Positions 1-64,000 of a stretch of DNA of 64,000 bases are shown piece after piece. Source of the stretch: Candidatus Parcubacteria bacterium. GTDB lineage: Bacteria; Patescibacteriota; Minisyncoccia; UBA6257; HR35. The position numbers and the translations under genes were made by a program. The stretch is from the NCBI GenBank assembly GCA_025999335.1, contig AP024681.1, forward strand, positions 227,656 to 291,655, written 5' to 3'. Position 1 is the stretch's first letter. The number at the start of each line of letters is the position of its first letter. The notes under the pieces were generated by a model that had not been told where the DNA came from, did no database searches, and saw only the letters and a program-made list of their open reading frames with translations.

Positions 1-859
1 AATTTTTATCATTTTTAATATATTGCGACAATTCCATTGTCGCTGAAACATAACCAATAACTGCTTCAAACCAAACATAAAATCTTTTTTGCGAGATATT
101 TTTCAATAATAAATCCTTAGGTATATCTTTAACGGGTAATTTAACTCCCCAAAGAATATCTCTGGTAATATCCCTTGCTTTTAAGCCTTCTTTTAAAAAA
201 CCTAAAGATTCTCTTTTAACCCACTTTCGCCAATGATTGGCTTGTTGGATAAATTTTTTAAGCTCTGACTCAAATTGTCCTAAATCAAAAGCGTAATGTT
301 CTGTCTTGCGTAATTCAATAGCTTCTTTAGTTAATTTATCATAAGGATTGAGTAAATCTTGAGGCTCTAAAAGTCGTCCACAAACATCACATTGATCTGC
401 TCTTTGTTGTAAAGCTTGACAATATTTACATTGACCTTCAATATAACGATCAGGAAGAAATTTTTTCTTTGTTACAGAAAAAAATTGATAACTGTCTCGT
501 TTGAAAATATAGCCGTTCCTTAATAAGTTTATAAAAAAACGCTGAACATTTTTTTTATGAATTGTTGTAGTTGTTGAAGTGAAAATATCAAAACTAATAT
601 TATATTTTTTAATCAAACTTAAAATTTTAGGGTAATAGATAGCGATCAATTTTTCTGGAGTTATGCCTTTTTTTTCAGCTTCAATAGTTATAGGACTACC
701 GTGACAATCAGCCCCAGAAACCATAACTGTTTCATAACCTTTAAAACGACAATAACGAGCGAAAATATCAGCTGGCAACATATAACCAGCCAAATGACCT
801 ACGTGCAAAGCTCCGTTAACATAAGGCCAGGCAACGCCTATGAAAATTTTTTTTGCCAT
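1..859 (-). CDS. metG: Methionyl-tRNA synthetase, N-terminal part (gene continues beyond window start)
   Basis: My own translation of the minus strand from the ATG at 859 gives MAKKIFIGVAWPYVNGALHVGHLAGY... (class I HIGH motif PYVNGxLHVGH) and a CxxC...CxxC zinc knuckle (CKYCQ...CDVCG), as in MetRS. Not in the ORF track, presumably because it is truncated. Confidence 0.7.
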   Translation of the reverse strand, partial: MAKKIFIGVAWPYVNGALHVGHLAGYMLPADIFARYCRFKGYETVMVSGADCHGSPITIEAEKKGITPEKLIAIYYPKILSLIKKYNISFDIFTSTTTTIHKKNVQRFFINLLRNGYIFKRDSYQFFSVTKKKFLPDRYIEGQCKYCQALQQRADQCDVCGRLLEPQDLLNPYDKLTKEAIELRKTEHYAFDLGQFESELKKFIQQANHWRKWVKRESLGFLKEGLKARDITRDILWGVKLPVKDIPKDLLLKNISQKRFYVWFEAVIGYVSATMELSQYIKNDKN

Positions 860-863
860 AATA

Positions 864-2117
864 TTATTCAAGTCTTTTAATATAAGCGCCTATGTTTAAT
901 AATTTTTCTTCTATCTTTTCGTAGCCTCTATCTATTTTTTCAACATCATTAATAACTGTTTCGCCATAAGCATACAAAGCACCAATAAGCAAACTGATAC
1001 CTGAACGAATATCAAGCGAGCCAACTTCTTTACCAAAAAGAGGCGTTGGTCCAATAATAATAGCTCGATGAGGATCCAAAATTTCAACATTAGCGCCCAT
1101 AACTTTTAATTCATTAAGATAGCCAAAACGATTTTCATAAAGCCACTCGTGAATAAAAGACACGCCATAAGCTTGCGTCGCCATCACGCCAAAAGGTGGA
1201 TGAGCGTCACTAGGAAATTTGGGATGCAAACCTGTTTGAATTTTAGCGCCTTTTAAAAGAGAAGGCTTAAGAATAATATCTGTTTTTTTAAGAGAATAAT
1301 TAACGCCCATAGCCTTACAAACACTTAAAATAGCATCTAAAGACTCGTAATCATTGTTCTTTAAAATTAATTTATTTTTAATAACTGGCGTTAAGGCTAA
1401 AAAACTTGCTGTTTCTATATAATCAGGATTAACATAAAAAGAAACAAGTCTTTTTATTTTTTCTCCTTTAGATACTTCTAAAAAATGAGTTCCCGTACCT
1501 TTAATACGATAACCAGCTTTAATTAAAAATCTACATAAATGTTGTACGTGTGGCTCTAAAGACACTAATCGTAAAGAAATTTTTTTTGACGATAAACAGC
1601 TTGCCATAATTAATGTTTCTGTCGCTGTTACGCTTGCTTCTTTTAAAATAATAGTATCGTTTTGAAATTTTTTAAAACTGCCTAAAATCATATTACCCTT
1701 AACAGAAATCTTACAACCTAATTCTTGCAAACCTTCAAAATGAGCTTCCAAAGGACGAGCGCCAATAACATCGCCTCCAGGCAAATATGATTTAATCTTG
1801 CCGAAACGCACTAATAATGGACCTAAAAATAAAATAGAAGCCCTTAATTGTTTAACTTCATTAATAGTTAAAGGTCTATATTCAAGATTAGTTGTGTCTA
1901 TTATTAAAGTATTATCTTGAAATAAAGTTTCAGCTCCTAAATATTGCATTATTTTAAGCATCACTTCAACATCCTTAATTCGCGGAACATTTTTAAAAAT
2001 TACTTTACCTTTAACTAATATAGAAGCAGGAATTAAAGCTAAAATAGTATTTTTAGAACCACTAATATAAATTTCTCCGTTTAATTTTCTATGTCCTTTT
2101 ACTAAAAATTTAGCCAT
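864..2117 (-). CDS. murA: UDP-N-acetylglucosamine 1-carboxyvinyltransferase
   Basis: 417 aa. N-terminus KLNGEIYISGSKNTILALIPASIL and overall length are typical of MurA; adjacent to mraY. Confidence 0.8.
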   Translation of the reverse strand: MAKFLVKGHRKLNGEIYISGSKNTILALIPASILVKGKVIFKNVPRIKDVEVMLKIMQYLGAETLFQDNTLIIDTTNLEYRPLTINEVKQLRASILFLGPLLVRFGKIKSYLPGGDVIGARPLEAHFEGLQELGCKISVKGNMILGSFKKFQNDTIILKEASVTATETLIMASCLSSKKISLRLVSLEPHVQHLCRFLIKAGYRIKGTGTHFLEVSKGEKIKRLVSFYVNPDYIETASFLALTPVIKNKLILKNNDYESLDAILSVCKAMGVNYSLKKTDIILKPSLLKGAKIQTGLHPKFPSDAHPPFGVMATQAYGVSFIHEWLYENRFGYLNELKVMGANVEILDPHRAIIIGPTPLFGKEVGSLDIRSGISLLIGALYAYGETVINDVEKIDRGYEKIEEKLLNIGAYIKRLE

Positions 2118-2125
2118 AATTTAAT

Positions 2126-3157
2126 TTAAATTAACTTCATAAAAATATAAACAATAATTGCCAAAGATACGCCTATAGCGTTAACAATCCAAAGACGAAA
2201 AGTAATCAAGGCTTCATTCCAACCTTTAAATTTTAAATGATGATGAAGAGGCGCTATATGAAAAATTTTTCGATTAAAAAATTTTTTTGAACTAACTTGT
2301 AAAATAACTGATAAAGCTTCAATAACAAATACTAAACCAAAAAGAGGCAACAGTAAAATACTATTAGTAAAGAAACTCATAATAGCAATAACGCTACCAA
2401 TAGCAAAAGATCCAGTATTACCATCAAAAAATTTAGCTGGATAGAAATTAAACCATAAGTAAGCTATAATTGATCCTAATAAAGAAGCTCCAAAGGATGA
2501 TAAATTATAATCACCATTAATAAAAGCAAAGACAACGAGAGTTAAAATAATCATAAAACTTAAACCACCCAACAAACCATCGACGCCGTCAGTAATGTCA
2601 ACTGATAAAACCGTAGCTAAAAAAACAAAAATAAAGAAAAATAAAAAAGCCACGGTACCTACAAGAAAACGGTAATCAACAAAATCAATAAAATTAAAAT
2701 TTAATTTTGACACAAACCACCAAGCAAACAATAAAGCAATACTAAAATAAACTATTAAAATATCTCTTTTTTTTAAGCCAAATTGATTAACATGCCTAGC
2801 TATATCATCTAATAAACCAAAAAAACCTCCTAAAAATAGAGCCGCTAAAGGTAAATATGTTTCTCGTCGATCAAGAAAATTTAAAAAAGCAAAAAAAGAA
2901 ATATATTGAGATAAATAATAAAATGTAAAAGCTAAAATAATTGTTGGCAACCAAAGCAAAACACCTCCCATAGTCGGCGTACCTTCTTTTTCTTTGTTAA
3001 TCTGATTAAAAATTACTGTCTTTGCTTTAGATTTATTCACTAAATTAAATTTTAATGCTATTTTTAAATACAAAGGTACAAACTTTAAAGTCGTTAAAAA
3101 TGAAATTAACGCTAAAAAAAATAATTTAATAATATTTAAAGCAATATTAGTTTCCAT
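2126..3157 (-). CDS. mraY: Phospho-N-acetylmuramoyl-pentapeptide transferase
   Basis: 343-aa polytopic membrane protein with LLDDIARH and APLHHHLKFKGWNE (MraY HHH motif). Confidence 0.8.
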   Translation of the reverse strand: METNIALNIIKLFFLALISFLTTLKFVPLYLKIALKFNLVNKSKAKTVIFNQINKEKEGTPTMGGVLLWLPTIILAFTFYYLSQYISFFAFLNFLDRRETYLPLAALFLGGFFGLLDDIARHVNQFGLKKRDILIVYFSIALLFAWWFVSKLNFNFIDFVDYRFLVGTVAFLFFFIFVFLATVLSVDITDGVDGLLGGLSFMIILTLVVFAFINGDYNLSSFGASLLGSIIAYLWFNFYPAKFFDGNTGSFAIGSVIAIMSFFTNSILLLPLFGLVFVIEALSVILQVSSKKFFNRKIFHIAPLHHHLKFKGWNEALITFRLWIVNAIGVSLAIIVYIFMKLI

Positions 3158-4046
3158 AATAATTTTTCAAAGCATTAATTAAATATTCAAAATCTTGAAA
3201 ACGATTATCGGAATCTAAAATAACCACAGCTAAAAATGGAGAATTGGCAAATTTAACCAAAGCTACTAAACACTCATTAGCAGAAGGAGTAAATCCTGTC
3301 TTTGAGCCAATAATAATATTTTTATATTTAGGCAACAAAATATTAGTTGTCCAAACTCTTTTATTATTAATAACCACAAATTCAAAATTACTTAAAGATA
3401 AAACATCGGGTCTTGAGGTGTATATTTTTTCAAGCAACAAAGATAAATCATAAGCTGTTGACAGATTATTGCCAACACCGGTCACATCCGTAAAAGAAGT
3501 ATTCAACATATTAAATTCTTTGGCTGTTTTGTTCATCAAAGCGATAAAATCATTAAGTCCATAAGTTTTTGCTAAAAGATAAATCGCATCATTGCTCGAA
3601 CCTACAAGAGAAACTTTAAAAATATCATTACGACTTATGCGTTCACCAACAACAAAATTGCCTATAGTGCCTAACTGATCAATGGATTCTTGGTCAAAAG
3701 TAAATATATCAGACTCTTTGAAAAGATTAAAACCTAAATAAACGCTCATTAATTTAGTGATTGAAGCAATATTCTTTTTAACAAAAATATTTTTGCTTAA
3801 TAAAGTATCACCGTTTAATTCTCTTACTAAAAAAGCTTTAGCTTTTATTGAATTAACATCAATATTCAAAGAATTAACATTATCGCTGACTTTAGAATTG
3901 TTATTTGATTTATTAACAACACTATTAAGATTAGTTAAATCAACAATAAAATTTTGACGCGCATTAGCTACGAACGAACCACCGCTATTAGGCGTAGAAA
4001 AATTAAATATATTTAATAAACTTAAGACCAATAAAATAAAAATCAT
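3147..4046 (-). CDS. D-alanyl-D-alanine carboxypeptidase (low-MW PBP, S11-like)
   Basis: N-terminal TM; SxxK (ASITK), SxN (SSND) and KTG (GSKTGFT) motifs in the correct order. Confidence 0.65.
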   Translation of the reverse strand: MIFILLVLSLLNIFNFSTPNSGGSFVANARQNFIVDLTNLNSVVNKSNNNSKVSDNVNSLNIDVNSIKAKAFLVRELNGDTLLSKNIFVKKNIASITKLMSVYLGFNLFKESDIFTFDQESIDQLGTIGNFVVGERISRNDIFKVSLVGSSNDAIYLLAKTYGLNDFIALMNKTAKEFNMLNTSFTDVTGVGNNLSTAYDLSLLLEKIYTSRPDVLSLSNFEFVVINNKRVWTTNILLPKYKNIIIGSKTGFTPSANECLVALVKFANSPFLAVVILDSDNRFQDFEYLINALKNYYGN

Positions 4047-4163
4047 TAATAAGCTAAAATTTTATAATTACAATATAATTTTAACAAATTTTAATTTTAG
4101 GCAAATCTAAAATATGTACTTTTGTTAAGCATCAATAAACAAATTTTTATAACTAATCAGTAA

Positions 4164-4439
4164 TTAACGATTTGGAGTGTTAACTTTTAAAGCAATAGAA
4201 GCTCCCACGGAACCGCCTATGCTTTTAGCTATTTTTCTAACGGCATTAATAGTGGAGCCTTTTTTGCCAATAATCAGACTAAGAATATCTTTAGGTCCAG
4301 TAATTTCAATAAGAACTCCTCTTTCGTCAATATTGGACTTAAACTCTAATTGCTCGACCTTACTTTTATCGACCCACAAAGAAAATAATGTCCTTATTCT
4401 TTCTTCAATATCTTTTAATTTATCTGCCATTGAAAACAA
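4164..4439 (-). CDS. KH-domain RNA-binding protein (KhpA/YlqC-like)
   Basis: About 90 aa with a GKKGSTINAVRKIAKSIGG KH-type GxxG loop. Confidence 0.5.
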   Translation of the reverse strand: MFSMADKLKDIEERIRTLFSLWVDKSKVEQLEFKSNIDERGVLIEITGPKDILSLIIGKKGSTINAVRKIAKSIGGSVGASIALKVNTPNR

Positions 4440-4538
4440 TAAAAGATTAATTTAATAATTCGACATTTAATGCAAATTTATTATTAATATTTTATCAAAT
4501 TTTTTTAATTTTGATTAATTTAATTAAACCTAATAAAG

Positions 4539-4612
4539 AGCCAGGGACGGGATTTGAACCCGTGACCTCCGCATTACCAGAGCGGTGCTCTAACCAACTG
4601 AGCTACCCTGGC
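4539..4612 (-). tRNA. tRNA-Thr (anticodon GGT)
   Basis: Reverse complement reads GCCAGGGTAGCTCAGTTGGTTAGAGC...CTGGTAA...GGTTCAAATCCCGTCCCTGGCT: a cloverleaf with a 7-bp acceptor stem, T-loop TTCAAAT, and anticodon loop CTGGTAA. Confidence 0.75.
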
Positions 4613-4664
4613 ATAATAATGAAATTTTACAGAATCCATTGTTAAATTTTAACTTAAAAAATAG

Positions 4665-6815
4665 CTATTCATTACGAGTGCGGTAAATATTATAACCATT
4701 ATCTTCCTTAGAAATAAAATAAACATTGCCTTGATTATAGGCAAGAGAAAGTATGTTTGCATTCTCTCCTTTTGGTGTTGTTGCTATTAACCTTCCTAAT
4801 GGTCCAAATTGAATTTCATGTTTTATTAATTGTTTGTTACGTTTATTAAATAAATTGACGTTTATCTTGTTAGAAGAACTTAATTTAGCAACCTTAAGAA
4901 TTTCTATATTATCAATGGTTTTAATATTATTATCAAAAGTTATTATATGCGAAGACGCTGATGAACTGCTATTATTAATATACATTGCTACTGGACTACC
5001 GCTAGTTGCTTTTGCTAAAAAAGCATAAGCAGATCCTTCTGGGCTAAAAAATATTTTTTCAGATACTTTATAAAATTCATTCTCTTGAATCTCGCCATCA
5101 ATCTTGCCAATGCCGACAGTTGATTTTTTTTCAGATAAATTAGAGCCAATAAAACCAAAGTAATCTCCTCTTAACTCTAAAAAACTAACTAAATCATAAG
5201 GACCAAAAGATATTTCTGGATTCGCCATTGAACTTGTAGCAATTATGTTAACATAAGTTTTAAAATCATCGTCTATGCTAGAATACAAATAAGGACCAGA
5301 TGAAGTTACATTAGGCGTTAAAACATTACTAATAGCTTTGTAAGGTCCGTATTCATTATAAGGAGTAATTAAATATTGATCATCATCTTTAAAGCCAATT
5401 AAATAATTAGAATAATTAATAACTAAATTATAATAACCAAAAACTCTCTGCTCGTTTAAGAAAGCAACATAATATCTATTATTGATAACATAAATTAAAT
5501 AATCAGGATTAAAATTGTAATTAAAGAGTATATCAAAAGGACCATAGACATTTGGGATATCACTTTCCTGTAAAATATCTATAGGAATTACTGTTAAAGT
5601 GCCAGCGCTAACCGCCGAAATGTGAATATTACTTGAACTTGCATTAACAAAATCAGAAACCCTACCAAAACTAATTAATGTCTTATTATCAACATTAAAA
5701 ATAAAAGCGTATTTTTCACCATCTTGAGAAAATCTAAGATCATAAACAAAACCGTTTACTGGAACTTCTTTATTATTAATATTAATAAAATATCGCGTCC
5801 TTCCATCGTCAGTTTTTTTAGTTGCAATAAAACCAAAAGTTGAAGTTGTATAACTTTCAGAAAAAACAAACTTTTCTATTTTATCATAAGGACCTTTAGT
5901 ATAACCATTAACATAAATATACATTTCTCTTTTAGAAGGAGTTGAACTAAGATAAGTAAAAGCAAAATTATTATTAGGAGCAAAATAGATATTGTCAACT
6001 CTTGATAAATTGTCAAATGTTAACAAAGACCCGAGGCTTAACGATGACGATGATTTTAAAAGAAAACTTTTTCCATCATTTTTAATTCCACTTACCACAT
6101 AACCTCTACTATAAGGATCAAAAATAATTCTATCAATAGTTTGTATGGAACCACTAATAGATGATAAATTTACCTCTTCTCTATTAATATATAATTTACC
6201 ATCAGCATAAAAAGCATAACTATCGCCATTTTTTTCTAAAATAGGCCTTGAAACCTTTTTAAAAGGACCTAATCTTTGATTTTTATTATAAACATATAAA
6301 TCTTTACTTCGATTACGTTTAACTAAAACTGCTATAAAATCACTGCCATCATCAGTTAAATCAAAGCTTCTAACCGTTATTGAAGAAGTATTAATAACTT
6401 CATCGCTACTAGTAGAAAAGAAAAATATAGTTACTAGATTTCCCTTTTTGCCTATAAAACCATAACTCGTATTATTTTTAGAAATTTTAGGTCCATCTAA
6501 TTGATTATAATCAGACCAACTATCGCATGACGATTCTGACGATTCTAACGATTCTTTGGTAATAATTAAAAATTTTTTATTATTGCTTTGTTTAAAAATT
6601 GCCACGGCTCTATTAGTATTAGAGGCAATGGTAAATAATTCTATTCTGCCTTTAAGATTATCTATAGAACAAACCAAAGGGAAATTCTCGGGACCTCCAA
6701 CTGCTTTAACTATTTTTATGGTTTTTAAAAAAAATATATCAATAAAAATTAAAAAGATTAACAATAAAAAGGTTAGACAATAAATAAATAGAATTTTATT
6801 TCTAAAATCATTCAT
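4665..6815 (-). CDS. Membrane-anchored repeat protein (possible beta-propeller), unknown function
   Basis: 716 aa. N-terminal TM (ILFIYCLTFLLLIFLIFIDIFFL), then many degenerate repeats containing GP(Y/F) and Y..N..G motifs. No catalytic motif recognised. Confidence 0.3.
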   Translation of the reverse strand: MNDFRNKILFIYCLTFLLLIFLIFIDIFFLKTIKIVKAVGGPENFPLVCSIDNLKGRIELFTIASNTNRAVAIFKQSNNKKFLIITKESLESSESSCDSWSDYNQLDGPKISKNNTSYGFIGKKGNLVTIFFFSTSSDEVINTSSITVRSFDLTDDGSDFIAVLVKRNRSKDLYVYNKNQRLGPFKKVSRPILEKNGDSYAFYADGKLYINREEVNLSSISGSIQTIDRIIFDPYSRGYVVSGIKNDGKSFLLKSSSSLSLGSLLTFDNLSRVDNIYFAPNNNFAFTYLSSTPSKREMYIYVNGYTKGPYDKIEKFVFSESYTTSTFGFIATKKTDDGRTRYFININNKEVPVNGFVYDLRFSQDGEKYAFIFNVDNKTLISFGRVSDFVNASSSNIHISAVSAGTLTVIPIDILQESDIPNVYGPFDILFNYNFNPDYLIYVINNRYYVAFLNEQRVFGYYNLVINYSNYLIGFKDDDQYLITPYNEYGPYKAISNVLTPNVTSSGPYLYSSIDDDFKTYVNIIATSSMANPEISFGPYDLVSFLELRGDYFGFIGSNLSEKKSTVGIGKIDGEIQENEFYKVSEKIFFSPEGSAYAFLAKATSGSPVAMYINNSSSSASSHIITFDNNIKTIDNIEILKVAKLSSSNKINVNLFNKRNKQLIKHEIQFGPLGRLIATTPKGENANILSLAYNQGNVYFISKEDNGYNIYRTRNE

Positions 6816-6827
6816 ACTATTATCTTA

Positions 6828-7994
6828 TCACAAAAAGAAATTTTTAAAAAATCCGGTTAAACGACTTATAAAACTTTTTCGCGGCATATTATGCTCAAAA
6901 AAATAAGCTAAACCTAAAGAATTAAGGTATATCAATTCATCTTTGTTTAAAATATTATAAATATCTGAATTTTTTTTAACTAAATAGCCTGAATATTTCT
7001 TTAGAACTGTTTCAATTTCAGGAATAAAAGCTCCGCCGCCTATTAAATAAATTCCACTAGGTAAACGATAATTTTCTTTTAATTTCAAAAAAAGCTGCGA
7101 TAAATTATATTTTTTCCAATAAAAGAAAAATTTTTTTTCTAAAATTTTAGCAAAACTATGATAATTAAATCTTTCCTTGCCAAGTTTATTGCCTATTTTT
7201 TGTTTTTTATCTTTGTAATTAATAATATTCGCCATAAATTCAAAAACTTGCTTAACTTCTACGCCTAAATCAATAGCTAAATCTTCAATCAAATTACCCA
7301 AACCGAATTCAATATTTTGATAAAAATTTAATTTACCATCAACAAAAACACTTACATTAAATAAACGATAACCAAAATCAACAACAATCACTCCTAATTC
7401 TTTATCTTTTTTAGGAAACAAAACATAAGACGAAGCAATGGGATTGGGTAAAATGCAATCAATATCAATGTCGTTTTTAGCAAAAAAATCTTTAATTTTA
7501 TTAAGCGAAGCTTTTAAAGCTTGAATAATGCAAAAATCAATTTCTAAAGTCCGAGCTTCCGCGCCTAAAGGATCTCTAATTTTTGCTGGCGAACCATCCA
7601 AATAATAGCTTATAGCTTCTTCGTATAAAGTTTCATAATTACCAGAAGCTAAAGAAGCTTTAGCAATTAAAAAACATTTTTTTATATCACCTTCGCTAAC
7701 ATATTTTTCAGAAACAGCTACCTTGCTTTTAGTCCGATGAAAAGAAAAATAAGAAGCATTGTAGGAAAGAATAATATTTTTCAAAGAAATATCTAATTGC
7801 TCAGCTATTTCTTTAAGCGGAATTATTACTTCTTCAAGAAAATTATTTTCATCTATAATTTCTCCATTAGAAAATGATTCAATATTTTTATTTAATTTTG
7901 TTAAAATATTAATCTGACCATTTTCATCTTCTTCAATAACAAGCAATTTTAATGTCTGATTGCCTAAATCTAAAGAAAAAATTTTATCTTTCAT
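6828..7994 (-). CDS. ftsA: Cell division protein FtsA (actin-like ATPase)
   Basis: N-terminal SLDLGNQTLKLLVIEE; central GVIVVDFGYRLFNVSVFVDGKL...GLGNLIEDLA matches the FtsA phosphate-2/adenosine region; C-terminal amphipathic tail FISRLTGFFKNFFL resembles the FtsA membrane-targeting helix. PilM is the alternative. Confidence 0.55.
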   Translation of the reverse strand: MKDKIFSLDLGNQTLKLLVIEEDENGQINILTKLNKNIESFSNGEIIDENNFLEEVIIPLKEIAEQLDISLKNIILSYNASYFSFHRTKSKVAVSEKYVSEGDIKKCFLIAKASLASGNYETLYEEAISYYLDGSPAKIRDPLGAEARTLEIDFCIIQALKASLNKIKDFFAKNDIDIDCILPNPIASSYVLFPKKDKELGVIVVDFGYRLFNVSVFVDGKLNFYQNIEFGLGNLIEDLAIDLGVEVKQVFEFMANIINYKDKKQKIGNKLGKERFNYHSFAKILEKKFFFYWKKYNLSQLFLKLKENYRLPSGIYLIGGGAFIPEIETVLKKYSGYLVKKNSDIYNILNKDELIYLNSLGLAYFFEHNMPRKSFISRLTGFFKNFFL

Positions 7995-8272
7995 AGTTCC
8001 TTGCCTGGATACTGAATCTCGCTAATATACCTTCTACCCAATTTATATGCTTTTTCAAAGGGCCAACCTTCTTTCATCTTTTTTTTAATAAAGTACTGGA
8101 GTTTTAACTTATATAGTTTATTTTCTTTTTTAGCCCGTTCATTAGGTTTTTTCAAACGATACATTTTCGACTTTACTTCAAGAACCACGCCGCTTTTATT
8201 AAAACGCGTCAAAAATCTCTTTAACAATTGAGATTTTGATTCACCGCTTTTTCTTCTAACCTTAACTTTCAT
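7991..8272 (-). CDS. rpsU: 30S ribosomal protein S21
   Basis: 93-aa basic protein, MKVKVRRKSGESKSQLLKRFLTRFNKSGVVLEVKSKMYRLKKP..., S21-like. Confidence 0.65.
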   Translation of the reverse strand: MKVKVRRKSGESKSQLLKRFLTRFNKSGVVLEVKSKMYRLKKPNERAKKENKLYKLKLQYFIKKKMKEGWPFEKAYKLGRRYISEIQYPGKEL

Positions 8273-8673
8273 TTTTTAATTAAATTAAAAATTTCTTCTA
8301 CCGACTCTTGCGGAGGATTATAAACAACTGAATGAATTGATCCTCCTTTATCATTGGGAAAACGTGGAATAATATGAAAATGAAAATGTTTAATTGTCTG
8401 TCCAGCTATCTCGCCTTGATTAACACCAAAAGTAAAACTATTGGTTTGCAGTTTCTTGCTGAGCAAATTAACACACTGCTTAACAAAGGATATAAATTCA
8501 TTGCCCAAAGCTTCGCTTAAGTCAAAAAAATTTTCATAATGATTCTTAGGAATAACAACGCTATGTCCAGGCGCATGGGGATGAATATCTAAAAAAGCAA
8601 TAAAATTGTCTGACTCATCAATAATAAAAGCTGGGATTTCTTTTTTGCTTATTTTACAAAAAATACAATTCAT
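8269..8673 (-). CDS. HIT-family nucleotide hydrolase (Hint-like)
   Basis: Histidine triad HFHFHIIPR; 134 aa. Confidence 0.7.
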   Translation of the reverse strand: MNCIFCKISKKEIPAFIIDESDNFIAFLDIHPHAPGHSVVIPKNHYENFFDLSEALGNEFISFVKQCVNLLSKKLQTNSFTFGVNQGEIAGQTIKHFHFHIIPRFPNDKGGSIHSVVYNPPQESVEEIFNLIKK

Positions 8674-8684
8674 AATATTTTTGC

Positions 8685-9950
8685 TTATTTATATTTAATG
8701 ATTTTTTTTAATTCCAAGGGTAAATTTTTTAATTTCAAAACTTCTTGCGTTCCGTGCTCCATTTCTTTTAAAATAATCGATTCTCGGCTTAATTCCTGAA
8801 ACCCTAAGATTAAAGAATATTTTAAACCATTTTTATTAGCAAATTCAAGTTGACTGGCTAAACTGCTTTTAAAAAAATTTGCCAAAGGATTAAAACCGTG
8901 CGCTTGCAAATCTAAATATATTTCAAAAGCTTTAGGTCTAATCTCTTCACCGGTAAAAGCTACAAATATCTTTGGTTTTTCAAATTTATATTTGAAATCA
9001 ATATTATCTAAAACTATTTTTAGTCTTTCTAAGCCAACAGCGCCACCAACAGATGGTAAAGATATATTACCAATCACTGGTCCTAAATCATAACGACCGC
9101 CACTAGCTATAGCAAAATCAAATTGTTCAACAAAAATCTCAAAAACAGTTCGAGAATAATAATCAAAACCACGCACTAAAGTTTTATCAAGCTCATAATC
9201 AATATGAAAATACTCAAATAATTCTAAAACTTTTTGAAAATGTAACTTGCAAAATTTACAGAGAAAGTCTAAAATATTCGGAGCATTTTGTTTATAAACA
9301 AGGTCTTTTTCATTTTTGCAATCTAATAAACGCAAAGGGTTTAATTTAAAACGTCTTTGACAATCTGAACAAATTTTATTTTTTAATGGCCTATAGTAGC
9401 TAAGTAAATTTTTTCGGAATTTTTTGCTGCATTTCGCACAACCTAAACTATTCAATTTAATTTTTATACCATTTATTTTCACTTTTTTAAAAAAACTCAT
9501 AATAGTAAAGATAATATAAAAATCAGCGAAAGGATCTTCAGAGTTTAATATTTCTAAACCCCACTGACGATGCTCTCTTAATCGACCATGCTGAGGCCTT
9601 TCCCGTCGATACATTGTTCCAAGATAAAACAAAGATACCGGCTGCGGCAAACTATTCATCCCATTTTCAAAATAAGCTCTAACGATAGAAGCTGTATTTT
9701 CAGGCCTTAAAACAAAATAATCGCCACTATCTTTATTTTTTAAATAAAACATTTCCTTTTCAATAACATCAGAAGTTGTTCCTAAACTGGCAGTAAAAGT
9801 TTTTACATTTTCAACTAAAGGAGTTTCAATATAATTAAAATTATGCAAAAGAGAAAAGTCAGCTAATAAATTTCTAATAAATAAATAAAACTTTGCTTCT
9901 TCGCCAAAAATATCTTTCATTCCCCGAGGTTTTTGTACTTTTAATTTCAT
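8685..9950 (-). CDS. hisS: Histidyl-tRNA synthetase
   Basis: 421 aa with class II aaRS motifs (FYLGTMYRRERPQHGRLREH; GGRYD...GGAVGLERL). Confidence 0.75.
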   Translation of the reverse strand: MKLKVQKPRGMKDIFGEEAKFYLFIRNLLADFSLLHNFNYIETPLVENVKTFTASLGTTSDVIEKEMFYLKNKDSGDYFVLRPENTASIVRAYFENGMNSLPQPVSLFYLGTMYRRERPQHGRLREHRQWGLEILNSEDPFADFYIIFTIMSFFKKVKINGIKIKLNSLGCAKCSKKFRKNLLSYYRPLKNKICSDCQRRFKLNPLRLLDCKNEKDLVYKQNAPNILDFLCKFCKLHFQKVLELFEYFHIDYELDKTLVRGFDYYSRTVFEIFVEQFDFAIASGGRYDLGPVIGNISLPSVGGAVGLERLKIVLDNIDFKYKFEKPKIFVAFTGEEIRPKAFEIYLDLQAHGFNPLANFFKSSLASQLEFANKNGLKYSLILGFQELSRESIILKEMEHGTQEVLKLKNLPLELKKIIKYK

Positions 9951-9999
9951 AATTTAAAAAAATAATTAATTACGAAGACGCTTGAAATTAATAATTAAT

Positions 10000-10530
10000 T
10001 TAAAACCGTAAGGCTCGTGCTAATTTAACAAAAGATAACTGCAGTAAAACTTTGCCAACAATATTTTTTTTGCTAATAGTGCCCCAACTTCGTGAATCAT
10101 AACTAACTTCCCGATTATCTCCTAAAACAAAATATTCATCTTCGCCTAAAGTAATATTTTTATAACCAGCCGTGTAATGATTTTGTAAGTAATCTTCTTT
10201 AAGAACAAAACCTAAGGGATTTTCTTCATTATAAACAATAATTTTATCATTATTAATCACAATTCTTTCTTTAGGCAATCCGATTAATCTTTTAATATAA
10301 TAAATATTTCTATCAAAAGGAGGGTGAAAAACAATAATATCGCCTCTTTTTGGTTCTTGAAGGCGATAAGAAAATTTATCAATAATTAAATAATCAAAAT
10401 TATGAAAATTAGGTTCCATACTCTCCCCTTGCACCAAAAAAGGTTCTAATAAAAACATACGGATAGGCAAAATAACTAAAACAAATAATAATATTAACTC
10501 AATAATATTAAATATCCATTCTTTTTTCAT
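10000..10530 (-). CDS. lepB: Signal peptidase I
   Basis: N-terminal TM; GESMEPNF (catalytic Ser box), KRLIGLPKE, GDNREVSYDSRSWG. Confidence 0.8.
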   Translation of the reverse strand: MKKEWIFNIIELILLFVLVILPIRMFLLEPFLVQGESMEPNFHNFDYLIIDKFSYRLQEPKRGDIIVFHPPFDRNIYYIKRLIGLPKERIVINNDKIIVYNEENPLGFVLKEDYLQNHYTAGYKNITLGEDEYFVLGDNREVSYDSRSWGTISKKNIVGKVLLQLSFVKLARALRF

Positions 10531-10603
10531 CTTAAAAATTTTAAAAAAAATTAATTATAATATTATAACATAATTAATAAATAAGTTTGAGCTTTAATGA
10601 TAA

Positions 10604-11170
10604 ATGAATTCAACTAATAAAATAAAATTAATTTATGGCATAGGTAATGATGATGAACGTTATAGTTATTCTTTCCATAATATCGGTAAAGAAATTGTTA
10701 AATATTTTTTTGAAAAACCTTCGTCTTTAAAATACGCTCAATATCAAAAATATAATAAGCATTTAATCTTAGCCACCAATACTAATTATATGAATGAATG
10801 CGGCAAGGGCTTACGGGAATTAAGCAAAGAATTCAAAATAACTCCATCGTCAATACTTATTATTCATGATGACGCTGATTTAAGTTTTCCCTTGTTTAAA
10901 ATAAGTTTTAATAAAAATTCCGCTGGCCATAAAGGCATTGAATCAATTATTAATCATTTAAAAACAAAAAAATTCTGGCGTTTCCGCATAGGCATTCAAA
11001 AAAAGCAACGTCAACAAGCCATTGATATTGTTTTAAATAAAATGAATAATCGAGAAAAAGAGTTAATGAATAAAAAAATAAAACCAAAATTTAAAATAAT
11101 CCTTGACAAATTGGCTTCTGGTTATCTTCCCAATGAATTAAATATCGCTAAAAATTTCTTTTTAAGTTAA
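10604..11170 (+). CDS. pth: Peptidyl-tRNA hydrolase
   Basis: LIYGIGNDDERYSYSFHNIG and IHDDADL...GHKGIESI match Pth boxes. Confidence 0.7.
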   Translation: MNSTNKIKLIYGIGNDDERYSYSFHNIGKEIVKYFFEKPSSLKYAQYQKYNKHLILATNTNYMNECGKGLRELSKEFKITPSSILIIHDDADLSFPLFKISFNKNSAGHKGIESIINHLKTKKFWRFRIGIQKKQRQQAIDIVLNKMNNREKELMNKKIKPKFKIILDKLASGYLPNELNIAKNFFLS

Positions 11171-11176
11171 ACAACA

Positions 11177-12157
11177 ATGGCTAAACAAGATTTTTTTTCT
11201 TTAGTGCAAAAATTACCTCAACAGACAAAAAAACTATTCGAAAGAATTTTTTCTATTGATAAAGTCAATATTGTTATTGACGATGCTGCTCAAATCAATC
11301 CTGCCTTTAAAATCTTTAGTAAACAAACAATAACTATTGTCCAAGATAAAATTTTAAATCAAACAACTATTTTTAATCCTCATCGCCGCAAACGACATCA
11401 ACCTCAAAATACGCAAACAACTAATAATCAAGAAGAATACGACCCTTTTTGTCAACCAAAGAAATTAACCCCCAAAGATGAATTAGGGCGTTTAGAAAAT
11501 CAATATGCCATTACCGCAGGAAATTTATCAAAAATGGCGCCATTGCATAGTTTAATTATTTTTAAAAAGCATAACTTCAATGAATTAAATAATTCTTATT
11601 TTCAAGGCGCTCTTCAATTGGCAAATATTTGGTTTCAAAAAATGTCTTTTTTAAATAAAAAAATTAAGCACAAAATACTAATATGGAATTATAATTATCG
11701 CGCCGGTGCTTCAGTATTACATCCTCACTTACAAGTTTTAGCTTATACCCAAAACATTCTTAAAATTACAAAATTACAAAAAAACTTAAATCAATATACC
11801 GAAAAATTTAAAAGTTCTTATTTTTATGATTATTTTTCTATTGCGCAAAAATTAAAACTCGCTAAAAAAACAAATAATTTTATGATTTGGCCCAGTTTTA
11901 CACCAATTAAAGATAAGGGTATTAATTTTTATGGCGATATTGTTGAAGGTTCAAAAATTCTATGGCTAACTATTAAAAAATTAGCACAAAAGGGAGCTGC
12001 TCATTTTAATTTAATTTATGTTTATGATTTACAATTTGGCATCATTGTTGATAGAGGCGAAACGCAAAAAAAGAATTCTGATATTGGATCTTTAGAGTTA
12101 TATAATCTGCCTATTGTCTCACAAGAACCTCAAGATACAGCAAAAATAATTTTCTAA
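11177..12157 (+). CDS. GalT-type HIT family nucleotidyltransferase/phosphorylase (galactose-1-P uridylyltransferase or Ap4A phosphorylase-like)
   Basis: YNYRAGASVLHPHLQVLAY matches the GalT HxHxQ active-site segment; 326 aa. Confidence 0.45.
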   Translation: MAKQDFFSLVQKLPQQTKKLFERIFSIDKVNIVIDDAAQINPAFKIFSKQTITIVQDKILNQTTIFNPHRRKRHQPQNTQTTNNQEEYDPFCQPKKLTPKDELGRLENQYAITAGNLSKMAPLHSLIIFKKHNFNELNNSYFQGALQLANIWFQKMSFLNKKIKHKILIWNYNYRAGASVLHPHLQVLAYTQNILKITKLQKNLNQYTEKFKSSYFYDYFSIAQKLKLAKKTNNFMIWPSFTPIKDKGINFYGDIVEGSKILWLTIKKLAQKGAAHFNLIYVYDLQFGIIVDRGETQKKNSDIGSLELYNLPIVSQEPQDTAKIIF

Positions 12158-12424
12158 TCAATAAATATCCGAAGTTGTTACTGAGGAAGTGCGAAGCATT
12201 TCTAATAAAGGCTGCGGTAAGCTTTCAGATTTAGGAATATAAAATTTTGTGAAATCAAATTGTTCAACATTAGCTGGCGTTGTTTCTAAGGGTGGCTCGC
12301 GATTAAAACTATAAGAAGCAAAAATAAAATACAAAAAGAAAGAAACACTAATAAGCCATATGAAAATTTTATTAACCTTTCTAATGTCCATTGATTTATC
12401 TATATTATACGATAAAACAATCAA
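12158..12424 (-). CDS. Small membrane protein, unknown
   Basis: 88-aa ORF with one hydrophobic helix (IFIWLISVSFFLYFIFASY). Confidence 0.3.
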   Translation of the reverse strand: MIVLSYNIDKSMDIRKVNKIFIWLISVSFFLYFIFASYSFNREPPLETTPANVEQFDFTKFYIPKSESLPQPLLEMLRTSSVTTSDIY

Positions 12425-12431
12425 TAAAAAT

Positions 12432-14156
12432 TTAAATTTTAATCACTACTGGCAAAACCATTGGACGTCGTTTAGTCTTTTTAAATAAAAACTCAGCAAT
12501 ATCTTCTTTTAAACTATACCTTATTTGTTCTTCTTGTACAGCTGGCTTTTCTTCGCCAGAAAATCTAATATGTTTATCAACAATTTTTCTAATAAGGTTT
12601 CGAACTTCTTTTAATAATTCTTTTGATTCTCGTAAATAAACAAAGCCGCGGGAAATAATATCCGGACTTGTACGTAATTGGCCACTAGCTGAATCAATCG
12701 TCACAATTACCACAAAAATTCCATCATTGGCTAAATTCTGTCTATCTCGTAAAACAACTTCCTGAACATCACCAACACTTAAACCATCAACATAAACTAT
12801 ATTTGCCGGAACTTTTTCATTGCTAACAAAAACTTTATCCGGTAGAGCTTTGATAATCTGTCCATTTTGCGCTAAAAGAACTCTTTCTTTTGACATTCCA
12901 ATATTAAGACATATTTCCTCAGTCGCCTTCATCATAAAATAATGGCCGTGAATTGGCATTACATATTCAGGCTTAACTAAATTGATTAACAATTTAATCT
13001 CATTAGAAAAAGCATGCCCTGAAGCATGAATATCCATCATTTGATAATGAAAAACATTAGCACCTTGTTTTTGTAAATCATCTTTCAACTCTTGAATAAT
13101 TCTTTCATTGTTAGGAATAACTGAAGAAGAAAATATTACTGAATCGCCGGGAATAATTTTAAAATACTTATGCTCGCCGGCAGCAATGCGCATTAAGGCT
13201 GAACCTTCTTCAGCTTGTGAACCGGTACAAATTATTGTTACTTGATTAGGCGGCAAACGAAAACTATCTTCAGGCTTGATAAAAATACCCTTAGGAGTTT
13301 GAATGTATTTTAAAGCTTTGGCAACTTCTACATTTGTTTTCAAAGTTCTGCCGTCTAAAACAACCTTTCTTCCATAAATACCCGATAACCAAACGATTTG
13401 CTGAATTCTTTCTAATAAAGAAGCAAATGTAGCAGCGATAATTCTACCTTGAGCTTTGCGAAAAATAGTCTCTAAATTTTCCATAATTACCTTCTCGGAA
13501 GCAACAAAACCGCTTTGAAAAGCATTAGTAGAATCAACCATTAAAACACGCACTCCGCCCAATGACAGCTTAACAATCCGCGATAAATCTGCAGGTTTAT
13601 CAAAAAAAGGAGAAAAATCTATTTTAAAATCACCAGTATGAATAATATTACCTACAGGCGTTTTAATCAAATAACCAATAGAATCAGGAATATTATGATT
13701 AACATGGAAATAATTAATAATAAAAGAACCAAGCTGAAAAAATCTAAATTTATCCTTTTTAATTTCGTGAATTTCTAGTTTAGGAGCATTAGGAAAATCT
13801 AATTGTCTCTTTAGAATAATTCCCTTAGCTAAAGGAGTGGCATAAATTGGAGGGTTGCCTATTCTTTCAATTAAATAAGGAATAGCGCCAATATGATCAT
13901 AGTGTCCATGGGTAATTAAAATACCTAAAATTTTATCTTTGTTGTGTTCTAAATATTCGACATTAGGAATGGTAAAATCAATGCCCGGCATTTCTTCATA
14001 ATAAGGATAACCTAAACCAAAATCAATAATAATAATCTCTTTATTGTTTAATTCCAAAGCCATCATATTTCTACCAACTTCTTCCAAACCTCCCAAAGGA
14101 ATAATTTTTAATTCGCCTTCATATTGTTTTAACGGCATTTGAGTTTTTGCTTTCAT
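12432..14156 (-). CDS. rnj: Ribonuclease J (beta-CASP metallo-beta-lactamase RNase)
   Basis: 574 aa; HGHYDHIG (HxHxDH) and the beta-CASP region ...DSTNA...HASGHA; typical RNase J length. Confidence 0.75.
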   Translation of the reverse strand: MKAKTQMPLKQYEGELKIIPLGGLEEVGRNMMALELNNKEIIIIDFGLGYPYYEEMPGIDFTIPNVEYLEHNKDKILGILITHGHYDHIGAIPYLIERIGNPPIYATPLAKGIILKRQLDFPNAPKLEIHEIKKDKFRFFQLGSFIINYFHVNHNIPDSIGYLIKTPVGNIIHTGDFKIDFSPFFDKPADLSRIVKLSLGGVRVLMVDSTNAFQSGFVASEKVIMENLETIFRKAQGRIIAATFASLLERIQQIVWLSGIYGRKVVLDGRTLKTNVEVAKALKYIQTPKGIFIKPEDSFRLPPNQVTIICTGSQAEEGSALMRIAAGEHKYFKIIPGDSVIFSSSVIPNNERIIQELKDDLQKQGANVFHYQMMDIHASGHAFSNEIKLLINLVKPEYVMPIHGHYFMMKATEEICLNIGMSKERVLLAQNGQIIKALPDKVFVSNEKVPANIVYVDGLSVGDVQEVVLRDRQNLANDGIFVVIVTIDSASGQLRTSPDIISRGFVYLRESKELLKEVRNLIRKIVDKHIRFSGEEKPAVQEEQIRYSLKEDIAEFLFKKTKRRPMVLPVVIKI

Positions 14157-14223
14157 AATTAATCAATAAACTAATAAATATAGAAAATTAATTAAATGAC
14201 CGTCGATATATTTTAAAAAGGTG

Positions 14224-14306
14224 TGCCCCGGGTGAGATTTGAACTCACACGAGTAAAACTCGCAAGGCTCTGAACCTTGTGCGTCTGCCAATTCCGCCAC
14301 CGGGGC
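14224..14306 (-). tRNA. tRNA-Leu (anticodon CAG)
   Basis: Reverse complement reads GCCCCGGTGGCGGAATTGGCAGACGCACAAGGTTCAGAGCCTTG...long variable arm...GAGTTCAAATCTCACCCGGGGCA; anticodon stem CAAGG/CCTTG with loop TTCAGAG. Confidence 0.7.
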
Positions 14307-14315
14307 AAAGTAAAT

Positions 14316-14750
14316 TTAATACTCATTAAAATTCAAATCAATTATTCCGCCACTTAAATCAATAGTTACGGTTGCTTTTAAGTTTTTTCTTAATTCGCTA
14401 CTTGTCAAATAACCATTAATATCAATTACTTTAGTTGTGCTATTTAACGAAACAACTGAATAGCGAAAATAATTTCCACTAGGCATAACAAAAATAGCAT
14501 TAGTGGTAGCAAAATTTGGATTCTTGTTAATGTTATACAAAGAATAATTTAAACCGCTAAAAACTAACGATTTTAAAACGATATATTGATTAAACTCGCG
14601 GTTAAAATTTAAATTAACAATAGATAAATTCCCTAATATTATAATAAAAAAAATAATAAAAATCAATATTAAATTAACCAAAAGAAAAGTTATTTGTCCT
14701 TTCGTTTTTCTTTGAAAAAATCCTTTTAATAATTCGTTAATAAACATCAT
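14316..14750 (-). CDS. Pseudopilin-like protein (type IV pilin-like N-terminus)
   Basis: N-terminal G-QITFLLVNLILIFIIFFIIILG hydrophobic helix after a short basic leader; no Glu at +5. Confidence 0.35.
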   Translation of the reverse strand: MMFINELLKGFFQRKTKGQITFLLVNLILIFIIFFIIILGNLSIVNLNFNREFNQYIVLKSLVFSGLNYSLYNINKNPNFATTNAIFVMPSGNYFRYSVVSLNSTTKVIDINGYLTSSELRKNLKATVTIDLSGGIIDLNFNEY

Positions 14751-14755
14751 AAAAA

Positions 14756-15679
14756 TTAAAAATTCGTTAAAATAATATTGTAATAATTAAAAAAATCGCT
14801 ATTTTGTTTGCCAATTTCAATATCGCCGCTAACAGTTGAAGAAATAAATTGCCAATTAAATTTTCTAAAAATTAATCCTGGATTAGATATTAAGTTTATA
14901 GAAGAAATTTCAGGATTAGCTTCTGCTAAATACAATCTGCCTTTATCTTTATAAACAAGCAACCAACCAATAACATCATTCCAGGCATAACCCTGTAAGT
15001 CTAAATTATCTAAAGTTATTTTAAAATTAGTCGAACTACAAACATCTAAATCTTGACAATTAAAAGCAATCCAACCAATAACATCATTCCAAGCAAAACC
15101 ACGAAACTCATTATTGCGATCTATGCAAACACCATAAACAACCGACTCGCCGGGACTAGATCTAAATTTTATCCAACCAATATTTGGCGACCAAGCATAA
15201 CCAGATAAACTATATGTTGACGAAACTGTTGTTAGATTATTAATTGAACAATTAGAAGAACTTGAAGCAAAGACACCAAAGCCACCACCCTTAAGACTAA
15301 TGCTACCAATGCTTAGATTAGACAAATAACCATAAAAATAATTATCGCTTTTATTTAAACGTGCTGTTTGTCCTAAAAAAATAATATTACTTGTTGTTCT
15401 TGAATCAAAAATCACTTCCCAATCAGTAAGAATATTTAAATTTTTTGCTTGCCAAGCTAAATTATTCATATTAAAAAAAATATTTTTTGCTTCGATGGCA
15501 GAAGAATTTTTATTATAAAAATCAACATAATATTTCAAAAAATGATTAAGGATATTAAAAATAAGAATAATAATAAAAGAAAAAATCAAAAAATACAACA
15601 AAATTTCTACTAAAGTAAAAGCCCGGGAGTTATTATTAAAACAGACATTTAGTTTATGTAAAAACTTATTGTGACGCAT
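14756..15679 (-). CDS. Type IV pilin-like protein with internal GYAWNDVIGW repeats
   Basis: Prepilin-type N-terminus NNSRA-FTLVEILLYFLIF; three copies of G(Y/F)AW(N/S)(D/P)(V/N)IGW(I/L). Confidence 0.5.
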   Translation of the reverse strand: MRHNKFLHKLNVCFNNNSRAFTLVEILLYFLIFSFIIILIFNILNHFLKYYVDFYNKNSSAIEAKNIFFNMNNLAWQAKNLNILTDWEVIFDSRTTSNIIFLGQTARLNKSDNYFYGYLSNLSIGSISLKGGGFGVFASSSSNCSINNLTTVSSTYSLSGYAWSPNIGWIKFRSSPGESVVYGVCIDRNNEFRGFAWNDVIGWIAFNCQDLDVCSSTNFKITLDNLDLQGYAWNDVIGWLLVYKDKGRLYLAEANPEISSINLISNPGLIFRKFNWQFISSTVSGDIEIGKQNSDFFNYYNIILTNF

Positions 15680-16109
15680 ATTTTAGTTTAGCTATCAAAA
15701 AATTATCTGTAAATTTAAGATTTAAATATTCAACACTAATTGTAGTCATTTTTAAGTCGCTATTACCTCCATAATTACCTATTTGAAAACTAAAACGATA
15801 AAAACCGCCGCTACCAAGATTAACATTTTCTTGTCCATTCTTAATAAGCCATGAAGAGGTAGCTTTTTCAAAATAGTAGTTATTGCCAACAATTAAACTA
15901 TTAATAACACTCCAGTTATTTTTTGATAAAGCTATAAGAATATTGCGATATTTCTCAAATCCAAAAATAGCTACATTTTCGTTTAAACTTTGATAATCGT
16001 AAGATTTTTGCAGAACTAACGAAAAATTAATAAAAAGGACTAAAATAATCGAAACCAAAAGCAAGGTGACTAAAATCTCAACTAAAAGTTGCCCATGGTT
16101 AAAATTCAT
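15666..16109 (-). CDS. Type IV pilin-like protein
   Basis: N-terminus [23 protein letters not shown] (G at -1, E at +5); its start overlaps the fusA stop (ATGA). Confidence 0.5.
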
Positions 16110-18244
16110 TTATGTTTATTGGTTTCCATAGCCTGAACAATGTTTTGGCTAAGCTGTTGAGGAACATTTTCATAATGAGAAAATTCCATAACTACCGTAC
16201 CTCTTCCTTGAGTAAGAGAACGAACAACGGTTACATAACCAAACATTTCTGCTAAAGGAGCAAAGGCTTTGATAACCTTGCTTAAACCACGATCAAAGAC
16301 ATCCTCAATTTTTGCTCTTCTTGATGATAAATCTGCGGTAATGTCACCTAAAAATTCAGCAGGCACAACAACTTCTAATTTCATAATCGGTTCTAATAAA
16401 ATAAGATTAGCTTTTTTAACTGCTTCTTGTAGGGCTATTGAACCAGCAATTTTAAAAGCTATATCCGAAGAATCAACTTCGTGATAAGAACCATCAAATA
16501 GAGTTATTTTAATATCGCGAATAGGATAACCAGCTAAAACTCCTTTGTCTAAAGCTTCTTTAACTCCTTTCTCAACTGAAGGAATAAAATTATCAGGAAT
16601 AATACCTCCTTTGATGCCATTAACAAATTCAAAACCACTACCTCGTGGCAATGGCTCTACTTTAAGCCAGACATGACCATATTGTCCGCGACCACCACTT
16701 TGTCTAATATACTTACCTTCAGCAACTGCTTCTTTGGTAATTGTCTCTAAATAAGCAACTTGTGGTTTGCCAACATTAACATTAACATTAAATTCCCTTT
16801 TTAAACGATCAACCTTAATATCTAAATGCAGCTCACCCATACCACCTATAAGAATGTCACCAGTATCTTGATTCTGAGTTAAATGAAAAGTTGGATCTTC
16901 ATCAGTTAAAGCTTTAAGAGCCATACCCATTTTTTCTTGATCGCTTTTTGTTTTTGGCTCAATGCGCATCCATATGACTGGATCAGCAAACTCTATTTTT
17001 TCAAACATAATCGGAGCTTTAGGATCGCATAAAGTTTCACCGGTTTTTAGTTCTTTTAAACCAACAATAGCGCCAATATCACCAGCGTATAATTCGCTAA
17101 CCTCTTCACGAGAATTAGCATGCATACGCGCTAATCTTCCAATTCTAAATGTCTTTGCTGTTGTTGTGTTTAAAACATTAATCCCTGATCGCAAAACACC
17201 TGAATAAACTCGCACATAGGACAAGGTACCAACATAAGGATCAATAGCAATTTTAAAAACTAATGCTGATAAAGGCTCGTTATCATCTGCTTTTCTATAA
17301 ACTTTATTATTAGTAAGAGGATCAATTCCTTCTAAATCAGGCAAATCTACAGGAGAAGGCAAGAAATCAACAACTCCGTCTAAAATAAGCTGAATGCCTT
17401 TGTTTTTTAAAGACGAACCGCAATATACAGGAATAAGCTTATATTGCAAAGTAGCTCGTCGAATCGCTTTTCTAATATCATCTTTGGTAAATGATCCTTT
17501 AAGATATTGTTCCATAAATTCATCATCTTTTTCAGCTAATTTTTCTAAAAAAATATGCTGCCATTTCTGCGCATAAGCTAAGTTCTCCTTTGCAATTTCT
17601 GTTCGCTTAACAATCTCGCCTTTATCGCCCTCAAAATACACTTCTTGCATATCAATTAAATCTATCACTCCTTTCAAATTCTCTTCCTGACCTATAGGAA
17701 CATTAACTAAAACGGCATTGCTTGTTAAGCGCTCATTTATAGAATTAAAGCAAAATTCAAAATCAGCGCCCATTCTGTCTAATTTATTAATAAAGCATAA
17801 TCGTGGAACTTTATATTTATCAGCTTGATGCCAAACTGTTTCTGATTGAGCTTCGACGCCTTGAACACCATCGAAAACAACAATAGCACCATCTAAAATT
17901 CTCAAAGATCTTTCAACTTCAGCGGTAAAATCAACATGCCCTGGAGTATCAATGATATTAATACGAAATTGATCTTTTGTTTTTTCTTCTTTGCTGTTAC
18001 TATCAGTCGTCGCTGTTAAATAGCTTTGCATCCAAAAACATGTAACAGCTGCAGCGGTAATTGTAATACCTCTTTCTCTTTCTTGAGGCATCCAATCGGT
18101 TACTGTTGTTCCTTCGTGAACTTCGCCTATTTTATAAGATATGCCTGTATAAAATAAAATTCTTTCAGTAGTTGTAGTCTTACCGGCATCTATATGCGCA
18201 ATAATACCTATATTTCTTGTTTTTTCAATAGGATATAATCTCAT
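16106..18244 (-). CDS. fusA: Elongation factor G
   Basis: [19 protein letters not shown]...DTPGHVDF...; 712 aa; downstream of rpsL-rpsG. Confidence 0.9.
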
Positions 18245-18306
18245 TATTATTTTTCGGCAAATAAAATAAACTAAAAATTAATTAATGACTCAAGGTAATA
18301 AAAAAA

Positions 18307-18513
18307 TTATGGCAAATAAGGCAATAAAGCCATTTGTCTAGCAATTTTAATTGCTTTAGACAACTTACGTTGATGCCAACTACATACAGCAGTTTCTTTG
18401 CGTGGCTTAATCTTCATAGCTGCTGATAAAAATTTAGACAAAATTTCCACATCTTTAAAATCGATATCACTAGCTGCCTGAGAACAAAAATAACAAGTAA
18501 TATCTGTGGTCAT
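18307..18513 (-). CDS. rpsR: 30S ribosomal protein S18
   Basis: CYFCS...IDFKDVEILSKFLS...KPRKETAVCSWHQRKLSKAIKIARQMALLPY matches the S18 consensus. Confidence 0.7.
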   Translation of the reverse strand: MTTDITCYFCSQAASDIDFKDVEILSKFLSAAMKIKPRKETAVCSWHQRKLSKAIKIARQMALLPYLP

Positions 18514-18518
18514 TAGTT

Positions 18519-19019
18519 TTAAATTTTGGAGTTAGATTTTTTCTTACTCCACCAACCAAAATGAGCAAAAGCTTTATTAGCTTCAGCGCTCTTGTGCGTC
18601 TCGTTTTTACGTTTAATTGCTTCGCCCTCTTGATTGCTTGCAGCAATAATTTCTTCAGCTAACTTTTCATACATTGTTCTACCCTTGCGATTACGCGCAG
18701 CTTCAATAATCCATTTAACAGCTTTAAAAAAACGTCTATTAACTCTTACTTGTCGGGGAATTAAAAAGGTAGCTCCACCAATTCGCCTTGGCCAAACCTC
18801 AACCACTGGAGCAACGTTTTTAATAGCTGTTTGAAAAACTTTTAATGGATTTTGCGATGTTTTTTCTTTAATCAATTCCATAGCTTTATAAAAAATTTTT
18901 TGAGCTTTTTCTTTCTTGCCATCAACCATTATATTATTAACAAATCTTGTTATAGCAACACTATTGTAAACAGGATCCGGCTTCCAAGAACGTTTAATAA
19001 TAATACTTTTACGAGGCAT
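18519..19019 (-). CDS. rpsG: 30S ribosomal protein S7
   Basis: 166 aa, S7-like (AIKNVAPVVEV...RRIGGATFLIP). Confidence 0.85.
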   Translation of the reverse strand: MPRKSIIIKRSWKPDPVYNSVAITRFVNNIMVDGKKEKAQKIFYKAMELIKEKTSQNPLKVFQTAIKNVAPVVEVWPRRIGGATFLIPRQVRVNRRFFKAVKWIIEAARNRKGRTMYEKLAEEIIAASNQEGEAIKRKNETHKSAEANKAFAHFGWWSKKKSNSKI

Positions 19020-19432
19020 TAGTTTTTAGGTTTTTTAGCACCATACAAAGAACGACCTTGTTTTCTATTTTCAACGCCACTTGTATCAAAAACACCACGA
19101 ACAATATGATAACGTACACCTGGCAAATCCTTCACTCTTCCACCACGCACTAAAACTATTGAATGTTCTTGTAAATTATGTCCTATCCCAGGAATATAAG
19201 CAGTCACTTCAGTGCCATTGGATAATCTTACTTTAGCGATTTTACGTAAAGCGGAATTTGGTTTTTTAGGAGTCATAGTATAAACACGCACGCAAACACC
19301 TTTTTTAAAAGGCGAAGGCAAATATTTTTCTTTTCTTTTCAAAGAATTAAAATGAAAAAGCAACGCTGGCGATCTTGACTTGCCTTTATCAATCTTACGT
19401 CCTTTGCGAACTAATTGGTTAATCGTTGGCAT
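19019..19432 (-). CDS. rpsL: 30S ribosomal protein S12
   Basis: [12 protein letters not shown]...KKPNSALRK...; canonical S12. Confidence 0.9.
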
Positions 19433-19470
19433 TTTTTAATTATAAATAAAATTATACCAAAAATAGATTT

Positions 19471-19665
19471 TTATAAAACTATTTTCTGTCTTAAAACTAA
19501 TTTGCGACAATCTTTGCAAACTAAAATTTTTTTATCATTCGCTAAAGTCAAAACTTGCAAATTCGGTTTTTGAAAATAATAATTAACCGGATTATACTTT
19601 CCTCTTAATTTCTTTCTTTTCGCAACTTTCTTTTTACCTTTGTGACATAAGTAACAACTTTTCAT
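19471..19665 (-). CDS. rpmB: 50S ribosomal protein L28
   Basis: 64-aa basic protein with an FQKPNLQ motif (L28 F.PNLQ) and a CxxC...CxxC zinc ribbon. Confidence 0.55.
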   Translation of the reverse strand: MKSCYLCHKGKKKVAKRKKLRGKYNPVNYYFQKPNLQVLTLANDKKILVCKDCRKLVLRQKIVL

Positions 19666-20996
19666 TTTAAAATAAAATCTAATTTAAGCAAATTATTTGC
19701 TATTGATTCCTCTTTGGTTAATTCAATTAAACGAAACTCTTTGCTAATATCTGTCTGAAATTGATCTTTATTATCCTTGTTAATTATAAACGAAAGACCT
19801 AATGGTTGATCTTTAACAAATTCTAAATTACTTAAAGCGCTTAAAGATAACGCCTTTTCTATATTATAAGATAATTTAAAATAATTTGTTAATTTATTAA
19901 TTATACCATTAAATTTATCAACATCAAAATTTTCTTGATTATTAACAACATTTCTTTGTAAGACTAATAGTTGATCATTTAAATTTTTTTGATAAATTAA
20001 TATTTCTTCGTTTAATTTTTGATTAAAAAATAAAAACACGCCTGAAATAATCGCTAAAAGTAAACTGGCATAAACTAAAGTAAAAATAATTATTGAAGGC
20101 AATTTATTTAAAAAATAAGCAAAATAAGATTTTATCGGCAAAAAATCAATAAATTCTTGATCGCTGAAAACTTTTTCAAAAATTAAATAAGAACCCTCAA
20201 TAATAATTTCAAGCGGCTTAATGTCTAAAAATAATGTCTGAAAATTTGTCTGAAAATTATCTAAACGGTAATCACTAATAAACAATATTTTCGTATCTGG
20301 CGCGATATTAGCTTTAAAAAAATTAATAAATTTATCAATAATAACATTTAAAGGTTGAGCTTCCAAATTAATTTCATCAATTAAAATTTTTTCAATTCTT
20401 AATTTTTTAATCAATAAAGATATTAAATTCTGTTTTTCAATAAAGAAAACAATATAGTCCTCATTAAAATCTACAAGAGTTTTATTTAAAAGATAGTAAT
20501 AAATTGCTTCAGTGATAGGACTGATAAACAAAGGGATAAGATTATATTTTTCAACGATTGCTAACAAACTATCAATAATGTCTTTGGGAACAAAAACAAC
20601 ATTAAAATTAGAAACATTAACCGACAGTTGATAGCGATCTTCTTTGTAAAAAAACGTATATTTTTCTAAAGAAAGAGGCGATGAGACTTTTAAATAATTT
20701 ATTATCGCTTCCCTTGGATTATTAGTGCGAGCTAAAGTAATTCTTTGAGTCAAAATATTAGGCAAATTAAGAATAATGCCCAGTGAAGATAATTTGTATT
20801 TAGAAATAAGAGAGACTAATCCTTTTTCTAAATTATCAAAAATTAACAATGAATCTTTAAAAATTGTGACTTCCAAATTTTCTATTTTAACAATATTTAA
20901 TGATTGCTGTTTTTTTATAAAACGAATATAAGTAATTGAATTAATATTAACAATTAATAAATCGTAAAATTGTTTATTTAAAGAAAATATGTTCAT
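19662..20996 (-). CDS. PilM-like actin-fold domain fused to a TM and PilN-like coiled coil (putative)
   Basis: 444 aa; a roughly 290-aa cytoplasmic domain, one TM (IIIFTLVYASLLLAIISGVFLFF), then a coiled-coil region; ATGA overlaps at both ends. Confidence 0.25.
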   Translation of the reverse strand: MNIFSLNKQFYDLLIVNINSITYIRFIKKQQSLNIVKIENLEVTIFKDSLLIFDNLEKGLVSLISKYKLSSLGIILNLPNILTQRITLARTNNPREAIINYLKVSSPLSLEKYTFFYKEDRYQLSVNVSNFNVVFVPKDIIDSLLAIVEKYNLIPLFISPITEAIYYYLLNKTLVDFNEDYIVFFIEKQNLISLLIKKLRIEKILIDEINLEAQPLNVIIDKFINFFKANIAPDTKILFISDYRLDNFQTNFQTLFLDIKPLEIIIEGSYLIFEKVFSDQEFIDFLPIKSYFAYFLNKLPSIIIFTLVYASLLLAIISGVFLFFNQKLNEEILIYQKNLNDQLLVLQRNVVNNQENFDVDKFNGIINKLTNYFKLSYNIEKALSLSALSNLEFVKDQPLGLSFIINKDNKDQFQTDISKEFRLIELTKEESIANNLLKLDFILK

Positions 20997-22558
20997 TTTT
21001 TAAACCACTGTTCTATTTTAACAAATCTTGAAGAAGCGTCAAAAAGATAACTTTGATCAAAATTATAAAAATCTTTACTTATAAAATAAATATAATAAGG
21101 ATTAACCAAAAAGATATTGGCTTTTAATTTTAAAATTAAATTTTCTAAATCAGCTAATTCTTGTGATAAATCAATGTTTGCTTCTTGAGTAAAACGTTGC
21201 AATTTTTCTTCAATAGCTAATGATTGGTGATTATTAATATTTAAACCCGCTGAAGAAAAGAATACTAAATTGGGCAAATGATCGAAAAAAATACCTGTTA
21301 ACAAAGCTGAATACTTCTTTTCTGCTATTAATTTATTTAAGTTATTTTTATCTGTAAATTGTATTTTAATAAAATTAAATTTCTCTTGCAAATATCTTGC
21401 TATATCAGGATATAAATAAGAACTATCAACAGTTAAAATTAAAGTAGATGTATTTTTATAATCTTTAAAAGTAATAGCACTAGACATAGTACTTGTAACA
21501 GCTTGATCTTTGATGAGCAAAATTTTTCTTAATGAAGGCGAAAAAATTTTTGATGTAGCTTCGGCGTAGTCTTTAAAAACATTTTTAACAAGCTCTTGCC
21601 TGTTAATTGCTTTAGACAAATAATCAATAACTTCTTCATTAACTTGAGCTTTGTTAAAAAAAATGCCAACAACGCGAGGCATAATAATTTTATATATATT
21701 ATAATCATAATGTATATTAGAGGGTAAAGAAAAATAATTCACGCCACCCAAACCATCTATCTCTTTTAAAACTAAAGCATCAAAAGCTTTCCGCACCGAA
21801 GAGTAACTATAAAAAACTATTTTATCTAAATAAGGTTGGGGTTGATATTGCAAGTTTCGCGTTAAAGTAAGAATAGTAATATCGTTTTTAGTTTCAATTT
21901 TTTCGAAAACAAAGGGACCACTGCTAACTTTTAAATCATTAAAAGATAATTGATTTAAAGAGTCAAAAGAAGCAAATTGTCTTGGAAAAATTCGGAAATT
22001 TTTTAAATTATAAAGAAAATAATTATCGTTATTTGGCAAAGTAAAGATTACTGTTTTTCTGTCAGGCATATTGATAGTAACCTTATCTAATAATAATCCC
22101 GGATTTGTCTTTTGTAAAAGATTAAAGCTAAATAAAAAATCGTCAATATCTATTAAAGCACCATCGCTCCAACGTAAATTATTTTTAAGATAAAAAGTGT
22201 AAGTCAACTTATCATTGCTAATTTTATAAGAATCAAAAAAACGAGATCTTATTTTGCCATTATCAAACTCAACAAAAGGAGGAAAAAGAATATTAAGAAT
22301 TGATTTTTGAGTAATATTGTTTTCATTAATTTTAGCTAAATTTAAAGGCTCAACAGCTTCATAAATACCTTCGCGATAAATGCCGCCAGTTTTCGGATAA
22401 GGGCTTTCAGCAATTTTAATGCGAATTAAACCAATAACCGTAAAAATGATACCTAAAAATAACAATAATAACACAAAAATAAAAAATTTATCATTAGCAA
22501 AAAACAATTTGTGTAATTTAAGAAAATTAATTCTGAATAAAGATTTTAAAGGCTTCAT
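20993..22558 (-). CDS. Membrane-anchored solute-binding protein, family 5 (OppA/DppA-like)
   Basis: N-terminal TM; LTYTFYLKNNLRWSDGALIDIDDFLFSFNLL matches the SBP_bac_5 signature region. Confidence 0.5.
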   Translation of the reverse strand: MKPLKSLFRINFLKLHKLFFANDKFFIFVLLLLFLGIIFTVIGLIRIKIAESPYPKTGGIYREGIYEAVEPLNLAKINENNITQKSILNILFPPFVEFDNGKIRSRFFDSYKISNDKLTYTFYLKNNLRWSDGALIDIDDFLFSFNLLQKTNPGLLLDKVTINMPDRKTVIFTLPNNDNYFLYNLKNFRIFPRQFASFDSLNQLSFNDLKVSSGPFVFEKIETKNDITILTLTRNLQYQPQPYLDKIVFYSYSSVRKAFDALVLKEIDGLGGVNYFSLPSNIHYDYNIYKIIMPRVVGIFFNKAQVNEEVIDYLSKAINRQELVKNVFKDYAEATSKIFSPSLRKILLIKDQAVTSTMSSAITFKDYKNTSTLILTVDSSYLYPDIARYLQEKFNFIKIQFTDKNNLNKLIAEKKYSALLTGIFFDHLPNLVFFSSAGLNINNHQSLAIEEKLQRFTQEANIDLSQELADLENLILKLKANIFLVNPYYIYFISKDFYNFDQSYLFDASSRFVKIEQWFKK

Positions 22559-22579
22559 AAAAATTGCATATAAAACAAA

Positions 22580-22795
22580 TTAAACTATTTTATAAAATTG
22601 CAATAAAGAAAAAATAACAAATAAAAATATTAAAGCCCAGGTTAAAAAAAATAAATTTTTTTCTAAACCTCTTCTTTTTATTAAAAAAGATGTAGCAGGT
22701 CCAAAAAGTGCACTTGATTCTCCACCTCTCTGTTGCAAAATAATTAAAGCAACAATAATTCCTCCTATAATAATTTGCAAAAAATCAAAAAACAT
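22580..22795 (-). CDS. secG: Preprotein translocase subunit SecG
   Basis: 71 aa, two TMs with the ILQQRGGESSALFG (SecG glycine-rich) loop. Confidence 0.6.
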   Translation of the reverse strand: MFFDFLQIIIGGIIVALIILQQRGGESSALFGPATSFLIKRRGLEKNLFFLTWALIFLFVIFSLLQFYKIV

Positions 22796-22949
22796 TTAAA
22801 AAATTAATACACTTAATATTTATTGATATCTTATTCTAAAGCAATTATATAAATTAATTTCTAAAATATTATACCATAAATTTACTTATACTGCTATATT
22901 TGCGTCAATATTTATATCAATATCAATGATATAATAAATTTAAAACAAT

Positions 22950-23039
22950 GGAAGGGTGCCGGAGTGGTTTAACGGAACGGCCTGGAGAGCCGTGCTCTCG
23001 CAAGAGGGCTCGTGGGTTCGAATCCCACCCCTTCCGCCA
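22950..23039 (+). tRNA. tRNA-Ser (anticodon GGA), CCA encoded
   Basis: GGAAGGGTGCCGGAGTGGTTTAACGGAACGGCCTGGAGAGCCGT + long variable arm + GTGGGTTCGAATCCCACCCCTTCCGCCA; anticodon stem ACGGC/GCCGT, loop CTGGAGA. Confidence 0.8.
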
Positions 23040-23187
23040 ATCAGTTCCGCCAATCAGTAAATATTAAACCTACTCCATTCTTTGCAAAAATTCGCCAGTT
23101 GATTTTAAAGTAAAAATTTAATTTTTTTTGTATTCGTATTTTTGTTAAAATCTATTGTAAACTTCAAAATTTGATATAATTAAAAAT

Positions 23188-24123
23188 ATGAAAATAAAAT
23201 TAATTTTCTTATTTTTTCTTATAGGACTTATTCCAGTTGTTTTTCAAATACAAAATGTCAAAGCGCTTAGTTGTTTACGCTTAAGTTTTCCTATTCTTGG
23301 AATTGTTAGCGATATCTCAGTAAAAGGATCGGAAACAGAAATAGTTTTGGATAAATTTTATACATTCAATACGTCAGACATCGATAATGAGAAAATAATT
23401 AGCATTGACCGGTATGAAAATATTGTTAAAGAATATATAGAAAATAATTTTCAACTTCCTGAGAAGCCTTCGTTACAAGATAATGATCCGACAAGCAAAG
23501 ATATAATTAATAAGGTTTTTATTCCTACTAATGCTTTTAAGCAAATACAAATTGATAAAAATGACATTATTATAAATGGACCTCCGTTTTATGTTTGTAC
23601 TTACAGATTCACCGGAATATTTACAAAAGATGGAAAACTAAAAAGTGCAATAATAAATGACAACTATCAAGATTACTCCTATCGCAATAATAAACTAGAG
23701 GTAGAAGCTGGCAAGGAGCTTGAATGTTATGAGCATAATATATGTAAAATTGAAGTCAATTTTAAGCTAGATGATAAATCATTTAATTTGTCCCCACCTC
23801 AATTATACAAACCAACAGGAAGTTCAATTAAATCCATTTCTCTCTTAGACAGCAGTAGCATAAAAAAAGGAAACGATGGGCGACCAGTAGTCTTTGATTG
23901 GGGTCTAAATACTTATGTAACTTATGTGTTGAATTTTTCAGATTTTACAAACCATTCAATTTCAAGCTCTACGCCAACACCAAATATAAAACCTGAACCA
24001 CCATCACCTACAGAACAAAAATCACTAACACCAACGCTATCAGAAAAAACCACAAAAAATTTCTTCCAAAAAATCTGGCTTTGGCTTATATTATTATTGT
24101 TTAAACAATTTGCAATATATTAA
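23188..24123 (+). CDS. Secreted Cys-containing surface protein with Pro/Thr-rich stalk and C-terminal hydrophobic anchor, unknown
   Basis: Signal peptide MKIKLIFLFFLIGLIPVVFQIQNVKA; five Cys; C-terminal STPTPNIKPEPPSPTEQKSLTPT then IWLWLILLLF TM and a short tail. Confidence 0.35.
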   Translation: MKIKLIFLFFLIGLIPVVFQIQNVKALSCLRLSFPILGIVSDISVKGSETEIVLDKFYTFNTSDIDNEKIISIDRYENIVKEYIENNFQLPEKPSLQDNDPTSKDIINKVFIPTNAFKQIQIDKNDIIINGPPFYVCTYRFTGIFTKDGKLKSAIINDNYQDYSYRNNKLEVEAGKELECYEHNICKIEVNFKLDDKSFNLSPPQLYKPTGSSIKSISLLDSSSIKKGNDGRPVVFDWGLNTYVTYVLNFSDFTNHSISSSTPTPNIKPEPPSPTEQKSLTPTLSEKTTKNFFQKIWLWLILLLFKQFAIY

Positions 24124-24472
24124 TATATACTATTATTAGTACAAATCTTGATGTAACAATAGCTGGAACAAAATCAAATTGGAAATTTTTGCTTCAATAT
24201 CTTTTTCTTTTTTCAAAAAGTATTTTCAAATTGAAAATTTTATAATCCTAATATCGAAAATGGTTTTTTCAATTTTTTATTTAATTAATAAAATAAACGT
24301 TTTTATTAGTTGAGATGCGTATGTGTTTTCTTGACAATTATGTTATAATATAATTTGAATAACTTATATAAAGAGATATATTATTATATTTATATATAAA
24401 ATTTATCAGCTCAATTAATATTACCTAATCATTTTTATAAAAAGGTCGCCGTAAATTTAATTTGTTTAAAAA

Positions 24473-24766
24473 ATGAAACTCAAACCATTGAACGATTATC
24501 TTCTTATTGAACCTTTAAAAGAAGATGAAATTACTAAGGGCGGCATTGTTATTCCTGAAACAGCTAGAGAAGAAAGAACAACTAAAGGTAAAGTTATCGC
24601 TGTAGGTCCAGGAAAACTAAATGATAAAGGCGAACGCATAAAACCAACAATTAAAGAAGGTCAAATGGTTGTCTTTAAAAAATATTCTCCTGATGAAATT
24701 AAAATTGATGATAAAGAATATTACTTTGTTAAAGAAGATGATATTTTAGCTGTTATCGAAAGTTAA
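24473..24766 (+). CDS. groES: Co-chaperonin GroES
   Basis: MKLKPLNDYLLIEP...TKGGIVIPE...; 97 aa; upstream of groEL. Confidence 0.9.
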   Translation: MKLKPLNDYLLIEPLKEDEITKGGIVIPETAREERTTKGKVIAVGPGKLNDKGERIKPTIKEGQMVVFKKYSPDEIKIDDKEYYFVKEDDILAVIES

Positions 24767-24875
24767 TAATGCAAACTTATATAAACTTTAGTGAACAAAG
24801 GCGAACTATTTATTATAAACATCTGGGTTTTAAATAAAAAATCAAATATAAAATTGTCGAAAATTAAATCTTTGA

Positions 24876-26525
<1,650 letters not shown>

Positions 26526-26544
26526 TTAAAAATTTAAAAACATT

Positions 26545-26889
26545 ATGGCAAGAGTTAAAAGAGGTACTATTAAACACAAAAAAAGAGAGAAAATTTTAAA
26601 ATTAACCAAAGGTTTTCGTGGTCATTACTCAAAAAAGAAAAAGTTCGCCAAAGAAGCTTTATTGCATGCTTTTAAACATTCTTATGAAGATAGAAAAAAG
26701 AAAAAAAGAGATTTTCGAAGGTTATGGCAAATAAGAATCAATGCTGCGGCGAGAACTCATAATTTAACTTATAGTACTTTGATCAATAGATTAAAGAAAA
26801 ACAATATAGCTCTCAATAGAAAAATTCTTAGCCAACTAGCTAAAGAACATAGTTCTATTTTTACACGTTTATTAGAATACGCAAAATAA
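26545..26889 (+). CDS. rplT: 50S ribosomal protein L20
   Basis: MARVKRGTIKHKKREKILKLTKGF...; L20-like. Confidence 0.85.
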   Translation: MARVKRGTIKHKKREKILKLTKGFRGHYSKKKKFAKEALLHAFKHSYEDRKKKKRDFRRLWQIRINAAARTHNLTYSTLINRLKKNNIALNRKILSQLAKEHSSIFTRLLEYAK

Positions 26890-26892
26890 AAA

Positions 26893-27405
26893 ATGTTAGG
26901 CGGAATTCATTTTTTTGCTGGTGCTTCGACATCGATTTTTCTAACTAATAATTATTTGCTTGCCCCAATAATTGGCATTGTCTCTCACCATCTTTTAGAT
27001 CGTTTACCTCATTTAGATTTAAATATAATGCAACCTCCTAATGACCATTTATCAACGGCTAATATGAAAGTTAAATTGTTTGTTTTTGGAGAATTGGTTA
27101 TCTTAACTTTATTTACATTAATGCTAACAATTGAATATTTTAATAGTTCGTTAGTTCATCTAACTATAGCTATTTTAGGAGGTTTAGGAGGTATTGCTCC
27201 TGATGTTTTTACTATTTTATTTAAAGAAAAATTAAAAAAATTTAAAGTATTCAAGGCTTATTTTGATTTTCATAAAAATTTTCACTTTAAATTAAAAGAA
27301 AAAAAATTAAAATATTGTTTTTTGCCAATTTTAACGGAAATTATTGTTTTAATAGCAAGCTTTGCTTTAATAGATATCGCCGCTTCTTTTATTTTAACTC
27401 ATTAA
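26893..27405 (+). CDS. Polytopic membrane protein, unknown
   Basis: 170 aa, about four hydrophobic helices. Confidence 0.3.
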   Translation: MLGGIHFFAGASTSIFLTNNYLLAPIIGIVSHHLLDRLPHLDLNIMQPPNDHLSTANMKVKLFVFGELVILTLFTLMLTIEYFNSSLVHLTIAILGGLGGIAPDVFTILFKEKLKKFKVFKAYFDFHKNFHFKLKEKKLKYCFLPILTEIIVLIASFALIDIAASFILTH

Positions 27406-27421
27406 CAATCTTTTGTTTCAA

Positions 27422-28045
27422 TTAATATAATAAATTGATCATAAGTCTTTTATCATTGCCAACCTCTAAAACATTATCATTATCGCCGCTATCATATGAA
27501 GTTTGATCAATGCCGCCATTTTTTTTATAATCAGAAAATTCTAAATTAGCATTTATTTCAAAAGTTGAGCTGTTTCTTTTAAAAACATAAGCGTAAAATA
27601 ATTTTTTATTATAAGAATTAATTGGATCTACCGGGTAAGCAACCAATGGTGGATTAACTAGTGTTGTTAAATCAACCGGCAACCAACCATTGCCATCAAT
27701 ATTTATTAAATTAGAAGAAGATGCTTGTTTTAAACGATAACCGCCTAAAATTAAAGCGCTTAGGTTTTCAACATCAACGGGGACGGAAATAAAAATTGAC
27801 TGTTCGCTTTCTCCAATGCCGGTGTTAGTCGGTCCTAAAGCTAAGGGATTATTTTTATTAAACATTAAATAACTCGTTAAAGCCATTTCCAAAGCCCATA
27901 AATCAGCTATTCGCTTATCGTCCCTACTCTTTTTAAAAAAATTAGCATAATCAAAAACACTAAAGAAAAAAGTCAAAATTATTAACAAAATAAAGACAAC
28001 AATAACAATCTCCAATAAAGTAAGGCCTTTAGATTTAAGAACCAT
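27422..28045 (-). CDS. Pseudopilin / minor type IV pilin-like protein
   Basis: N-terminus MVLKSKG-LTLLEIVIVVFILLIIL (G at -1, E at +5). Confidence 0.55.
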   Translation of the reverse strand: MVLKSKGLTLLEIVIVVFILLIILTFFFSVFDYANFFKKSRDDKRIADLWALEMALTSYLMFNKNNPLALGPTNTGIGESEQSIFISVPVDVENLSALILGGYRLKQASSSNLINIDGNGWLPVDLTTLVNPPLVAYPVDPINSYNKKLFYAYVFKRNSSTFEINANLEFSDYKKNGGIDQTSYDSGDNDNVLEVGNDKRLMINLLY

Positions 28046-28460
28046 TTCTTTGCAAGTATAAATTCAAAAATTTATTAGCGCTTCTTAAGATATCTTTATT
28101 AAAAGTAATTAATTTAAAAGCTTGAATATAGGGCAACCAAACATAACCTTTGTGCTCATCAGAAAGAATAACTTTCTGATCTTTTGCTTGAGCCAAATAA
28201 AAAATCACTTCTTTGATAATAAATTCATTGCGATGCCGAAAATGATAAATGGAATTTTTTTCAAAACCTTTAATTAATTTAACATCCAAGCCTGTTTCTT
28301 CTTTGATTTCTCTTAAAGCAGTTTTATCTGGACTTTCATAAATTTCTAAATGGCCCTTAGGAAAATCCCAATGTCCACCTAAATAATTAAGCAATAAATA
28401 TTCTCGTTTATTACCTTTCTGATAAAAAACAACGGCACCGGCGGAAATTTCTTTACGCAT
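28035..28460 (-). CDS. NUDIX hydrolase
   Basis: Nudix box GHWDFPKGHLE...ALREIKEETGL; 141 aa; 11-bp overlap with the downstream pilin gene. Confidence 0.75.
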   Translation of the reverse strand: MRKEISAGAVVFYQKGNKREYLLLNYLGGHWDFPKGHLEIYESPDKTALREIKEETGLDVKLIKGFEKNSIYHFRHRNEFIIKEVIFYLAQAKDQKVILSDEHKGYVWLPYIQAFKLITFNKDILRSANKFLNLYLQRNGS

Positions 28461-28533
28461 AGATGTTTATAAAAATAATTGTTATAATTATTTGTTATAA
28501 TTATTACTATAATTATTTTAAACTATTTTTAAA

Positions 28534-29844
28534 ATGAAAATTTATTTTTACGGAAGCACAGAAACAGTCACAGGTTCAAATATTCTTCTCGAAGACAATA
28601 ATAGCAAAATTTTAATTGATTGTGGTTTAGTTCAAAAAGAAAGAACTTGCGATATAGAAAATTTTTATCCTTTTCCTTATGATGTTCAATCAATAAAAGC
28701 TGTGCTTTTAACTCATGCTCATTTAGACCATAGCGGCAGATTACCAAAATTAATCAAAGAAGGATTTAAGGGATATGTTTACAGCACGCCTCCTACTAAA
28801 GATTTAGCTAAAGAAATTTTGCTTGATTCTCAAAAAATCATCAATCAAAATTGCCAAGAACTTAATAAACAAAGAATTTACTCTGAAGAAGAAATAGATA
28901 AATTATTAGAACGGTGGCAAACAATAAACTATCATCAGCCGCTAACTATTGATAATTTTAATATTGAGTTTTTTAATAGTGGACATATTCTAGGTTCAGC
29001 TTTTATTAAAATAAATAATTTGGTTATTTCCGGAGATTTAGGCAATAAAGATAAAAGTCTAACGCAAGAATTAGAACCTTTGCCTAATGTCAATTATTTG
29101 GTCTTAGAATCAACTTACGGCAATAGACTGCATAAAAATTTAGATACAAGAATAAATGACCTGGAAAAAATAATTGAGAAAGTAATTTACGAAAAAAGAA
29201 TCTTATTAATACCAACATTTGCTTTAGAAAGAGCTCAAGAAATAATTTTCGACATTCAAAAACTAATTGAAACTAAAAAAATACCGGATATTAAAATTTA
29301 TTTAGACAGTCCTTTGGCAAAAAAAATATCTCGAATTTATGAAAAATATCCTGAATATCTCAATCATAATGCCAGCGTAGAGATATTAACTGAAGGTTTA
29401 TTTAATAATGATTATTTAAAAATTATTGAAAACGATCAAGATGAGTTAGAAATGATTAAAAAACAACCTCCCAAAATAATTCTTGCTGGCTCAGGAATGA
29501 TTATGGGAGGAAAAATAGTAAAAATTTTAGATCAGTATTTAAATAATGAAAAATTATCTATTCTTTTTATTGGCTATCAAGCTCCCGAATCATTAGGCAG
29601 AAAAATTTTAGACGGAGAAATGAAAATTAAAGGCGAAATCTTAACGCTTTTTTCTTATTCAGCTCACCGCGATCAAGCCGGTATTTTAGAGTGGGTAAAA
29701 CCTCAAAGATTTAATTTAAAAGAAATCTTTTTAGTCCATGGCAATAATGATGAAAAAAAAGCCCTTCAAACGCTTATTATGGATAGTTTAGCTCTTAAAA
29801 CCACTATTCCCCATAATAAAGAGAATGTTTTTGAAATTTTGTGA
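28534..29844 (+). CDS. Metallo-beta-lactamase-fold beta-CASP family hydrolase (putative RNA/DNA nuclease)
   Basis: HAHLDHSG (HxHxDH), then D, H...H motifs in beta-CASP spacing; 436 aa; distinct from the RNase J at 12432..14156. Confidence 0.6.
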   Translation: MKIYFYGSTETVTGSNILLEDNNSKILIDCGLVQKERTCDIENFYPFPYDVQSIKAVLLTHAHLDHSGRLPKLIKEGFKGYVYSTPPTKDLAKEILLDSQKIINQNCQELNKQRIYSEEEIDKLLERWQTINYHQPLTIDNFNIEFFNSGHILGSAFIKINNLVISGDLGNKDKSLTQELEPLPNVNYLVLESTYGNRLHKNLDTRINDLEKIIEKVIYEKRILLIPTFALERAQEIIFDIQKLIETKKIPDIKIYLDSPLAKKISRIYEKYPEYLNHNASVEILTEGLFNNDYLKIIENDQDELEMIKKQPPKIILAGSGMIMGGKIVKILDQYLNNEKLSILFIGYQAPESLGRKILDGEMKIKGEILTLFSYSAHRDQAGILEWVKPQRFNLKEIFLVHGNNDEKKALQTLIMDSLALKTTIPHNKENVFEIL

Positions 29845-29925
29845 TATACTATTATTAAGATAATTAAATTAAAATCAATTTATAACCACTTTGGTCGTTA
29901 TTACAATTTTATTTAATTAAAATCA

Positions 29926-30459
29926 ATGTCAAAATATTCCTCTAAACAAAAATTAGGTTTCACTTTAATTGAAATGGCTGTAGTGCTATTGATTATAGGT
30001 GTTTTAGCTGGTATTGTTTTAAGAAATATAGGAACTCAAGGCGTCGATGCCCGTGATAAAAGAAGAATAGCTGATTTAAATAATTTAGGCATTCAGTTAG
30101 TGCAATATTCTAACATAATGGGTACTTATCCGACTACAGCTGCAAGCGGAACAAACTCAGGATGGACTGATAGTTTTAAAGCAGCTTTTGGAAATGCTAA
30201 CTTATCAACTCAATTACCACTACCTCCAACTTCAAATTCAGGAGATGTATATCACTATTTCCCTTGCTCTAGAGGAGGGGCAACTGGAACAGCGTTTGTC
30301 TTAAGAGCTAAATTAGAACAATCAGCGAATACAGCACCAGCTTTATATCGTCAATCATATAATTCAAGCTCTGAGCCATCTGGATGGTCGTGTACTGCGC
30401 CTAATGGAACAAGCTTTGATTGCCAAGCTTCAAATAATTACTTTTGTTATACTCAATAA
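29926..30459 (+). CDS. Type IV pilin (candidate major pilin)
   Basis: Class III signal KQKLG-FTLIEMAVVLLIIGVLAG; 177 aa; C-terminal Cys pair (WSCTAPNGTSFDC) for the disulfide-bonded D-region. Confidence 0.7.
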   Translation: MSKYSSKQKLGFTLIEMAVVLLIIGVLAGIVLRNIGTQGVDARDKRRIADLNNLGIQLVQYSNIMGTYPTTAASGTNSGWTDSFKAAFGNANLSTQLPLPPTSNSGDVYHYFPCSRGGATGTAFVLRAKLEQSANTAPALYRQSYNSSSEPSGWSCTAPNGTSFDCQASNNYFCYTQ

Positions 30460-30522
30460 AACTCAATAAAATAAAAAGTTTTTATTATTTAAAAATTAAA
30501 TAGACTTTTCATTTTTCACTTT

Positions 30523-31200
30523 ATGCACGGTTTCACTTTAATTGAAGTTACGATTGTTATTTTAATTATTACCTTGCTTATATCTATTGCTCTTAAATAT
30601 AGTTTTATTAATAACGAAGTTTTAGAATTAAAAAACGCAACTTATAGCCTTAGCTCCTATTTAGGACAATTAAAAGATATATCTTTTAGCCGAAAAAATG
30701 TTGATGGTTATGCAACAGATCAAAGTGCTTGTGCTTATGGATTAAAAATTTCTTCATCTTCTTATATAGCTAAAGCTTTTGTAACTAGCACTAGAGCTGA
30801 TTGCGATAAAATAGCCTCAAATACTCCTGCAGAATTTCAAGATGGCAATATTTATATTACTAAAAATTTTGATTTAGTAACAACTTCTGATTATTACAAT
30901 ATTATTAATGAACAATTTAATAATATTAAAATCTCCATAGCAACATCGGCAAACGAAAATTGCGAACCTTTTCCAGGTGATCTTCTTGAAATCAATGATA
31001 GTATACTTATAAGTTTTTATAATCCTTTTGGTGATTTTATTGTTATCAACGACTCCAATGAAAAAATATTCAATTCAAGAGAAATCGGTGTAAATCAAAG
31101 CGTTTATGTATGTTTAAAATTAAAATCATCAATTAACAACGAAGAACGTTTAATTATTCTTAATAAATTAGGGCAAATAAAAACAGTTCTTTTTAAATAA
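30523..31200 (+). CDS. Type IV pilin-like protein (minor pilin)
   Basis: MHG-FTLIEVTIVILIITLLIS. Confidence 0.55.
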   Translation: MHGFTLIEVTIVILIITLLISIALKYSFINNEVLELKNATYSLSSYLGQLKDISFSRKNVDGYATDQSACAYGLKISSSSYIAKAFVTSTRADCDKIASNTPAEFQDGNIYITKNFDLVTTSDYYNIINEQFNNIKISIATSANENCEPFPGDLLEINDSILISFYNPFGDFIVINDSNEKIFNSREIGVNQSVYVCLKLKSSINNEERLIILNKLGQIKTVLFK

Positions 31201-31262
31201 AAAAATATATTTTAAAATATTTTTAAAATAAAATTTATAAACGATGCTTAGCAAATTAAATT

Positions 31263-31754
31263 ATGAAATTAATAAATAACAAAGAAAAAGCTTTTACTTT
31301 AGCGGAAATAATTATTGCTTTATTAATTATTGGCATTTCTGTGGCAGCTTTAACAAGATTAGCTATTAATTACATAGTTTCTTTATCTTTAGCCAAAGAA
31401 CAACTTTTAGCTATTTATGTTACCCAAGAAGGTTTAGAACTTGCCACAGCTTTAAGAAATAGCGCTCCAACTGGTTCAAACAACAGATTTCAAGTGCCTA
31501 TTAACACAACTTCTAACGCAATATCAACTTATTGTTTAGATTTTAATTCAAGCTCTAAAGAAATTACTACTACAACTGACTGTGCTGTTTCTTGGAATCG
31601 AAAATTCACGCGCGAAATTATTTATCAAACCTTAGCAAGAGCAAACCCTGGAGGCGATGATTATATAATAAGCATTATGTCTAGTTCAACATATAATCAA
31701 GAACCTCGATTTAGTTTAAATCAAAAAATTGTTCATACAGGTTATATAAGATGA
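31263..31754 (+). CDS. Type IV pilin-like protein (minor pilin)
   Basis: NNKEKA-FTLAEIIIALLIIGI (Ala at -1). Confidence 0.5.
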   Translation: MKLINNKEKAFTLAEIIIALLIIGISVAALTRLAINYIVSLSLAKEQLLAIYVTQEGLELATALRNSAPTGSNNRFQVPINTTSNAISTYCLDFNSSSKEITTTTDCAVSWNRKFTREIIYQTLARANPGGDDYIISIMSSSTYNQEPRFSLNQKIVHTGYIR

Positions 31755-32296
31755 CTAAAAAGAATAAAGCTTTTACTTTAATAGAAACAGTGGTAGTAAT
31801 TATGTTGTTTATTTTTGCGATTGTAATTATAGCGCAATTGTATATTAGTTTAACCAAGGCTGCTTTAGATTTACAACAACGACATATAGCTATAAATTCC
31901 ATTCACTCAGGTTTAGAAAAAATATATAGCGAATTGAAAAATGGATTCAGTTTTACAATAACAGATAATTCAATACTTTTTAAAGACAAATTATGTGAAA
32001 CCGCTATGATTAATTTTGATTCCAATAGGTTACTACTATATTACAATAGCTCATCATTGTTTAATAAAGATTTTGTTGAATTAGAGGATGTGAAAATTTA
32101 TGGTTATAATCCATCTACAACACCTAGCGCTAGTTACTATTATCAACATTCATCATCAACAAAATTAATAGTTATTGACTATTATTTTTATATAAAAAGT
32201 CCCATTACAACAAAAACACCTTTATTTATTAGGCAAAGCATTGCTCCTTTAAATAGTTCCAAGGCCCAAATAGTAAATCGTTGTAAATTTGAATAA
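31751..32296 (+). CDS. Type IV pilin-like protein (minor pilin)
   Basis: KKNKA-FTLIETVVVIMLFIF; ATGA overlap with the upstream gene. Confidence 0.5.
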   Translation: MTKKNKAFTLIETVVVIMLFIFAIVIIAQLYISLTKAALDLQQRHIAINSIHSGLEKIYSELKNGFSFTITDNSILFKDKLCETAMINFDSNRLLLYYNSSSLFNKDFVELEDVKIYGYNPSTTPSASYYYQHSSSTKLIVIDYYFYIKSPITTKTPLFIRQSIAPLNSSKAQIVNRCKFE

Positions 32297-32792
32297 ACAA
32301 TTAATAATTTTTAATTTTATGACAATAAATAATCAAAAACATAAAGCACAAGTTTTACTCATCACCATCTTTATTCTAACCATTGCTTTAGTCGGTATGT
32401 TTTTTATTTTAAATCCAATAAAAATAAAGTTATTATCAATTCAAAATTTCGCCAATACCTATAAAGCCTACAATAATGCAATTAGCGGCTTAAATCTATA
32501 CACTCTGTGTATAAGTAGTGACGAAACATCAATGGAAAACTCTAGTGCTTGCGTTAATTTTATGTCTATCATAGAAACTTCAACAATAAATAATACTAGT
32601 TATTGTTACGAAAGCTACCTAAATAGCGGAACTTGCACAACCGCAACTATTCGCAGTACAGGAACTGATACTGATTTAAAATTTGAAATAAATGTTTACA
32701 AAATGCAAATCGTTTCTACTCGTACTATTTATAGACTTAGCTCAGGTGAATATAAGAATAACATAAAAAATATTCTTGAATACATAGAATAA
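32289..32792 (+). CDS. Membrane-anchored pilus-associated protein (PilX-like?), unknown
   Basis: N-terminal TM without a prepilin cleavage motif; last gene of the pilin run; Cys-containing. Confidence 0.3.
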   Translation: MNKQLIIFNFMTINNQKHKAQVLLITIFILTIALVGMFFILNPIKIKLLSIQNFANTYKAYNNAISGLNLYTLCISSDETSMENSSACVNFMSIIETSTINNTSYCYESYLNSGTCTTATIRSTGTDTDLKFEINVYKMQIVSTRTIYRLSSGEYKNNIKNILEYIE

Positions 32793-32922
32793 ATATTATT
32801 CATTAATTCTATTGTCTAATTACAAATAAGTTTTTTCTTAAGCATAAAATTGAGTAAAATATTAAAAAGCAAAGTTTTTTAGCTTGGTTTTATTATTATT
32901 ATTGAATTAATCAAATTAATAA

Positions 32923-35007
<2,085 letters not shown>

Positions 35008-35014
35008 TCTATCA

Positions 35015-35254
35015 ATGAAAGAAAATAAAACATTCCGCTATTCATCTTACGATATTGAACAATTGCAAAAAAGTTATGAGAATTTAAAAAAACTGCAAGC
35101 TTTAGCTCGAAAATATTGGCAACAAAAACAATACGAACAATATAAAAAAACACAACAAGAAATAGCCTTGCTTGAAGAAAGCATAAAAATCAAGGAAAAA
35201 TTAATTGAACAATATTTAAAAAATGCAGGAAAGAAAAAAGATCGAAACAATTAG
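35015..35254 (+). CDS. Small coiled-coil protein, unknown
   Basis: 79-aa K/E/Q-rich ORF. Confidence 0.25.
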   Translation: MKENKTFRYSSYDIEQLQKSYENLKKLQALARKYWQQKQYEQYKKTQQEIALLEESIKIKEKLIEQYLKNAGKKKDRNN

Positions 35255-35570
35255 ACGTCTTTCCGAAATCCTTAATAAAGTTAACAATCACAAAAATACT
35301 ATTATTACTATCACTGATATAATTATGCCTTCTAAAGGCGGAGTAATGACAATATATCTTAGCGTTTTTCCTGATAAAAATGAATTAAAAATTATTCAAT
35401 ATTTAAATGCCATAAATTTTAAAATTAAAAAAGAATGCTTAGCCACAATTCGCTTTCGTCATTTACCGCGAAAAATAATTTTTAAAACATCAAAAAGCAT
35501 TAAAGAAGGCGAGGAATTATTAAAATTAATCAATAATTTATCAATCAATGAACAAACAAAACAAACCTAA
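35223..35570 (+). CDS. rbfA: Ribosome-binding factor A-like
   Basis: RIETIRRLSEILNKV...ITITDIIMPSKGGVMTIYLSVF is an RbfA-like KH fold pattern. Confidence 0.45.
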   Translation: MQERKKIETIRRLSEILNKVNNHKNTIITITDIIMPSKGGVMTIYLSVFPDKNELKIIQYLNAINFKIKKECLATIRFRHLPRKIIFKTSKSIKEGEELLKLINNLSINEQTKQT

Positions 35571-35880
35571 AAGAAAAATAATTAGAAAAAAACAACACGG
35601 CGAAAAAATTGAAAAAATCGCTTGCGAATTATTAAAAAACTACAAATATTTAGTTTGGAAACCAATTCGCGTTAAATTTCATTCGCAAGATATTTTCGGC
35701 TTGTTTGATATTATTGCTTTAAATAAAAAAGAATTAAAATTAATTCAAGTACAAAAAGATAGAAAAAGACCTTATAAAATAAAGCAAATTTTTAAACTTC
35801 CCCAACCAAAAAAAATTAAATATGAGCTCTGGGTTTACAAAACCAATGAAAAAAAATTTAAAATTTATGATAAAATATAA
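35548..35880 (+). CDS. Hypothetical basic protein (possible YraN/UPF0102-like nuclease)
   Basis: FDIIALNKKELKLIQVQKDRK resembles the D-x-I-A...E-V-K core; weak. Confidence 0.2.
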   Translation: MNKQNKPKRKIIRKKQHGEKIEKIACELLKNYKYLVWKPIRVKFHSQDIFGLFDIIALNKKELKLIQVQKDRKRPYKIKQIFKLPQPKKIKYELWVYKTNEKKFKIYDKI

Positions 35881-35906
35881 AGTAAATTAATTTTCCTAAA
35901 TCAACA

Positions 35907-36263
35907 ATGACACATTTGTTAATTCAAAAAATAGAAAAAAAATATTTAAGAACAGACTTACCAGAAGTAGCGCCGGGCGATTATGTAAAAATCTGGCAAA
36001 AAATTAAAGACGCCAAAAAAGAAACCTTGCAAACTTTTCAAGGTATTATTATTGCTATCAAAGGAGGCAAAGGCGTTCGAAGAATGATAACTGTCAGAGG
36101 TGAGGCTGCTGGGCAAATGATTGAAAAAACTTATCCCTTTCATTCGCCTATTATTGATAAAATAAAGATCTTAAAAAAAGCTAAAACAAGAAGAGCGAAA
36201 TTATATTTTATTCGTAAATTACATCCTAAAGAAATACGCCGTAAACTAAAAATCACTATCTAA
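35907..36263 (+). CDS. rplS: 50S ribosomal protein L19
   Basis: 118 aa; PEVAPGDYVKIWQKIKDAKKETLQTFQGIIIAIKGGKG...RRMITVR matches L19. Confidence 0.8.
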   Translation: MTHLLIQKIEKKYLRTDLPEVAPGDYVKIWQKIKDAKKETLQTFQGIIIAIKGGKGVRRMITVRGEAAGQMIEKTYPFHSPIIDKIKILKKAKTRRAKLYFIRKLHPKEIRRKLKITI

Positions 36264-36943
36264 ATTTCTATTTTAAAATTTTTTAGAAAAGATAAACGGT
36301 GAATTTTGCTTATTCCCCATCGTTGTAATAAACAATAGTGCTCCTTTGTGCCATAACCTTTATTTTTTTCAAAAGCATAAAAAGGATATTTTTTGGCAAG
36401 ATTAATCATATATCGATCTCTTTTAACTTTAGCTAAAATTGAAGCACCGGCAATAGAACAAAAGCGCTGATCTCCTTTAGTATAATAAAAGGCATTTTTT
36501 AGATGTAAATTTTTAATCTTTAAACCATCAATTAATAAAATTTGAGGCTGAAAATAATTATAAATCTTTATTATTGCTTTAGTAAAAGCATTTTGGATAC
36601 CATATTTATCAATAATTTGATTATTAACCGAATATGTCTTATAGGGCAGTTTATATTTTTTAATTAAGCTAACAAAATAAAGACGTTGTTGTTGCGTTAA
36701 CAACTTCGAATCAAAAAAATAAATTTTGTGTTTTCTTAAAACTTTAATAACTGTTTTATCTATCATTAAACCACCCACAACCAAAGGTCCAGCAATAGCT
36801 CCCCTGCCAACTTCATCAATGGCAACTAAATTGTAAAAATTTTTATTCAAAAAATATTTTTCCCCAAGCCATAAAATTGTTTTTAAATTTTTCTTGGGTA
36901 AAATTTTAAAGATATGGAAAATTTTGTTCATTTGCATACCCAT
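36260..36943 (-). CDS. rnhB: Ribonuclease HII
   Basis: VAIDEVGRGAIAGPLVVGG (RNase HII DEVGRG motif). Confidence 0.8.
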   Translation of the reverse strand: MGMQMNKIFHIFKILPKKNLKTILWLGEKYFLNKNFYNLVAIDEVGRGAIAGPLVVGGLMIDKTVIKVLRKHKIYFFDSKLLTQQQRLYFVSLIKKYKLPYKTYSVNNQIIDKYGIQNAFTKAIIKIYNYFQPQILLIDGLKIKNLHLKNAFYYTKGDQRFCSIAGASILAKVKRDRYMINLAKKYPFYAFEKNKGYGTKEHYCLLQRWGISKIHRLSFLKNFKIEI

Positions 36944-39900
36944 TCACATTATAGCTTATTAGATGGATTGTCCAAAATTGATGGTTTGATTAATAAAGCC
37001 AAGGAATGTGGATACGAAGCTCTAGCTCTTACTGATCATGGCAATTTGTATGGTGCCATTGAATTCTATAAAAAAGCTAAAAAAAATAATCTCAAGCCAA
37101 TCATTGGTGTTGAGATGTATCTAGCGCCTTATAAATTAACTGACAAAGAGAAAAAAATAGATTCTCGCAGTTTTCACTTAACAATTCTAGCTAAAAACAA
37201 TGAGGGCTACAAAAACCTTTTAAAATTAGTCTCAATCGCTTGGCTCGAAGGCTTTTATTACAAACCACGAATTGATAAAGAAACCCTAAGACAATATAGC
37301 CAAGGTTTAATATGTTTATCGGGTTGTCCCAGCGGTGAAATTCCAAGATTAATTTTAAATAACAAATATGAAGAAAGTAAAAAAGTAGCTCTATTCTTTA
37401 AAACAATATTTAACGATGATTTCTATTTGGAAGTAAATTATCACCCCAATTTAGAAAATGCTAAAAAACTAAAAGATGGTTTATTACGCTTAAGCAAAGA
37501 AACAAACATTCCCTTGGTAGCAACGTATGATAGCCATTATTTAAATCATGAAGACAATAAAATTCATGATATTTTCTTAGCCATTCAAACAGGCAAAGAT
37601 ATTGAAGAAACGGAAAGATTAACAATGAAAGATGATGATTTTTCTTTTGCTGACAAAGATACAATTAATAAACTGTATGCTGATATTCCTGAAGCTATGC
37701 GTAATACCGTCAAAATTGCTGAACAAGTGTCTTTAGAAATAGAATTGAACAAACCTAAAATGCCTTTTTATCCATTGCCTGACAATGAAACTGCAGATTC
37801 TTATCTAAAAAAATTGTGCTTAAGTGGAATAAATAAAAGAAATATAACAATGGATGATAATGTTAAACAAAGATTAGAAACGGAATTAAAAATTATTGAA
37901 ATAACCAAATTTGCTTCCTATTTTTTGGTTGTTAGCGATATTGTTAATTTTGCTAAAAATAATAATTTGTCTGTTGGTCCGGGCAGGGGTTCTGTTTCTG
38001 GAAGTTTAGTAGCTTATTTACTTAATATTACCGATATTAACCCTCTAAAATATGGCTTGCTATTTGAACGTTTTTTAACTCCTGACAGGATTGAATTCCC
38101 CGATATTGACATTGATTTCTCTGACACAAAAAGAAGCCAAGTCTTTAATTATCTTAAAAATAAATATGGCAAAGACAAAGTAGCGCAAATTATTACTTTT
38201 GGAAAAATGGCATCAAGGGCAGCTGTTCGCGATGCTGGCAGAGCTTTAGGTTACTCTTTTAGCGTTGTTGATAAATTAGCGAGATTAATACCTGCAAATA
38301 TGCCTTTAAACGAAGCTAAAAAATTAAATGATGTGACAAAATTATTAAAAAATGAACCTTTCTATAAGCAAATTATTGAAACCGCCGAAAAATTAGAAGG
38401 CACAATAAGACACGCTTCAGTTCATGCCTGTGGTTTAGTTATCACGCCTACTACTTTAACAGATTACTTACCTCTTCAATTTGCTCCTAATGAAACTCAA
38501 ACAATCATCTCTCAATATGATATGTACTCTGTCAATGAATTAGGTTTATTAAAAATGGATATTCTGGGTTTAAAAACTCTTTCAATTATTGAAGATACAA
38601 AAAGAATTATTTACGAACGCAAACAAGAAAATGTTAATTTTAATGATGAATTTAATGATAAAGCTACTTTTGATTTATTAAAAAAAGGCTATACTAAAGG
38701 TATTTTTCAATTAGAAGGTAGAGGTATGACACGTTATTTACAACAAATCCAACCAGAAAGAATTGAAGATTTAGTCAGTTTGATTGCTTTATATCGTCCT
38801 GGTCCTATGGAACTAATACCTTCCTATATTCGCAGAAAACAAGGCAAAGAAAAAATAGAATATCCTCATCCTTCACTAGAACCAATTCTCAAAGAAACCT
38901 TTGGCATAATGGTCTACCAAGAACAGTTAATGCAAATGGCTCAAAAATTAGCTAACTATTCTCCCACAGAAGCTGATGTTTTACGCAAAGCTGTAGGAAA
39001 AAAAATAAAACAATTATTGATTAATGAAATAAATAAATTAAAAACAAAAATGATTGATAATGGTATTGATCAAAAAACAGCTGAACAAATAGCCAATTTA
39101 GTTGAACCCTTTGCAAGATATGGTTTTAACAAAAGTCACGCTGTTGCCTATGCCATAATGGGTTATTACACAGCTTATCTAAAAACACATTATACTATTG
39201 AATTTATAACTGCTTGTTTAATTCACAATGCTAAAGATATTGATAAAATTAAATCTTTTCTTGATGATTGTAAAAATTATGGGATTAATATTTTACCGCC
39301 AAGCATTAATGAAAGCAATTATCATTTTACTATTATTAATGATAAGACTATTAGATTTGGTTTAGGTTCTATAAAAAATGTCGGCGAACCTTTGATTAAA
39401 TTTATTGAACAAGAAAGAAAAAATAACGGACCTTATAAAAATTTACTTGATTTTATAAATAGAATTAAATTTAAAGATCTCAACAAAAAAAGTTTAGAAA
39501 GCTTAATCAAAGCAGGCGCCTTTGACGATTTCTATCCCCGACAATTATTAATAGCCAATTTAGATTATATAATTGATTTTATCCAAAAAAATAAAAACAT
39601 TAATCATCACAATTCTTTATTCGGCGTGCAAAATGATTTATCTTTAAAAGAAACAAAGCCCATCGATAAATTACAAATATTACAATGGGAAAAAGAATTG
39701 TTAGGCTTATACATTTCCGGACATCCGTTTGAAAATTTTCAAAATATATTTAAACATAACGGCGTAAAAAATATAAACGAAGTCCGCAATGCTCTAGAAG
39801 GAACGAAAATTGCAACAGCTGGAGTTTTAACAAATCTTGTTAGAAAAATAACTAAAGCAAAAGAACCTATAGCTTACGGAGAATTAGAAGATTTAAATAG

Positions 39901-40102
39901 TAACATTGAGATTGTTTTTTTCCCTAAAATCTATGAACAATATTTTGATAAACTAACCGAAGGTAAAATATACTATATTGTTGGCACTGTGCGACAGCGA
40001 GATAATAAAAGCGTAATTTTCGTTGATTTAGCTAAAGACATAACCAATATGCGTCATAATAATAAAAATGTCAACTCGCAAACATCGGTAAAATTACAAT
40101 AA
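36914..40102 (+). CDS. dnaE: DNA polymerase III alpha subunit
   Basis: PHP domain start FVHLHTHSHYSLLDG; 1062 aa; polymerase core (GPGRGSVSGSLVAYLL...FPDIDIDF). Confidence 0.9.
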   Translation: MENFVHLHTHSHYSLLDGLSKIDGLINKAKECGYEALALTDHGNLYGAIEFYKKAKKNNLKPIIGVEMYLAPYKLTDKEKKIDSRSFHLTILAKNNEGYKNLLKLVSIAWLEGFYYKPRIDKETLRQYSQGLICLSGCPSGEIPRLILNNKYEESKKVALFFKTIFNDDFYLEVNYHPNLENAKKLKDGLLRLSKETNIPLVATYDSHYLNHEDNKIHDIFLAIQTGKDIEETERLTMKDDDFSFADKDTINKLYADIPEAMRNTVKIAEQVSLEIELNKPKMPFYPLPDNETADSYLKKLCLSGINKRNITMDDNVKQRLETELKIIEITKFASYFLVVSDIVNFAKNNNLSVGPGRGSVSGSLVAYLLNITDINPLKYGLLFERFLTPDRIEFPDIDIDFSDTKRSQVFNYLKNKYGKDKVAQIITFGKMASRAAVRDAGRALGYSFSVVDKLARLIPANMPLNEAKKLNDVTKLLKNEPFYKQIIETAEKLEGTIRHASVHACGLVITPTTLTDYLPLQFAPNETQTIISQYDMYSVNELGLLKMDILGLKTLSIIEDTKRIIYERKQENVNFNDEFNDKATFDLLKKGYTKGIFQLEGRGMTRYLQQIQPERIEDLVSLIALYRPGPMELIPSYIRRKQGKEKIEYPHPSLEPILKETFGIMVYQEQLMQMAQKLANYSPTEADVLRKAVGKKIKQLLINEINKLKTKMIDNGIDQKTAEQIANLVEPFARYGFNKSHAVAYAIMGYYTAYLKTHYTIEFITACLIHNAKDIDKIKSFLDDCKNYGINILPPSINESNYHFTIINDKTIRFGLGSIKNVGEPLIKFIEQERKNNGPYKNLLDFINRIKFKDLNKKSLESLIKAGAFDDFYPRQLLIANLDYIIDFIQKNKNINHHNSLFGVQNDLSLKETKPIDKLQILQWEKELLGLYISGHPFENFQNIFKHNGVKNINEVRNALEGTKIATAGVLTNLVRKITKAKEPIAYGELEDLNSNIEIVFFPKIYEQYFDKLTEGKIYYIVGTVRQRDNKSVIFVDLAKDITNMRHNNKNVNSQTSVKLQ

Positions 40103-40106
40103 TTAA

Positions 40107-40649
40107 ATGCGTCTTTTTCTTGCTTTTGATTTAGACCAAAAAGACAAAGATCGACTAAAACTTACTCTTCATAAAATAAAAAAAGATTTTCCTTTAGAAA
40201 AATGGATCCCTGAAGAAAATTGGCATTTAACTTTAGCTTTTTTAGGTAATATTTACGATGATGAAACTATTAAGCAATTAGCATCATTATTGCAAATTGT
40301 ATCAAAAAAACAACCAACAATTACCACTACTATCTATAAAATTGATTTTGCCCCACCGCAAACTATCGTCAAAAGAATGATATGGGCATATCTTAAAAAC
40401 ACTGAAGAATTAGAGAATATATACCAAAAGATTAAAACCTCTTTAAACAAGATGAACATTCAACAAATAAGTCAGAATAATTTTCTACCTCATATCAATC
40501 TTGTGCGTTTACAAAAAACTTATAAAAATAAACAATTAAATCAGCAAACTAATATTAACATTACCCTTCAAACAATAACTCTTTATCAATCAATTCTCAG
40601 ACCTGAAGGAGCTAAATATGTACCCTTAAGCTCTGCAAAATTAAATTAA
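40107..40649 (+). CDS. thpR: RNA 2',3'-cyclic phosphodiesterase (2H family, LigT/ThpR)
   Basis: Two H-x-T/S-x motifs (HLTLAFLG and HINLVRL). Confidence 0.6.
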   Translation: MRLFLAFDLDQKDKDRLKLTLHKIKKDFPLEKWIPEENWHLTLAFLGNIYDDETIKQLASLLQIVSKKQPTITTTIYKIDFAPPQTIVKRMIWAYLKNTEELENIYQKIKTSLNKMNIQQISQNNFLPHINLVRLQKTYKNKQLNQQTNINITLQTITLYQSILRPEGAKYVPLSSAKLN

Positions 40650-41776
40650 AAATGTTTCACTGTTTTAAGTGAATAAATTTTATCTTCGAAACTTTGAATC
40701 TCAGAAAAAATTTTATTTTCAAGCTTAATAACTTCATTAATTTTTGCTTTAGTTTTAACTTTTCTAGGGGTAAACAAATTACAACAATCATCGCCTTTTA
40801 TTAAAGAAATTTGCCCCGTACCAATTTTAAATGCTAAATCAATAATTTCTTGTTTATTGTAACCAATTAAAGGTCGAAGAACCAAAGCAGAGCTTGCTTG
40901 ACTAATAACTGATAAATTATCAATTGTCTGAGAGGCAACTTGACCCAAACTTTCACCGGTAATTAAAACATTCATTTTTAAATCGTGCATTAATCTTAAA
41001 GCTAAACGCATCATTGTTCGCCGATAAAAAATAATTAAAAATTCCAAAGGTATGTTTTGATAATAAAATTTTTGAATCTCTAAAATATTCATTAAAAACA
41101 AAGAAGAGCGTAAATTATATTGATTTAAAACAGTTACCAATTGTTCAACTTTTTCTAAACTATCCTTAGATGTTTGTGGATAACTATGAAAGTGGATAAA
41201 ATTTAATCTTAAACCTCGTTTCATCATTAAAAAAGATGCTACTGGCGAATCAAAACCAGCAGACAAAAGAGCTAAGCCTTTACCACTTGAACCTACAGGC
41301 AAACCCCCGAAACATTTATATTTCTGAAAACCTAAAAAAAATTTATTAGAACGATATTCGATAAAAAAAACATTACTGCTAGCCTTATTGAAAACTATAT
41401 TTCTTGTTTTTTTTAAATTGCCAATAATTTCATTTTTAATCTCTATGGAGTTTAAATGATATTGTTTGTTACCACGTTTAACCTCAAGATAAAAATCAAC
41501 ATAATTAGCTAACATTTTTTCTAAACCAGCAATTAGATCAGACAAATTATCAAAAATAAGCACAGGCATAAAGTAATTAATGCCGATAATATCTTTTAAT
41601 AAATTAGAAATGTCTTTTTTAGCTCTTAACCAAAAAACACCTCCTAAATTTTTTATAAAATCTATATTATCTTTTTTAAGCTTATAAAAGAGATTTGATA
41701 ATAATATTTTCTCAAAAAAAGATCTGTTTTTCCCTTTTAAAATAAGTTCACCGCTTTTAAGTAAATAATCAAACAT
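40646..41776 (-). CDS. thiI: tRNA 4-thiouridine synthase ThiI (THUMP + PP-loop)
   Basis: PP-loop SGGFDSPVA; 376 aa. Confidence 0.7.
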   Translation of the reverse strand: MFDYLLKSGELILKGKNRSFFEKILLSNLFYKLKKDNIDFIKNLGGVFWLRAKKDISNLLKDIIGINYFMPVLIFDNLSDLIAGLEKMLANYVDFYLEVKRGNKQYHLNSIEIKNEIIGNLKKTRNIVFNKASSNVFFIEYRSNKFFLGFQKYKCFGGLPVGSSGKGLALLSAGFDSPVASFLMMKRGLRLNFIHFHSYPQTSKDSLEKVEQLVTVLNQYNLRSSLFLMNILEIQKFYYQNIPLEFLIIFYRRTMMRLALRLMHDLKMNVLITGESLGQVASQTIDNLSVISQASSALVLRPLIGYNKQEIIDLAFKIGTGQISLIKGDDCCNLFTPRKVKTKAKINEVIKLENKIFSEIQSFEDKIYSLKTVKHF

Positions 41777-41785
41777 CGGTTATTA

Positions 41786-43066
41786 TTATAAATTTGTGAT
41801 TAATTTTTCTCGTAAAGACCTATGATATTTTAAAGCTAAATTATGAGCTTTTTTGTCAAGAAGAATAAAAAAATTACGTAAATCAACATTGTCTTTTAAT
41901 AATAATGATTGTAAATGATTATCTTTATAAAAATAAATAATCTCTTTTGGTTTAGCCAAAGATATTACTTGAAGACGATCCATAAGATTCTTTTCGTTAA
42001 CAGCTTGACGAGCTTTGTTTAATTGATCAATGCCACCGTCTATAAGAATAAGATCCGGATATCCCCATTCTTTATGAGCTAATCTTCGCAAAACTACATA
42101 ATAAATGCTTAAAGCATCGTAAACTTTTGTCAAATTGATTTTAAATTTTCTTAATAGATTAGACTTATAAAAACCATCGATAAAAGTAACAAAAGCAGCT
42201 ACAGTGTCTTTGCCAGCAAAATGAGAAACATCAACAACTTCAATATGGCGAGGAAAATTGGTTATGCCTAAAACATTTTTTATCTTAAGTAAAATTTTAT
42301 AATTTTGGTGTTCTGCTAAAAGACTATCAGCGTCTTTAATAAAATTAATATTATTTTCTATCTTTTTTAAAGATAAATAAATTTTTTTTAATTGATAAGC
42401 TTTTTCTAAGTCATTAACCTTAAGCTTTAGATCAATTTCTTTTAAAATTTTTTTCTTTAAAAACTCCAATCTACCATTTAAAACATTTTTAATCATCTTT
42501 AAATAAAAGAAATATAATTTTTTATTATTTTTATTAATTTCTTTAGTTTTGCCAAAACAACAAAAACCCAAACATAAACCTAAAGAAGCATTTAAACATT
42601 GACGTTGATGTTGATTAAGACAAGTACAAAAAGGAATTTCAGTCCTTATTAACTTTAATAAAGCCCTTAAAGAACTACCATCAATAAAAGGACCGAAAAT
42701 AGAGGAATAACGCCATTTTTCTGGTTGATGAACAATAAGAATTTTGGGATATAAATCATCTGTAAAAATAACATAAAAATACTTAGAATCATCTTTTAAT
42801 AATTGATTATAAACAGGATTAAATTTTTTAATAAGAGCACTTTCTTTTAAAAAAGCTTCAAATTCATTTTTAGTTACCAAATATTCTAAATCACAACTTT
42901 CGTTTAATAATTTAATAATTTTAGGAGATTTTGTTTGATAATGTTGTTTAATGCGTTTACGAATATTTTTTGCTTTACCAATATAAAGCACTTTACCTTG
43001 TTGATCTTTAAAAATATAAACGCCACAATTTTCTGGTAATTTTTGCCAATTTATTTGACTAATCAT
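41786..43066 (-). CDS. uvrC: UvrC-like excinuclease (GIY-YIG + endonuclease domain; short, lacks HhH region)
   Basis: GIY-YIG (GVYIFKDQQGKVLYIGKAKNIRKR), Cys cluster, C-terminal PDLILIDGG...AHNLALKYHR UvrC endonuclease motif; only 426 aa. Confidence 0.6.
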   Translation of the reverse strand: MISQINWQKLPENCGVYIFKDQQGKVLYIGKAKNIRKRIKQHYQTKSPKIIKLLNESCDLEYLVTKNEFEAFLKESALIKKFNPVYNQLLKDDSKYFYVIFTDDLYPKILIVHQPEKWRYSSIFGPFIDGSSLRALLKLIRTEIPFCTCLNQHQRQCLNASLGLCLGFCCFGKTKEINKNNKKLYFFYLKMIKNVLNGRLEFLKKKILKEIDLKLKVNDLEKAYQLKKIYLSLKKIENNINFIKDADSLLAEHQNYKILLKIKNVLGITNFPRHIEVVDVSHFAGKDTVAAFVTFIDGFYKSNLLRKFKINLTKVYDALSIYYVVLRRLAHKEWGYPDLILIDGGIDQLNKARQAVNEKNLMDRLQVISLAKPKEIIYFYKDNHLQSLLLKDNVDLRNFFILLDKKAHNLALKYHRSLREKLITNL

Positions 43067-43076
43067 TTTATAGAGA

Positions 43077-44642
43077 TTAAAAAAATTTTAATAAACTTCT
43101 ACCTGTAAATGATGGCGGTTGTTTAATGCCAAAAATATCGAGGATAGTTGGCGCTATGTCAACCAAAGAGCCTAAAATTTTTTTTGAATAAAAAGATAAT
43201 TCTATTTTATTTTTTTCTTTTTTTCGTTGTAAATCTAGGCAATAAAAAGGTACAGGATTGTCTGTATGAACAGTATGCTTTTCTCCGGTTAATAAATCAA
43301 TCATTTTTTCAACATTGCCATGATCAGAAGTTATTATTAAAACATAAGGAGATTTTTGCAATGTTTCATAAACATAACCTAAATACTCATCAAGAAAATT
43401 TAAAAAATTAATTGCCCATTGAAAATTACCGCTATGACCTATGATGTCTAAAGCTGAAATACTAGTTAAGATAAAATCAAAATTACCTTCTTTAATACTT
43501 AAAACCATTGAATCTAATATTTCTTTGCTTTTACTTGTAAGTTCTTCTAAGGTTTTAGCATGCGATAAATCAGGAAATATTTTAAAAACTTCACCAGGGT
43601 GTTCTTCTTCAATAAAACCATTAAAATAATATCTTAAAATCATATCTTTACTTTCGTCGGCAAATTTAATTTGACTTAATTTATGTTCTGCTAAAATTTT
43701 CGATAAATTACTTATTATCTTTTGCTCCTCAAAAATAACCGGGTAATCAACATTTTCTAAATATTTTGTTAAAGAAGCTATATATAAATTATTGCGCTTA
43801 GGCCTATTAAAAAACTGAAAGTCGGGATTTAAAAAAGCGTTTGCTAATTGAAAAATAGCTTTATTTTCAAAATGAAAAAAAAGTATCGCATCGCCATCTT
43901 TTATATAACCGTCTTTATTAAGCAAAATAGGTTCTAATAAAGCGTCAGAAAAAGTAGGATCTTGATACTTTTGTTCTAAAAAAACAAAGGGGTCATCAAC
44001 AAATAATCCATTACCTGTTACTATTAACAAAAAAGCTCTTTGTGTCTTTAAAGCATAATCTCCTGATTCATCTAAAGCGTAATAACGTCCACATAACGAA
44101 GCCAAATGATAAGAATATTTTTTATCTATTAAATACTGCTGTAAATTTTTTAGCAAAGACAAGGCTGATTTCGGCGGCGCTTCAAAGCCATCAGTAAACA
44201 GATGTAAAAAAACATTTTGTAAATTATTAGTTTTAGCTGCTTCCAAAATAGCATATAAATGATTTAAAGATGATTTTGTGTAACTTTCGCTTATTAAACC
44301 GATAAGATGCAATCGCGAATTAAAATTACGACAGTGATTAAACACATTAATAAGATTAGGATTTTTAAAAAAATCGCCGCGCTCAATACTTAAATTAATT
44401 CTGGGGAAATTCTCAAAATAAACTTCGCCTGTTCCCATGGTTAAATAACCATTTTCGCACGAACCAGGCATATTATGATAAAGACCCACAGAAATACCCG
44501 AAGCCGCCAAAAGACCAAAAGGAAAGTTTTTTTTAAAAAAATTAAAATTTGTTCCTTTTATAAATCGCAAAGGATTAGCAATGTTCAATTCTTTTTCGCC
44601 TAAACCATCTAAAATTAATAAACATACTTTTTTATCAATCAT
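43077..44642 (-). CDS. gpmI: 2,3-bisphosphoglycerate-independent phosphoglycerate mutase
   Basis: 521 aa; metal-site motifs LLILDGLG, TSDHGN, SFTGRS. Confidence 0.7.
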   Translation of the reverse strand: MIDKKVCLLILDGLGEKELNIANPLRFIKGTNFNFFKKNFPFGLLAASGISVGLYHNMPGSCENGYLTMGTGEVYFENFPRINLSIERGDFFKNPNLINVFNHCRNFNSRLHLIGLISESYTKSSLNHLYAILEAAKTNNLQNVFLHLFTDGFEAPPKSALSLLKNLQQYLIDKKYSYHLASLCGRYYALDESGDYALKTQRAFLLIVTGNGLFVDDPFVFLEQKYQDPTFSDALLEPILLNKDGYIKDGDAILFFHFENKAIFQLANAFLNPDFQFFNRPKRNNLYIASLTKYLENVDYPVIFEEQKIISNLSKILAEHKLSQIKFADESKDMILRYYFNGFIEEEHPGEVFKIFPDLSHAKTLEELTSKSKEILDSMVLSIKEGNFDFILTSISALDIIGHSGNFQWAINFLNFLDEYLGYVYETLQKSPYVLIITSDHGNVEKMIDLLTGEKHTVHTDNPVPFYCLDLQRKKEKNKIELSFYSKKILGSLVDIAPTILDIFGIKQPPSFTGRSLLKFF

Positions 44643-44704
44643 CTGATAAAATTATTATAATAAAAAACGGTCTTTAGTTAAAATATCGCTTAAATTTATT
44701 AACA

Positions 44705-46225
44705 ATGACTAATCCATTTATTTTAATAATCTATATTGGGATTGGTATGGTAATTGGTTATTTTTTGAAACAAACCCTTACCAATATCCAAAACAAAAAA
44801 CTTCAACAAGAATTAGAAGAAAAATTAACCATCAGCAAAAAAGAAGCTGAAAATATAGTCAAAGAAGCAAGAGAGAAATCTATCAATATTATCGAAGAAG
44901 CTAAAAAAGAAAAAGAAAAAATATTGGACGATGTTCTTCAAAGAGAGCAAAGAATTAGCCAAAGAGAAAAAATTTTAGATAATCGTGAAATAACTCTTAT
45001 CGAAAAAGAAAAAAATATTACTAAAACTCTTGAAGAATTAAAGAGTAAAAATCAAGAATTAAACGACAAAGAAAAAATACTAATGGAGCAGCTACAAAAA
45101 ATATCAGGTTTCTCTCAAGAAGAAGCTTTAAAAATGTTATTTGAAAAGCTAGAAAGCGATAACGAAGCAGAATTGATTAGTAGAATTATTAAATTAAAAC
45201 AAAGAAATGAAGAAGAAATAGCTCAAGAAACTAAAAAAATAATTTACACTGCTTTACCACGTTATGCTCGTTCCGTAGTCAATGAAATTACAACAACAAC
45301 CATTTCTCTACCCAATGAAGAAATGAAAGGACGAATTATTGGTAAAGAAGGTAGAAACATCAAACATTTTGAAAACCTTACCGGCGTTGAAATTGTTATC
45401 GATGAAACGCCTGACATAGTTATTCTGTCGTCCTTTGATCCAGTAAGACGAGAAATAGCTAGATTAGCCTTAGAAAAACTACTCAAAGATGGCAGAATTC
45501 ATCCCGCCAGCATTGAAGAAAAAGTTCAAGAAGCCAAAGAAGAAATTGAAAAAATAATTGAAGAAACAGGCAAAAATGCTAGCTACGAACTAGGCATTTT
45601 TGATTTACCTCAAGAAATAATGATTCTAATGGGAAGATTAAAATTCCGTTATAGTTATGGCCAAAATGTTTTACAACATTCTATAGAAATGGCACATATT
45701 GCAAAAATGATAGCTGAAGAATTAAATTTAAATCCTTTTATTGCTAAAAAAGGAGCTTTTTTACATGATATTGGTAAAGCAGTTACCCACGAAATTGAAG
45801 GTAGTCATTTAGAAATAGGCATTAAAATCTTACAAAAATATAACATTGAAGAAGAGGTTATTTTAGCGATGCGTTCTCATCACGAAACTTATCCCTTCGG
45901 CAACCCTTATGCTTACATAGTTCTTGCCGCGGACATATTCTCTGCTGGTAGGCCTGGAGCTCGAAGAGAAACAACGGAAATTTATCTTCAAAGAGTTAAT
46001 GACCTAGAAAAAATAGCTAATAGCTTTGAAGGCGTTGAAAAAAGCTTTGCTATTTCAGGAGGTAGAGAATTACGTGTTTTTGTTTCCACTGAAAAAATTA
46101 AAGATATAGAAATCTATAAATTAGCCAAAGATATAGCCCAAAAAATAGAAAAAGACTTAAGATATCCCGGGGAAATTAAGGTTGTAGTTATAAGGGAAAA
46201 TAGAGCTGTAGAATATGCGCGTTAA
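44705..46225 (+). CDS. rny: Ribonuclease Y
   Basis: N-terminal TM, long coiled coil, KH (IIGKEGRNIKHFE), HD domain (HSIEMAHIA...LHDIGK). Confidence 0.85.
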   Translation: MTNPFILIIYIGIGMVIGYFLKQTLTNIQNKKLQQELEEKLTISKKEAENIVKEAREKSINIIEEAKKEKEKILDDVLQREQRISQREKILDNREITLIEKEKNITKTLEELKSKNQELNDKEKILMEQLQKISGFSQEEALKMLFEKLESDNEAELISRIIKLKQRNEEEIAQETKKIIYTALPRYARSVVNEITTTTISLPNEEMKGRIIGKEGRNIKHFENLTGVEIVIDETPDIVILSSFDPVRREIARLALEKLLKDGRIHPASIEEKVQEAKEEIEKIIEETGKNASYELGIFDLPQEIMILMGRLKFRYSYGQNVLQHSIEMAHIAKMIAEELNLNPFIAKKGAFLHDIGKAVTHEIEGSHLEIGIKILQKYNIEEEVILAMRSHHETYPFGNPYAYIVLAADIFSAGRPGARRETTEIYLQRVNDLEKIANSFEGVEKSFAISGGRELRVFVSTEKIKDIEIYKLAKDIAQKIEKDLRYPGEIKVVVIRENRAVEYAR

Positions 46226-46345
46226 ATACTGAAAAACCAATAAATTAACTATTAACATATTCACATTTCAAGTTTTTATAAAAATATAATATAATTATAT
46301 ATATAAATAATGGTCGTTTTTAAATTAGCAAAATTTATCTTATAA

Positions 46346-46636
46346 ATGGCAAAAGGAAATATCATAAAAGCTAAAGATTTAGCACAAAAATTAGTCGACA
46401 AATTTAATACTACTAAAAAAGAAGCAGTCGAAATAATAGAATTTTTAAAAACAGAAATAGTTAACAATTTAAAGAGCGGTTATCAAGTAAAAATTGCTGG
46501 TTTAGGTACATTTAAAGTAAGACAACGAAAAGAAAGAATGGCTTTGAATCCTAAAACAGGCGAAAAAGTATTGGTTCCAGCAACAAAAGTTCCTAAATTT
46601 ACTCCGGCTAAAGATTTAAAAGAAGCAGTTAAATAA
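46346..46636 (+). CDS. hup: DNA-binding protein HU
   Basis: GYQVKIAGLGTFKVRQRKERMALNPKTGEKVLVPATKVPKFTPAKDLK; HU arm signature. Confidence 0.85.
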   Translation: MAKGNIIKAKDLAQKLVDKFNTTKKEAVEIIEFLKTEIVNNLKSGYQVKIAGLGTFKVRQRKERMALNPKTGEKVLVPATKVPKFTPAKDLKEAVK

Positions 46637-46664
46637 AAAACTAAAAATATAATAAATTTTATGT

Positions 46665-47582
46665 ATGATCAATGTATATATTATTATTACCAAAGATAGA
46701 AAACTAGCAGAACTTGAAATTAACAAAATATCAAAAAAAAATATCCTTTTGAGCATCTCTAAAAATAATTGGCAAATTTTTATTGATAATTTACAGAAGC
46801 ATTTAAATTTAAATATTCTTGGTGCTCAAGAGAATATCGTTATTTATAATATTGATCTTCTAAACGAAAAATATATTGATCAATTAGTTTATCTTATTAA
46901 AGATGCTAAAAAAATTATTTTCTTCATAGCTAACAGTCAACCTCTTTATTTAGAAGATAAAATAAAGAAAGAAAAAATTCCTCATAAAATTATTAATCTC
47001 CATAGCATCACCAATAACTCAGCTAATTTTGCTAAATATATTAAGCAATTTTTTAATGAGCACAAAATAGCCTTAACGCCAAAATTATTAAATTTCTTAC
47101 AAGAAAACTACAAAAATAACATTGATTTATTAATTAATGATTTAGAGAGATTTAATTTTGCTATTAAAAACAATAATTTTAATGATATCGATAAACAAAT
47201 AGCTAATTTCTTTACGCTTATACCTAATGTCTTTAAAATTCAAGATTATTTTCTAAGCTTACAATGGACTTTATTTATTCATAATTTCAAAAAAATTATT
47301 CAAACATCATCAAATCAGGAACTATTGCAATTATTATCTTTAATAATTCACTCTTTAATAAAAATATATATCTTAAAAAACTCTCCTAATTATAAACTAC
47401 GCAATTCTTATTTTTATATTCAAAAATTAAAAGATAAAGCTCAACGTTTAGACAACGAAACTTTAAAAAAAATGATCGCCGCTTTAGCAACCACCGACGC
47501 TAAATTCAAAAAATTCGCTATTAGCAAAGAAGAAATACCTGAAGATATAGTTTTTAATTTGCTATTTAATTTTAGATACTAA
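46665..47582 (+). CDS. holA: DNA polymerase III delta subunit-like (putative)
   Basis: 305-aa ORF; the call rests on size and adjacency to rpsT (holA-rpsT linkage is common); no strong motif seen. Confidence 0.3.
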   Translation: MINVYIIITKDRKLAELEINKISKKNILLSISKNNWQIFIDNLQKHLNLNILGAQENIVIYNIDLLNEKYIDQLVYLIKDAKKIIFFIANSQPLYLEDKIKKEKIPHKIINLHSITNNSANFAKYIKQFFNEHKIALTPKLLNFLQENYKNNIDLLINDLERFNFAIKNNNFNDIDKQIANFFTLIPNVFKIQDYFLSLQWTLFIHNFKKIIQTSSNQELLQLLSLIIHSLIKIYILKNSPNYKLRNSYFYIQKLKDKAQRLDNETLKKMIAALATTDAKFKKFAISKEEIPEDIVFNLLFNFRY

Positions 47583-47840
47583 TTTTGCGTATTTTGATTT
47601 AAGACGCGCTGCCTTATTAGGATGAATAAATCTTTTAGCGCCTTTATCTATTTGTTTATATATATTTTTTAATTTCTCTTCCAAAACATCTTTAGCAAAA
47701 TTTTCTGAACTTTTTGCTTGCCCAAGTTGTTTCGTCAAATCTTTTATCGCTTGTTTAATTTTTCGACGACGACGATCATTAAAAATTTTATTACGTAAAC
47801 TTTGTTTTAAAGCTTTCTTGCTTGATCGAGTTCTAGGCAT
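47562..47840 (-). CDS. rpsT: 30S ribosomal protein S20
   Basis: MPRTRSSKKALKQSLRNKIFNDRRRRKIKQAIK...; S20-like. Confidence 0.8.
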   Translation of the reverse strand: MPRTRSSKKALKQSLRNKIFNDRRRRKIKQAIKDLTKQLGQAKSSENFAKDVLEEKLKNIYKQIDKGAKRFIHPNKAARLKSKYAKLVSKIK

Positions 47841-47848
47841 TTAAAAGA

Positions 47849-48391
47849 TTACAATTGTTTTTTTAATTCTTCGACGGCTTTCTTTATTTTATCAGATAAA
47901 TTTTGAGGCAATTTAAATTTTAATTTTATAACTATCCGCTTCCTACCATCATAAACAGGAATCTCAATATACTCTTTTTTAAAAGCTTCTAAAGGATTTA
48001 ATTCTATAATAATCTCGCTTTGTGTTTCGTAACCCCCGCGAGGAGTACTATGTTTAGTTGCGTAACCTGTGTCAAAAATAGAAAAAATATCTTTAAAAAG
48101 ATTAAAAATGTCATCTTCAAAAATTTGCTTATGGAAAAAACCTTCTGAACCAATATTAGTAAAAAAATCATCCCCAAAATAACCTCTTTGCCCAAATCTT
48201 CTTTGTGCATCGTACTGCGCTCTCAATTTCTTGTCTGATAAAACCCTGTAAGCTTCAACTATTTTTTTAAATTTATTAGCATCACCTCCTCGGTCAGGAT
48301 GATATTTTTTAGCTAAATCGCGAAAAGCTTTCTTAATTTCATCTTCGCTAGCATTCTCTGGCACGCCTAAAATATCGTAATAATTTTCCAT
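47849..48391 (-). CDS. J-domain protein (short DnaJ-like co-chaperone without zinc-finger domain)
   Basis: YYDILGV...KKYHPD J-domain with HPD tripeptide; 180 aa; no CxxCxGxG repeats. Confidence 0.7.
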
Positions 48392-48414
48392 TGGTTAAAA
48401 GGATTATAAAATTA

Positions 48415-49209
48415 TTAAAACTGCAAAAATTGTTTAGCGACTGGTTGATCAACAATTTTCAATATATTAAATTTTAGCATTAAAAAAAATATTAAATAAG
48501 ACAGCAAAGATAAAATAAAACCCAGAACATAGAAGAATCCGTGCAAAACAATAATAGATGTTAGAAAAAGATAAAGAATATTATTATTCTTAGTCAAGTT
48601 ATCGTTCATAAAAGCATAGATTCTTTGCAGAGCTTCTTCGTTGTTTAATAAAGAAGATAGCAATAAATCAAAATTAACTAGTCTAATTTCTTTTGGTGGT
48701 TGATTAAAGTTAAGATATTGAACAAAAAAAACATAAACATTACGCATGCCTTCTTTAAATTCAACAAAGTCAAAAGGTAGTTTATTAGAAAAATCAAAAT
48801 TAATATAAACATAAAGAAAAATCATCAAAACAATAGCATGAAATATAAATATAAAATTATTATGAGCTATTTTGATAAATGGCAACTGAACTGAAGATAA
48901 AAAATAATTATGATTATAATTAACTTTTAATAAGGAAAGTAAGAAAAGCAAAACGCCGCCCAGAGGAAAAATATAAGCAACAAAAACACTAAAGGTAAGC
49001 CAAAGCAAAATATTTTCCAATAAAGAATTAACTAACTCCAAAACAGTAATAATTGTTATTAAAAAAATTAATAAACTAAAAAATATAAATAATTTTATCG
49101 TAACATAAAAGTTACTATAAAAAATAAAATAAAAAAGAAGTAAATCAATAATAATTAAAGCAAAAAAAATTATTTGTTTTAGATTAAATTGCAAACTATC
49201 AGAAAACAT
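48415..49209 (-). CDS. Polytopic membrane protein, unknown
   Basis: 264 aa, about six hydrophobic helices; lies between dnaK and the J-domain gene. Confidence 0.3.
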   Translation of the reverse strand: MFSDSLQFNLKQIIFFALIIIDLLLFYFIFYSNFYVTIKLFIFFSLLIFLITIITVLELVNSLLENILLWLTFSVFVAYIFPLGGVLLFLLSLLKVNYNHNYFLSSVQLPFIKIAHNNFIFIFHAIVLMIFLYVYINFDFSNKLPFDFVEFKEGMRNVYVFFVQYLNFNQPPKEIRLVNFDLLLSSLLNNEEALQRIYAFMNDNLTKNNNILYLFLTSIIVLHGFFYVLGFILSLLSYLIFFLMLKFNILKIVDQPVAKQFLQF

Positions 49210-49214
49210 AAAAA

Positions 49215-51029
49215 CTATTGATTCGGGCTTTGGTAAAAAGCGCCTCCTATTTGAGATAACAATTCATTTAATTCATTTATTTTAGCATCTATTTCTTCAC
49301 CGTTCATAGCGGTATTTTTAACATTCTCTAATTCTTTAATTTTATCATAGATTTTTTGCTTTAAATCGTCGTTGATTTTATCCTGGTATTCTTCAATTAC
49401 TTTTCTTGCTTGATAGATTAAATTATCAGCTCTATTTTTCGCTTCCGCCAATTTTCTTTTACGAAAATCTTCGGCAGCATATTGTTCGGTTTCCTTCTTT
49501 AATCTCTCAATTTCTTCTTTGGAAATATTCACTGAATTTGTAATCTTAACACTTTGACTTTTGTTAGTTGCTTTATCAATGGCGGTAACTGTTAAAATAC
49601 CATTTTGGTCAACATCGAAAGTAACTTCAATTTGAGGTATGCCTCTTTTAGCTGGTGGAATTCCATCTAACAAAAATCGCGCCAAAGTTTTATTGTCTTG
49701 AGCCATAGGTCTTTCACCTTGAACAACATGAACTTCAACAACAGTTTGATTATCTTCAGCGGTTGTGAAAATTTCTTTTTTAGAAAAAGGAATTGGAGTG
49801 TTTTTAGGAATCATTGGATGAGCAATGCCACCAAGAGTTTCAATGCTTAAAGTTAAAGGTACAACATCTAATAAAAGAATTTCTCTAACATCGCCTTGCA
49901 AAATGCCAGCTTGAATAGCGGCGCCAATAGCAACAACTTCGTCAGGATTAATATCTTTCCTTGGCTCTTTACCAAAAAGTTCTTTAACCTTCTGTTGAAT
50001 TAAAGGCATCCTTGTTTGGCCACCAACGAGAACAATATCATTAATATCTTCTGGTTTTAAATTTGCTTCTTTTAATGTTTTTTTAACTAATTCAATTGAC
50101 TTTTCAACTAAATCTCGAGTTAAATCTTCTAGTTGACTTCTTGTTAATTTAAAGTATAAATGTTTAGGACCTGCTGGCGAAGAAGTAATAAAAGGCAAAT
50201 TAATTTCTGTCTCGTATAAAGTCGATAATTCTTGTTTAGCACGTTCAGCTGATTCTTTTAATCTTTGCAAAGCTAAAACATCTTTAGATAAATCAATGCC
50301 TTCTTCCTTTTTATACCAATCAATTAAAAACTGGATGATACGTTGATCAAAATCATCGCCGCCTAAAAAAGTATCTCCTCCAATGCCTTTGGTTTCAATA
50401 ACCTGATCGCCAACTTCTAAAATTGAAATATCAAAAGTACCTCCGCCAAAGTCATAAACTAAAATTCGAGCATTAGTGTTTTTATCTAATCCGTAAGCTA
50501 AAGCTGCTGCTGTAGGTTCAGGCAATAATCTTTTAACCTCTAAACCAGCTATTTCGCCAGCGGCTTTTGTTGCCGCTCTTTGGGAATCGTCAAAATACGC
50601 TGGACAAGTAATAACTGCTTCTTTTATTTCTTCGCCTAATTTCTCTTCAACATCGCTTTTAATTTTCTGAAGAATCATTGCTGAAATTTCTTCAGGTCGG
50701 TACCACTTATCCCCCATTTGAACTTCAACACCACCGTTATTCGATTCTCTAATTTTATAGGGGAGGATATTTTTAATTTTTTGAACTTCTTGATCTTGAT
50801 AGCGTCTTCCGATTAATCTTTTAACAGAAAAAATTGTATTATGCGGATTAGTAACCGCTTGTCTTTTAGCTAAAATGCCAACTAATCGTTCATTAGATTT
50901 CGACATAGCAACAACTGAAGGAGTTAAGCGTGAACCTTCTCTATTTTCAAGCACTCTAAAAACTCCGGCTTCAACAATAGCCGCTACTGAATTAGTAGTG
51001 CCAAGATCAATGCCTATGATTCGAGCCAT
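49215..51029 (-). CDS. dnaK: Chaperone DnaK (Hsp70)
   Basis: IGIDLGTTNS, DLGGGTFD, VLVGGQTRMP signatures; 604 aa. Confidence 0.95.
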   Translation of the reverse strand: MARIIGIDLGTTNSVAAIVEAGVFRVLENREGSRLTPSVVAMSKSNERLVGILAKRQAVTNPHNTIFSVKRLIGRRYQDQEVQKIKNILPYKIRESNNGGVEVQMGDKWYRPEEISAMILQKIKSDVEEKLGEEIKEAVITCPAYFDDSQRAATKAAGEIAGLEVKRLLPEPTAAALAYGLDKNTNARILVYDFGGGTFDISILEVGDQVIETKGIGGDTFLGGDDFDQRIIQFLIDWYKKEEGIDLSKDVLALQRLKESAERAKQELSTLYETEINLPFITSSPAGPKHLYFKLTRSQLEDLTRDLVEKSIELVKKTLKEANLKPEDINDIVLVGGQTRMPLIQQKVKELFGKEPRKDINPDEVVAIGAAIQAGILQGDVREILLLDVVPLTLSIETLGGIAHPMIPKNTPIPFSKKEIFTTAEDNQTVVEVHVVQGERPMAQDNKTLARFLLDGIPPAKRGIPQIEVTFDVDQNGILTVTAIDKATNKSQSVKITNSVNISKEEIERLKKETEQYAAEDFRKRKLAEAKNRADNLIYQARKVIEEYQDKINDDLKQKIYDKIKELENVKNTAMNGEEIDAKINELNELLSQIGGAFYQSPNQ

Positions 51030-51052
51030 TGAAAAATATAAATAAATTAACT

Positions 51053-51562
51053 TTAATTATGACTTAAAACTTTAACCCGCGCTGGACGTATAATTTTATT
51101 ATTATAAACATATCCTTTGCTAAATACTTCAACAATTAAGCCGTCATCACTTTTATCACATTGAGGTTTTGAACATTTCTCTGTTAAAATAGCTTCGTGT
51201 AAGTTCGGATCAAATTTCTTCATTTCAGTAATCTCAAAAACACCAAATTTATTTAAAATATCTTTTAATTGTGAATAAATAAGATAAAAGCCTTTGCTAA
51301 CCGCATCATCTTTAACTTCATTAAAAGCTAATTCGAAATTATCTAAAATATTTAACAAATAATAAACTAATTCAAAATTGGCTATTTCTTTAATCTGTTT
51401 TAATTTCTCTTCATACTCACTTTGCAACCTTAAAACATCATTTTTTGCTCTTTTTAAATTGTCTAAATATTGTTCTTTTTCTTTTTCTAATTGCGAAATT
51501 TTAGCCATCAATTCATCAATAGTTTCTGTTTGTTTTGGTAATTCTTCTTTTTCAGAATTCAT
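51053..51562 (-). CDS. grpE: Nucleotide exchange factor GrpE
   Basis: 169 aa, coiled-coil N-terminus and GrpE-like C-terminus; immediately upstream of dnaK. Confidence 0.7.
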   Translation of the reverse strand: MNSEKEELPKQTETIDELMAKISQLEKEKEQYLDNLKRAKNDVLRLQSEYEEKLKQIKEIANFELVYYLLNILDNFELAFNEVKDDAVSKGFYLIYSQLKDILNKFGVFEITEMKKFDPNLHEAILTEKCSKPQCDKSDDGLIVEVFSKGYVYNNKIIRPARVKVLSHN

Positions 51563-51649
51563 AGAAAAATAAAGAAAATTTTAAATTAAGAAATCAATTT
51601 ATGACTAAGCGACTAAAAAAATAAATTGGAATTAAAAGTAGTTAAAAAT

Positions 51650-52054
51650 TTATTCAATTTTTATTTCTTTGCCTGTTTCAATTGTTTTTTCAATTTTAGG
51701 AAGCACAACTTTTAAAATTCCGTTAGTCAAAGAAGCTTTTGCTTGTTTGTGGTCAACTTCTTTAGGAATTGGAATAACTTTTAAAAATGAACCTTTTTTA
51801 ATTTCTCTTCTCCAGTAATTTTTGTTTTTTTCTTCTTTTTCTTCAGAACTTTTTCCTTCAATCTTTAAATAACCCTCTTGAAATGAAACTTTAATATCTT
51901 TTTTATCAAAACCAGGAATTTGTAATTCAACAACAACATCTTTATCAGTCTCGTAAATATTGCTTGCTAAATAATTAACATCTTTAAAAGGAATCAAATC
52001 TCCTTCAAAAAATTTATCTAAAAAATTACGAAATTCGTCTCTTCTAATAATCAT
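51650..52054 (-). CDS. Small heat-shock protein (Hsp20/alpha-crystallin)
   Basis: 134 aa; alpha-crystallin domain pattern (VVELQIPGFDKKDIKVSFQEGYLKIEGK...ASLTNGILKVVLPK). Confidence 0.75.
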   Translation of the reverse strand: MIIRRDEFRNFLDKFFEGDLIPFKDVNYLASNIYETDKDVVVELQIPGFDKKDIKVSFQEGYLKIEGKSSEEKEEKNKNYWRREIKKGSFLKVIPIPKEVDHKQAKASLTNGILKVVLPKIEKTIETGKEIKIE

Positions 52055-52519
52055 AGTAAAAATAAGAAAATTTAAATAGCGACCTTTAGAGTCTAAAATA
52101 GAGTATTTATATTTTATATTATACTCAAGACAAAAATAAAAGTCAATATGCTAAAAAACCAATTAAATTAATATCATTTAAATGTTTAGAAAGTAATAGA
52201 TACTAATTAACGATTTTTAAATAAATAATAATATAAAGTTGGATCAGAAAAAATCCATATATACAAAATACCAATTAATAAAAAAACCAAAAATAAGATA
52301 AGTTTTTCCCACATAATAAGCATTAAATTATTGTTAATTAAGCTTATGTCTTTATTTTATCTTATTTTTTCAAAAAATAAAAATGTGCTACCTTAATAAA
52401 GTTTTAAAAAGTTATACACAAATTTATATTGATTTAAAAATTAAAATATGTTATAATAAATTATGGTTTATATTTAGGTCGTTTAGATTTTTTAATTATA
52501 ATTAAAAAATTAAACAATA

Positions 52520-52798
52520 ATGGAAAATAGAAATTTAACTATAGTATTAGTTATTGTAATTTTAATAGCTTTAGGCGCAGTAACTTGGTGGTTTGTAAAT
52601 AAACAACAAACATCTGAAGTGCCTGCTCCTGTAGAAACAACAACAACACCGACAGAGACTCCTCCGGCAACTCCTCCGCAACCATCAGAAACTCCTGGCG
52701 CTCAACCAACGCCAGAAACAACGCCAACGTCAACCACAACTCCAACAACAGGATCAACACCTACACCAACAACAACTACACCTACCCCTATACCATAA
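52520..52798 (+). CDS. Small membrane-anchored Pro/Thr-rich (mucin-like) protein
   Basis: N-terminal TM LTIVLVIVILIALGAVTWWFV, then about 60 aa of TPxTP repeats; locally GC-rich codons; followed by a strong terminator. Confidence 0.45.
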   Translation: MENRNLTIVLVIVILIALGAVTWWFVNKQQTSEVPAPVETTTTPTETPPATPPQPSETPGAQPTPETTPTSTTTPTTGSTPTPTTTTPTPIP

Positions 52799-52826
52799 AC
52801 AAATTAATTTAGCAATAAATAATAAA

Positions 52827-52858
52827 AACAACCTCCATTTGGAGGTTGTTTTTATTTT
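52827..52858 (+). terminator. Rho-independent terminator
   Basis: AACAACCTCC-ATTT-GGAGGTTGTT perfect 10-bp stem followed by TTTATTTT. Confidence 0.65.
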
Positions 52859-52888
52859 AAGTTAAAATATAATATATATTCTTCAATA

Positions 52889-54199
52889 ATGATAGATCCT
52901 ATAACTTTTGTTTTAAGGTTTATTTTTGATTTTTGGTGGCTATTGCTACCTCTATTTTTATGGCAAATCTATTGGGAACAATACAAAAGCATAAAGCAAA
53001 CCGATTATTCTAAAAATATTGAATGGGATTTTATTGAAATTAAATTTCCTGCTAATATTCTTAAAACACCTAAAGCTATGGAAGAAGCCCTTAATGCCCT
53101 TCACAGTATTCATCCTGATGAAAATAAAGAAATGACTTGGTACAATTTAAATATTAAAGGTTTTACACCTCTAAGTTATGCTTTTTTAATAATTTTTAAT
53201 CAAAAAAAATTACGTTTTTTTATTCGTTTTCCTAAACAATTAAACAATTTTTTAAAAACAAGATTATATACCTTTTACCCGGATTTACAATTAGAAAACG
53301 TCCCTGATCCTTTAGCTATTTTGCCACCTCAAATCCCTAACAGTTTTTTTGATGTCGCCAGTTATGATGTAAGATTAAAAAAAGAAGATGCTTATCCTAT
53401 AAAAACATATCAATATATTGATGTTCCTTCGGCAGAACAACCTATAGATATTTTTGCTAGTTTTAGCGAAGCAAGCAATGAAATTGAAAACAACGAATGG
53501 TTGATCATTCAATTATTAGCTGTACCTACAACTGCTAATAATAACAAAATAGGCAAAAAATGGATAAAAAGAGCTGAAGAAACAAAAAATAAATTAATTG
53601 GCAAAGAAGAAACAAAAGAAAACCCTCTGACAGAAGAAATAGTTGAATTTATTAAAAACTTGCTCTCCAGTCCTTGGGTAGAAATAACTTGGAAAAATAA
53701 AGAAGAACAAAAAAAGAAAGAATTCTCTTTACAACAATTAACTCCCGGCGAAAAAAATGTTTTAGAAAAAATAGAAAATAAAATGGCAAAACTTGGTTAT
53801 TGGTGTAATATCCGCGTAGCCTATATCGCTCCTCAAGATATAATTGAACAAAGAAAAAAAATTATCGAAACTCTTATTAAAAGTCTATTCAAAAATTTTG
53901 ACAGCGAGGACAGCAACGGCTTTGTTGTCAATGAATTAACTTATCGAAGAATTATCCCGCCAAACTTAAGCTTATTGTCATTCATTGCTAAATCTTTGGA
54001 GTATAACGACATAATTAAATACAGAAAAATAACTCTACCGTCGTATATGAAAAAACAATTCGCTGAGCTAAAACTTGATGAAGGCTTTATTTTAAACACA
54101 GAAGAGCTCGCCTCAATTTTCCACCCACCATTAACTTCAGTCGAAGCCATAGGTTTTAAAAAAATTCAAACAAAACATATTCCTCCGCCAACATTTTAA
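52889..54199 (+). CDS. Membrane protein partner of the T4CP-like ATPase, unknown
   Basis: 436 aa; N-terminal hydrophobic region (ITFVLRFIFDFWWLLLPLFLWQIYW), then a soluble domain; its stop is 15 bp before the ATPase gene. Confidence 0.35.
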   Translation: MIDPITFVLRFIFDFWWLLLPLFLWQIYWEQYKSIKQTDYSKNIEWDFIEIKFPANILKTPKAMEEALNALHSIHPDENKEMTWYNLNIKGFTPLSYAFLIIFNQKKLRFFIRFPKQLNNFLKTRLYTFYPDLQLENVPDPLAILPPQIPNSFFDVASYDVRLKKEDAYPIKTYQYIDVPSAEQPIDIFASFSEASNEIENNEWLIIQLLAVPTTANNNKIGKKWIKRAEETKNKLIGKEETKENPLTEEIVEFIKNLLSSPWVEITWKNKEEQKKKEFSLQQLTPGEKNVLEKIENKMAKLGYWCNIRVAYIAPQDIIEQRKKIIETLIKSLFKNFDSEDSNGFVVNELTYRRIIPPNLSLLSFIAKSLEYNDIIKYRKITLPSYMKKQFAELKLDEGFILNTEELASIFHPPLTSVEAIGFKKIQTKHIPPPTF

Positions 54200-54214
54200 A
54201 ATATTATCATAATA

Positions 54215-55738
54215 ATGTCTGACATTTTAATACTAGGCAAATATATTTTCAGAAATCAATCTAAAGAATTCGGCATTAAAACTGCTGATCGCCGCAAACA
54301 TATGTATGTCATAGGCAAAACTGGACAAGGTAAGACAACTTTTTTAGAGAATATGATTATTAATGATATTCTTAATAATAAAGGTTTAGCTTACTTTGAT
54401 CCCCACGGAGATAGCGTGCAAAAAATTCTCGATTTTATACCTAAAAATAGAATTGATGATGTTATTTATTTCAATCCTATGGACATTAATCATCCAATGG
54501 GTTTCAATCCTTTAGAAAAAATTCAATGGGAGCAAAGGCATTTAATAGCTCTTAGCTTATTATCAGTTTTTAAAAAAATTTGGGTTGATGCTTGGTCAGC
54601 AAGAATGGAATATATTCTGCTTAATGCTTTGCTTGCTCTTATGGAAATACCTGGAGCAACAATGTTAGATATTAACCGAATGTTAGGTGATAAAAATTTT
54701 CGTAAAATGGTTGTTGCTAACTTAAAAGATAGCGTCGTTAAAAATTTTTGGTTAAAAGAATTTGAAAAATACCATCAACAATTTCAAGTTGAAGCCGTAG
54801 CGCCAATTCAAAATAAAGTCGGACAATTTATAACTAATCCTTTAATAAGAAATATTATTGGTCAAAAAGAATCAACGTTTAATTTAAGAGAAATACTTGA
54901 AGGTAGAAAAATATTTTTGGCTAACTTATCTTTGGGAGCCATAGGCGAAGCAACTTCGTCTTTATTAGGCGGTTTGCTTATTAGCAAACTCCAATTATCA
55001 GCAATGAGTAGAGTTGATTTGCCTGAAGATAAGAGAGAAGATTTTTATTTATATGTTGATGAATTTCAAAATTTTGCTACAGATTCATTTGTTAATATTT
55101 TATCAGAAGCTAGAAAATATGGATTAAATTTAATTATTAGCCATCAATATTTAGATCAAATAGATGAAAAAATCAGAAAATCTATTTTTGGCAACATAGG
55201 CACATTTATTATCTTTCGTTTAGGCACCGTTGACGCAGAAATATTCAGCAAAGAATTAAACAACATCGTTACTGTTGACAACCTTATTAATCTTCCAGCT
55301 TATCATATTTATGTTAAATTACTCATTGACAGTGAACCATCGCCGCCTTTTTTAGCAACAACCATACCCCCAGCGCAAAAACCAGATATTTCTTATAAAG
55401 AAGAGATTCTTGCTATCAACCATTTAAAATATGCTAAAAAAAGAGCAAGCATCGAAAAAATTATTAGCGAAACCTTTAAAGATAATATTAATATTGATAG
55501 ATCAAAAATTAAAACTCAACAATGCACTGTTTGTGGCAAAGAATTTGAATTATATTTAGACGAAGAGGACAATGTATGTTTAGAATGCAAAAACCAGATT
55601 CGCGGTGGCATTTCCTTGAAAAAAGCGATTGAAAAAGGTATAGTCATTATGCAGCCCAAAAAACAAACTCAAAAAGAAACAATTCCTGATCCCTTAGATG
55701 AAATACTTAAAAAGTTAAACGAAGAAAATAATAAATAA
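54215..55738 (+). CDS. TraG/VirD4/TraD-family (type IV coupling protein-like) ATPase with C-terminal zinc ribbon
   Basis: Walker A GKTGQGKTT followed by DPHGD; Walker B YLYVDEFQNF; ISHQYLDQIDEKIRKSIFGNIGTFIIFRLGTVDAEIFSKEL matches the T4CP HQS...Q...YG...N motif; C-terminal CTVCG...CLEC; no TM. Confidence 0.55.
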   Translation: MSDILILGKYIFRNQSKEFGIKTADRRKHMYVIGKTGQGKTTFLENMIINDILNNKGLAYFDPHGDSVQKILDFIPKNRIDDVIYFNPMDINHPMGFNPLEKIQWEQRHLIALSLLSVFKKIWVDAWSARMEYILLNALLALMEIPGATMLDINRMLGDKNFRKMVVANLKDSVVKNFWLKEFEKYHQQFQVEAVAPIQNKVGQFITNPLIRNIIGQKESTFNLREILEGRKIFLANLSLGAIGEATSSLLGGLLISKLQLSAMSRVDLPEDKREDFYLYVDEFQNFATDSFVNILSEARKYGLNLIISHQYLDQIDEKIRKSIFGNIGTFIIFRLGTVDAEIFSKELNNIVTVDNLINLPAYHIYVKLLIDSEPSPPFLATTIPPAQKPDISYKEEILAINHLKYAKKRASIEKIISETFKDNINIDRSKIKTQQCTVCGKEFELYLDEEDNVCLECKNQIRGGISLKKAIEKGIVIMQPKKQTQKETIPDPLDEILKKLNEENNK

Positions 55739-55744
55739 TAAAAA

Positions 55745-57421
55745 ATGAACCAGCAATCAAAAAATAATAATCTTGATATTTTGGATATAGCTCAAAAATA
55801 TCTTAAATTAACTAAAAAAGGTAAATATTTTACCAGCCTTTGCCCTTTTCACCAAGAAAAAAAGCCTTCTTTTTATATCTCTCCAGAGATGCAAATATTT
55901 AAGTGTTTTGGCTGTGGCGAAAGTGGTAATGCTATTAAATTATTAATGAAATTAGAAAATATTGATTATCGACAAGCAATAACTTTGCTAAAAAATGAAT
56001 TTAATATTGACTATCAAAAATATAAAACAAAACAAGTACTCTCGCCAGAAATGAAATTATTAATAGAAATGAATTATGCGGCGCTAAAATTTTTCAAACA
56101 ACAACTACGCCAAAACCAAGAAGCTATTGATTATTTAATAAGCCGCGGCATTAATCAAGAAACAATTGATGAATTTGAATTAGGTTTTGCTCCTGGCGGC
56201 AATCTTTTAAGAGATTATTTGCATTCTCTTGGCTATGAATTAAAAGATATTAAAAAAAATGGATTGGTTGATGAACAACATAATGATCGCTTTCAATCTC
56301 GTATAATTTTTCCTTTAAAAGATGAAAATTTCCGTTTAATAGGTTTTACTGGCAGATTATTTAAAAAAAATTTTGGACCAAAATATCTTAACACGCCTGA
56401 CACACCTTTATTTTCTAAATCATCATTCCTTTATGGATTAAGTTACGCTAAAGACTATATCCTGCAAACAAAAAAAGTTATAATGGTTGAAGGACAATTT
56501 GATTTTTTGTTAAGTTGGGTTAATAATTATAAAAACACAGTTGCGATTTCAGGGTCAGCTTTGACTGAAAATCATCTTAGAAAACTTTCTCGCTACTGTC
56601 AAACAATTGTTTTTGCTTTCGATAATGACGAAAGCGGTTTCAAAGCAACATTGCGAGCAAATATTTTAGCCCGCCAACTTGGTATGGAAACATATCAATT
56701 AAATTATGACGCTAAAGATTTAGGTGAATATTTTTTAGAAAAAAAACAACCTCTTACTGAAACTAAATTTACCGATTTTTTAATAGATTTTTTAGTTAAT
56801 AAATATAACCATCAATATGAAAAAATACTACCTATCTTATTACCACATATTAAAGTTCTTAAGCCTTTAGAAAGTCATCAATATTTAGATAAAATATCAA
56901 AAGAATTTGGCATTCCTAAAAATATCTTGGAAAAAGAAATTAATGATATTATAATTAATAATTATCCATCGCCACTAGCATCCGAACCGTCTTCACAGCC
57001 TATTATAGATCAAGTACCAAACATTAATGTTGAATCAGCCTTAATTGATTCTTTAAGTTTAAAAATTATTAATCTAATATATGCCTTTGGCAAGACTGAT
57101 AACATCGATATCGCCAAAATCAAAAAAATAATACCTAAAAAATTTAAAAAATTATTTAATAATATAATTAGTAATAACCTTGATGATGAAAATAAACCTT
57201 ATTTTGAAATGGCTAAAGATTATTATCAACAACAAAAAATTAATTACCAACGGGAAATTACAAAAAGCGTTAATTATTTAGAAAAATTAATAATTAAAAA
57301 CAAAATTAAAATATTAAACAATAAATTAGAAAATATTAATAACAATAATCGCGATAAAATAATAAAGACAATTAAAAACTTGGTAGAACAATTAAAAATA
57401 ATCGAAAAAAACAATGCCTAG
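55745..57421 (+). CDS. dnaG: DNA primase
   Basis: CHC2 zinc finger ([14 protein letters not shown]...KCFGCGESG) and TOPRIM (MVEGQFD...DNDESG). Confidence 0.85.
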
Positions 57422-58529
57422 AAAAAAGAAACGCCCAACAGCTAAACCTAAAAAAAAGATTGAACAACAAAAAAATGATGTTATTGAAGAAAAAATAAAA
57501 ACTTTGCTTAATAAAGGTAAGGAAAAAGGATTCGTTACCGAAGACGAAATTCTTTATTTTTTTCCTGATATAGAAAAAAATATTGATATTCTAGAAAAAA
57601 TTTACGAAAGATTAGAAACATCGGGTTTAGAATTAAAAAGTAGTAGCGAGTTATGGCAGAATATTAATGAAAACGAATTAAATACAGCCTCAGGTGAATA
57701 TTTAACCGATGCCACGCAAAAATATTTAATTGAAATAGGCAAATACCCTCTTTTAAGCAATGAAGAAGAAAAAGAGTTGGCTAAAAAAGCTGCCAAAGGA
57801 GATTTAGAAGCCAGAGAACGTTTGATTAAATCTAATTTAAGATTGGTTGTCAGTTTTGCTAAAAAATATATAGGCAGAAGTAAAGGCTTGACTCTCTTAG
57901 ATTTAATCCAAGAAGGCAACATAGGATTAGCAAGAGCTGTTGATAAATTTGATTGGCGACGTGGCTTTAAATTTTCTACTTTTGCAACCTGGTGGATAAG
58001 ACAAGCAATTTCTAGGGCTTTGTCGGATCAAGCCCGAACTATTAGATTGCCGGTACATATTGTAGAAACTTTGTATAAACTTAATAAAGCAAAAAAAAGA
58101 TTAGCATCTATTTTGGATCGCGAACCAACTCCAGAAGAATTGGCTGCAGAAATGGGAATGCCTACAAATAAAATCCAAAAATTATTAAAATATGTTCCTG
58201 ATACTATATCTTTAGAAGCTCCTGTTGGCGAAGGCGAGTCAATGCTAAAAGAACTAATACCTGATACAGCAACATTTAGCCCTGAAAAATTAGCTTCATC
58301 AATTGCTCTACGAGAACAATTAAAAAAAGCCATCCAAAGCCTAAGCCCCAAAGAAAGACGTGTTATTAGCTTAAGATACGGCTTAGAAGATGGCGTCATT
58401 CACACTTTAGAGGAAATTGGCAAATTGTATGGCATTACCCGTGAAAGAGTAAGACAGATAGAGATTAAAGCTTTAGAAAAATTAAAACATAATGAATTAA
58501 TTAAAAAAATTAAAGAGCAAGGAGTTTAA
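57414..58529 (+). CDS. rpoD: RNA polymerase sigma-70 factor (primary-type)
   Basis: Regions 2-4 present ([49 protein letters not shown]). Confidence 0.85.
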
Positions 58530-58536
58530 TTGCATA

Positions 58537-59640
58537 ATGTTCTATCATAAATATAGGCCACAATTTTTTAAAGAAGTTATTGGCCAAGATTTGGTTATAA
58601 AAATTTTGCAAAATTTTTTAAGATCAGGAATTATACCGCATGCTTATCTTTTTAGTGGCGACAAAGGAACAGGCAAGACAACTTTAGCTAGAATTTTTGC
58701 TAAAGCAGTTAATTGTCAAAATATTAACACCGAAAAACAAAATATCGAACCATGCGACCAATGCTTTACTTGTAAATTATTTAAACAAAATAAATTTTTA
58801 GACATTATTGAACTAGACGCTGCTTCTAATCGTAAAATAGATGATATTCGTCATATCCAAGAACACATTGGCTTTCATCCTCTGCAAGGCAAGTATAAAG
58901 TGTTTATCATTGATGAAGCTCATTCTTTAACTGAAGAAGCTTCCAATGCCCTTTTAAAAACTTTAGAAGAACCACCGAAACATGCTTTATTTATTTTAGC
59001 CACAACTGAAGCTAACAAAATATTACCCACGGTTTTATCTCGTGTGCAAAGACTTGATTTCAAGAAAATACCAGCTAAAAAAATTTTTGAAAAATTAAAA
59101 AAAATATGCGCGGCAGAAAAAATTAAATACGAAGAAAGCGCTTTATTAATGATTGCTGAAGAAGCTGAAGGATCATTGCGAGATGCAGAAACTTTATTAG
59201 AAAGAATTTCTTTAAGTTTAGCGCCCCAAGAAATTCTTAGTGAAGATATTGTTAATGATTTTCTGGGTTATTTAAACACAAATAAAATATTAGAATTTAT
59301 AGAATTAGTTACTAATAAAAAAATAAAAGAAAGCATCAATTTTTTAGAAGAAATTTATAGTAAAGGTTTTGATATGGTTTTGTTTCTTAAATCCGTACTT
59401 ATAATGTTGAAAAAAATAACTTTATCTAAAATAGATGAAAGTTACCTTAAACATCTAACCTTTGAAAAATCACAAGAAACAATAGAGCGTATTAAAAAAA
59501 TAAATCAACAATTAACTATTGAAGATTTAAAAAATTTACAACAAGTTTTACTAAAAGCTAATCAACAATTACGTTATGAATTACCTTCGCCAACTCTACC
59601 AATAGAACTTGCCTTAATAGAATATTTTCGGTTAAAATAA
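58537..59640 (+). CDS. dnaX: DNA polymerase III gamma/tau subunit (short form)
   Basis: Walker A GDKGTGKTT, zinc module CQN...CDQCFTC, DEAH box (IIDEAHSL), SRVQ; 367 aa. Confidence 0.8.
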   Translation: MFYHKYRPQFFKEVIGQDLVIKILQNFLRSGIIPHAYLFSGDKGTGKTTLARIFAKAVNCQNINTEKQNIEPCDQCFTCKLFKQNKFLDIIELDAASNRKIDDIRHIQEHIGFHPLQGKYKVFIIDEAHSLTEEASNALLKTLEEPPKHALFILATTEANKILPTVLSRVQRLDFKKIPAKKIFEKLKKICAAEKIKYEESALLMIAEEAEGSLRDAETLLERISLSLAPQEILSEDIVNDFLGYLNTNKILEFIELVTNKKIKESINFLEEIYSKGFDMVLFLKSVLIMLKKITLSKIDESYLKHLTFEKSQETIERIKKINQQLTIEDLKNLQQVLLKANQQLRYELPSPTLPIELALIEYFRLK

Positions 59641-59654
59641 ATAAAATCTTAAAT

Positions 59655-59725
59655 TGCGGGGTCGTCTAATGGTAGGACAGCGGCCTTTGGAGCCGTTAAT
59701 CTTGGTTCGAATCCAAGCCCCGCAG
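59655..59725 (+). tRNA. tRNA-Gln (anticodon TTG)
   Basis: TGCGGGGTCGTCTAATGGTAGGACAGCGGCCTTTGGAGCCGTTAATCTTGGTTCGAATCCAAGCCCCGCAG; U1:A72 pair typical of bacterial tRNA-Gln; anticodon loop CTTTGGA. Confidence 0.65.
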
Positions 59726-59831
59726 CTAGCAAGAAAAAATTAAAGTCATCCGTCAATTTTTGTTGACTGACAACTAAATTGACCATAATTTGTAACAAAA
59801 AAATCATTTGGTTCTTTTGTTTTAATATATA

Positions 59832-60065
59832 ATGTTAAAAAGGATTGAAAAAGGTGAAGCTAATGAAATTTTAAATTGGTATCCGAATCACCTAACTAGA
59901 AATTCAATAAATGTCGGTAAAATAATTTATATGATAGATAAAGGTTTAGTTAAATCTCTCAAGTTTCCCACTTTTAGTTTAAATCAATGCTACAAGGATT
60001 ATTTATGCTTCAAATTGCTTTTAAGCAAAGCAAATATTGCTTCGATAATCTTTCATAATTTTTGA
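59832..60065 (+). CDS. Hypothetical small protein
   Basis: 77-aa ORF in the islet after tRNA-Gln; no motif recognised. Confidence 0.2.
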   Translation: MLKRIEKGEANEILNWYPNHLTRNSINVGKIIYMIDKGLVKSLKFPTFSLNQCYKDYLCFKLLLSKANIASIIFHNF

Positions 60066-60087
60066 AGAAAGAAAAATATTTTATAAA

Positions 60088-60789
60088 ATGTTTGAAGATT
60101 TAAAACCTAATCCAGGCAAAAATTTAAATATTGAGGTTGATAATCATATATATGCTCGGTTCCCTATTAAAACTCACATAATAACCAAAGAAGATGATAT
60201 TGTTGATGTTTGCAAAAAATACGCCAAGCCGTATTTGCAAAACGGTGATCTGCTTTTTGTAAGCGAACGGATTGTTACTATTAGTCAAGGTCGGGCTTTT
60301 CCGATAAAAGACATTAAGCCATCATTTCTCGCGAAATTTTTGGTAAAGTTTGTTCATAAATCACCTTATGGCATTGGCTTGGGCAGTCCCTGGACAATGG
60401 AACTAGCAATTAGAGAAGCAGGTGCATTGAGAATAATTATCGGCGCACTGGCTGCCGCAATTACTAAACCTTTTGGCATTAGGGGCATTTTTTATAAAGT
60501 TGTTGGCAAAAATATAAATGCAATTGATGGTCCGTGTGATTACACGCTTCCACCCTACAATCAATACGCTAAACTTGGACCGGCAGAACCGGAAAAAGTG
60601 GCAAAAAAATTAAAGATGGAATTGAATAATGATGTTGTTATTATTGATGCTAATGATTTAGGCGTTGCTGTTTTGGGAAAATCTAGCAAATCTATTTCGG
60701 ACTCTTTCTGTAAAAATGTATTTAGGGATAATCCCCTGGGACAATCATCTGAGCAAACTCCGCTTTGCATTGTTAGAAAAATAAATTGA
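60088..60789 (+). CDS. CofE-like (F420-0:gamma-glutamyl ligase family) protein, putative
   Basis: GDLLFVSERIVTISQGRAF... resembles the CofE-family core; noticeably higher GC and different codon use (ctg/ccg/ggc) than its neighbours. Confidence 0.35.
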   Translation: MFEDLKPNPGKNLNIEVDNHIYARFPIKTHIITKEDDIVDVCKKYAKPYLQNGDLLFVSERIVTISQGRAFPIKDIKPSFLAKFLVKFVHKSPYGIGLGSPWTMELAIREAGALRIIIGALAAAITKPFGIRGIFYKVVGKNINAIDGPCDYTLPPYNQYAKLGPAEPEKVAKKLKMELNNDVVIIDANDLGVAVLGKSSKSISDSFCKNVFRDNPLGQSSEQTPLCIVRKIN

Positions 60790-61061
60790 ATTGCCGCCAA
60801 AGAAAAAGTTAAAATTGTCATCGGTGCAACTTTATCGCATTTTTAGATTTTCACTAGAAACTTTCCTAAGCACCGCTGATGGTTAAATATGTTTGAACTA
60901 TTTTTAGTATAGACAACGAAATCTCCTCAATTCGTATTTCTAAATTTCTAATTTCTAAAATTATTTGCTTTAAACTAAAGGCTAAATCTGTTAAAATAAT
61001 ATTGGAGATTTAAATTATCGCTTTATAATCAATAATTTACATTAAATAATAAAATTTTATT

Positions 61062-61400
61062 ATGACTGCCGCTCGTTTTTTTGCTCTCCTTATTGGAGGC
61101 ATAATAATGCTACCTCTCGCTGTAGCCGTAGATTTTCTTTTAGAGCCTGCGCTTGGAACATTAAGTTTTGGCATAATAAGTTATTTATTAGATGCTATAA
61201 TGGGAGGTTTGTATTTCTTTTGGAGTATTTTTATTGATTACTATAATTCTAATAAACCGGGCTTAAAAAAATCAGTTATTCAATCGGCGAAAAAATTAAT
61301 TGTAGTTGCTACTGGTGAAGCAATTCCTTTTCTGGGAGATATTATGCCATTTTGGACTTTACGAGTTGCTTTAGAAATGTACAATCTTATTAAAGTATAA
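61062..61400 (+). CDS. Small membrane protein, unknown
   Basis: 112 aa, three hydrophobic helices. Confidence 0.3.
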   Translation: MTAARFFALLIGGIIMLPLAVAVDFLLEPALGTLSFGIISYLLDAIMGGLYFFWSIFIDYYNSNKPGLKKSVIQSAKKLIVVATGEAIPFLGDIMPFWTLRVALEMYNLIKV

Positions 61401-61447
61401 TCCGAATAACTTTTAAGAAAATTAAAAATTTGTTAAAATATATAATT

Positions 61448-61567
61448 ATGAAAAGTAATTTAAAACAAAAAAGAAAAGTTGGTTTTTTAAAACGCAGTGC
61501 TCGCAAAAGTGGTAGAAAAATCTTACAAAGACGTAGACGAAAGGGTAGAAAAAAACTGAGTGTTTAA
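61448..61567 (+). CDS. rpmH: 50S ribosomal protein L34
   Basis: Translated by hand: MKSNLKQKRKVGFLKRSARKSGRKILQRRRRKGRKKLSV (39 aa, L34 consensus). Below the ORF-track size cutoff; immediately upstream of rnpA. Confidence 0.8.
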   Translation: MKSNLKQKRKVGFLKRSARKSGRKILQRRRRKGRKKLSV

Positions 61568-61898
61568 AATATCTTTAATGCTTAAAAAGCAATTCCGACT
61601 TGATGGTAAAACTATTAAAAATTTATTTGCCGGCAAATTAAAAAAAATAAGCAACGGTAATTTTACTATTTTGTATACGCCCAATAATTTAAAACATTGC
61701 CGTTTTACTGTTATTTGCAAAAAAGAAAACTTTAAAAAAGCAACCCTTCGTAATAAAATTAAAAGACAAATCTATTCTTTACTTTTCCGTTTGATAAAAA
61801 ATAACTTTTTTAAACAAAACTATGATTGTATAATAATTATTAATCAAACAATTAACGATTATCAATCATTAATTAACCTATTAGAAAAAATATTTTAA
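61560..61898 (+). CDS. rnpA: Ribonuclease P protein component
   Basis: Basic protein directly after rpmH (conserved rpmH-rnpA-yidC order); LKKQFRL...RNKIKRQIY pattern. The true start may be the Met at about 61578. Confidence 0.65.
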   Translation: MFKISLMLKKQFRLDGKTIKNLFAGKLKKISNGNFTILYTPNNLKHCRFTVICKKENFKKATLRNKIKRQIYSLLFRLIKNNFFKQNYDCIIIINQTINDYQSLINLLEKIF

Positions 61899-61907
61899 AA
61901 ACTTACA

Positions 61908-62555
61908 ATGATTAGCGAAATTTTTGGTTTGTTTAAAGACGGAGTTATTGGTATTATTTTAATATTTTATAAATATTTTAATGATTTAACTCTTGCTATT
62001 ATTGTTTTCACTCTTGTTTTAAAAATTTTAACTTTGCCTTTTAGCTTTTTATCATTCGTTGAAGAAAAAAAAATAAAAAAACTGCAACCAAAAATTAAAG
62101 AGATCTTTAAAAAATATAAAGGTGATATTATTAAACAAAACGAGGAATTAAATAAAATTTACCGCCAAGAAAATTATAAACCTCTCCTTTCCATTTTCTA
62201 TCAACTAATTCCTATGTTCATCATTATTGTTGTACTTACAGCTTTTAATAACATTATTAAAATGCCTAACATTAATAAAATAAGTTTTAATTTTTTAAAT
62301 TTATCCCAAAAAAATGTTTTTCTTTTTATTATTTTATTAATTACTCAACTTTTAACAATTAGAGAAATGAACAAAGACCAAAGAAAAATATTTTTAGGCA
62401 TATTTATTTTAATAGCTTTTGTTTTATATAATTTCCCGGCTATTATTCAAATATATCTTATAACCTATTTTAGTTTATCGCTAATTGAGAAATATTTATT
62501 CAACTTTTATTATATAAAAAAGCCTGTCACTCCTATTCCAAAAAATAATCCCTAA
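61908..62555 (+). CDS. yidC: Membrane protein insertase YidC (short form)
   Basis: LPFSFLSF...KKLQPKIKEIFKKYKGD...NKIYRQENYKPLLSIFYQLIPMFI matches the YidC/Oxa1 core (L.PL...KMQ.LQPKI...Y.....NP..GCLP.L.Q.P.F); follows rnpA. Confidence 0.65.
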   Translation: MISEIFGLFKDGVIGIILIFYKYFNDLTLAIIVFTLVLKILTLPFSFLSFVEEKKIKKLQPKIKEIFKKYKGDIIKQNEELNKIYRQENYKPLLSIFYQLIPMFIIIVVLTAFNNIIKMPNINKISFNFLNLSQKNVFLFIILLITQLLTIREMNKDQRKIFLGIFILIAFVLYNFPAIIQIYLITYFSLSLIEKYLFNFYYIKKPVTPIPKNNP

Positions 62556-63701
62556 AGGCGTACGCATTGGTTTAACAACATCGAAATTGCCATTTAAACT
62601 AATTTCTTTAGTCTCTGAAGTTTGAGGATCGAAAATTACTAATTTTGTATCATTGCTTGGTTGTAATAAATGCCATGTTTCCGGATCAAAATCGCTTTTA
62701 TCATTAACACCACAAATTAATACATCCTTAAACGAACATTTGTCGCTAACAATAGCCCAAGGAAAAGATGTTAAGACTTCTTGATTTTTAACCTTCATAA
62801 CAACTGTTTGATTATTAGATGTTAAATTATTAAAATAGCTAATCAATAAAAAATTATTATCCGAGCTAGGCAGTAAAGCATAAGTTTTATCTATATCGGA
62901 AAATAAACGAAGAACTGGAGATTTTGATAAATCAAGAAAAAAAATTGGATTGTTTTTCTCATAAATAAAAATTCCGTTTTTAAAAGCAACTAAATCAGCA
63001 TTTAAAATACCTAAATTTCTTATTTTATTCGATTTATGATTTACTAAATCGTAATCTGCTAAATAAGAATAAGATTCATCATTGCTTATATATAAAATTA
63101 ATTTATTACTCAAAAACACTAAATTTTTAGTAAAAGGAGGCAAAGATTTTATAACATCAGCGTCAATGTCAACTAAAGTAAATATATCTCTCTGTTTAAA
63201 AATTAACTGATTTTTATTAGGAGAAATAAATATTTTTTCAAAATTATAAGTGTTTAGATTATTACTTGGATTATAGATTTCTTTTATTTGAATATTTTCT
63301 AAATCAGAAATATCGAAATATTTTACAATAAAATCACTAAAATCATAAGCATATATTTTAGGATAATCAATATCAATCAAAAATAGCTGCTGCTTAAATA
63401 AAGTTTGGTAATTTTGATTAGGTGAAGACGTGACTATATCCGACTCTACTAACGGTGGTAGATCATAAATTGGCGGAATTGAAGATGTCGCCCTAATATC
63501 ATTTGACGATGAAGTGCCATTGGTTATAGGTCCTGTACCTGGTGGTATCACTCGTATAGAACCACCGCCAGGAGGTCTGTCAACATCTTGAATATTAACA
63601 TTATTATTTTGAACATTATTACGTGAAACAAAATAACCTATTAAAACAAGAATTAAAATTATCAAAACAACTATTATAATAATTAAATATTTTTTATCCA
63701 T
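62496..63701 (-). CDS. Membrane-anchored extracellular protein, unknown (Pro/Gly-rich linker + beta-rich domain)
   Basis: 401 aa; N-terminal TM (YLIIIIVVLIILILVLIGYFV), then a PPGGGSIRVIPPGTGP linker. Confidence 0.3.
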   Translation of the reverse strand: MDKKYLIIIIVVLIILILVLIGYFVSRNNVQNNNVNIQDVDRPPGGGSIRVIPPGTGPITNGTSSSNDIRATSSIPPIYDLPPLVESDIVTSSPNQNYQTLFKQQLFLIDIDYPKIYAYDFSDFIVKYFDISDLENIQIKEIYNPSNNLNTYNFEKIFISPNKNQLIFKQRDIFTLVDIDADVIKSLPPFTKNLVFLSNKLILYISNDESYSYLADYDLVNHKSNKIRNLGILNADLVAFKNGIFIYEKNNPIFFLDLSKSPVLRLFSDIDKTYALLPSSDNNFLLISYFNNLTSNNQTVVMKVKNQEVLTSFPWAIVSDKCSFKDVLICGVNDKSDFDPETWHLLQPSNDTKLVIFDPQTSETKEISLNGNFDVVKPMRTPLGIIFWNRSDRLFYIIKVE

Positions 63702-63744
63702 TAATATTATTTTAAAACAATTTTTTTAAATTAATTATAAAAAG

Positions 63745-64000
63745 TTATCGCGACATAGGCTTGGTTTTGGTAAATATATGCAAATGACTACCGGTCCAAT
63801 CTTTTGATCCTTTTATGCGTCTTTCATCTAAAACAAAAAAACCACTTTCTAAAGATGCCTCAATGGCTTTTTGCCATCTCTCGTCATCTGGCGGTAGTTT
63901 TTTGCCTGACTCATCCACTATAATCAAATCAATAGCTGTTCCAAAAACAGTATGAGATTTTGAACTATGATCGCCAGCTGAATAACCATCAGTAATTTTA
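63745..64000 (-). CDS. M15-family (VanY-like) D-Ala-D-Ala carboxypeptidase, C-terminal part (gene runs past the window end)
   Basis: The reading frame stays open upstream of the listed start (the listed Met is a TTG). Extended translation ...SKSHTVFGTAIDLIIVDE... contains the SxHxxGxAxD zinc-binding motif, and a later GSHLH. Confidence 0.45.
   Translation of the reverse strand, partial: KITDGYSAGDHSSKSHTVFGTAIDLIIVDESGKKLPPDDERWQKAIEASLESGFFVLDERRIKGSKDWTGSHLHIFTKTKPMSR

Follow-up and report, generated by a model that had tools for sequence, protein, structure and literature searches.

The 64-kb window (the whole stretch of DNA that was analysed, 64,000 nucleotides from a Candidatus Parcubacteria bacterium) carries on its minus strand a block in the order rpsL-rpsG-(rpsR)-fusA-A-B-C-tRNA-Leu(CAG)-RNase J, in which A, B and C stand for three pilin-like genes, ORF-A, ORF-B and ORF-C. 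Contigs of the organism are also present in SRR27730017, DRR290133 and SRR34265296. From upstream to downstream, the features of the locus are:

19662..20996, minus strand: gene of 444 aa resembling a PilM-PilN fusion, ahead of the str genes on their strand
19471..19665, minus strand: Cys-rich, zinc-ribbon-like ORF, 64 aa, between the pilMN-like gene (4-nt overlap) and rpsL
19019..19432, minus strand: rpsL (ribosomal protein S12), 137-aa ORF, first gene of the classical str operon
18519..19019, minus strand: rpsG (ribosomal protein S7), 166-aa ORF, 1-nt overlap with rpsL, orthologs syntenic
18307..18513, minus strand: rpsR (ribosomal protein S18; Pfam Ribosomal_S18, E = 2.9e-20), between rpsG and fusA
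16106..18244, minus strand: fusA (elongation factor G), 712 aa, full length
16106..16109, minus strand: ATGA shared by the start of ORF-A and the stop of fusA, as the sequence itself shows
15666..16109, minus strand: ORF-A, a 147-aa minor pilin; its prepilin motif, MNFNH-G↓QLLVE, has Gln at +1 and Glu at +5
14756..15679, minus strand: ORF-B, 307 aa, modular minor pilin of the G↓FTLIE type with N-terminus A↓FTLVE and a beta domain holding three 'GYAW..(I/V)GWI' repeats
14316..14750, minus strand: ORF-C, 144 aa, pilin-like with a K-G↓Q motif and without Glu5, cap-type (GspK/PilX-like)
14223..14306, minus strand: tRNA-Leu(CAG), found by ARAGORN and Rfam, 9 nt past ORF-C
12432..14156, minus strand: RNase J (Pfam RNase_J domains), the downstream neighbour, with its own AT-rich leader

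An earlier note on this DNA had given the ATGA quadruplet at 16106..16109, a 14-bp overlap between ORF-A and ORF-B, a 5-bp gap between ORF-B and ORF-C and a distance of 9 bp to the tRNA-Leu gene, all of which the sequence confirms. The identity of the str genes is clear. Orthologs of rpsL occupy the syntenic position in loci L007-L022 with identities of 75-85%, and fusA is matched by the Pfam families GTP_EFTU, EF-G_D2, EFG_III, EFG_IV and EFG_C, representing the five EF-G domains. Since the EFG_C match covers residues 616-700 of 712, fusA does not end earlier than annotated, which the earlier note had named as a refuting outcome. The insertion of rpsR is confined to the window genome, as tblastn gave 0 matches in the orthologous loci and the rpsG-fusA spacing is too small to hold the gene in 10 of 11 of them. 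The tRNA-Leu(CAG) gene is the probable 3' end of the transcription unit, and RNase J is syntenic in every locus reaching far enough. An Rfam scan of the whole window returned four tRNAs and nothing else, with neither a leader nor an attenuator. The 64-aa Cys-rich ORF is kept in L008 and has no match in Pfam, NCBIfam or PDB; its resemblance by eye to bL28 was given no support by these searches. The idea that the pilin trio had replaced tuf behind fusA was likewise dropped, as neither the window nor any orthologous locus gave an EF-Tu match at E <= 1e-20; the gene past RNase J in L012 encodes a fusA-like GTPase, not EF-Tu.

All three ORFs begin with a class III signal, consisting of a short leader to Gly or Ala and a hydrophobic stretch, and Glu stands at +5 in ORF-A and ORF-B. 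Residues Q7 and E11 of ORF-A are invariant among 13 orthologs (alignment A2), as are T22 and E25 of ORF-B among 25 sequences (alignment A1), the latter gene having about 55 full-length homologs. ORF-C (K-G↓QITFLL) has the cleavage motif and the hydrophobic stretch, and among its 14 orthologs (alignment A3) Q19 is invariant and +5 is never Glu. The canonical pilus operon of CPR bacteria reads major pilin-pilB-pilC-minor pilin-A-like-repeat protein-C-like-pilMN, beside pth(-)-lepB-hisS, and about 25 CPR loci have homologs of ORF-A, ORF-B and ORF-C in the interval from pilC to pilMN, in genomic association with the pilus machinery. Using hhalign, ORF-A aligned with the G↓QSLIE pilin family of these operons with 98.7% probability (E = 4.5e-16), ORF-C with the C-like gene before pilMN (97.8%, E = 8.7e-13), and the N-terminal ~100 residues of ORF-B with the first minor pilin (94.6%, E = 6.8e-8). 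Pfam N_methyl is matched by 11 of 15 members of the G↓QSLIE family at E <= 0.01, the best of them reaching 25.8 bits, above the cut-off.

The curated N_methyl (PF07963)/TIGR02532 threshold was not reached by the three ORFs themselves. ORF-B scored 19.9 bits with PF07963, below the 21.2-bit cut-off, and some of its homologs have a precomputed PF07963 assignment; neither ORF-A nor ORF-C gave a significant match in Pfam, NCBIfam or PDB sequence searches, and their PDB profile searches returned noise. ComG/Gsp-like matches in NCBIfam were sub-threshold for ORF-A and ORF-B and absent for ORF-C, and a PDB profile search with alignment A1 yielded marginal matches of ORF-B to pilin N-terminal helices. 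The AF2 model of ORF-B (pLDDT 85) predicts a helix at residues 23-77 (55 residues) followed by an all-beta domain. Foldseek recovered no pilin structure from this model; the beta domain has no fold match in PDB or BFVD, and the GYAW..GWI repeat domain, at residues ~110-307, has no Pfam match. On the strength of motifs and profile homology, we conclude that ORF-A, ORF-B and ORF-C are real type IV pilin-like genes, homologous to the minor-pilin block of the CPR pilus operon, in agreement with the earlier note, which had called them pilin-like. Also in the window is the PilM-PilN-like gene, 3.5 kb upstream of the trio on the same strand, the AF2 model of which (pLDDT 77) has PilM as its top Foldseek matches (5eou, E = 5.5e-13; 2ych; 3jc8). 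This gene aligned with the CPR PilMN family (hhalign 85.6%, E = 5.5e-6, 321 columns), which in turn matches Pfam PilM_2 and PilN. Major-pilin candidates are found elsewhere in the window (29926-30459 and 27422-28045), and pilB, pilC and pilD are not present within its 64 kb.

The ATG of ORF-A within the shared ATGA is the sole in-frame start before the conserved leader M-x-x-x-(K)-G↓Q. A scan from fusA to tRNA-Leu revealed no terminator-like site, and no promoter-like site was found within 300 nt upstream of ORF-A by consensus scans, which are weak in a 27% GC genome; both kinds of site had been named by the earlier note as ones to look for. Three promoter-like matches lie 340-520 nt upstream of ORF-A, and the 3' part of fusA may hold an internal promoter. 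CPR promoters are poorly defined. The RNA fold at the junction is not unusually structured (z = -0.74). Among the 52 same-strand neighbour pairs of the window, 13 overlap (25%), six of them via a 4-nt ATGA, and the gap is <=10 nt in 26 (50%). A Shine-Dalgarno-like motif is present in just 1 of 65 window genes, and its absence at ORF-A is therefore non-discriminating. Because ATGA overlaps, like the lack of Shine-Dalgarno sites, are the norm throughout the genome, the junction bears no special signal, and the fusA/ORF-A overlap by itself is not beyond chance for the window genome; its conservation is. The stop and start codons overlap without an independent ribosome-binding site, as in translational coupling by termination-reinitiation, and the packing of the trio against fusA is compatible with both co-transcription and such coupling. 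Judging from the gene arrangement, fusA and the trio are likely co-transcribed, and simple compaction, not selection for coupling, may have produced the overlap.

The earlier note had proposed comparing the gene downstream of fusA in relatives, and this comparison revealed that the rpsL-rpsG-fusA-A-B-C-tRNA-Leu-RNase J block is kept in 13 other species-level genomes. In 13 of the 14 species-level loci with a full-length ORF-B ortholog, fusA is directly upstream of the trio. The order rpsL-rpsG-fusA-A-B-C-RNase J is intact in L007-L008, L010-L011 and L013-L015, can be followed as far as matches or contig ends allow in L006, L009, L012 and L016, and recurs in diverged form in L017 and L022; fusA identity among the conserved loci is 64-79%. 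Of the 12 loci with both gene ends readable, 11 have an overlap between fusA and A, which measures 1, 4, 8, 11 or 14 nt in 10 loci and about 38 nt in L022. Further downstream, the 14-nt A/B overlap is retained in 11 of 13 genomes, and tRNA-Leu(CAG) occupies the equivalent position in all 14 orthologous loci checked. Upstream of rpsL the loci vary, with pilMN, a pilin or dnaE-ligT in this place, and the fusA-trio link is constant. The notion that pilMN is a constant neighbour of the str operon was discarded, as among species-level loci with enough upstream sequence a pilMN-like gene is found there solely in the window genome and L008. Conservation in 13 species-level genomes indicates that the fusA-trio linkage is old and maintained. 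Its coupling is nevertheless dispensable, since L009 has a 23-nt gap between fusA and A, L018 has toxin-antitoxin-like genes upstream of A, and L017 has a 365-nt spacer with a strong 19-bp hairpin and a TATAAT box, the last of these implying that coupling is not obligatory.

The earlier note had drawn from this arrangement a constitutive high-level expression of pilin, a claim that we do not uphold. ORF-A, ORF-B and ORF-C are minor pilins of the tip/priming type and the major-pilin candidates lie elsewhere, so high pilin expression is not supported; the junction signals are those of the genome at large, and L017 is uncoupled. Codon usage is uninformative, because a codon adaptation index with ribosomal and chaperone genes as reference did not set the reference genes apart from the other genes, and expression level can therefore not be read from the sequence.

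We consider it probable that ORF-A-B-C represent the minor-pilin (priming/tip) module of the CPR type IV pilus, moved behind fusA and co-expressed with the translation genes. In most Patescibacteria the module resides within the pilus operon; according to this scheme, it shrank in one Parcubacteria/Paceibacterota clade to three genes, by fusion of the first minor pilin and the repeat domain into ORF-B, and it now stands directly behind fusA. A promoter at or upstream of rpsL would give a single transcript, rpsL-rpsG-(rpsR)-fusA-A-B-C, up to tRNA-Leu(CAG). As the organism uses no Shine-Dalgarno sites, ribosomes ending fusA would re-initiate at the overlapping ATG of ORF-A, and again at the two following junctions, the conserved A/B overlap of 14 nt and the closely spaced B/C pair. 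With a single transcript and re-initiation, the pilus-priming complex would be made whenever the translation genes are made; the amount of pilin protein need not be high. Such co-production would fit the lifestyle of an obligate episymbiont that needs pili continuously. After cleavage by prepilin peptidase, ORF-A, ORF-B and ORF-C would nucleate the pilus. ORF-C, lacking Glu5, would occupy the apex, and ORF-B would expose its repeat domain as an adhesin, making this protein a candidate tip adhesin.

The link between the trio and fusA could instead be a neutral by-product of compaction and slow rearrangement, with most transcription of the trio starting at a weak AT-rich promoter of its own in the 3' part of fusA, the overlaps resulting merely from squeezed-out intergenic DNA, and expression having no functional tie to the ribosomal genes. 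We regard this as doubtful. It accounts for a genome in which a quarter of same-strand pairs overlap and half lie within 10 nt, for the lower GC content of the pilin genes relative to fusA, for promoter-like hexamer pairs whose density across the region matches chance and which are also present inside fusA at 16626-16449, and for the spacer of L017 and the gap of L009. It is harder to reconcile with a link that persists in 13 species at fusA identities down to 64%, in loci whose sequence ahead of rpsL has been rearranged in at least three ways, and with an ORF-A start that stays inside or abutting the fusA stop despite the varying overlap length. Nor was a promoter-like site seen within 300 nt of ORF-A in the window and in 7 of the 13 other loci scanned.

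That the trio are not pilus subunits at all, being unrelated small membrane-anchored or secreted proteins with N-termini that merely resemble prepilins, appears very improbable. Such proteins could leave ORF-A and ORF-C without significant Pfam, NCBIfam or PDB sequence matches, ORF-B just under the N_methyl cut-off and its beta domain without a fold match, but they would not be expected to show profile-profile homology to the pilC-pilMN genes of about 25 CPR pilus operons (ORF-A, ORF-C and the ORF-B N-terminus), an invariant Gly/Ala at -1 and Glu at +5 in ORF-A and ORF-B, A-like relatives that pass N_methyl, and a pilin-typical 55-residue N-terminal helix in the ORF-B model. Starting from the minor-pilin module moved behind fusA, one may go further and see the pilus-priming complex as a constitutive part of the translation regulon, with one mRNA for EF-G and the three tip pilins and obligatory re-initiation, such that pilus initiations per cell track ribosome output, the pilus is a growth-coupled organ of uptake or attachment that is not environmentally regulated, and the GYAW-repeat domain is a host-recognition module. 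We hold this extended version to be unlikely; if true, evolution would here have fixed a surface-organelle module within the str operon, a first case of its kind.

The classical Escherichia coli str operon is rpsL-rpsG-fusA-tufA, with translationally linked cistrons. The window shares with it rpsL-rpsG-fusA on one strand and distal cistrons tight against fusA, and differs in its distal part, where tufA is absent and pilin genes precede a tRNA, and in the extra rpsR between rpsG and fusA. Compared with the textbook order, the appending of pilus genes is unusual, as the earlier note had remarked; rpsL-rpsG-fusA-A-B-C is a new operon variant, and a literature search on fusA together with a pilin in Patescibacteria found nothing. 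No concept is overturned: the protein class is a known one, and genes are normally packed tightly in such genomes. GspH-I-J-K of type II secretion and FimU-PilV-W-X of type IVa pili are pilins of low abundance with roles in priming assembly and capping the fibre; the GspK-type apex subunit is without Glu5, and one subunit of these core complexes is enlarged. From such general knowledge and the motif evidence, the trio is alike in being a small pilin set with ORF-C lacking Glu5 and ORF-B enlarged. There is, however, no sequence similarity past the N-terminal helix, the genes number three instead of four, and +1 is Gln in ORF-A and ORF-C, not Phe.

T4P-1 pilins are essential in Saccharibacteria, where large minor pilins are tip-lectin candidates (PMC11623550). 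The CPR minor-pilin block, as in T4P locus 1 of Nanosynbacter lyticus TM7x, resembles the trio in its class III signal peptides, in one subunit without Glu5, and in one large minor pilin that carries an accessory beta domain and is a proposed tip lectin (PMC11623550). The block in the window is different in being detached from pilB and pilC and placed directly behind fusA, and in having three genes in place of four, since the first minor pilin and the GYAW-repeat domain form one protein. PilB of Streptococcus sanguinis is a modular type IV pilin, for which a grafted domain is the proposed route to adhesive function (PMC8179133). ORF-B similarly combines a pilin module with a grafted domain, which is a three-repeat 'GYAW..GWI' beta domain and not a vWA-type or known lectin module.

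The locus provides a candidate tip complex of three proteins, a repeat domain that is new, widespread and a candidate adhesin, and, in L017, a natural uncoupled variant. Patescibacteria (CPR) depend on type IV pili for finding and holding host cells, some pilins are essential in the few members that have been cultivated, and these organisms have few regulators. The presence of a minor-pilin module behind fusA suggests that one clade expresses its priming complex with the translation genes, without dedicated regulation.

The str genes and the three pilin-like genes that follow fusA, ORF-A (147 aa), ORF-B (307 aa) and ORF-C (144 aa), are arranged in the window as follows, in the order of transcription:

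20993-22558, minus strand, SBP_bac_5 protein
19662-20996, minus strand, 444-aa ORF
19471-19665, minus strand, 64-aa Cys-rich ORF
19019-19432, minus strand, rpsL
18519-19019, minus strand, rpsG
18307-18513, minus strand, rpsR (Pfam E = 2.9e-20)
16106-18244, minus strand, fusA
15666-16109, minus strand, ORF-A
14756-15679, minus strand, ORF-B
14316-14750, minus strand, ORF-C
14223-14306, minus strand, tRNA-Leu(CAG)
12432-14156, minus strand, RNase J

The junctions described in the earlier note are right in every figure: fusA and ORF-A share the ATGA at 16106-16109, ORF-A and ORF-B overlap by 14 nt, 5 nt separate ORF-B from ORF-C, and ORF-C ends 9 nt from the tRNA gene. An earlier end of fusA is ruled out, as the gene is full length and its EFG_C match reaches residue 700 of 712, and the ATG at 16109 is the sole in-frame start ahead of the conserved ORF-A leader. 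Neither the terminator nor the separate promoter that would have spoken against coupling was found at the fusA/ORF-A junction: sequence scans, which are weak evidence in a genome this AT-rich, returned no terminator-like site between fusA and tRNA-Leu (such sites are confined to the fusA interior, in the number seen in shuffled sequence) and no promoter-like site in the 300 nt upstream of ORF-A. The junction RNA is not more structured than its shuffles (z = -0.74), and an Rfam search over the window returned tRNAs only.

Comparison of the gene downstream of fusA in related genomes revealed the trio there too, at 13 species-level loci (L006-L016, plus L017 and L022, which are more distant); fusA lies directly upstream of it at all species-level loci with a full-length ORF-B ortholog and enough upstream sequence. 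Identities across loci range from 64-79% for fusA, 31-42% for ORF-A, 29-46% for ORF-B and 38-48% for ORF-C. The fusA and ORF-A genes overlap by 1 nt (L012, L014), 4 nt (L007, L008), 8 nt (L010), 11 nt (L011, L016), 14 nt (L013, L015) or ~38 nt (L022), abut or overlap in L006, where the contig end cuts fusA, and are separated by 23 nt in L009 and 365 nt in L017. The 14-nt overlap of ORF-A and ORF-B recurs in 11 of 13 genomes, and tRNA-Leu(CAG) lies 3' of ORF-C in 14 of 14 loci. The invariant core is fusA-A-B-C-tRNA-Leu-RNase J, while the upstream side of rpsL varies, being occupied by the SBP5, pilMN and 64-aa genes in the window and L008, by secA and a 394-aa pilin gene in L007, and by dnaE-ligT in L010, L011 and L014. 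Between rpsG and fusA, rpsR is absent from all orthologous loci, most of which have a spacing too short for it, and it was apparently inserted into the str operon of this genome alone.

Tight packing is common in the window, where 13 of 52 same-strand neighbouring pairs overlap (six of them through ATGA) and 26 are spaced by 10 nt or less, and the fusA/ORF-A overlap taken alone is ordinary for this genome. Leaders are A/T-rich and only 1 of 65 window genes is preceded by a Shine-Dalgarno-like motif (GGAG/GAGG/AGGA), so the missing ribosome-binding site before ORF-A is uninformative; the organism appears to lack Shine-Dalgarno initiation. Such genome-wide packing would also be expected under neutral compaction, with the trio driven by an internal promoter, and L017, alone among the orthologous loci in having a long spacer between fusA and ORF-A, fits this explanation as well. 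Its spacer (6201-6567) carries a perfect 19-bp hairpin (fold z = -5.9), with a TATAAT box immediately ahead of the ORF-A gene, and is a naturally uncoupled variant or, possibly, a small element inserted at this place. Neutral compaction does not, however, readily account for a fusA-trio link kept in 13 species while upstream synteny broke in at least three ways, and we consider it rather unlikely. At a further locus, L018, small toxin-antitoxin-like ORFs (372-1536; HicB/HicA-like and RelE/ParE-like by eye) lie immediately upstream of an A-like gene, in the place taken by fusA in relatives; beyond them only 370 nt remain to the end of the contig.

Homologs of the trio were sought in a scan of species genomes (one per species) with the ORF-B alignment as query, which gave 80 loci. 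In ~25 of these, many labelled Saccharibacteria, Paceibacterota or Patescibacteria (CPR), the repeat-bearing gene lies inside a canonical pilus operon with the order major pilin, pilB, pilC, G|FTLIE minor pilin (the bar marks the predicted prepilin cleavage site), G|QSLIE or G|QLLVE pilin, GYAW-repeat protein, Glu5-less protein and PilM-PilN fusion, followed 3' by pth (opposite strand), lepB and hisS. ORF-A matches the G|QSLIE family (hhalign 98.7%, E = 4.5e-16), 11 of 15 members of which match N_methyl; ORF-C matches the Glu5-less family (97.8%, E = 8.7e-13), and the first ~100 residues of ORF-B match the G|FTLIE minor pilin (94.6%, E = 6.8e-8). The pth(-)-lepB-hisS anchor, conserved directly downstream of the pilus operon in many CPR lineages (L020-L083), is kept downstream of the trio at 8685-11170, where RNase J and an unknown gene of 326 aa have been inserted. 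These profile-profile matches and the retained anchor identify the trio as the CPR pilus minor-pilin block, in which three genes stand for the usual four, the first minor pilin and the repeat domain having been fused to give ORF-B. That ORF-A, ORF-B and ORF-C are not pilins at all is highly improbable given their homology to genes in a pilus-operon context, even though conventional searches are nearly silent: ORF-B reaches 19.9 bits against Pfam N_methyl, under the 21.2 cut-off, ORF-A and ORF-C have no Pfam match, and the ComG-type NCBIfam matches of ORF-A and ORF-B are sub-threshold only. In one subclade (L010, L013, L015), pilB-like ATPase matches occur ~4 kb downstream of RNase J (~14.2 kb), and pilus machinery is therefore still close to the str-pilin block there.

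The 444-aa ORF overlaps the SBP_bac_5 gene upstream and the 64-aa ORF downstream by 4 nt each and belongs to a family of only 20 homologs, all unannotated. Profile comparison of its alignment gave a match to the CPR PilMN family (hhalign 85.6%, E = 5.5e-6, 321 columns), which itself matches Pfam PilM_2 and PilN. Its structural model combines an N-terminal half of actin-like fold with a long helix (291-352) and, at the C-terminus, an alpha/beta domain, with PilM as the best structural matches (5eou, E = 5.5e-13; 2ych; 3jc8) and FtsA and GspL next. On these grounds it is identified as a PilM-PilN (GspL-like) fusion, which places pilus genes on both sides of the str genes, in a subclade only. The Cys-rich 64-aa ORF (CxxC...CxxC) directly before rpsL is kept in L008; it looks bL28-like by eye (PNLQ motif), but the database searches back neither this nor any other assignment.

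The N-terminus of ORF-A is MNFNH-G|QLLVE, with Gln +1 and Glu +5 invariant in 13 orthologs, and ORF-B carries SR-A|FTLVE, whose Thr and Glu do not vary across 25 homologs. In ORF-C, K-G|Q precedes a hydrophobic stretch, and Glu at +5 occurs in 0 of 14 orthologs. Position +1 is Gln, not Phe, at the N-termini of ORF-A (16092-16109) and ORF-C (14694-14750); neither family shows any other residue there, nor do the related pilins of canonical operons (G|QSLIE). Gln at this position is typical of archaeal EppA-type pilins. The AlphaFold2 model of ORF-B (pLDDT 85, pTM 0.72) comprises a 55-residue N-terminal helix and an all-beta domain without significant structural match in PDB or BFVD. Residues ~150-245 (14945-15230) contain three repeats, of the types GYAWSPNIGWIKF, GFAWNDVIGWIAF and GYAWNDVIGWLLV, with the consensus G(Y/W/F)AW(S/N)xx(I/V)GW(I/L)xF, which has no Pfam family or fold match and was confirmed in 325 stretches of the species-genome collection (L019-L085). 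The domain is modular, being joined to a Sec-type signal, a G|Q pilin or a G|FTL pilin in different CPR lineages. A few repeat matches fall in contigs labelled archaeal or proteobacterial.

The high-level pilin expression proposed in the earlier note is not supported, as the trio encodes minor pilins and the major-pilin candidates lie at other window sites. One is a 177-aa G|FTLIEM protein (29926-30459) that passes TIGR02532, and a second is a 207-aa pilin (27422-28045, minus strand). The former belongs to a plus-strand set (29926-32792) whose other members are three G/A|FTL(I/A)E pilins and a K-A|QVLL protein of 167 aa, which lacks Glu5 and weakly resembles ORF-C (hhalign 54.6%). Two sets of minor pilins are therefore encoded in this genome. 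Codon usage is uninformative on this point, since no bias in highly expressed genes could be detected, and re-initiation, which commonly gives less protein than the upstream cistron, also counts against high-level expression.

From the observed junction anatomy, homology and conservation we infer, as the best-supported reading, a single transcription unit running from rpsL, or from further upstream, to tRNA-Leu, in which ribosomes would re-initiate at the overlapping junctions to translate ORF-A, ORF-B and ORF-C, and a pilus-priming or tip complex would be made constitutively and in step with growth. GspK-type pseudopilins without Glu5 form the apex subunit in type II secretion and among type IVa minor pilins, and ORF-C may be such a GspK-like apex. 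ORF-B may expose its repeat domain as an adhesin, a role that parallels the large minor pilins of Saccharibacteria, where T4P-1 pilins are essential and the large minor pilins have been proposed as adhesins (PMC11623550). The literature searched yielded no other case of a minor-pilin module fixed as the distal part of a str operon; the three proteins add to classes already known, and it is the operon arrangement that is new. It offers a testable idea on pilus regulation in regulator-poor episymbionts and yields a defined candidate tip complex together with a new repeat domain.

Follow-up and report, generated by a model that had tools for sequence, protein, structure and literature searches.

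Gene content of the locus

A NUDIX hydrolase gene and a gene for a beta-CASP MBL nuclease lie among pilin-like genes at positions 27422-32792 of the window, the whole stretch of 64,000 nucleotides analysed, which comes from an uncultured member of the Parcubacteria. Do these two enzymes belong to the pilus? An earlier note on this DNA had suggested so, proposing a pilus coupled to nucleic-acid processing such as DNA uptake and scavenging. The link between the NUDIX hydrolase and a pilin has stood up, whereas the MBL link and DNA uptake have not. The explanation which we favour, with moderate confidence, combines a standard operon for type IV pilins with an adjacent, lineage-specific NUDIX-pilin module and a housekeeping RNase as neighbour.

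All open reading frames previously described for this region were found at the same coordinates, and the gene layout was confirmed with respect to the strands, the overlap of the NUDIX gene and the divergent MBL gene. The independent Logan assembly L001 is identical to the window across 23011-38215. Thus, the split arrangement of NUDIX and pilin genes is not an artefact of one assembler. A conserved 170-aa multi-pass membrane protein, which gave no family match, is encoded on the plus strand at 26893..27405, convergent with the minus-strand pilin gene P207. Nearly all close-clade loci have an orthologue of it, placed between the L20 gene and P207. We treat it as syntenic context and do not claim it as a member of the module.

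The probable plus-strand pilin operon

Six pilin-like genes had been proposed. A motif scan for the canonical prepilin site (basic leader, Gly, F/L-T-L-x-E, hydrophobic helix) found it in five of them, namely P207 and the first four plus-strand genes, whereas the sixth (32289..32792) is pilin-like by position only. Matches to Pfam N_methyl and to the NCBIfam models IV_pilin_GFxxxE, GspG, GspH, PilV and ComGE were mostly below cut-off; the motif scan was concordant with them.

The candidate major pilin PilA177 (29926..30459, plus strand, 177 aa) matched N_methyl with 1.6e-06 and IV_pilin_GFxxxE above cut-off. Its four cysteines (114, 156, 166 and 174) are all conserved in 16 orthologues, and a disulfide is plausible. 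In most close relatives PilA177 adjoins the MBL gene. Three minor pilin-like genes follow on the same strand. The first (30523..31200, 225 aa) carries the prepilin motif at residue 2 and shows weak GspH/FimU-type similarity (IV_pilin_GFxxxE 22.6 bits at a cut-off of 16.3; GspH 1e-4). The second (31263..31754, 163 aa; N_methyl 2.4e-06) weakly resembles PilV/GspI-type proteins (PilV 2.3e-4 and GspI 2e-3, neither reaching cut-off). The third (31751..32296, 181 aa), which overlaps the second by 4 nt, has a prepilin motif and weak ComGE/ComGF-type similarity (7.3e-06 and 7.6e-04, again below cut-off). The last gene (32289..32792, plus strand) encodes a membrane-anchored protein of 167 aa, PilX/ComGG-like by position only. 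It has an N-terminal hydrophobic segment but no Gly/Glu5 site and no Pfam or NCBIfam match; orthologues occupy the same position in three close-clade loci (L082, L085 and L096). An alternative gene call begins at 32319.

Known pilin sets, whether they serve type IV pili, Com pili or type II secretion, comprise a major pilin and minor pilins of the GspH/FimU, PilV/GspI, PilW/ComGF and PilX/ComGG types. The present set shares with them the class III signal (short basic leader, Gly-1, Phe/Leu+1, Glu+5, hydrophobic helix), the order, in which a major-type gene precedes four small genes of the same direction, and weak profile matches to GspG, GspH, PilV, GspI and ComGE/GF. P207 departs from standard sets in its location on the opposite strand and in its translational coupling or fusion to an enzyme. 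For the globular domains, neither sequence comparison nor Foldseek revealed a similar solved pilin. PilA177, the three minor pilins with prepilin site and the PilX/ComGG-like gene would form an ordinary Patescibacteria pilin operon, with the assembly machinery presumably encoded outside this region. The 64-kb window holds no assembly ATPase (PilB), platform protein (PilC), PilM/N/O or prepilin peptidase; therefore, the presence of the peptidase, PilB and PilC in the genome is only assumed.

P207 and the NUDIX hydrolase

The NUDIX gene is paired with the pilin gene P207 (27422..28045, minus strand, 207 aa). Its leader and prepilin motif (MVLKSK-G|LTLLE) mark P207 as a genuine prepilin, and its identity to pilins of PilB/PilC-size operons is 28-34%. 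In the AF2 model (mean pLDDT 96) a long N-terminal helix (residues 10-62) is followed by five short beta-strands. Foldseek found no significant PDB neighbour for this high-confidence model, so that the pilin fold of the globular part is assigned from topology and homology only.

The first cistron of the minus-strand pair (28035..28460, 141 aa; PF00293 3e-16) encodes an Ap4A-hydrolase-like NUDIX protein with an intact NUDIX box. The reported translational overlap with P207 is present and comprises 11 nt (ATGGTTCTTAA), which suggests coupled translation. In the PDB the sequence matched the Ap4A hydrolases CT771, NUDT2 and Aquifex aq_158. Foldseek likewise gave Ap4A hydrolases as the best matches of an orthologous fused NUDIX domain, whose AF2 model superimposed on the Aquifex enzyme with a TM of 0.90 at 39% identity. 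The JGI name for the NUDIX-pilin fusions is bis(5'-nucleosidyl)-tetraphosphatase. The protein thus resembles the asymmetrical Ap4A hydrolases (aq_158, NUDT2, CT771, the C. elegans enzyme and T. thermophilus Ndx1) in its best sequence and structure matches, its NUDIX box and its size (approximately 135-150 aa). Since it has no signal peptide it should be cytoplasmic, and we predict a cytoplasmic enzyme of the Ap4A-hydrolase type. Known enzymes of this type are free-standing and soluble. The NUDIX gene of the window, in contrast, overlaps a pilin gene, and in relatives its product can be fused upstream of the pilin cleavage site.

Pairing and fusion in relatives

The two genes are paired in all 29 distinct close-clade loci (the window and 28 relatives), across 44-100% pilin identity. 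Fifteen of the 28 relatives carry an in-frame fusion. In the 14 split loci NUDIX lies immediately upstream of P207 with an overlap of 4, 11, 14 or 26 nt or, in two cases, a gap of 8 nt. The plus-strand pilin genes are more variable; from none to five are present in relatives that retain NUDIX-P207. A second clade shows the same order in another context: here a NUDIX gene (144 aa, E 1.4e-35) lies upstream of a giant P207-type pilin gene of 1958 aa and overlaps it by 26 nt, in a ClpB/SecE/NusG neighbourhood in which the MBL gene is absent. The expected co-occurrence of the NUDIX gene with the pilin set was thus found for one pilin, P207, and this link is real.

Clustering at 90% identity groups the fusion family, with proteins of 338-404 aa, into about 47 clusters; the sequences derive from JGI, NCBI, ENA and Logan assemblies. 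All clusters show a basic linker, then a perfect prepilin site of the G|FTLIE kind (G|F-T-L/I-x-E) and a hydrophobic helix, and nearly all match the strict NUDIX-box pattern. An alignment of 25 sequences revealed R50, E51, E54, E55, G138, F139 and E143 as invariant. In the AF2 model of a fusion the NUDIX fold (pLDDT above 90) is followed by a 7-residue linker and a long helix. In the main fused clade no start codon precedes the Gly (the Leu codon is TTA or CTT); consequently, the pilin can there arise only from the fusion protein. In a neighbour-joining tree of the MBL proteins, loci with fused and with split forms are intermixed, and L082, which is sister to the window locus, is fused. At least three changes of state are thereby implied.

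NUDIX and P207 might also be functionally unrelated and share an operon only as a result of genome streamlining, with the fusions as neutral single-base frameshift accidents, tolerated since the pilin signal anchor still works. Unrelated housekeeping genes do occur together in operons of Patescibacteria (RuvA-Mur ligase-MBL-SLOG is one example), and a single indel suffices to fuse overlapping cistrons in different frames. Moreover, the closest stand-alone NUDIX orthologues of other organisms are not near pilins, and only two of the 50%-identity clusters, among 1.84 billion representatives, contain the fusion. We nevertheless consider this account unlikely. It leaves unexplained a pairing without exception over the stated range of pilin identity and its recurrence in the second clade, where the flanks differ and the pilin, a giant one, is very dissimilar. 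Neither part was lost through the fusion and fission events, and catalytic residues and cleavage site are both intact in the fusions.

The beta-CASP MBL protein

The MBL gene (28534..29844, plus strand) is indeed divergently oriented, separated from the NUDIX gene by 73 bp (28461..28533). Inside this intergenic region two tandem copies of TGTTATAATTATT (28480-28492 and 28493-28505) were found, each containing an extended -10-like TGnTATAAT on the plus strand, as read from the sequence of this AT-rich DNA. In fused loci only 14-17 bp lie between the MBL gene and the fusion, which could mean shared regulation.

With its Pfam domains Beta-Casp (4.7e-29), Lactamase_B_6 and RMMBL, the protein of 436 aa belongs to the beta-CASP MBL ribonucleases of TTHA0252/CPSF73 type. 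It is colinear over its full length with the T. thermophilus RNase TTHA0252 (residues 1-414 versus 1-412, 1.4e-64) and has the same three-part MBL/beta-CASP/RMMBL layout. All motifs are present (D29, H61xH63xD65H66, H151, D168, E192, H378 and H402), motif C carries the RNA-type histidine, and there is no signal peptide. By these features it is an RNA-type, cytoplasmic enzyme and a predicted 5'-3' RNase. TTHA0252, which comes from another phylum, acts as a 5'-3' exoRNase and influences mRNA levels globally (PMC4229858); for the window protein RNase activity is predicted from sequence. Its gene, unlike that of TTHA0252, divergently adjoins NUDIX-P207. Over the catalytic 430 residues the best PDB and NCBIfam match was the beta-CASP protein Cas14 of type VII CRISPR systems (2.6e-73; 353 bits). 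However, the score is far below the family cut-off of 800 bits, and the C-terminal part of approximately 170 aa is missing (436 versus 609 aa). No cas genes were found among the ORFs scanned.

The MBL gene is near-universal in Patescibacteria (at least 599 loci in genome contigs, about 8000 proteins) and, in the loci checked, often stands in a RuvA-Mur ligase-MBL-SLOG-permease context. Among 79 other Patescibacteria, 78 MBL loci have no nearby prepilin-motif gene, and one (L053) has such a gene directly upstream. A NUDIX gene beside MBL was found in none of the 79; L066 has one at a distance of five genes. The 1.25 Mb surveyed around MBL in these genomes contained 4 prepilin and 8 NUDIX ORFs, never mutually adjacent. 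Within the close clade NUDIX and MBL are still divergent neighbours in 19 of 23 assessable loci; L096 has no MBL gene, and in L102, L104 and L109 an inserted gene lies between the two. Its conservation there is about equal to that of the plainly unrelated L20 gene. In L090, however, MBL still adjoins the fusion though all other flanks differ, which exceeds what pure inertia predicts. The synteny that ties NUDIX to P207 therefore does not extend to MBL: its link to the pilus module is weak, and it appears to be a housekeeping neighbour.

DNA uptake or RNA decay

A single system in which DNA is taken up by the pilus, degraded by the beta-CASP nuclease and followed by nucleotide clean-up by the NUDIX enzyme would fit the adjacency of all three gene types in the window and in most close-clade loci, as well as the true link of NUDIX to a pilin. 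Patescibacteria lack nucleotide synthesis, and pili together with Com proteins have been suggested to serve such uptake and scavenging (PMC10633639). Nonetheless, we regard such a system as very improbable. The RMMBL domain, the motif C histidine and the colinearity with an exoRNase mark the MBL protein as RNA-type, and two enzymes devoid of signal peptides cannot meet extracellular DNA. The distribution given above also argues against it, since MBL is beside a prepilin gene once and beside NUDIX never in the 79 distant relatives, displaced or absent in some close ones, and missing from the second NUDIX-pilin clade. The window ORFs that were scanned include no ComEC, ComEA, DprA or DNase. Cultured Saccharibacteria cannot do without type IV pili, while comEC is dispensable for their growth (PMC10633639). 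The search thus gave no evidence in favour of the proposed uptake and scavenging.

In the 5'-end-dependent mRNA decay pathway of Bacillus subtilis the NUDIX hydrolase RppH acts with the beta-CASP protein RNase J, a 5'-3' exoRNase. The same two enzyme types are combined here, and they might form a corresponding RNA 5'-end decay pair. The NUDIX protein would strip a 5' pyrophosphate or an Np4 cap, and 5'-3' digestion by the RNase would follow. A shared divergent promoter region would drive both genes, while the pilin part would only tether or co-express NUDIX at the membrane. The prevalent close-clade adjacency with its short gaps in fused loci, its survival in L090 and the exoRNase activity of TTHA0252 speak for this pair. 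Furthermore, RppH, an Ap4A binder, is among the structural matches (4s2x, 7sp3), and one close stand-alone NUDIX orthologue adjoins NusB and RNase III. We still judge the pair to be improbable. The best matches are Ap4A hydrolases and not RppH, and the MBL protein is not RNase J, the true RNase J being encoded at 12432-14156. The adjacency is restricted to one clade: it does not occur in the other Patescibacteria or the second clade, and L096 retains the fusion without MBL. Finally, a simple membrane tether would not require the conserved Glu5 and Gly site.

A probable NUDIX-pilin module

We thus return to the pilin operon with a neighbouring NUDIX-pilin module. The bicistronic NUDIX-P207 unit would be the lineage-specific part of the locus, whereas the TTHA0252/CPSF73-type RNase, predicted to act 5'-3' in the cytoplasm, would be present by clade-level synteny. 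In the fused relatives, about half of the total, the NUDIX domain occupies the place of the pilin leader peptide. The pilin helix should insert N-in as a signal anchor, so that NUDIX remains cytoplasmic, and prepilin peptidase would cut after the conserved Gly, releasing NUDIX and the mature pilin in equal amounts (1:1). In the literature we found no published precedent for processing of a folded leader of approximately 137 aa by this peptidase. Such a separation is probable and would render fused and split forms equivalent. Most likely, the coupling serves to co-express a hydrolase of dinucleoside polyphosphates (or Np4 caps) with pilus production, and would thus represent a regulatory or housekeeping link, with no physical part for NUDIX in the fibre itself.

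Organization of the Pilin Cluster

The open reading frames, the overlap of the NUDIX hydrolase gene with the minus-strand pilin gene and the divergent beta-CASP gene described in the earlier note were all confirmed. The 207-aa pilin P207 (KatS3mg097_262) is encoded on the minus strand at 27422-28045 and the 141-aa NUDIX protein at its 5' side, also on the minus strand, at 28035-28460 with an overlap of 11 nt. The gene for the 436-aa beta-CASP protein (MBL protein), which contains MBL, Beta-Casp and RMMBL domains, is located on the plus strand at 28534-29844 and diverges from the NUDIX gene across 73 bp. The plus-strand pilin set begins with the 177-aa candidate major pilin PilA177 (29926-30459), whose four Cys residues are all kept in 16 orthologues, and continues with genes for proteins of 225, 163 and 181 aa. 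Six pilin-like genes had been counted before. P207, PilA177 and these three proteins possess canonical class III (prepilin) signals, while the sixth gene (32289-32792, plus strand) encodes only a hydrophobic N-terminus and is pilin-like by position alone. An independent assembly was identical across the cluster.

The cluster is flanked by housekeeping genes (groES/EL, L20, ligA, RbfA, L19, RNase HII and DnaE). A conserved multi-pass membrane protein without family match is encoded at 26893-27405 on the plus strand. This protein and its orthologues in L082-L113 (157-173 aa, containing SHHLLDRLPH) have L20 on one side and the 3' end of P207 on the other in nearly all loci of the close clade, the group of relatives with fused or split NUDIX-P207, and the gene often overlaps P207 convergently. 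Upstream of groES, relatives encode a protein of 405-409 aa that combines a prepilin motif with a Laminin_G_3 domain (L083 3310-4527, L085 4345-5574); at the equivalent position of the window (23188-24123) a 311-aa secreted Ser/Pro-rich protein without prepilin site was found. The stretch 52889-55738 on the plus strand encodes a 436-aa protein without family match and, following it, a type IV secretion coupling protein of the VirD4/TrwB type (507 aa; TrwB_AAD_bind, 1.2e-11), whose gene immediately precedes dnaG and rpoD.

A second cluster of three pilin-like genes at 14316-16109 on the minus strand is wedged between EF-G and tRNA-Leu/RNase J. Prepilin sites are present in its 147-aa (GQLLVE) and 307-aa (AFTLVE) gene products, and the third product is a PilX-like protein of 144 aa. 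Since this cluster adjoins RNase J, each of the two pilin clusters of the window is located near a beta-CASP RNase. The second cluster was rejected as a paralogue of the main one, as only the N-terminal helices align.

Properties of P207 and the NUDIX Protein

Class III signal peptides were defined by a Gly that closes a short basic leader, by Phe, Met or Leu at +1, by Glu at +5 and by a hydrophobic stretch of about 20 residues. The N-terminus of P207, MVLKSK-G/LTLLEIVIVVFILLIILTFFF, corresponds to this pattern. In an alignment of 22 orthologues G7 and E12 are invariant; in one of 38 sequences the invariant positions are T9 and E12, with conservation of at least 90% at G7 and F8. A first AF2 run on the fusion with 25 sequences gave a poor pilin head, and P207 was then modelled with a deeper alignment. 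The lollipop fold of type IV pilins has a long N-terminal alpha-helix packed on an antiparallel beta-sheet; the model of P207 (pLDDT 96) consists of a long helix and five short strands and had no significant Foldseek match in the PDB. P207 is homologous to pilins encoded with an assembly ATPase and a platform protein. It shares 28-34% identity with pilins from operons of the order response regulator, pilin(s), a 567-572-aa and a 402-413-aa protein, the latter two having the sizes of PilB and PilC. These distant homologues are ordinary pilins, and their operons contain neither a NUDIX nor an MBL gene. Additionally, T2SSE and T2SSF genes are located 5 kb from the NUDIX-pilin module in the related locus L090. 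No prepilin peptidase gene was found among the window ORFs scanned. As a type IV pilin, P207 would be cleaved and N-methylated by prepilin peptidase and built into a fibre.

The NUDIX protein contains the NUDIX box GX5EX7REUXEEXGU (window sequence GHLEIYESPDKTALREIKEETGL) and matches PF00293 above cut-off (3e-16). A phmmer search against the PDB retrieved CT771, NUDT2, Aquifex Ap4A hydrolase and Ndx1, and the orthologous NUDIX domain, modelled from a fused relative, matched the Aquifex structure 3i7u in Foldseek with a TM of 0.90. All matches to NCBIfam equivalogs, MutT and RppH included, were below cut-off. As judged from sequence and from the orthologue model, the enzyme is closest to Ap4A hydrolases, and hydrolysis of Ap4A or other dinucleoside polyphosphates is predicted. 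The closest stand-alone NUDIX orthologues of other organisms (P0264, P0266) have no adjoining pilins. In a P. aeruginosa apaH mutant type IV pilus genes were among the many down-regulated genes (PMC11361744); this was the only link between Ap4A and pili found in the literature searched.

Pairing and Fusion of NUDIX and P207

In relatives with 50-69% MBL protein identity, NUDIX and P207 form a single ORF of 338-381 aa. The NUDIX domain is followed by a short basic linker, the site G/FTLIE, a hydrophobic helix and the pilin domain. In an AF2 model of one fusion, a confidently predicted NUDIX fold is joined by a 7-residue linker to a long helix. The protein search yielded about 47 fusion clusters; unfused P207 orthologues made up about 25 clusters. 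The cleavage-site consensus is kept in every fusion, with Gly-1, Phe+1 and Glu+5 conserved in all, and the strict NUDIX-box pattern in nearly all of them. A profile search of 1.84 billion representatives retrieved only two full-length fusion representatives, and the architecture is therefore limited to a narrow lineage.

Scanning metagenomes with the pilin domain and adding look-ups yielded 28 distinct loci of the close clade, of which 15 are fused and 13 split. Between the two genes of the split loci there is an overlap of 4, 14 or 26 nt or a gap of 8 nt. The split genes might have been regarded as an assembly artefact; this is ruled out for the window by the identical independent assembly and by both ORFs being complete with normal ends. 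Fused and split states are interleaved in a neighbour-joining tree of the MBL protein, and the sister locus of the window is fused, which implies at least three state changes. An internal translation start in the fusions is ruled out for the main fused clade, where no start codon precedes the Gly. The fusions of L090 and L116 keep an in-frame ATG (MKRK/GFTIIE), and an internal start may be used there.

P0293, a protein of 525 aa, has an N-terminal region of about 315 aa with two predicted membrane segments and an Arg-rich linker, followed by a perfect prepilin site (RRRRRSG/FTLIE) and a P207-type pilin domain. It is either another long N-terminal extension before a prepilin or a gene-call artefact.

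In a second clade with other flanking genes, P207-type modules form the N-terminus (first ~200 aa) of large proteins (747-1958 aa) containing fn3/Ig-like repeats (L163 8001-14286; also L114, L121, L164, L165; L117, L119, L125). These giant pilins are often arranged as tandem pairs. One lineage carries a 144-aa NUDIX gene that shares 26 nt with the start of the giant pilin gene, in a ClpB/SecE/NusG context without an MBL gene. In another lineage (L123) no NUDIX was found upstream of the giant pilin.

The region between the divergent NUDIX and MBL genes contains two exact tandem copies of TGTTATAATTATT (28480-28505), each with an extended -10-like TGnTATAAT oriented toward the MBL gene. In fused loci the divergent start codons of MBL and NUDIX::pilin are only 14-17 bp apart (L082 7094-7112; L083 9984-10001; L085 9983-10001; L090 6986-7001), and therefore both promoters must be located within adjoining coding sequence. 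A promoter and terminator scan of 26800-33100 found 47 promoter-like sites vs 36.7 expected and was uninformative because of the low GC content of the DNA (about 28% in the window).

The Beta-CASP Protein and Its Gene Neighborhood

The MBL protein was inspected for MBL motifs 1-4 (D, HxHxDH, H, D) and beta-CASP motifs A (D/E), B (H) and C. All residues of the TTHA0252/CPSF-73 type are present (D29, H61/H63/D65/H66, H151, D168, E192, H378, H402). They are invariant in 22 homologues except for E192 (E in 21, D in one) and H402 (H in 16, Q in six). In the Callebaut 2002 classification, His at motif C marks the RNA type and Val the DNA type. The His found here corresponds to the RNA-type state. 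An RMMBL domain was detected (3.3e-08), and the protein aligns full-length and colinearly with Thermus TTHA0252 (residues 1-414 vs 1-412, 1.4e-64), whereas the alignments with aCPSF1/FttA, CPSF73 and IntS11 are weaker. Global mRNA levels are affected by TTHA0252, which acts as a 5'-3' exoRNase (PMC4229858).

Three other identities were rejected. As RNase J the protein scored 27.9 bits with TIGR00649 vs a cut-off of 400; a genuine RNase J, carrying PF22505 and PF17770, is encoded at 12432-14156, and RNase Y is also encoded in the window. Type VII CRISPR Cas14 was the top match, yet the C-terminal part of Cas14 is absent, the match covering only positions 1-433 of 612 of NF045584 with 353 bits vs a cut-off of 800. 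The aCPSF1 identity failed on score and missing domains. The adjoining beta-CASP enzyme is classified as an RNA-type housekeeping RNase and not as a DNA-uptake nuclease.

The earlier note had regarded the nuclease and the NUDIX hydrolase as parts of the pilus locus, to be judged by synteny in relatives. This held for NUDIX, which accompanies P207 in all 29 close-clade loci, window counted. For the MBL gene the link is weak. Its family occurs in nearly all Patescibacteria, and about 8000 proteins and at least 599 genome loci were found. At 78 of 79 loci with 35-43% MBL identity no prepilin-motif gene is nearby, as seen with a strict prepilin-motif scan that may undercount pilins and was used because phmmer with the window pilins was too insensitive; the exception, L053, has one directly upstream. 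NUDIX directly adjoins MBL at none of these 79 loci; at L066 a NUDIX gene lies at a distance of five genes. In the distant loci checked, MBL has RuvA and a Mur ligase upstream and an SLOG protein and a permease downstream. Across 1.25 Mb around MBL, four prepilin and eight NUDIX ORFs were found, none adjacent to each other.

Within the close clade the MBL gene is directly divergent from NUDIX-P207 at 19 of 23 assessable loci, separated from it by one inserted gene at three (L102, L104, L109) and missing at L096, where PilA177 abuts the fusion. L20 and the 170-aa membrane protein, which served as a control for plain inherited gene order, are conserved about as well as MBL. In L090 the MBL gene stays adjacent to the fusion though other flanks differ, and so a weak MBL link may exist. 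The inserted gene encodes 351-359 aa without Pfam match and belongs to one close-clade sub-lineage (L102 4485-5549, L104, L109, L100). Of the pilin set, only P207 is paired with NUDIX in this way; relatives keeping NUDIX-P207 have five, one or none of the plus-strand pilin genes. We interpret the locus as a normal pilin operon beside a conserved NUDIX-pilin module, with a neighboring housekeeping RNase.

Proposed Function of the NUDIX-Pilin Module

A pilus coupled to DNA uptake and scavenging, as suggested in the earlier note, is not supported. Both enzymes are cytoplasmic, neither carrying a signal peptide, and the nuclease is of the RNA type. No Pfam match to ComEC, ComEA, ComFC, DprA or DNase was obtained among the approximately 49 larger window ORFs scanned, and the sole ComEC signal in the window was a 15.7-bit MBL-domain match inside the beta-CASP protein. 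Pilus assembly or competence genes were likewise not found among the other window ORFs scanned. Cultured Saccharibacteria cannot do without type IV pili, while comEC is dispensable for their growth (PMC10633639).

For the fusion we infer from sequence that prepilin peptidase would cleave it. The prepilin helix would insert N-in, so that the N-terminal NUDIX domain would stay in the cytoplasm, on the side where the peptidase cuts. Cleavage would then make the fused and split forms equivalent, which fits the conserved Gly-1/Phe+1/Glu+5, the lack of internal starts and the repeated switching between both states. Going further, in this Parcubacteria lineage a complete NUDIX enzyme of the Ap4A hydrolase type might serve a type IV pilin as a very large leader that is cleaved off. 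Prepilin peptidase would split the fusion, as a polyprotein, at the membrane, and release or activation of the cytoplasmic hydrolase would be tied one-to-one to the supply of pilus subunits. We put this forward as a tentative idea, with the odds rather against it.

In the host-dependent, uncultured Patescibacteria type IV pili are essential surface organelles, with large and little understood sets of pilins. Here, a pilin is invariably encoded together with an enzyme and in many cases fused behind it, which places the enzyme in the position of a leader peptide. Full-text literature searches retrieved no description of such a NUDIX-pilin or NUDIX-prepilin pairing or fusion. If the peptidase cuts the fusion, it would tolerate large folded leaders, a property useful for protein engineering, and this would point to pilus production linked with dinucleoside-polyphosphate or RNA-cap turnover. 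Should the polyprotein reading be true, the substrate range of prepilin peptidase would extend to leaders of about 140 folded residues, and pilus biogenesis would be coupled in a new way to nucleotide-alarmone or RNA-cap metabolism.

Follow-up and report, generated by a model that had tools for sequence, protein, structure and literature searches.

The locus at positions 52,520 to 55,738 of the window (the whole stretch of 64,000 nucleotides analyzed here) raises the question of why a coupling-protein-like ATPase should be encoded directly behind a membrane protein in the core genome of a member of the Patescibacteria, and what function the two might share. The original prediction described an orphan module in which a type IV coupling protein (T4CP) had been split into a soluble ATPase and a detached membrane half. 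We propose that the two proteins are halves of a single ATPase, membrane-anchored and of the VirB4/VirD4 branch within the FtsK-HerA superfamily, and that the pair has been inherited vertically as a core module of the Patescibacteria; we assign this reading a probability of about 0.65. The features that enter the argument are as follows.

52520..52798, plus strand: Pro/Thr-rich small membrane-anchored protein, 92 aa (open reading frame and composition)
52821..52856, no strand assigned: perfect 16-bp hairpin followed by a T-run, resembling an intrinsic terminator (consensus match only)
52889..54199, plus strand: DUF8128 (PF26449) protein, 436 aa, with a predicted N-terminal TM or membrane-associated helix and an alpha/beta domain like the N-terminal domain of VirB4
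54215..55738, plus strand: TM-less ATPase of the VirD4/VirB4 superfamily, 507 aa, with a zinc ribbon and tail at its C-terminus
54314..54337, plus strand: Walker A, GKTGQGKT, residues 34-41 (motif in the ATPase sequence)
55046..55063, plus strand: Walker B, YLYVDE, residues 278-283 (motif in the ATPase sequence)
55523..55588, plus strand: zinc ribbon, CxxC-x14-CxxC, residues 437-458 (motif in the ATPase sequence)
55745..59640, plus strand: dnaG-rpoD-dnaX, starting 6 bp 3′ of the ATPase gene
62496..63701, minus strand: 401-aa membrane-anchored protein, first gene of a T4SS-associated cluster, adjoining yidC (38% identity, locus L001)
63745..64000, minus strand: 3′ end of a gene for a 294-aa pilin-like/hydrolase protein, cut by the window edge (contig L085, 9073-9957)

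The ATPase gene (plus strand) begins 15 bp 3′ of the 436-aa gene as the open reading frames are read, and its product carries Walker A at residue 34, DPHGD, Walker B at residue 278, and the cysteine pairs CTVC (437) and CLEC (455). The three reading frames, the Walker motifs, the zinc ribbon, the TM-less character of the ATPase and the terminator-like site were all borne out at the coordinates first given. A further T4CP-type motif, previously transcribed as HQ..Q...YG..N..T.I.F..D, reads HQYLDQIDEKIRKSIFGNIGTFIIFRLGTVD; the transcribed pattern was only approximate, but its conserved positions hold, and Q311, Q315, G326, N327, G329, F334, G337 and D340 are invariant across the ATPase family. 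Mean column identity in this family is 54%. G34, G37, G39 and K40 of Walker A and Y280, D282 and E283 of Walker B are likewise invariant, the CxxC...CxxC arrangement is present in the family consensus, and relatives carry PF23477 (zf_Tbcl_2). No TM helix was detected in the 507 residues, in which 19-residue windows peak at a KD value of 1.58 against a threshold of 1.6, and the AF2 model opens straight at the core beta-strands.

Because three Pfam models of T4CPs score above their cut-offs on this protein (TrwB_AAD_bind, 44.6 bits against 20.5; TraG-D_C, 28.5 against 22; T4SS-DNA_transf, 27.2 against 20.1), its assignment to the T4CPs is more than chance. Among solved sequences the closest are TrwB and DotL. 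Curated NCBIfam T4CP equivalog cut-offs were not reached (NF045973, the best, 53.9 bits against 250; TIGR03743, 48 against 366). The protein has a nucleotide-binding domain of the FtsK-HerA type that carries Walker A and B and matches the family models. In the AF2 model, eight helices occupy residues 105-229, between Walker A (34) and Walker B (278), and 348 of 420 TrwB residues align with the model, which points to a VirD4-type all-alpha domain at this position. The predicted fold is thus the FtsK/HerA/T4CP one that had been expected, and not a different fold. The combination of a 4TM anchor with alpha/beta motor and gamma domains that marks FtsK/SpoIIIE was not found in the ATPase, and by sequence the protein does not belong to VirB4 (no Pfam PF03135 match; TIGR00929, 20.6 bits against 643). 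The protein also matches mad8 (E 5e-20) and, weakly, the HerA and DndH models.

The 436-aa partner has a single hydrophobic N-terminal helix (KD19 of 1.79 at residues 5-25; a helix at residues 4-43 in the AF2 model) and is more than a TM stub, having a globular domain of roughly 390 residues. A precomputed PF26449 match is recorded for most homologs and for a database protein (P0121) that is 100% identical to it, and a profile with the window protein as its first row (A1) finds 1112 representatives at E<=1e-30. Profile searches of the PDB gave no match (best E 1.5), and none was obtained in the Pfam and NCBIfam copies searched, that Pfam copy being one without PF26449. Searching the literature for 'DUF8128' yielded no papers. 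The best structural match of the DUF8128 model is TrwK/VirB4, with low Foldseek TM-scores of 0.30-0.37, and the matched part is most likely the N-terminal domain, which in the R388 system is membrane-proximal and wrapped by VirB3 (PMC9259494). With hhalign, the probability was below 1% against the VirB4 and TraC-like proteins of the same genome and below 1% against alignments of 81 VirB4 and 65 TraC-like sequences (0.1% for the 81 VirB4). Since profile-profile similarity is absent and the TM-scores are low, the suggested homology between DUF8128 and the VirB4 N-terminal domain rests on a fold comparison of the predicted model. A short match between 'LNTEELA' and 'L.TeElIELF' was judged not significant (P 0.076).

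The relationship between the two genes was surveyed in 80 species-representative Patescibacteria loci encoding DUF8128. The ATPase gene lies directly 3′ of the DUF8128 gene on the same strand in 66 of the 75 assessable loci, a gene for a protein with sigma-70 region 4 and a HARE-HTH domain precedes DUF8128 in 73 of 79, and the complete trio is found in 62 of 74. Exceptions occur on both sides: DUF8128 is without an adjoining ATPase in 9/75 loci, and two ATPase orthologs (P0074 and P0080) have no adjoining DUF8128. At least 120 protein clusters consist of colinear DUF8128-ATPase fusions of about 815 aa and, because these paralogs join the two in one chain, the genes appear from their sequences to constitute one functional unit. 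The proposal that the 436-aa protein represents the membrane half, detached from the ATPase, is therefore supported, by the 66/75 adjacency as well as by the fusions.

The pair is a vertically inherited, near-universal core module of the Patescibacteria and not the leftover of a mobile element. Its base composition matches the surrounding genome, its synteny is kept in relatives at only 50-65% identity, and its neighbors across loci are housekeeping genes (secDF, efp, mnmA, pgk, recJ, dnaX); at one locus of 65% GC, labelled 'Binatia' (L065), the neighbors gave no informative domains. T4CP homologues have been counted in 2,918 of 3,035 genomes, and their scattering away from virB4 in Patescibacteria had been reported before (PMC12102498). 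The term 'orphan' accordingly does not fit a module that is phylum-wide and normally includes a third gene, the one with sigma-70 region 4 and HARE-HTH, and that in the window has a VirB4 T4SS only 12 genes off. These observations bear on the reading of the pair as an ordinary split T4CP in the narrow sense, with a TM stub and a VirD4 nucleotide-binding domain, that an integrated conjugative element or a decayed T4SS island left behind. The best Pfam and NCBIfam matches of the ATPase are indeed conjugative T4CPs, plasmids do encode TM-less T4CPs with small membrane partners (PMC7434980), and a VirB4 cluster lies 12 genes away. Every NCBIfam T4CP equivalog score is nevertheless far under its cut-off (53.9 against 250, for example), the partner is a 436-aa protein resembling the VirB4 N-terminal domain and not a small TM protein, and the family is highly conserved throughout the phylum, with positional orthologs in relatives. 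We detected no relaxase-like ORF between 47.8 and 64 kb and no integrase or repeat boundary, and all ORFs of at least 60 aa from 47.8 to 63.7 kb are either housekeeping genes or uncharacterized genes whose orthologs in relatives occupy the equivalent position. We rejected a conjugative-element remnant on synteny, conservation and the lack of a relaxase or integrase, and the split-T4CP reading as a whole is very improbable.

Genomic context likewise led us to reject an anti-phage defense motor of the DptH/DndH, HerA or MADS Mad8 type, a reading which we consider scarcely credible. DUF8128 matches no defense model; a nuclease, methylase, Sir2 or other effector gene adjoins the pair in no locus examined; and near-universal distribution, a fixed place in the core genome and strong conservation run directly counter to the way defense islands behave.

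Within the window the locus is an ordinary member of the module, unusual only in that the HTH gene is missing and that the pair is joined to a dnaG-rpoD-dnaX operon near a T4SS. The flanks are as earlier described, with hsp20-grpE-dnaK (minus strand) on the left and dnaG-rpoD-dnaX on the right. The latter genes are probably in one transcription unit with the ATPase gene in this lineage; dnaG occurs at 7 of 84 loci, so that this synteny is confined to close relatives of the window. A tblastn search for the sigma-r4/HARE-HTH gene matched only region 4 of rpoD in the window, and locus L005 likewise has no HTH gene. The 92-aa product consists of a hydrophobic N-terminal segment (KD19 maximum 2.84) followed by 62 residues, 43 of them Thr or Pro, and the hairpin at 52821-52856 separates its gene from the DUF8128 gene. 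Homologous small ORFs with a TM segment and a P/T-rich region occupy the equivalent position only in L001, L002/3, L005 and L008, and the gene is not among the neighbor families that recur across the 80 loci. It is a lineage-specific neighbor outside the phylum-wide module and is probably transcribed separately. The 465-bp AT-rich divergent intergenic region at 52055-52519 was considered as a replication origin and rejected: it has 21 DnaA-box matches against 16.2 expected, a number reached in 13/100 shuffles, so the boxes are not enriched; GC skew around it tracks the coding strand, and we make no claim for it.

A membrane-anchored ATPase of the FtsK-HerA superfamily in a core operon with replication genes might be imagined to replace FtsK in chromosome segregation at division. 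We rejected this role, which has hardly any probability left to it, because Southlakia epibionticum carries an essential canonical FtsK.

The original prediction had also stated that no VirB4 or VirB6/8/9/10 is nearby. The window in fact ends inside a Patescibacteria-type T4SS cluster. Contig L085, which is 100% identical to window positions 59672-64000, continues past base 64000 with a 224-aa gene, then VirB4 (602 aa), genes resembling TraC/TrsD and PrgI/VirB3, and one for a polytopic membrane protein of 989 aa; VirB4 follows about 1.3 kb past the window end and, traced through this contig, is 12 genes (about 9.6 kb) downstream of the ATPase. The gene for the 401-aa protein near the window end is the ortholog of one that flanks the VirB4 cluster in relatives; its product is 38% identical to that of the 366-aa gene in this position in L001, and in L085 its gene adjoins the pilin-like gene and VirB4. 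The pilin-like gene encodes 294 residues with two TM helices, a pilin-like N-terminus and a hydrolase-like C-terminal part, and its positional equivalents in L001 and L002 carry PF18895 (T4SS_pilin). This proximity is lineage-specific. No VirB4 was found within 10 kb of DUF8128 in the 80 DUF8128 loci, and the pair was found within 10 kb of VirB4 in 0 of 80 VirB4 loci; in the published survey, only 148 of 5,713 T4CP homologues are near virB4 (PMC12102498). Nothing was found in support of the suggested link to type IV pili, PilB/PilT or ComEC.

Evidence from a tractable species is available for S. epibionticum ML1 (Saccharimonadia), in which SEML1_0294 and SEML1_0293 show the gene order of most loci. 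SEML1_0294 is a 349-aa protein with Sigma70_r4 and HARE-HTH domains encoded directly upstream of the T4CP-like SEML1_0293, in contrast to the window, which has no HTH gene. SEML1_0293 is a single fused protein of 921 aa, where the window has split genes; TrwB_AAD_bind starts at residue 402, and the approximately 400 N-terminal residues are unannotated. Judging from architecture and position, SEML1_0293 would be an ortholog that contains DUF8128. In published Tn-seq data, SEML1_0294 is essential while SEML1_0293 is not, comEC is also non-essential, and neither ComFA nor ComEA is annotated in this species.

Two functional interpretations compete. The chromosomal T4SS cluster of the Patescibacteria itself has no recognizable coupling protein, and our tentative preference, held at somewhat less than even odds, is that the pair is the substrate-feeding 'coupling' ATPase of this system, dispensable for its essential function, which is possibly pilus-related. 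Against a role in the T4SS stand the 0/80 proximity to VirB4 from either side and the non-essentiality of SEML1_0293 in the Tn-seq data, where the T4SS is essential. A DNA-handling role independent of the T4SS is nearly as likely. In its explicit form, which we regard as possible but rather unlikely, the DNA-binding protein with sigma-70 r4 and HARE-HTH guides the membrane-anchored ATPase, which moves DNA across or along the membrane, alone or together with another channel, for example as a cytoplasmic puller for transformation through ComEC or in chromosomal DNA export or processing. A conserved operon partner with two HTH DNA-binding domains (73/79 loci) argues for it, as do the missing virB4 link in 160 loci seen from both sides, the presence of T4CP homologues in 2,918 genomes and VirB4 in 2,417, of 3,035 (PMC12102498), the non-essentiality of the S. 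epibionticum counterpart, shared with comEC where ComFA and ComEA are unannotated, and the recurrence of replication genes alongside (dnaG-rpoD-dnaX in the window, dnaX by the fused paralog). Neighborhood clustering, however, showed no linkage to comEC, dprA or pilus genes; the gap in genome counts could reflect the incompleteness of MAGs together with about two T4CP copies per genome; and the HTH gene is absent from the window and L005. In S. epibionticum, moreover, the HTH protein is essential and the ATPase is not, and the former may therefore be merely a transcription factor that shares the operon.

In the mechanism that we favor for the two-part ATPase, the N-terminal helix of DUF8128 would insert in the cytoplasmic membrane, and its VirB4-N-terminal-domain-like part would bind and organize the soluble ATPase, as within VirB4. 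The ATPase would oligomerize under the membrane, probably as a hexamer, and ATP hydrolysis would drive or hand over a macromolecular substrate, most likely DNA or nucleoprotein. The zinc-ribbon tail may serve as a recognition site for a partner or substrate. The HTH gene, directly upstream in most lineages, would have been lost or moved in the genome of the window.

Patescibacteria account for a large part of bacterial diversity; they are ultrasmall and host-dependent and live attached to host cells. No other T4SS had been shown to be essential to the organism carrying it before their chromosomal one. The approximately two T4CP homologues per genome of earlier surveys are explained by a conserved two-part machine, split and fused, in place of stray VirD4 genes, and the gene for a sigma-r4/HARE-HTH DNA-binding protein normally accompanies one of these forms. 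DUF8128 gains a concrete candidate role as membrane anchor and organizer of an ATPase, and T4SS evolution a possible VirB4-VirD4 intermediate. A more speculative extension, which we consider doubtful, is that DUF8128-linked ATPases form a third lineage, not recognized before, beside VirB4 and VirD4 that may have kept the ancestral build of membrane-proximal N-terminal domain and motor, with the HTH-linked copy acting as a T4SS-independent motor for DNA import or export. If so, these ATPases would provide a 'missing link' in the descent of coupling proteins from a VirB4-like ancestor with two domains. The HTH-linked copy would also be a candidate for the cytoplasmic motor that natural transformation lacks in Patescibacteria, where ComEC is present and no ComFA is annotated. 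Genes for mutation can be named in one tractable species, S. epibionticum: SEML1_0293/0294 and SEML1_0141/0142.

The pair can be compared with several known systems. VirD4-type T4CPs (TrwB of R388, DotL/IcmO, Cag-beta) have an N-terminal TM domain that the ATPase chain of the window does not; this ATPase instead bears a C-terminal zinc ribbon, has neither a relaxase gene nor an MPF cluster around its own gene, and has as its partner a large VirB4-NTD-like protein; DUF8128 supplies the TM helix. Relative to VirB4 (TrwK of R388; the C-terminal domain of Thermoanaerobacter pseudethanolicus VirB4, 4ag5), there is no similarity at the sequence level, the parts are split over two genes in a genome that has a separate bona fide VirB4, and DUF8128 has its own TM helix where VirB4 relies on VirB3. 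In pIP501, the TM-less T4CP TraJ is encoded beside a membrane protein, TraI, that is thought to recruit it (PMC7434980). There too a TM-less coupling-type ATPase adjoins a membrane protein, which makes the two systems analogous; the pIP501 partner is described as small, and its conjugative plasmid also encodes a relaxase, whereas that of the window has 436 aa with a conserved globular domain and is chromosomal and phylum-wide. EccE-EccC of type VII secretion is also among the closest known systems. The fused Patescibacteria paralogs of about 815 aa share the same two domains in the same order, with 41% identity to the window proteins in the ATPase part and 22% in the DUF8128 part. They differ in being one polypeptide without the zinc-ribbon tail and in their flanks, with a small gene (about 125 aa) in front in place of the HTH gene and gtrA-dnaX behind. 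Like the split pair they reside in the core genome, and single genomes can contain both forms (L015, L088).

The window is AT-rich (about 28% GC) and densely filled with housekeeping genes, including fusA, ligA, dnaE, RNase J, groEL, RNase Y and dnaK-grpE-hsp20. The three open reading frames named in the original prediction lie at exactly the positions claimed, and the strong terminator it placed after the first was found as a hairpin with a T-run:

52520–52798, + strand: Pro/Thr-rich protein of 92 aa, with a strongly hydrophobic N-terminus and a 62-residue tail holding 25 Thr and 18 Pro
52821–52856: perfect 16-bp hairpin and T-run, 3′ of the 92-aa gene
52889–54199, + strand: DUF8128 protein of 436 aa, with one hydrophobic N-terminal helix
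54215–55738, + strand: ATPase of 507 aa, beginning 15 bp past the 436-aa ORF

Only 6 bp separate the ATPase stop codon from the start of dnaG, which overlaps rpoD and is followed by dnaX; because of this spacing, the pair is probably co-transcribed with dnaG-rpoD-dnaX in the source organism. The Pro/Thr-rich gene occurs at the same position only within one sub-lineage (loci L001, L002, L005 and L008). For both pair proteins, the top organism-named database relatives are Patescibacteria/Parcubacteria MAGs.

Several features elsewhere were recorded in passing. Where loci L001–L003 carry an hrcA-like gene, the window has just 88 bp (51562–51650) between grpE and hsp20, and its dnaK operon thus appears to lack the heat-shock repressor gene. 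Two large ORFs in the core region, 4665–6815 (−; 716 aa) and 19662–20996 (−; 444 aa), gave no Pfam hit at E≤1e-5. Four ORFs, at 29926–32792 (+) and 14756–15679 (−), begin with a prepilin-type motif (G/A-F-T-L-I/V-E, then a hydrophobic helix); the type IV pilins mentioned earlier are indeed present as a cluster, with three motif-bearing ORFs running consecutively at 29.9–32.3 kb. In a related Patescibacteria contig (L173, 10424–11476), a ribonucleotide reductase gene is annotated with two intein/LAGLIDADG insertions.

The 507-aa sequence agrees with its description as an ATPase with Walker motifs and a CxxC...CxxC element, and no TM segment: GKTGQGKT lies at residue 34, followed by DPHGD, YLYVDE at 278 and CTVC/CLEC at 437/455. 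The zinc-ribbon cysteines are present in the family consensus, and conservation is very high, with a mean column identity of 54% and dozens of invariant residues. Three Pfam models exceed their gathering cut-offs (TrwB_AAD_bind, 44.6 bits; TraG-D_C, 28.5; T4SS-DNA_transf, 27.2), FtsK_SpoIIIE and DUF87 score under theirs, and none of the curated NCBIfam families of type IV coupling proteins (T4CPs) is reached, the CD1115 family scoring highest at 53.9 bits, where 250 are required. The only solved structures related by sequence are TrwB and DotL. These results together place the ATPase in the VirB4/VirD4 branch of the FtsK-HerA superfamily, and it is predicted to share with typical T4CPs a helical insertion between the Walker motifs. 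PADLOC matched it to the Mad8 ATPase of MADS (E 5e-20) and weakly to HerA and DndH; these matches come from the common fold, not from genomic context, and a role in defence is most unlikely.

Homologs of the 436-aa protein carry PF26449 (DUF8128), a family for which our literature search found no paper. Searched with a profile, 1.84 billion representatives yielded 3600 sequences at E≤1e-3, of which 1112 reached E≤1e-30. In the AF2 model (pLDDT 85.3, pTM 0.82), alpha/beta modules follow a long helix at the N-terminus (residues 4–43). A structural comparison of this model gave TrwK, the VirB4 of plasmid R388, as best match and listed no other P-loop protein, so the matching part is probably the non-ATPase N-terminal domain of VirB4, which the DUF8128 model appears to resemble. 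Foldseek, run independently, ranked TrwK chains first (E 7.5e-5, probability 1.0), at TM-scores of just 0.30–0.37. Sequence comparison with VirB4 and with the TraC/TrsD-like proteins encoded by Patescibacteria type IV secretion systems (T4SSs) revealed no relationship, and the proposed homology therefore derives solely from fold comparison.

Scanning one genome per GTDB species yielded at least 529 DUF8128 loci, and the counts that follow refer to the best 80. By record title, nearly all are Patescibacteria MAGs; a few are labelled Gammaproteobacteria, Binatia, Bdellovibrionales or Pacearchaeota, an assignment that reflects the title only. Of the 75 loci with enough sequence, 66 have the ATPase directly downstream and in the same orientation; 73/79 encode, directly upstream, a roughly 340-aa protein that combines an N-terminal Sigma70_r4 domain with HARE-HTH at the C-terminus. 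The trio is complete in 62 of 74 loci; secD-secF come before it in 49 loci, and efp, mnmA, pgk, recJ and RNase H are further recurrent neighbours. VirB4 was found within 10 kb of DUF8128 in none of the 80. Viewed from the ATPase, DUF8128 lies upstream in 4 of 6 long contigs, the exceptions being the Parcubacteria genomes KatS3mg094 and KatS3mg095. There the ATPase orthologs (L004, 7737–9879; L171, 2789–4907, − strand) have neither DUF8128 nor the HTH gene upstream; the space between ATPase and rpsJ operon is occupied instead by three unannotated minus-strand genes (220–245 aa).

At locus L015, a colinear DUF8128-ATPase fusion is encoded eight genes downstream of the split pair. Its junction coincides exactly with the end and start of the two window ORFs, to which it is 22% (DUF8128) and 41% (ATPase) identical; the zinc ribbon is not present. 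Searching with this fusion gave at least 120 clusters of proteins that combine PF26449 with PF10412 and are about 815 aa long. The paralog was located at:

L015, 19034–21212: fused DUF8128-ATPase paralog
L088–L090, 10001–12466: fused DUF8128-ATPase paralog

It sits among core genes, with no VirB4 nearby in the loci examined; a small gene (about 125 aa) invariably comes before it, and gtrA and then dnaX come after. Two DUF8128-linked ATPase families per genome would fit the published survey of 3,035 Patescibacteria genomes, 2,918 of which have VirD4-type homologues, 5,713 in all and only 148 of them near virB4 (PMC12102498).

The window differs from most loci in its upstream gene. The Sigma70_r4/HARE-HTH gene is absent from the window, where tblastn finds rpoD region 4 only, and from its closest GTDB relative, L005; the slightly more distant L001–L003 retain it in the same synteny. 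It has been lost or relocated in the window and L005. Representative copies are:

L001, 7809–8678: Sigma70_r4 + HARE-HTH gene
L002, 7607–8671: Sigma70_r4 + HARE-HTH gene
L030, 4869–5882: Sigma70_r4 + HARE-HTH gene

The pair had been described as an orphan, a claim overturned by a T4SS cluster with VirB4 that starts at the right edge of the window. Contig L085 matches window 59672–64000 with 100% identity and extends 9.7 kb beyond. The cluster adjoins rpmH-rnpA-yidC on the minus strand (window 62496–64000, continuing into L085 1–9957), in this order:

62496–63701, − strand: 401-aa membrane protein, the first cluster gene past yidC
63745–64000, − strand: 3′ end of a 294-aa gene whose product has two TM helices and joins a pilin-like N-terminus to a hydrolase-like C-terminus
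L085: 224-aa gene, VirB4 (602 aa), TraC/TrsD-like and PrgI/VirB3-like genes
L085, after PrgI/VirB3-like: 314-aa gene, 989-aa polytopic membrane protein and one more large gene

The cluster is the Patescibacteria-type T4SS reported in PMC12102498. From the ATPase stop to the VirB4 start is about 9.6 kb and 12 genes. Among 80 metagenomic VirB4 loci (40–68% identity), 37 have yidC as a neighbour, and none has dnaX, dnaG, DUF8128 or the ATPase within 10 kb. The closeness of pair and VirB4 in the window is thus lineage-specific, and the window copy is an ordinary member of a phylum-wide module. That the pair is a leftover of a mobile element is highly improbable.

Widespread T4CP homologues in Patescibacteria, mostly distant from virB4, were already known, as were DUF8128 as a Pfam family and the existence of TM-less T4CPs. 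In the literature searched we did not find the obligate DUF8128-ATPase pairing and fusion, the VirB4-N-terminal-domain-like fold, the conserved trio, or its match to SEML1_0294/0293 of Southlakia epibionticum ML1. Although the observation was partly published before, the module findings should be useful to, and testable by, T4SS and CPR specialists.

In S. epibionticum, where published Tn-seq provides essentiality, SEML1_0294 (349 aa; Sigma70_r4 27–72, HARE-HTH 225–283) is essential and directly upstream of the non-essential SEML1_0293 (921 aa; TrwB_AAD_bind 402–719, about 400 unannotated N-terminal residues). This is the module architecture of most loci, but in fused form, and architecture and position suggest orthology. 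SEML1_0142 (a second T4CP-like gene, 1019 aa) and the small upstream SEML1_0141, both essential, resemble the small gene and fused paralog, to which they may correspond. The organism has ComEC, with ComFA and ComEA not annotated, and a canonical, essential FtsK; that the pair substitutes for FtsK is very doubtful.

The essential T4SS cluster of S. epibionticum is reported without a recognisable coupling protein or relaxase. The chromosomal T4SS requires a means of substrate selection, and the module may tentatively be read, at somewhat under even odds, as its coupling ATPase. In classical systems the T4CP is not known to be required for pilus biogenesis, so an essential, pilin-rich T4SS could coexist with a non-essential T4CP without contradiction. 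Pair and T4SS are almost never linked in the genome, the operon partner is predicted to bind DNA, and replication genes lie nearby; on these grounds the competing reading is a DNA motor independent of any T4SS, which we place only slightly behind the coupling reading.

As to the proteins themselves, the best-supported reading is that the two genes encode one membrane-anchored VirB4/VirD4-type ATPase. DUF8128 would supply the TM helix and a VirB4-N-terminal-domain-like platform, and the 507-aa protein the motor and zinc-ribbon tail; complex, hexamer and membrane topology are suggested by analogy with TrwB/VirB4 and by the fusion family. In the R388 structure, the VirB4 N-terminal domain is wrapped by VirB3, which provides TM segments (PMC9259494), and plasmid pIP501 offers in TraJ/TraI a precedent for a TM-less T4CP with a separate membrane partner (PMC7434980).
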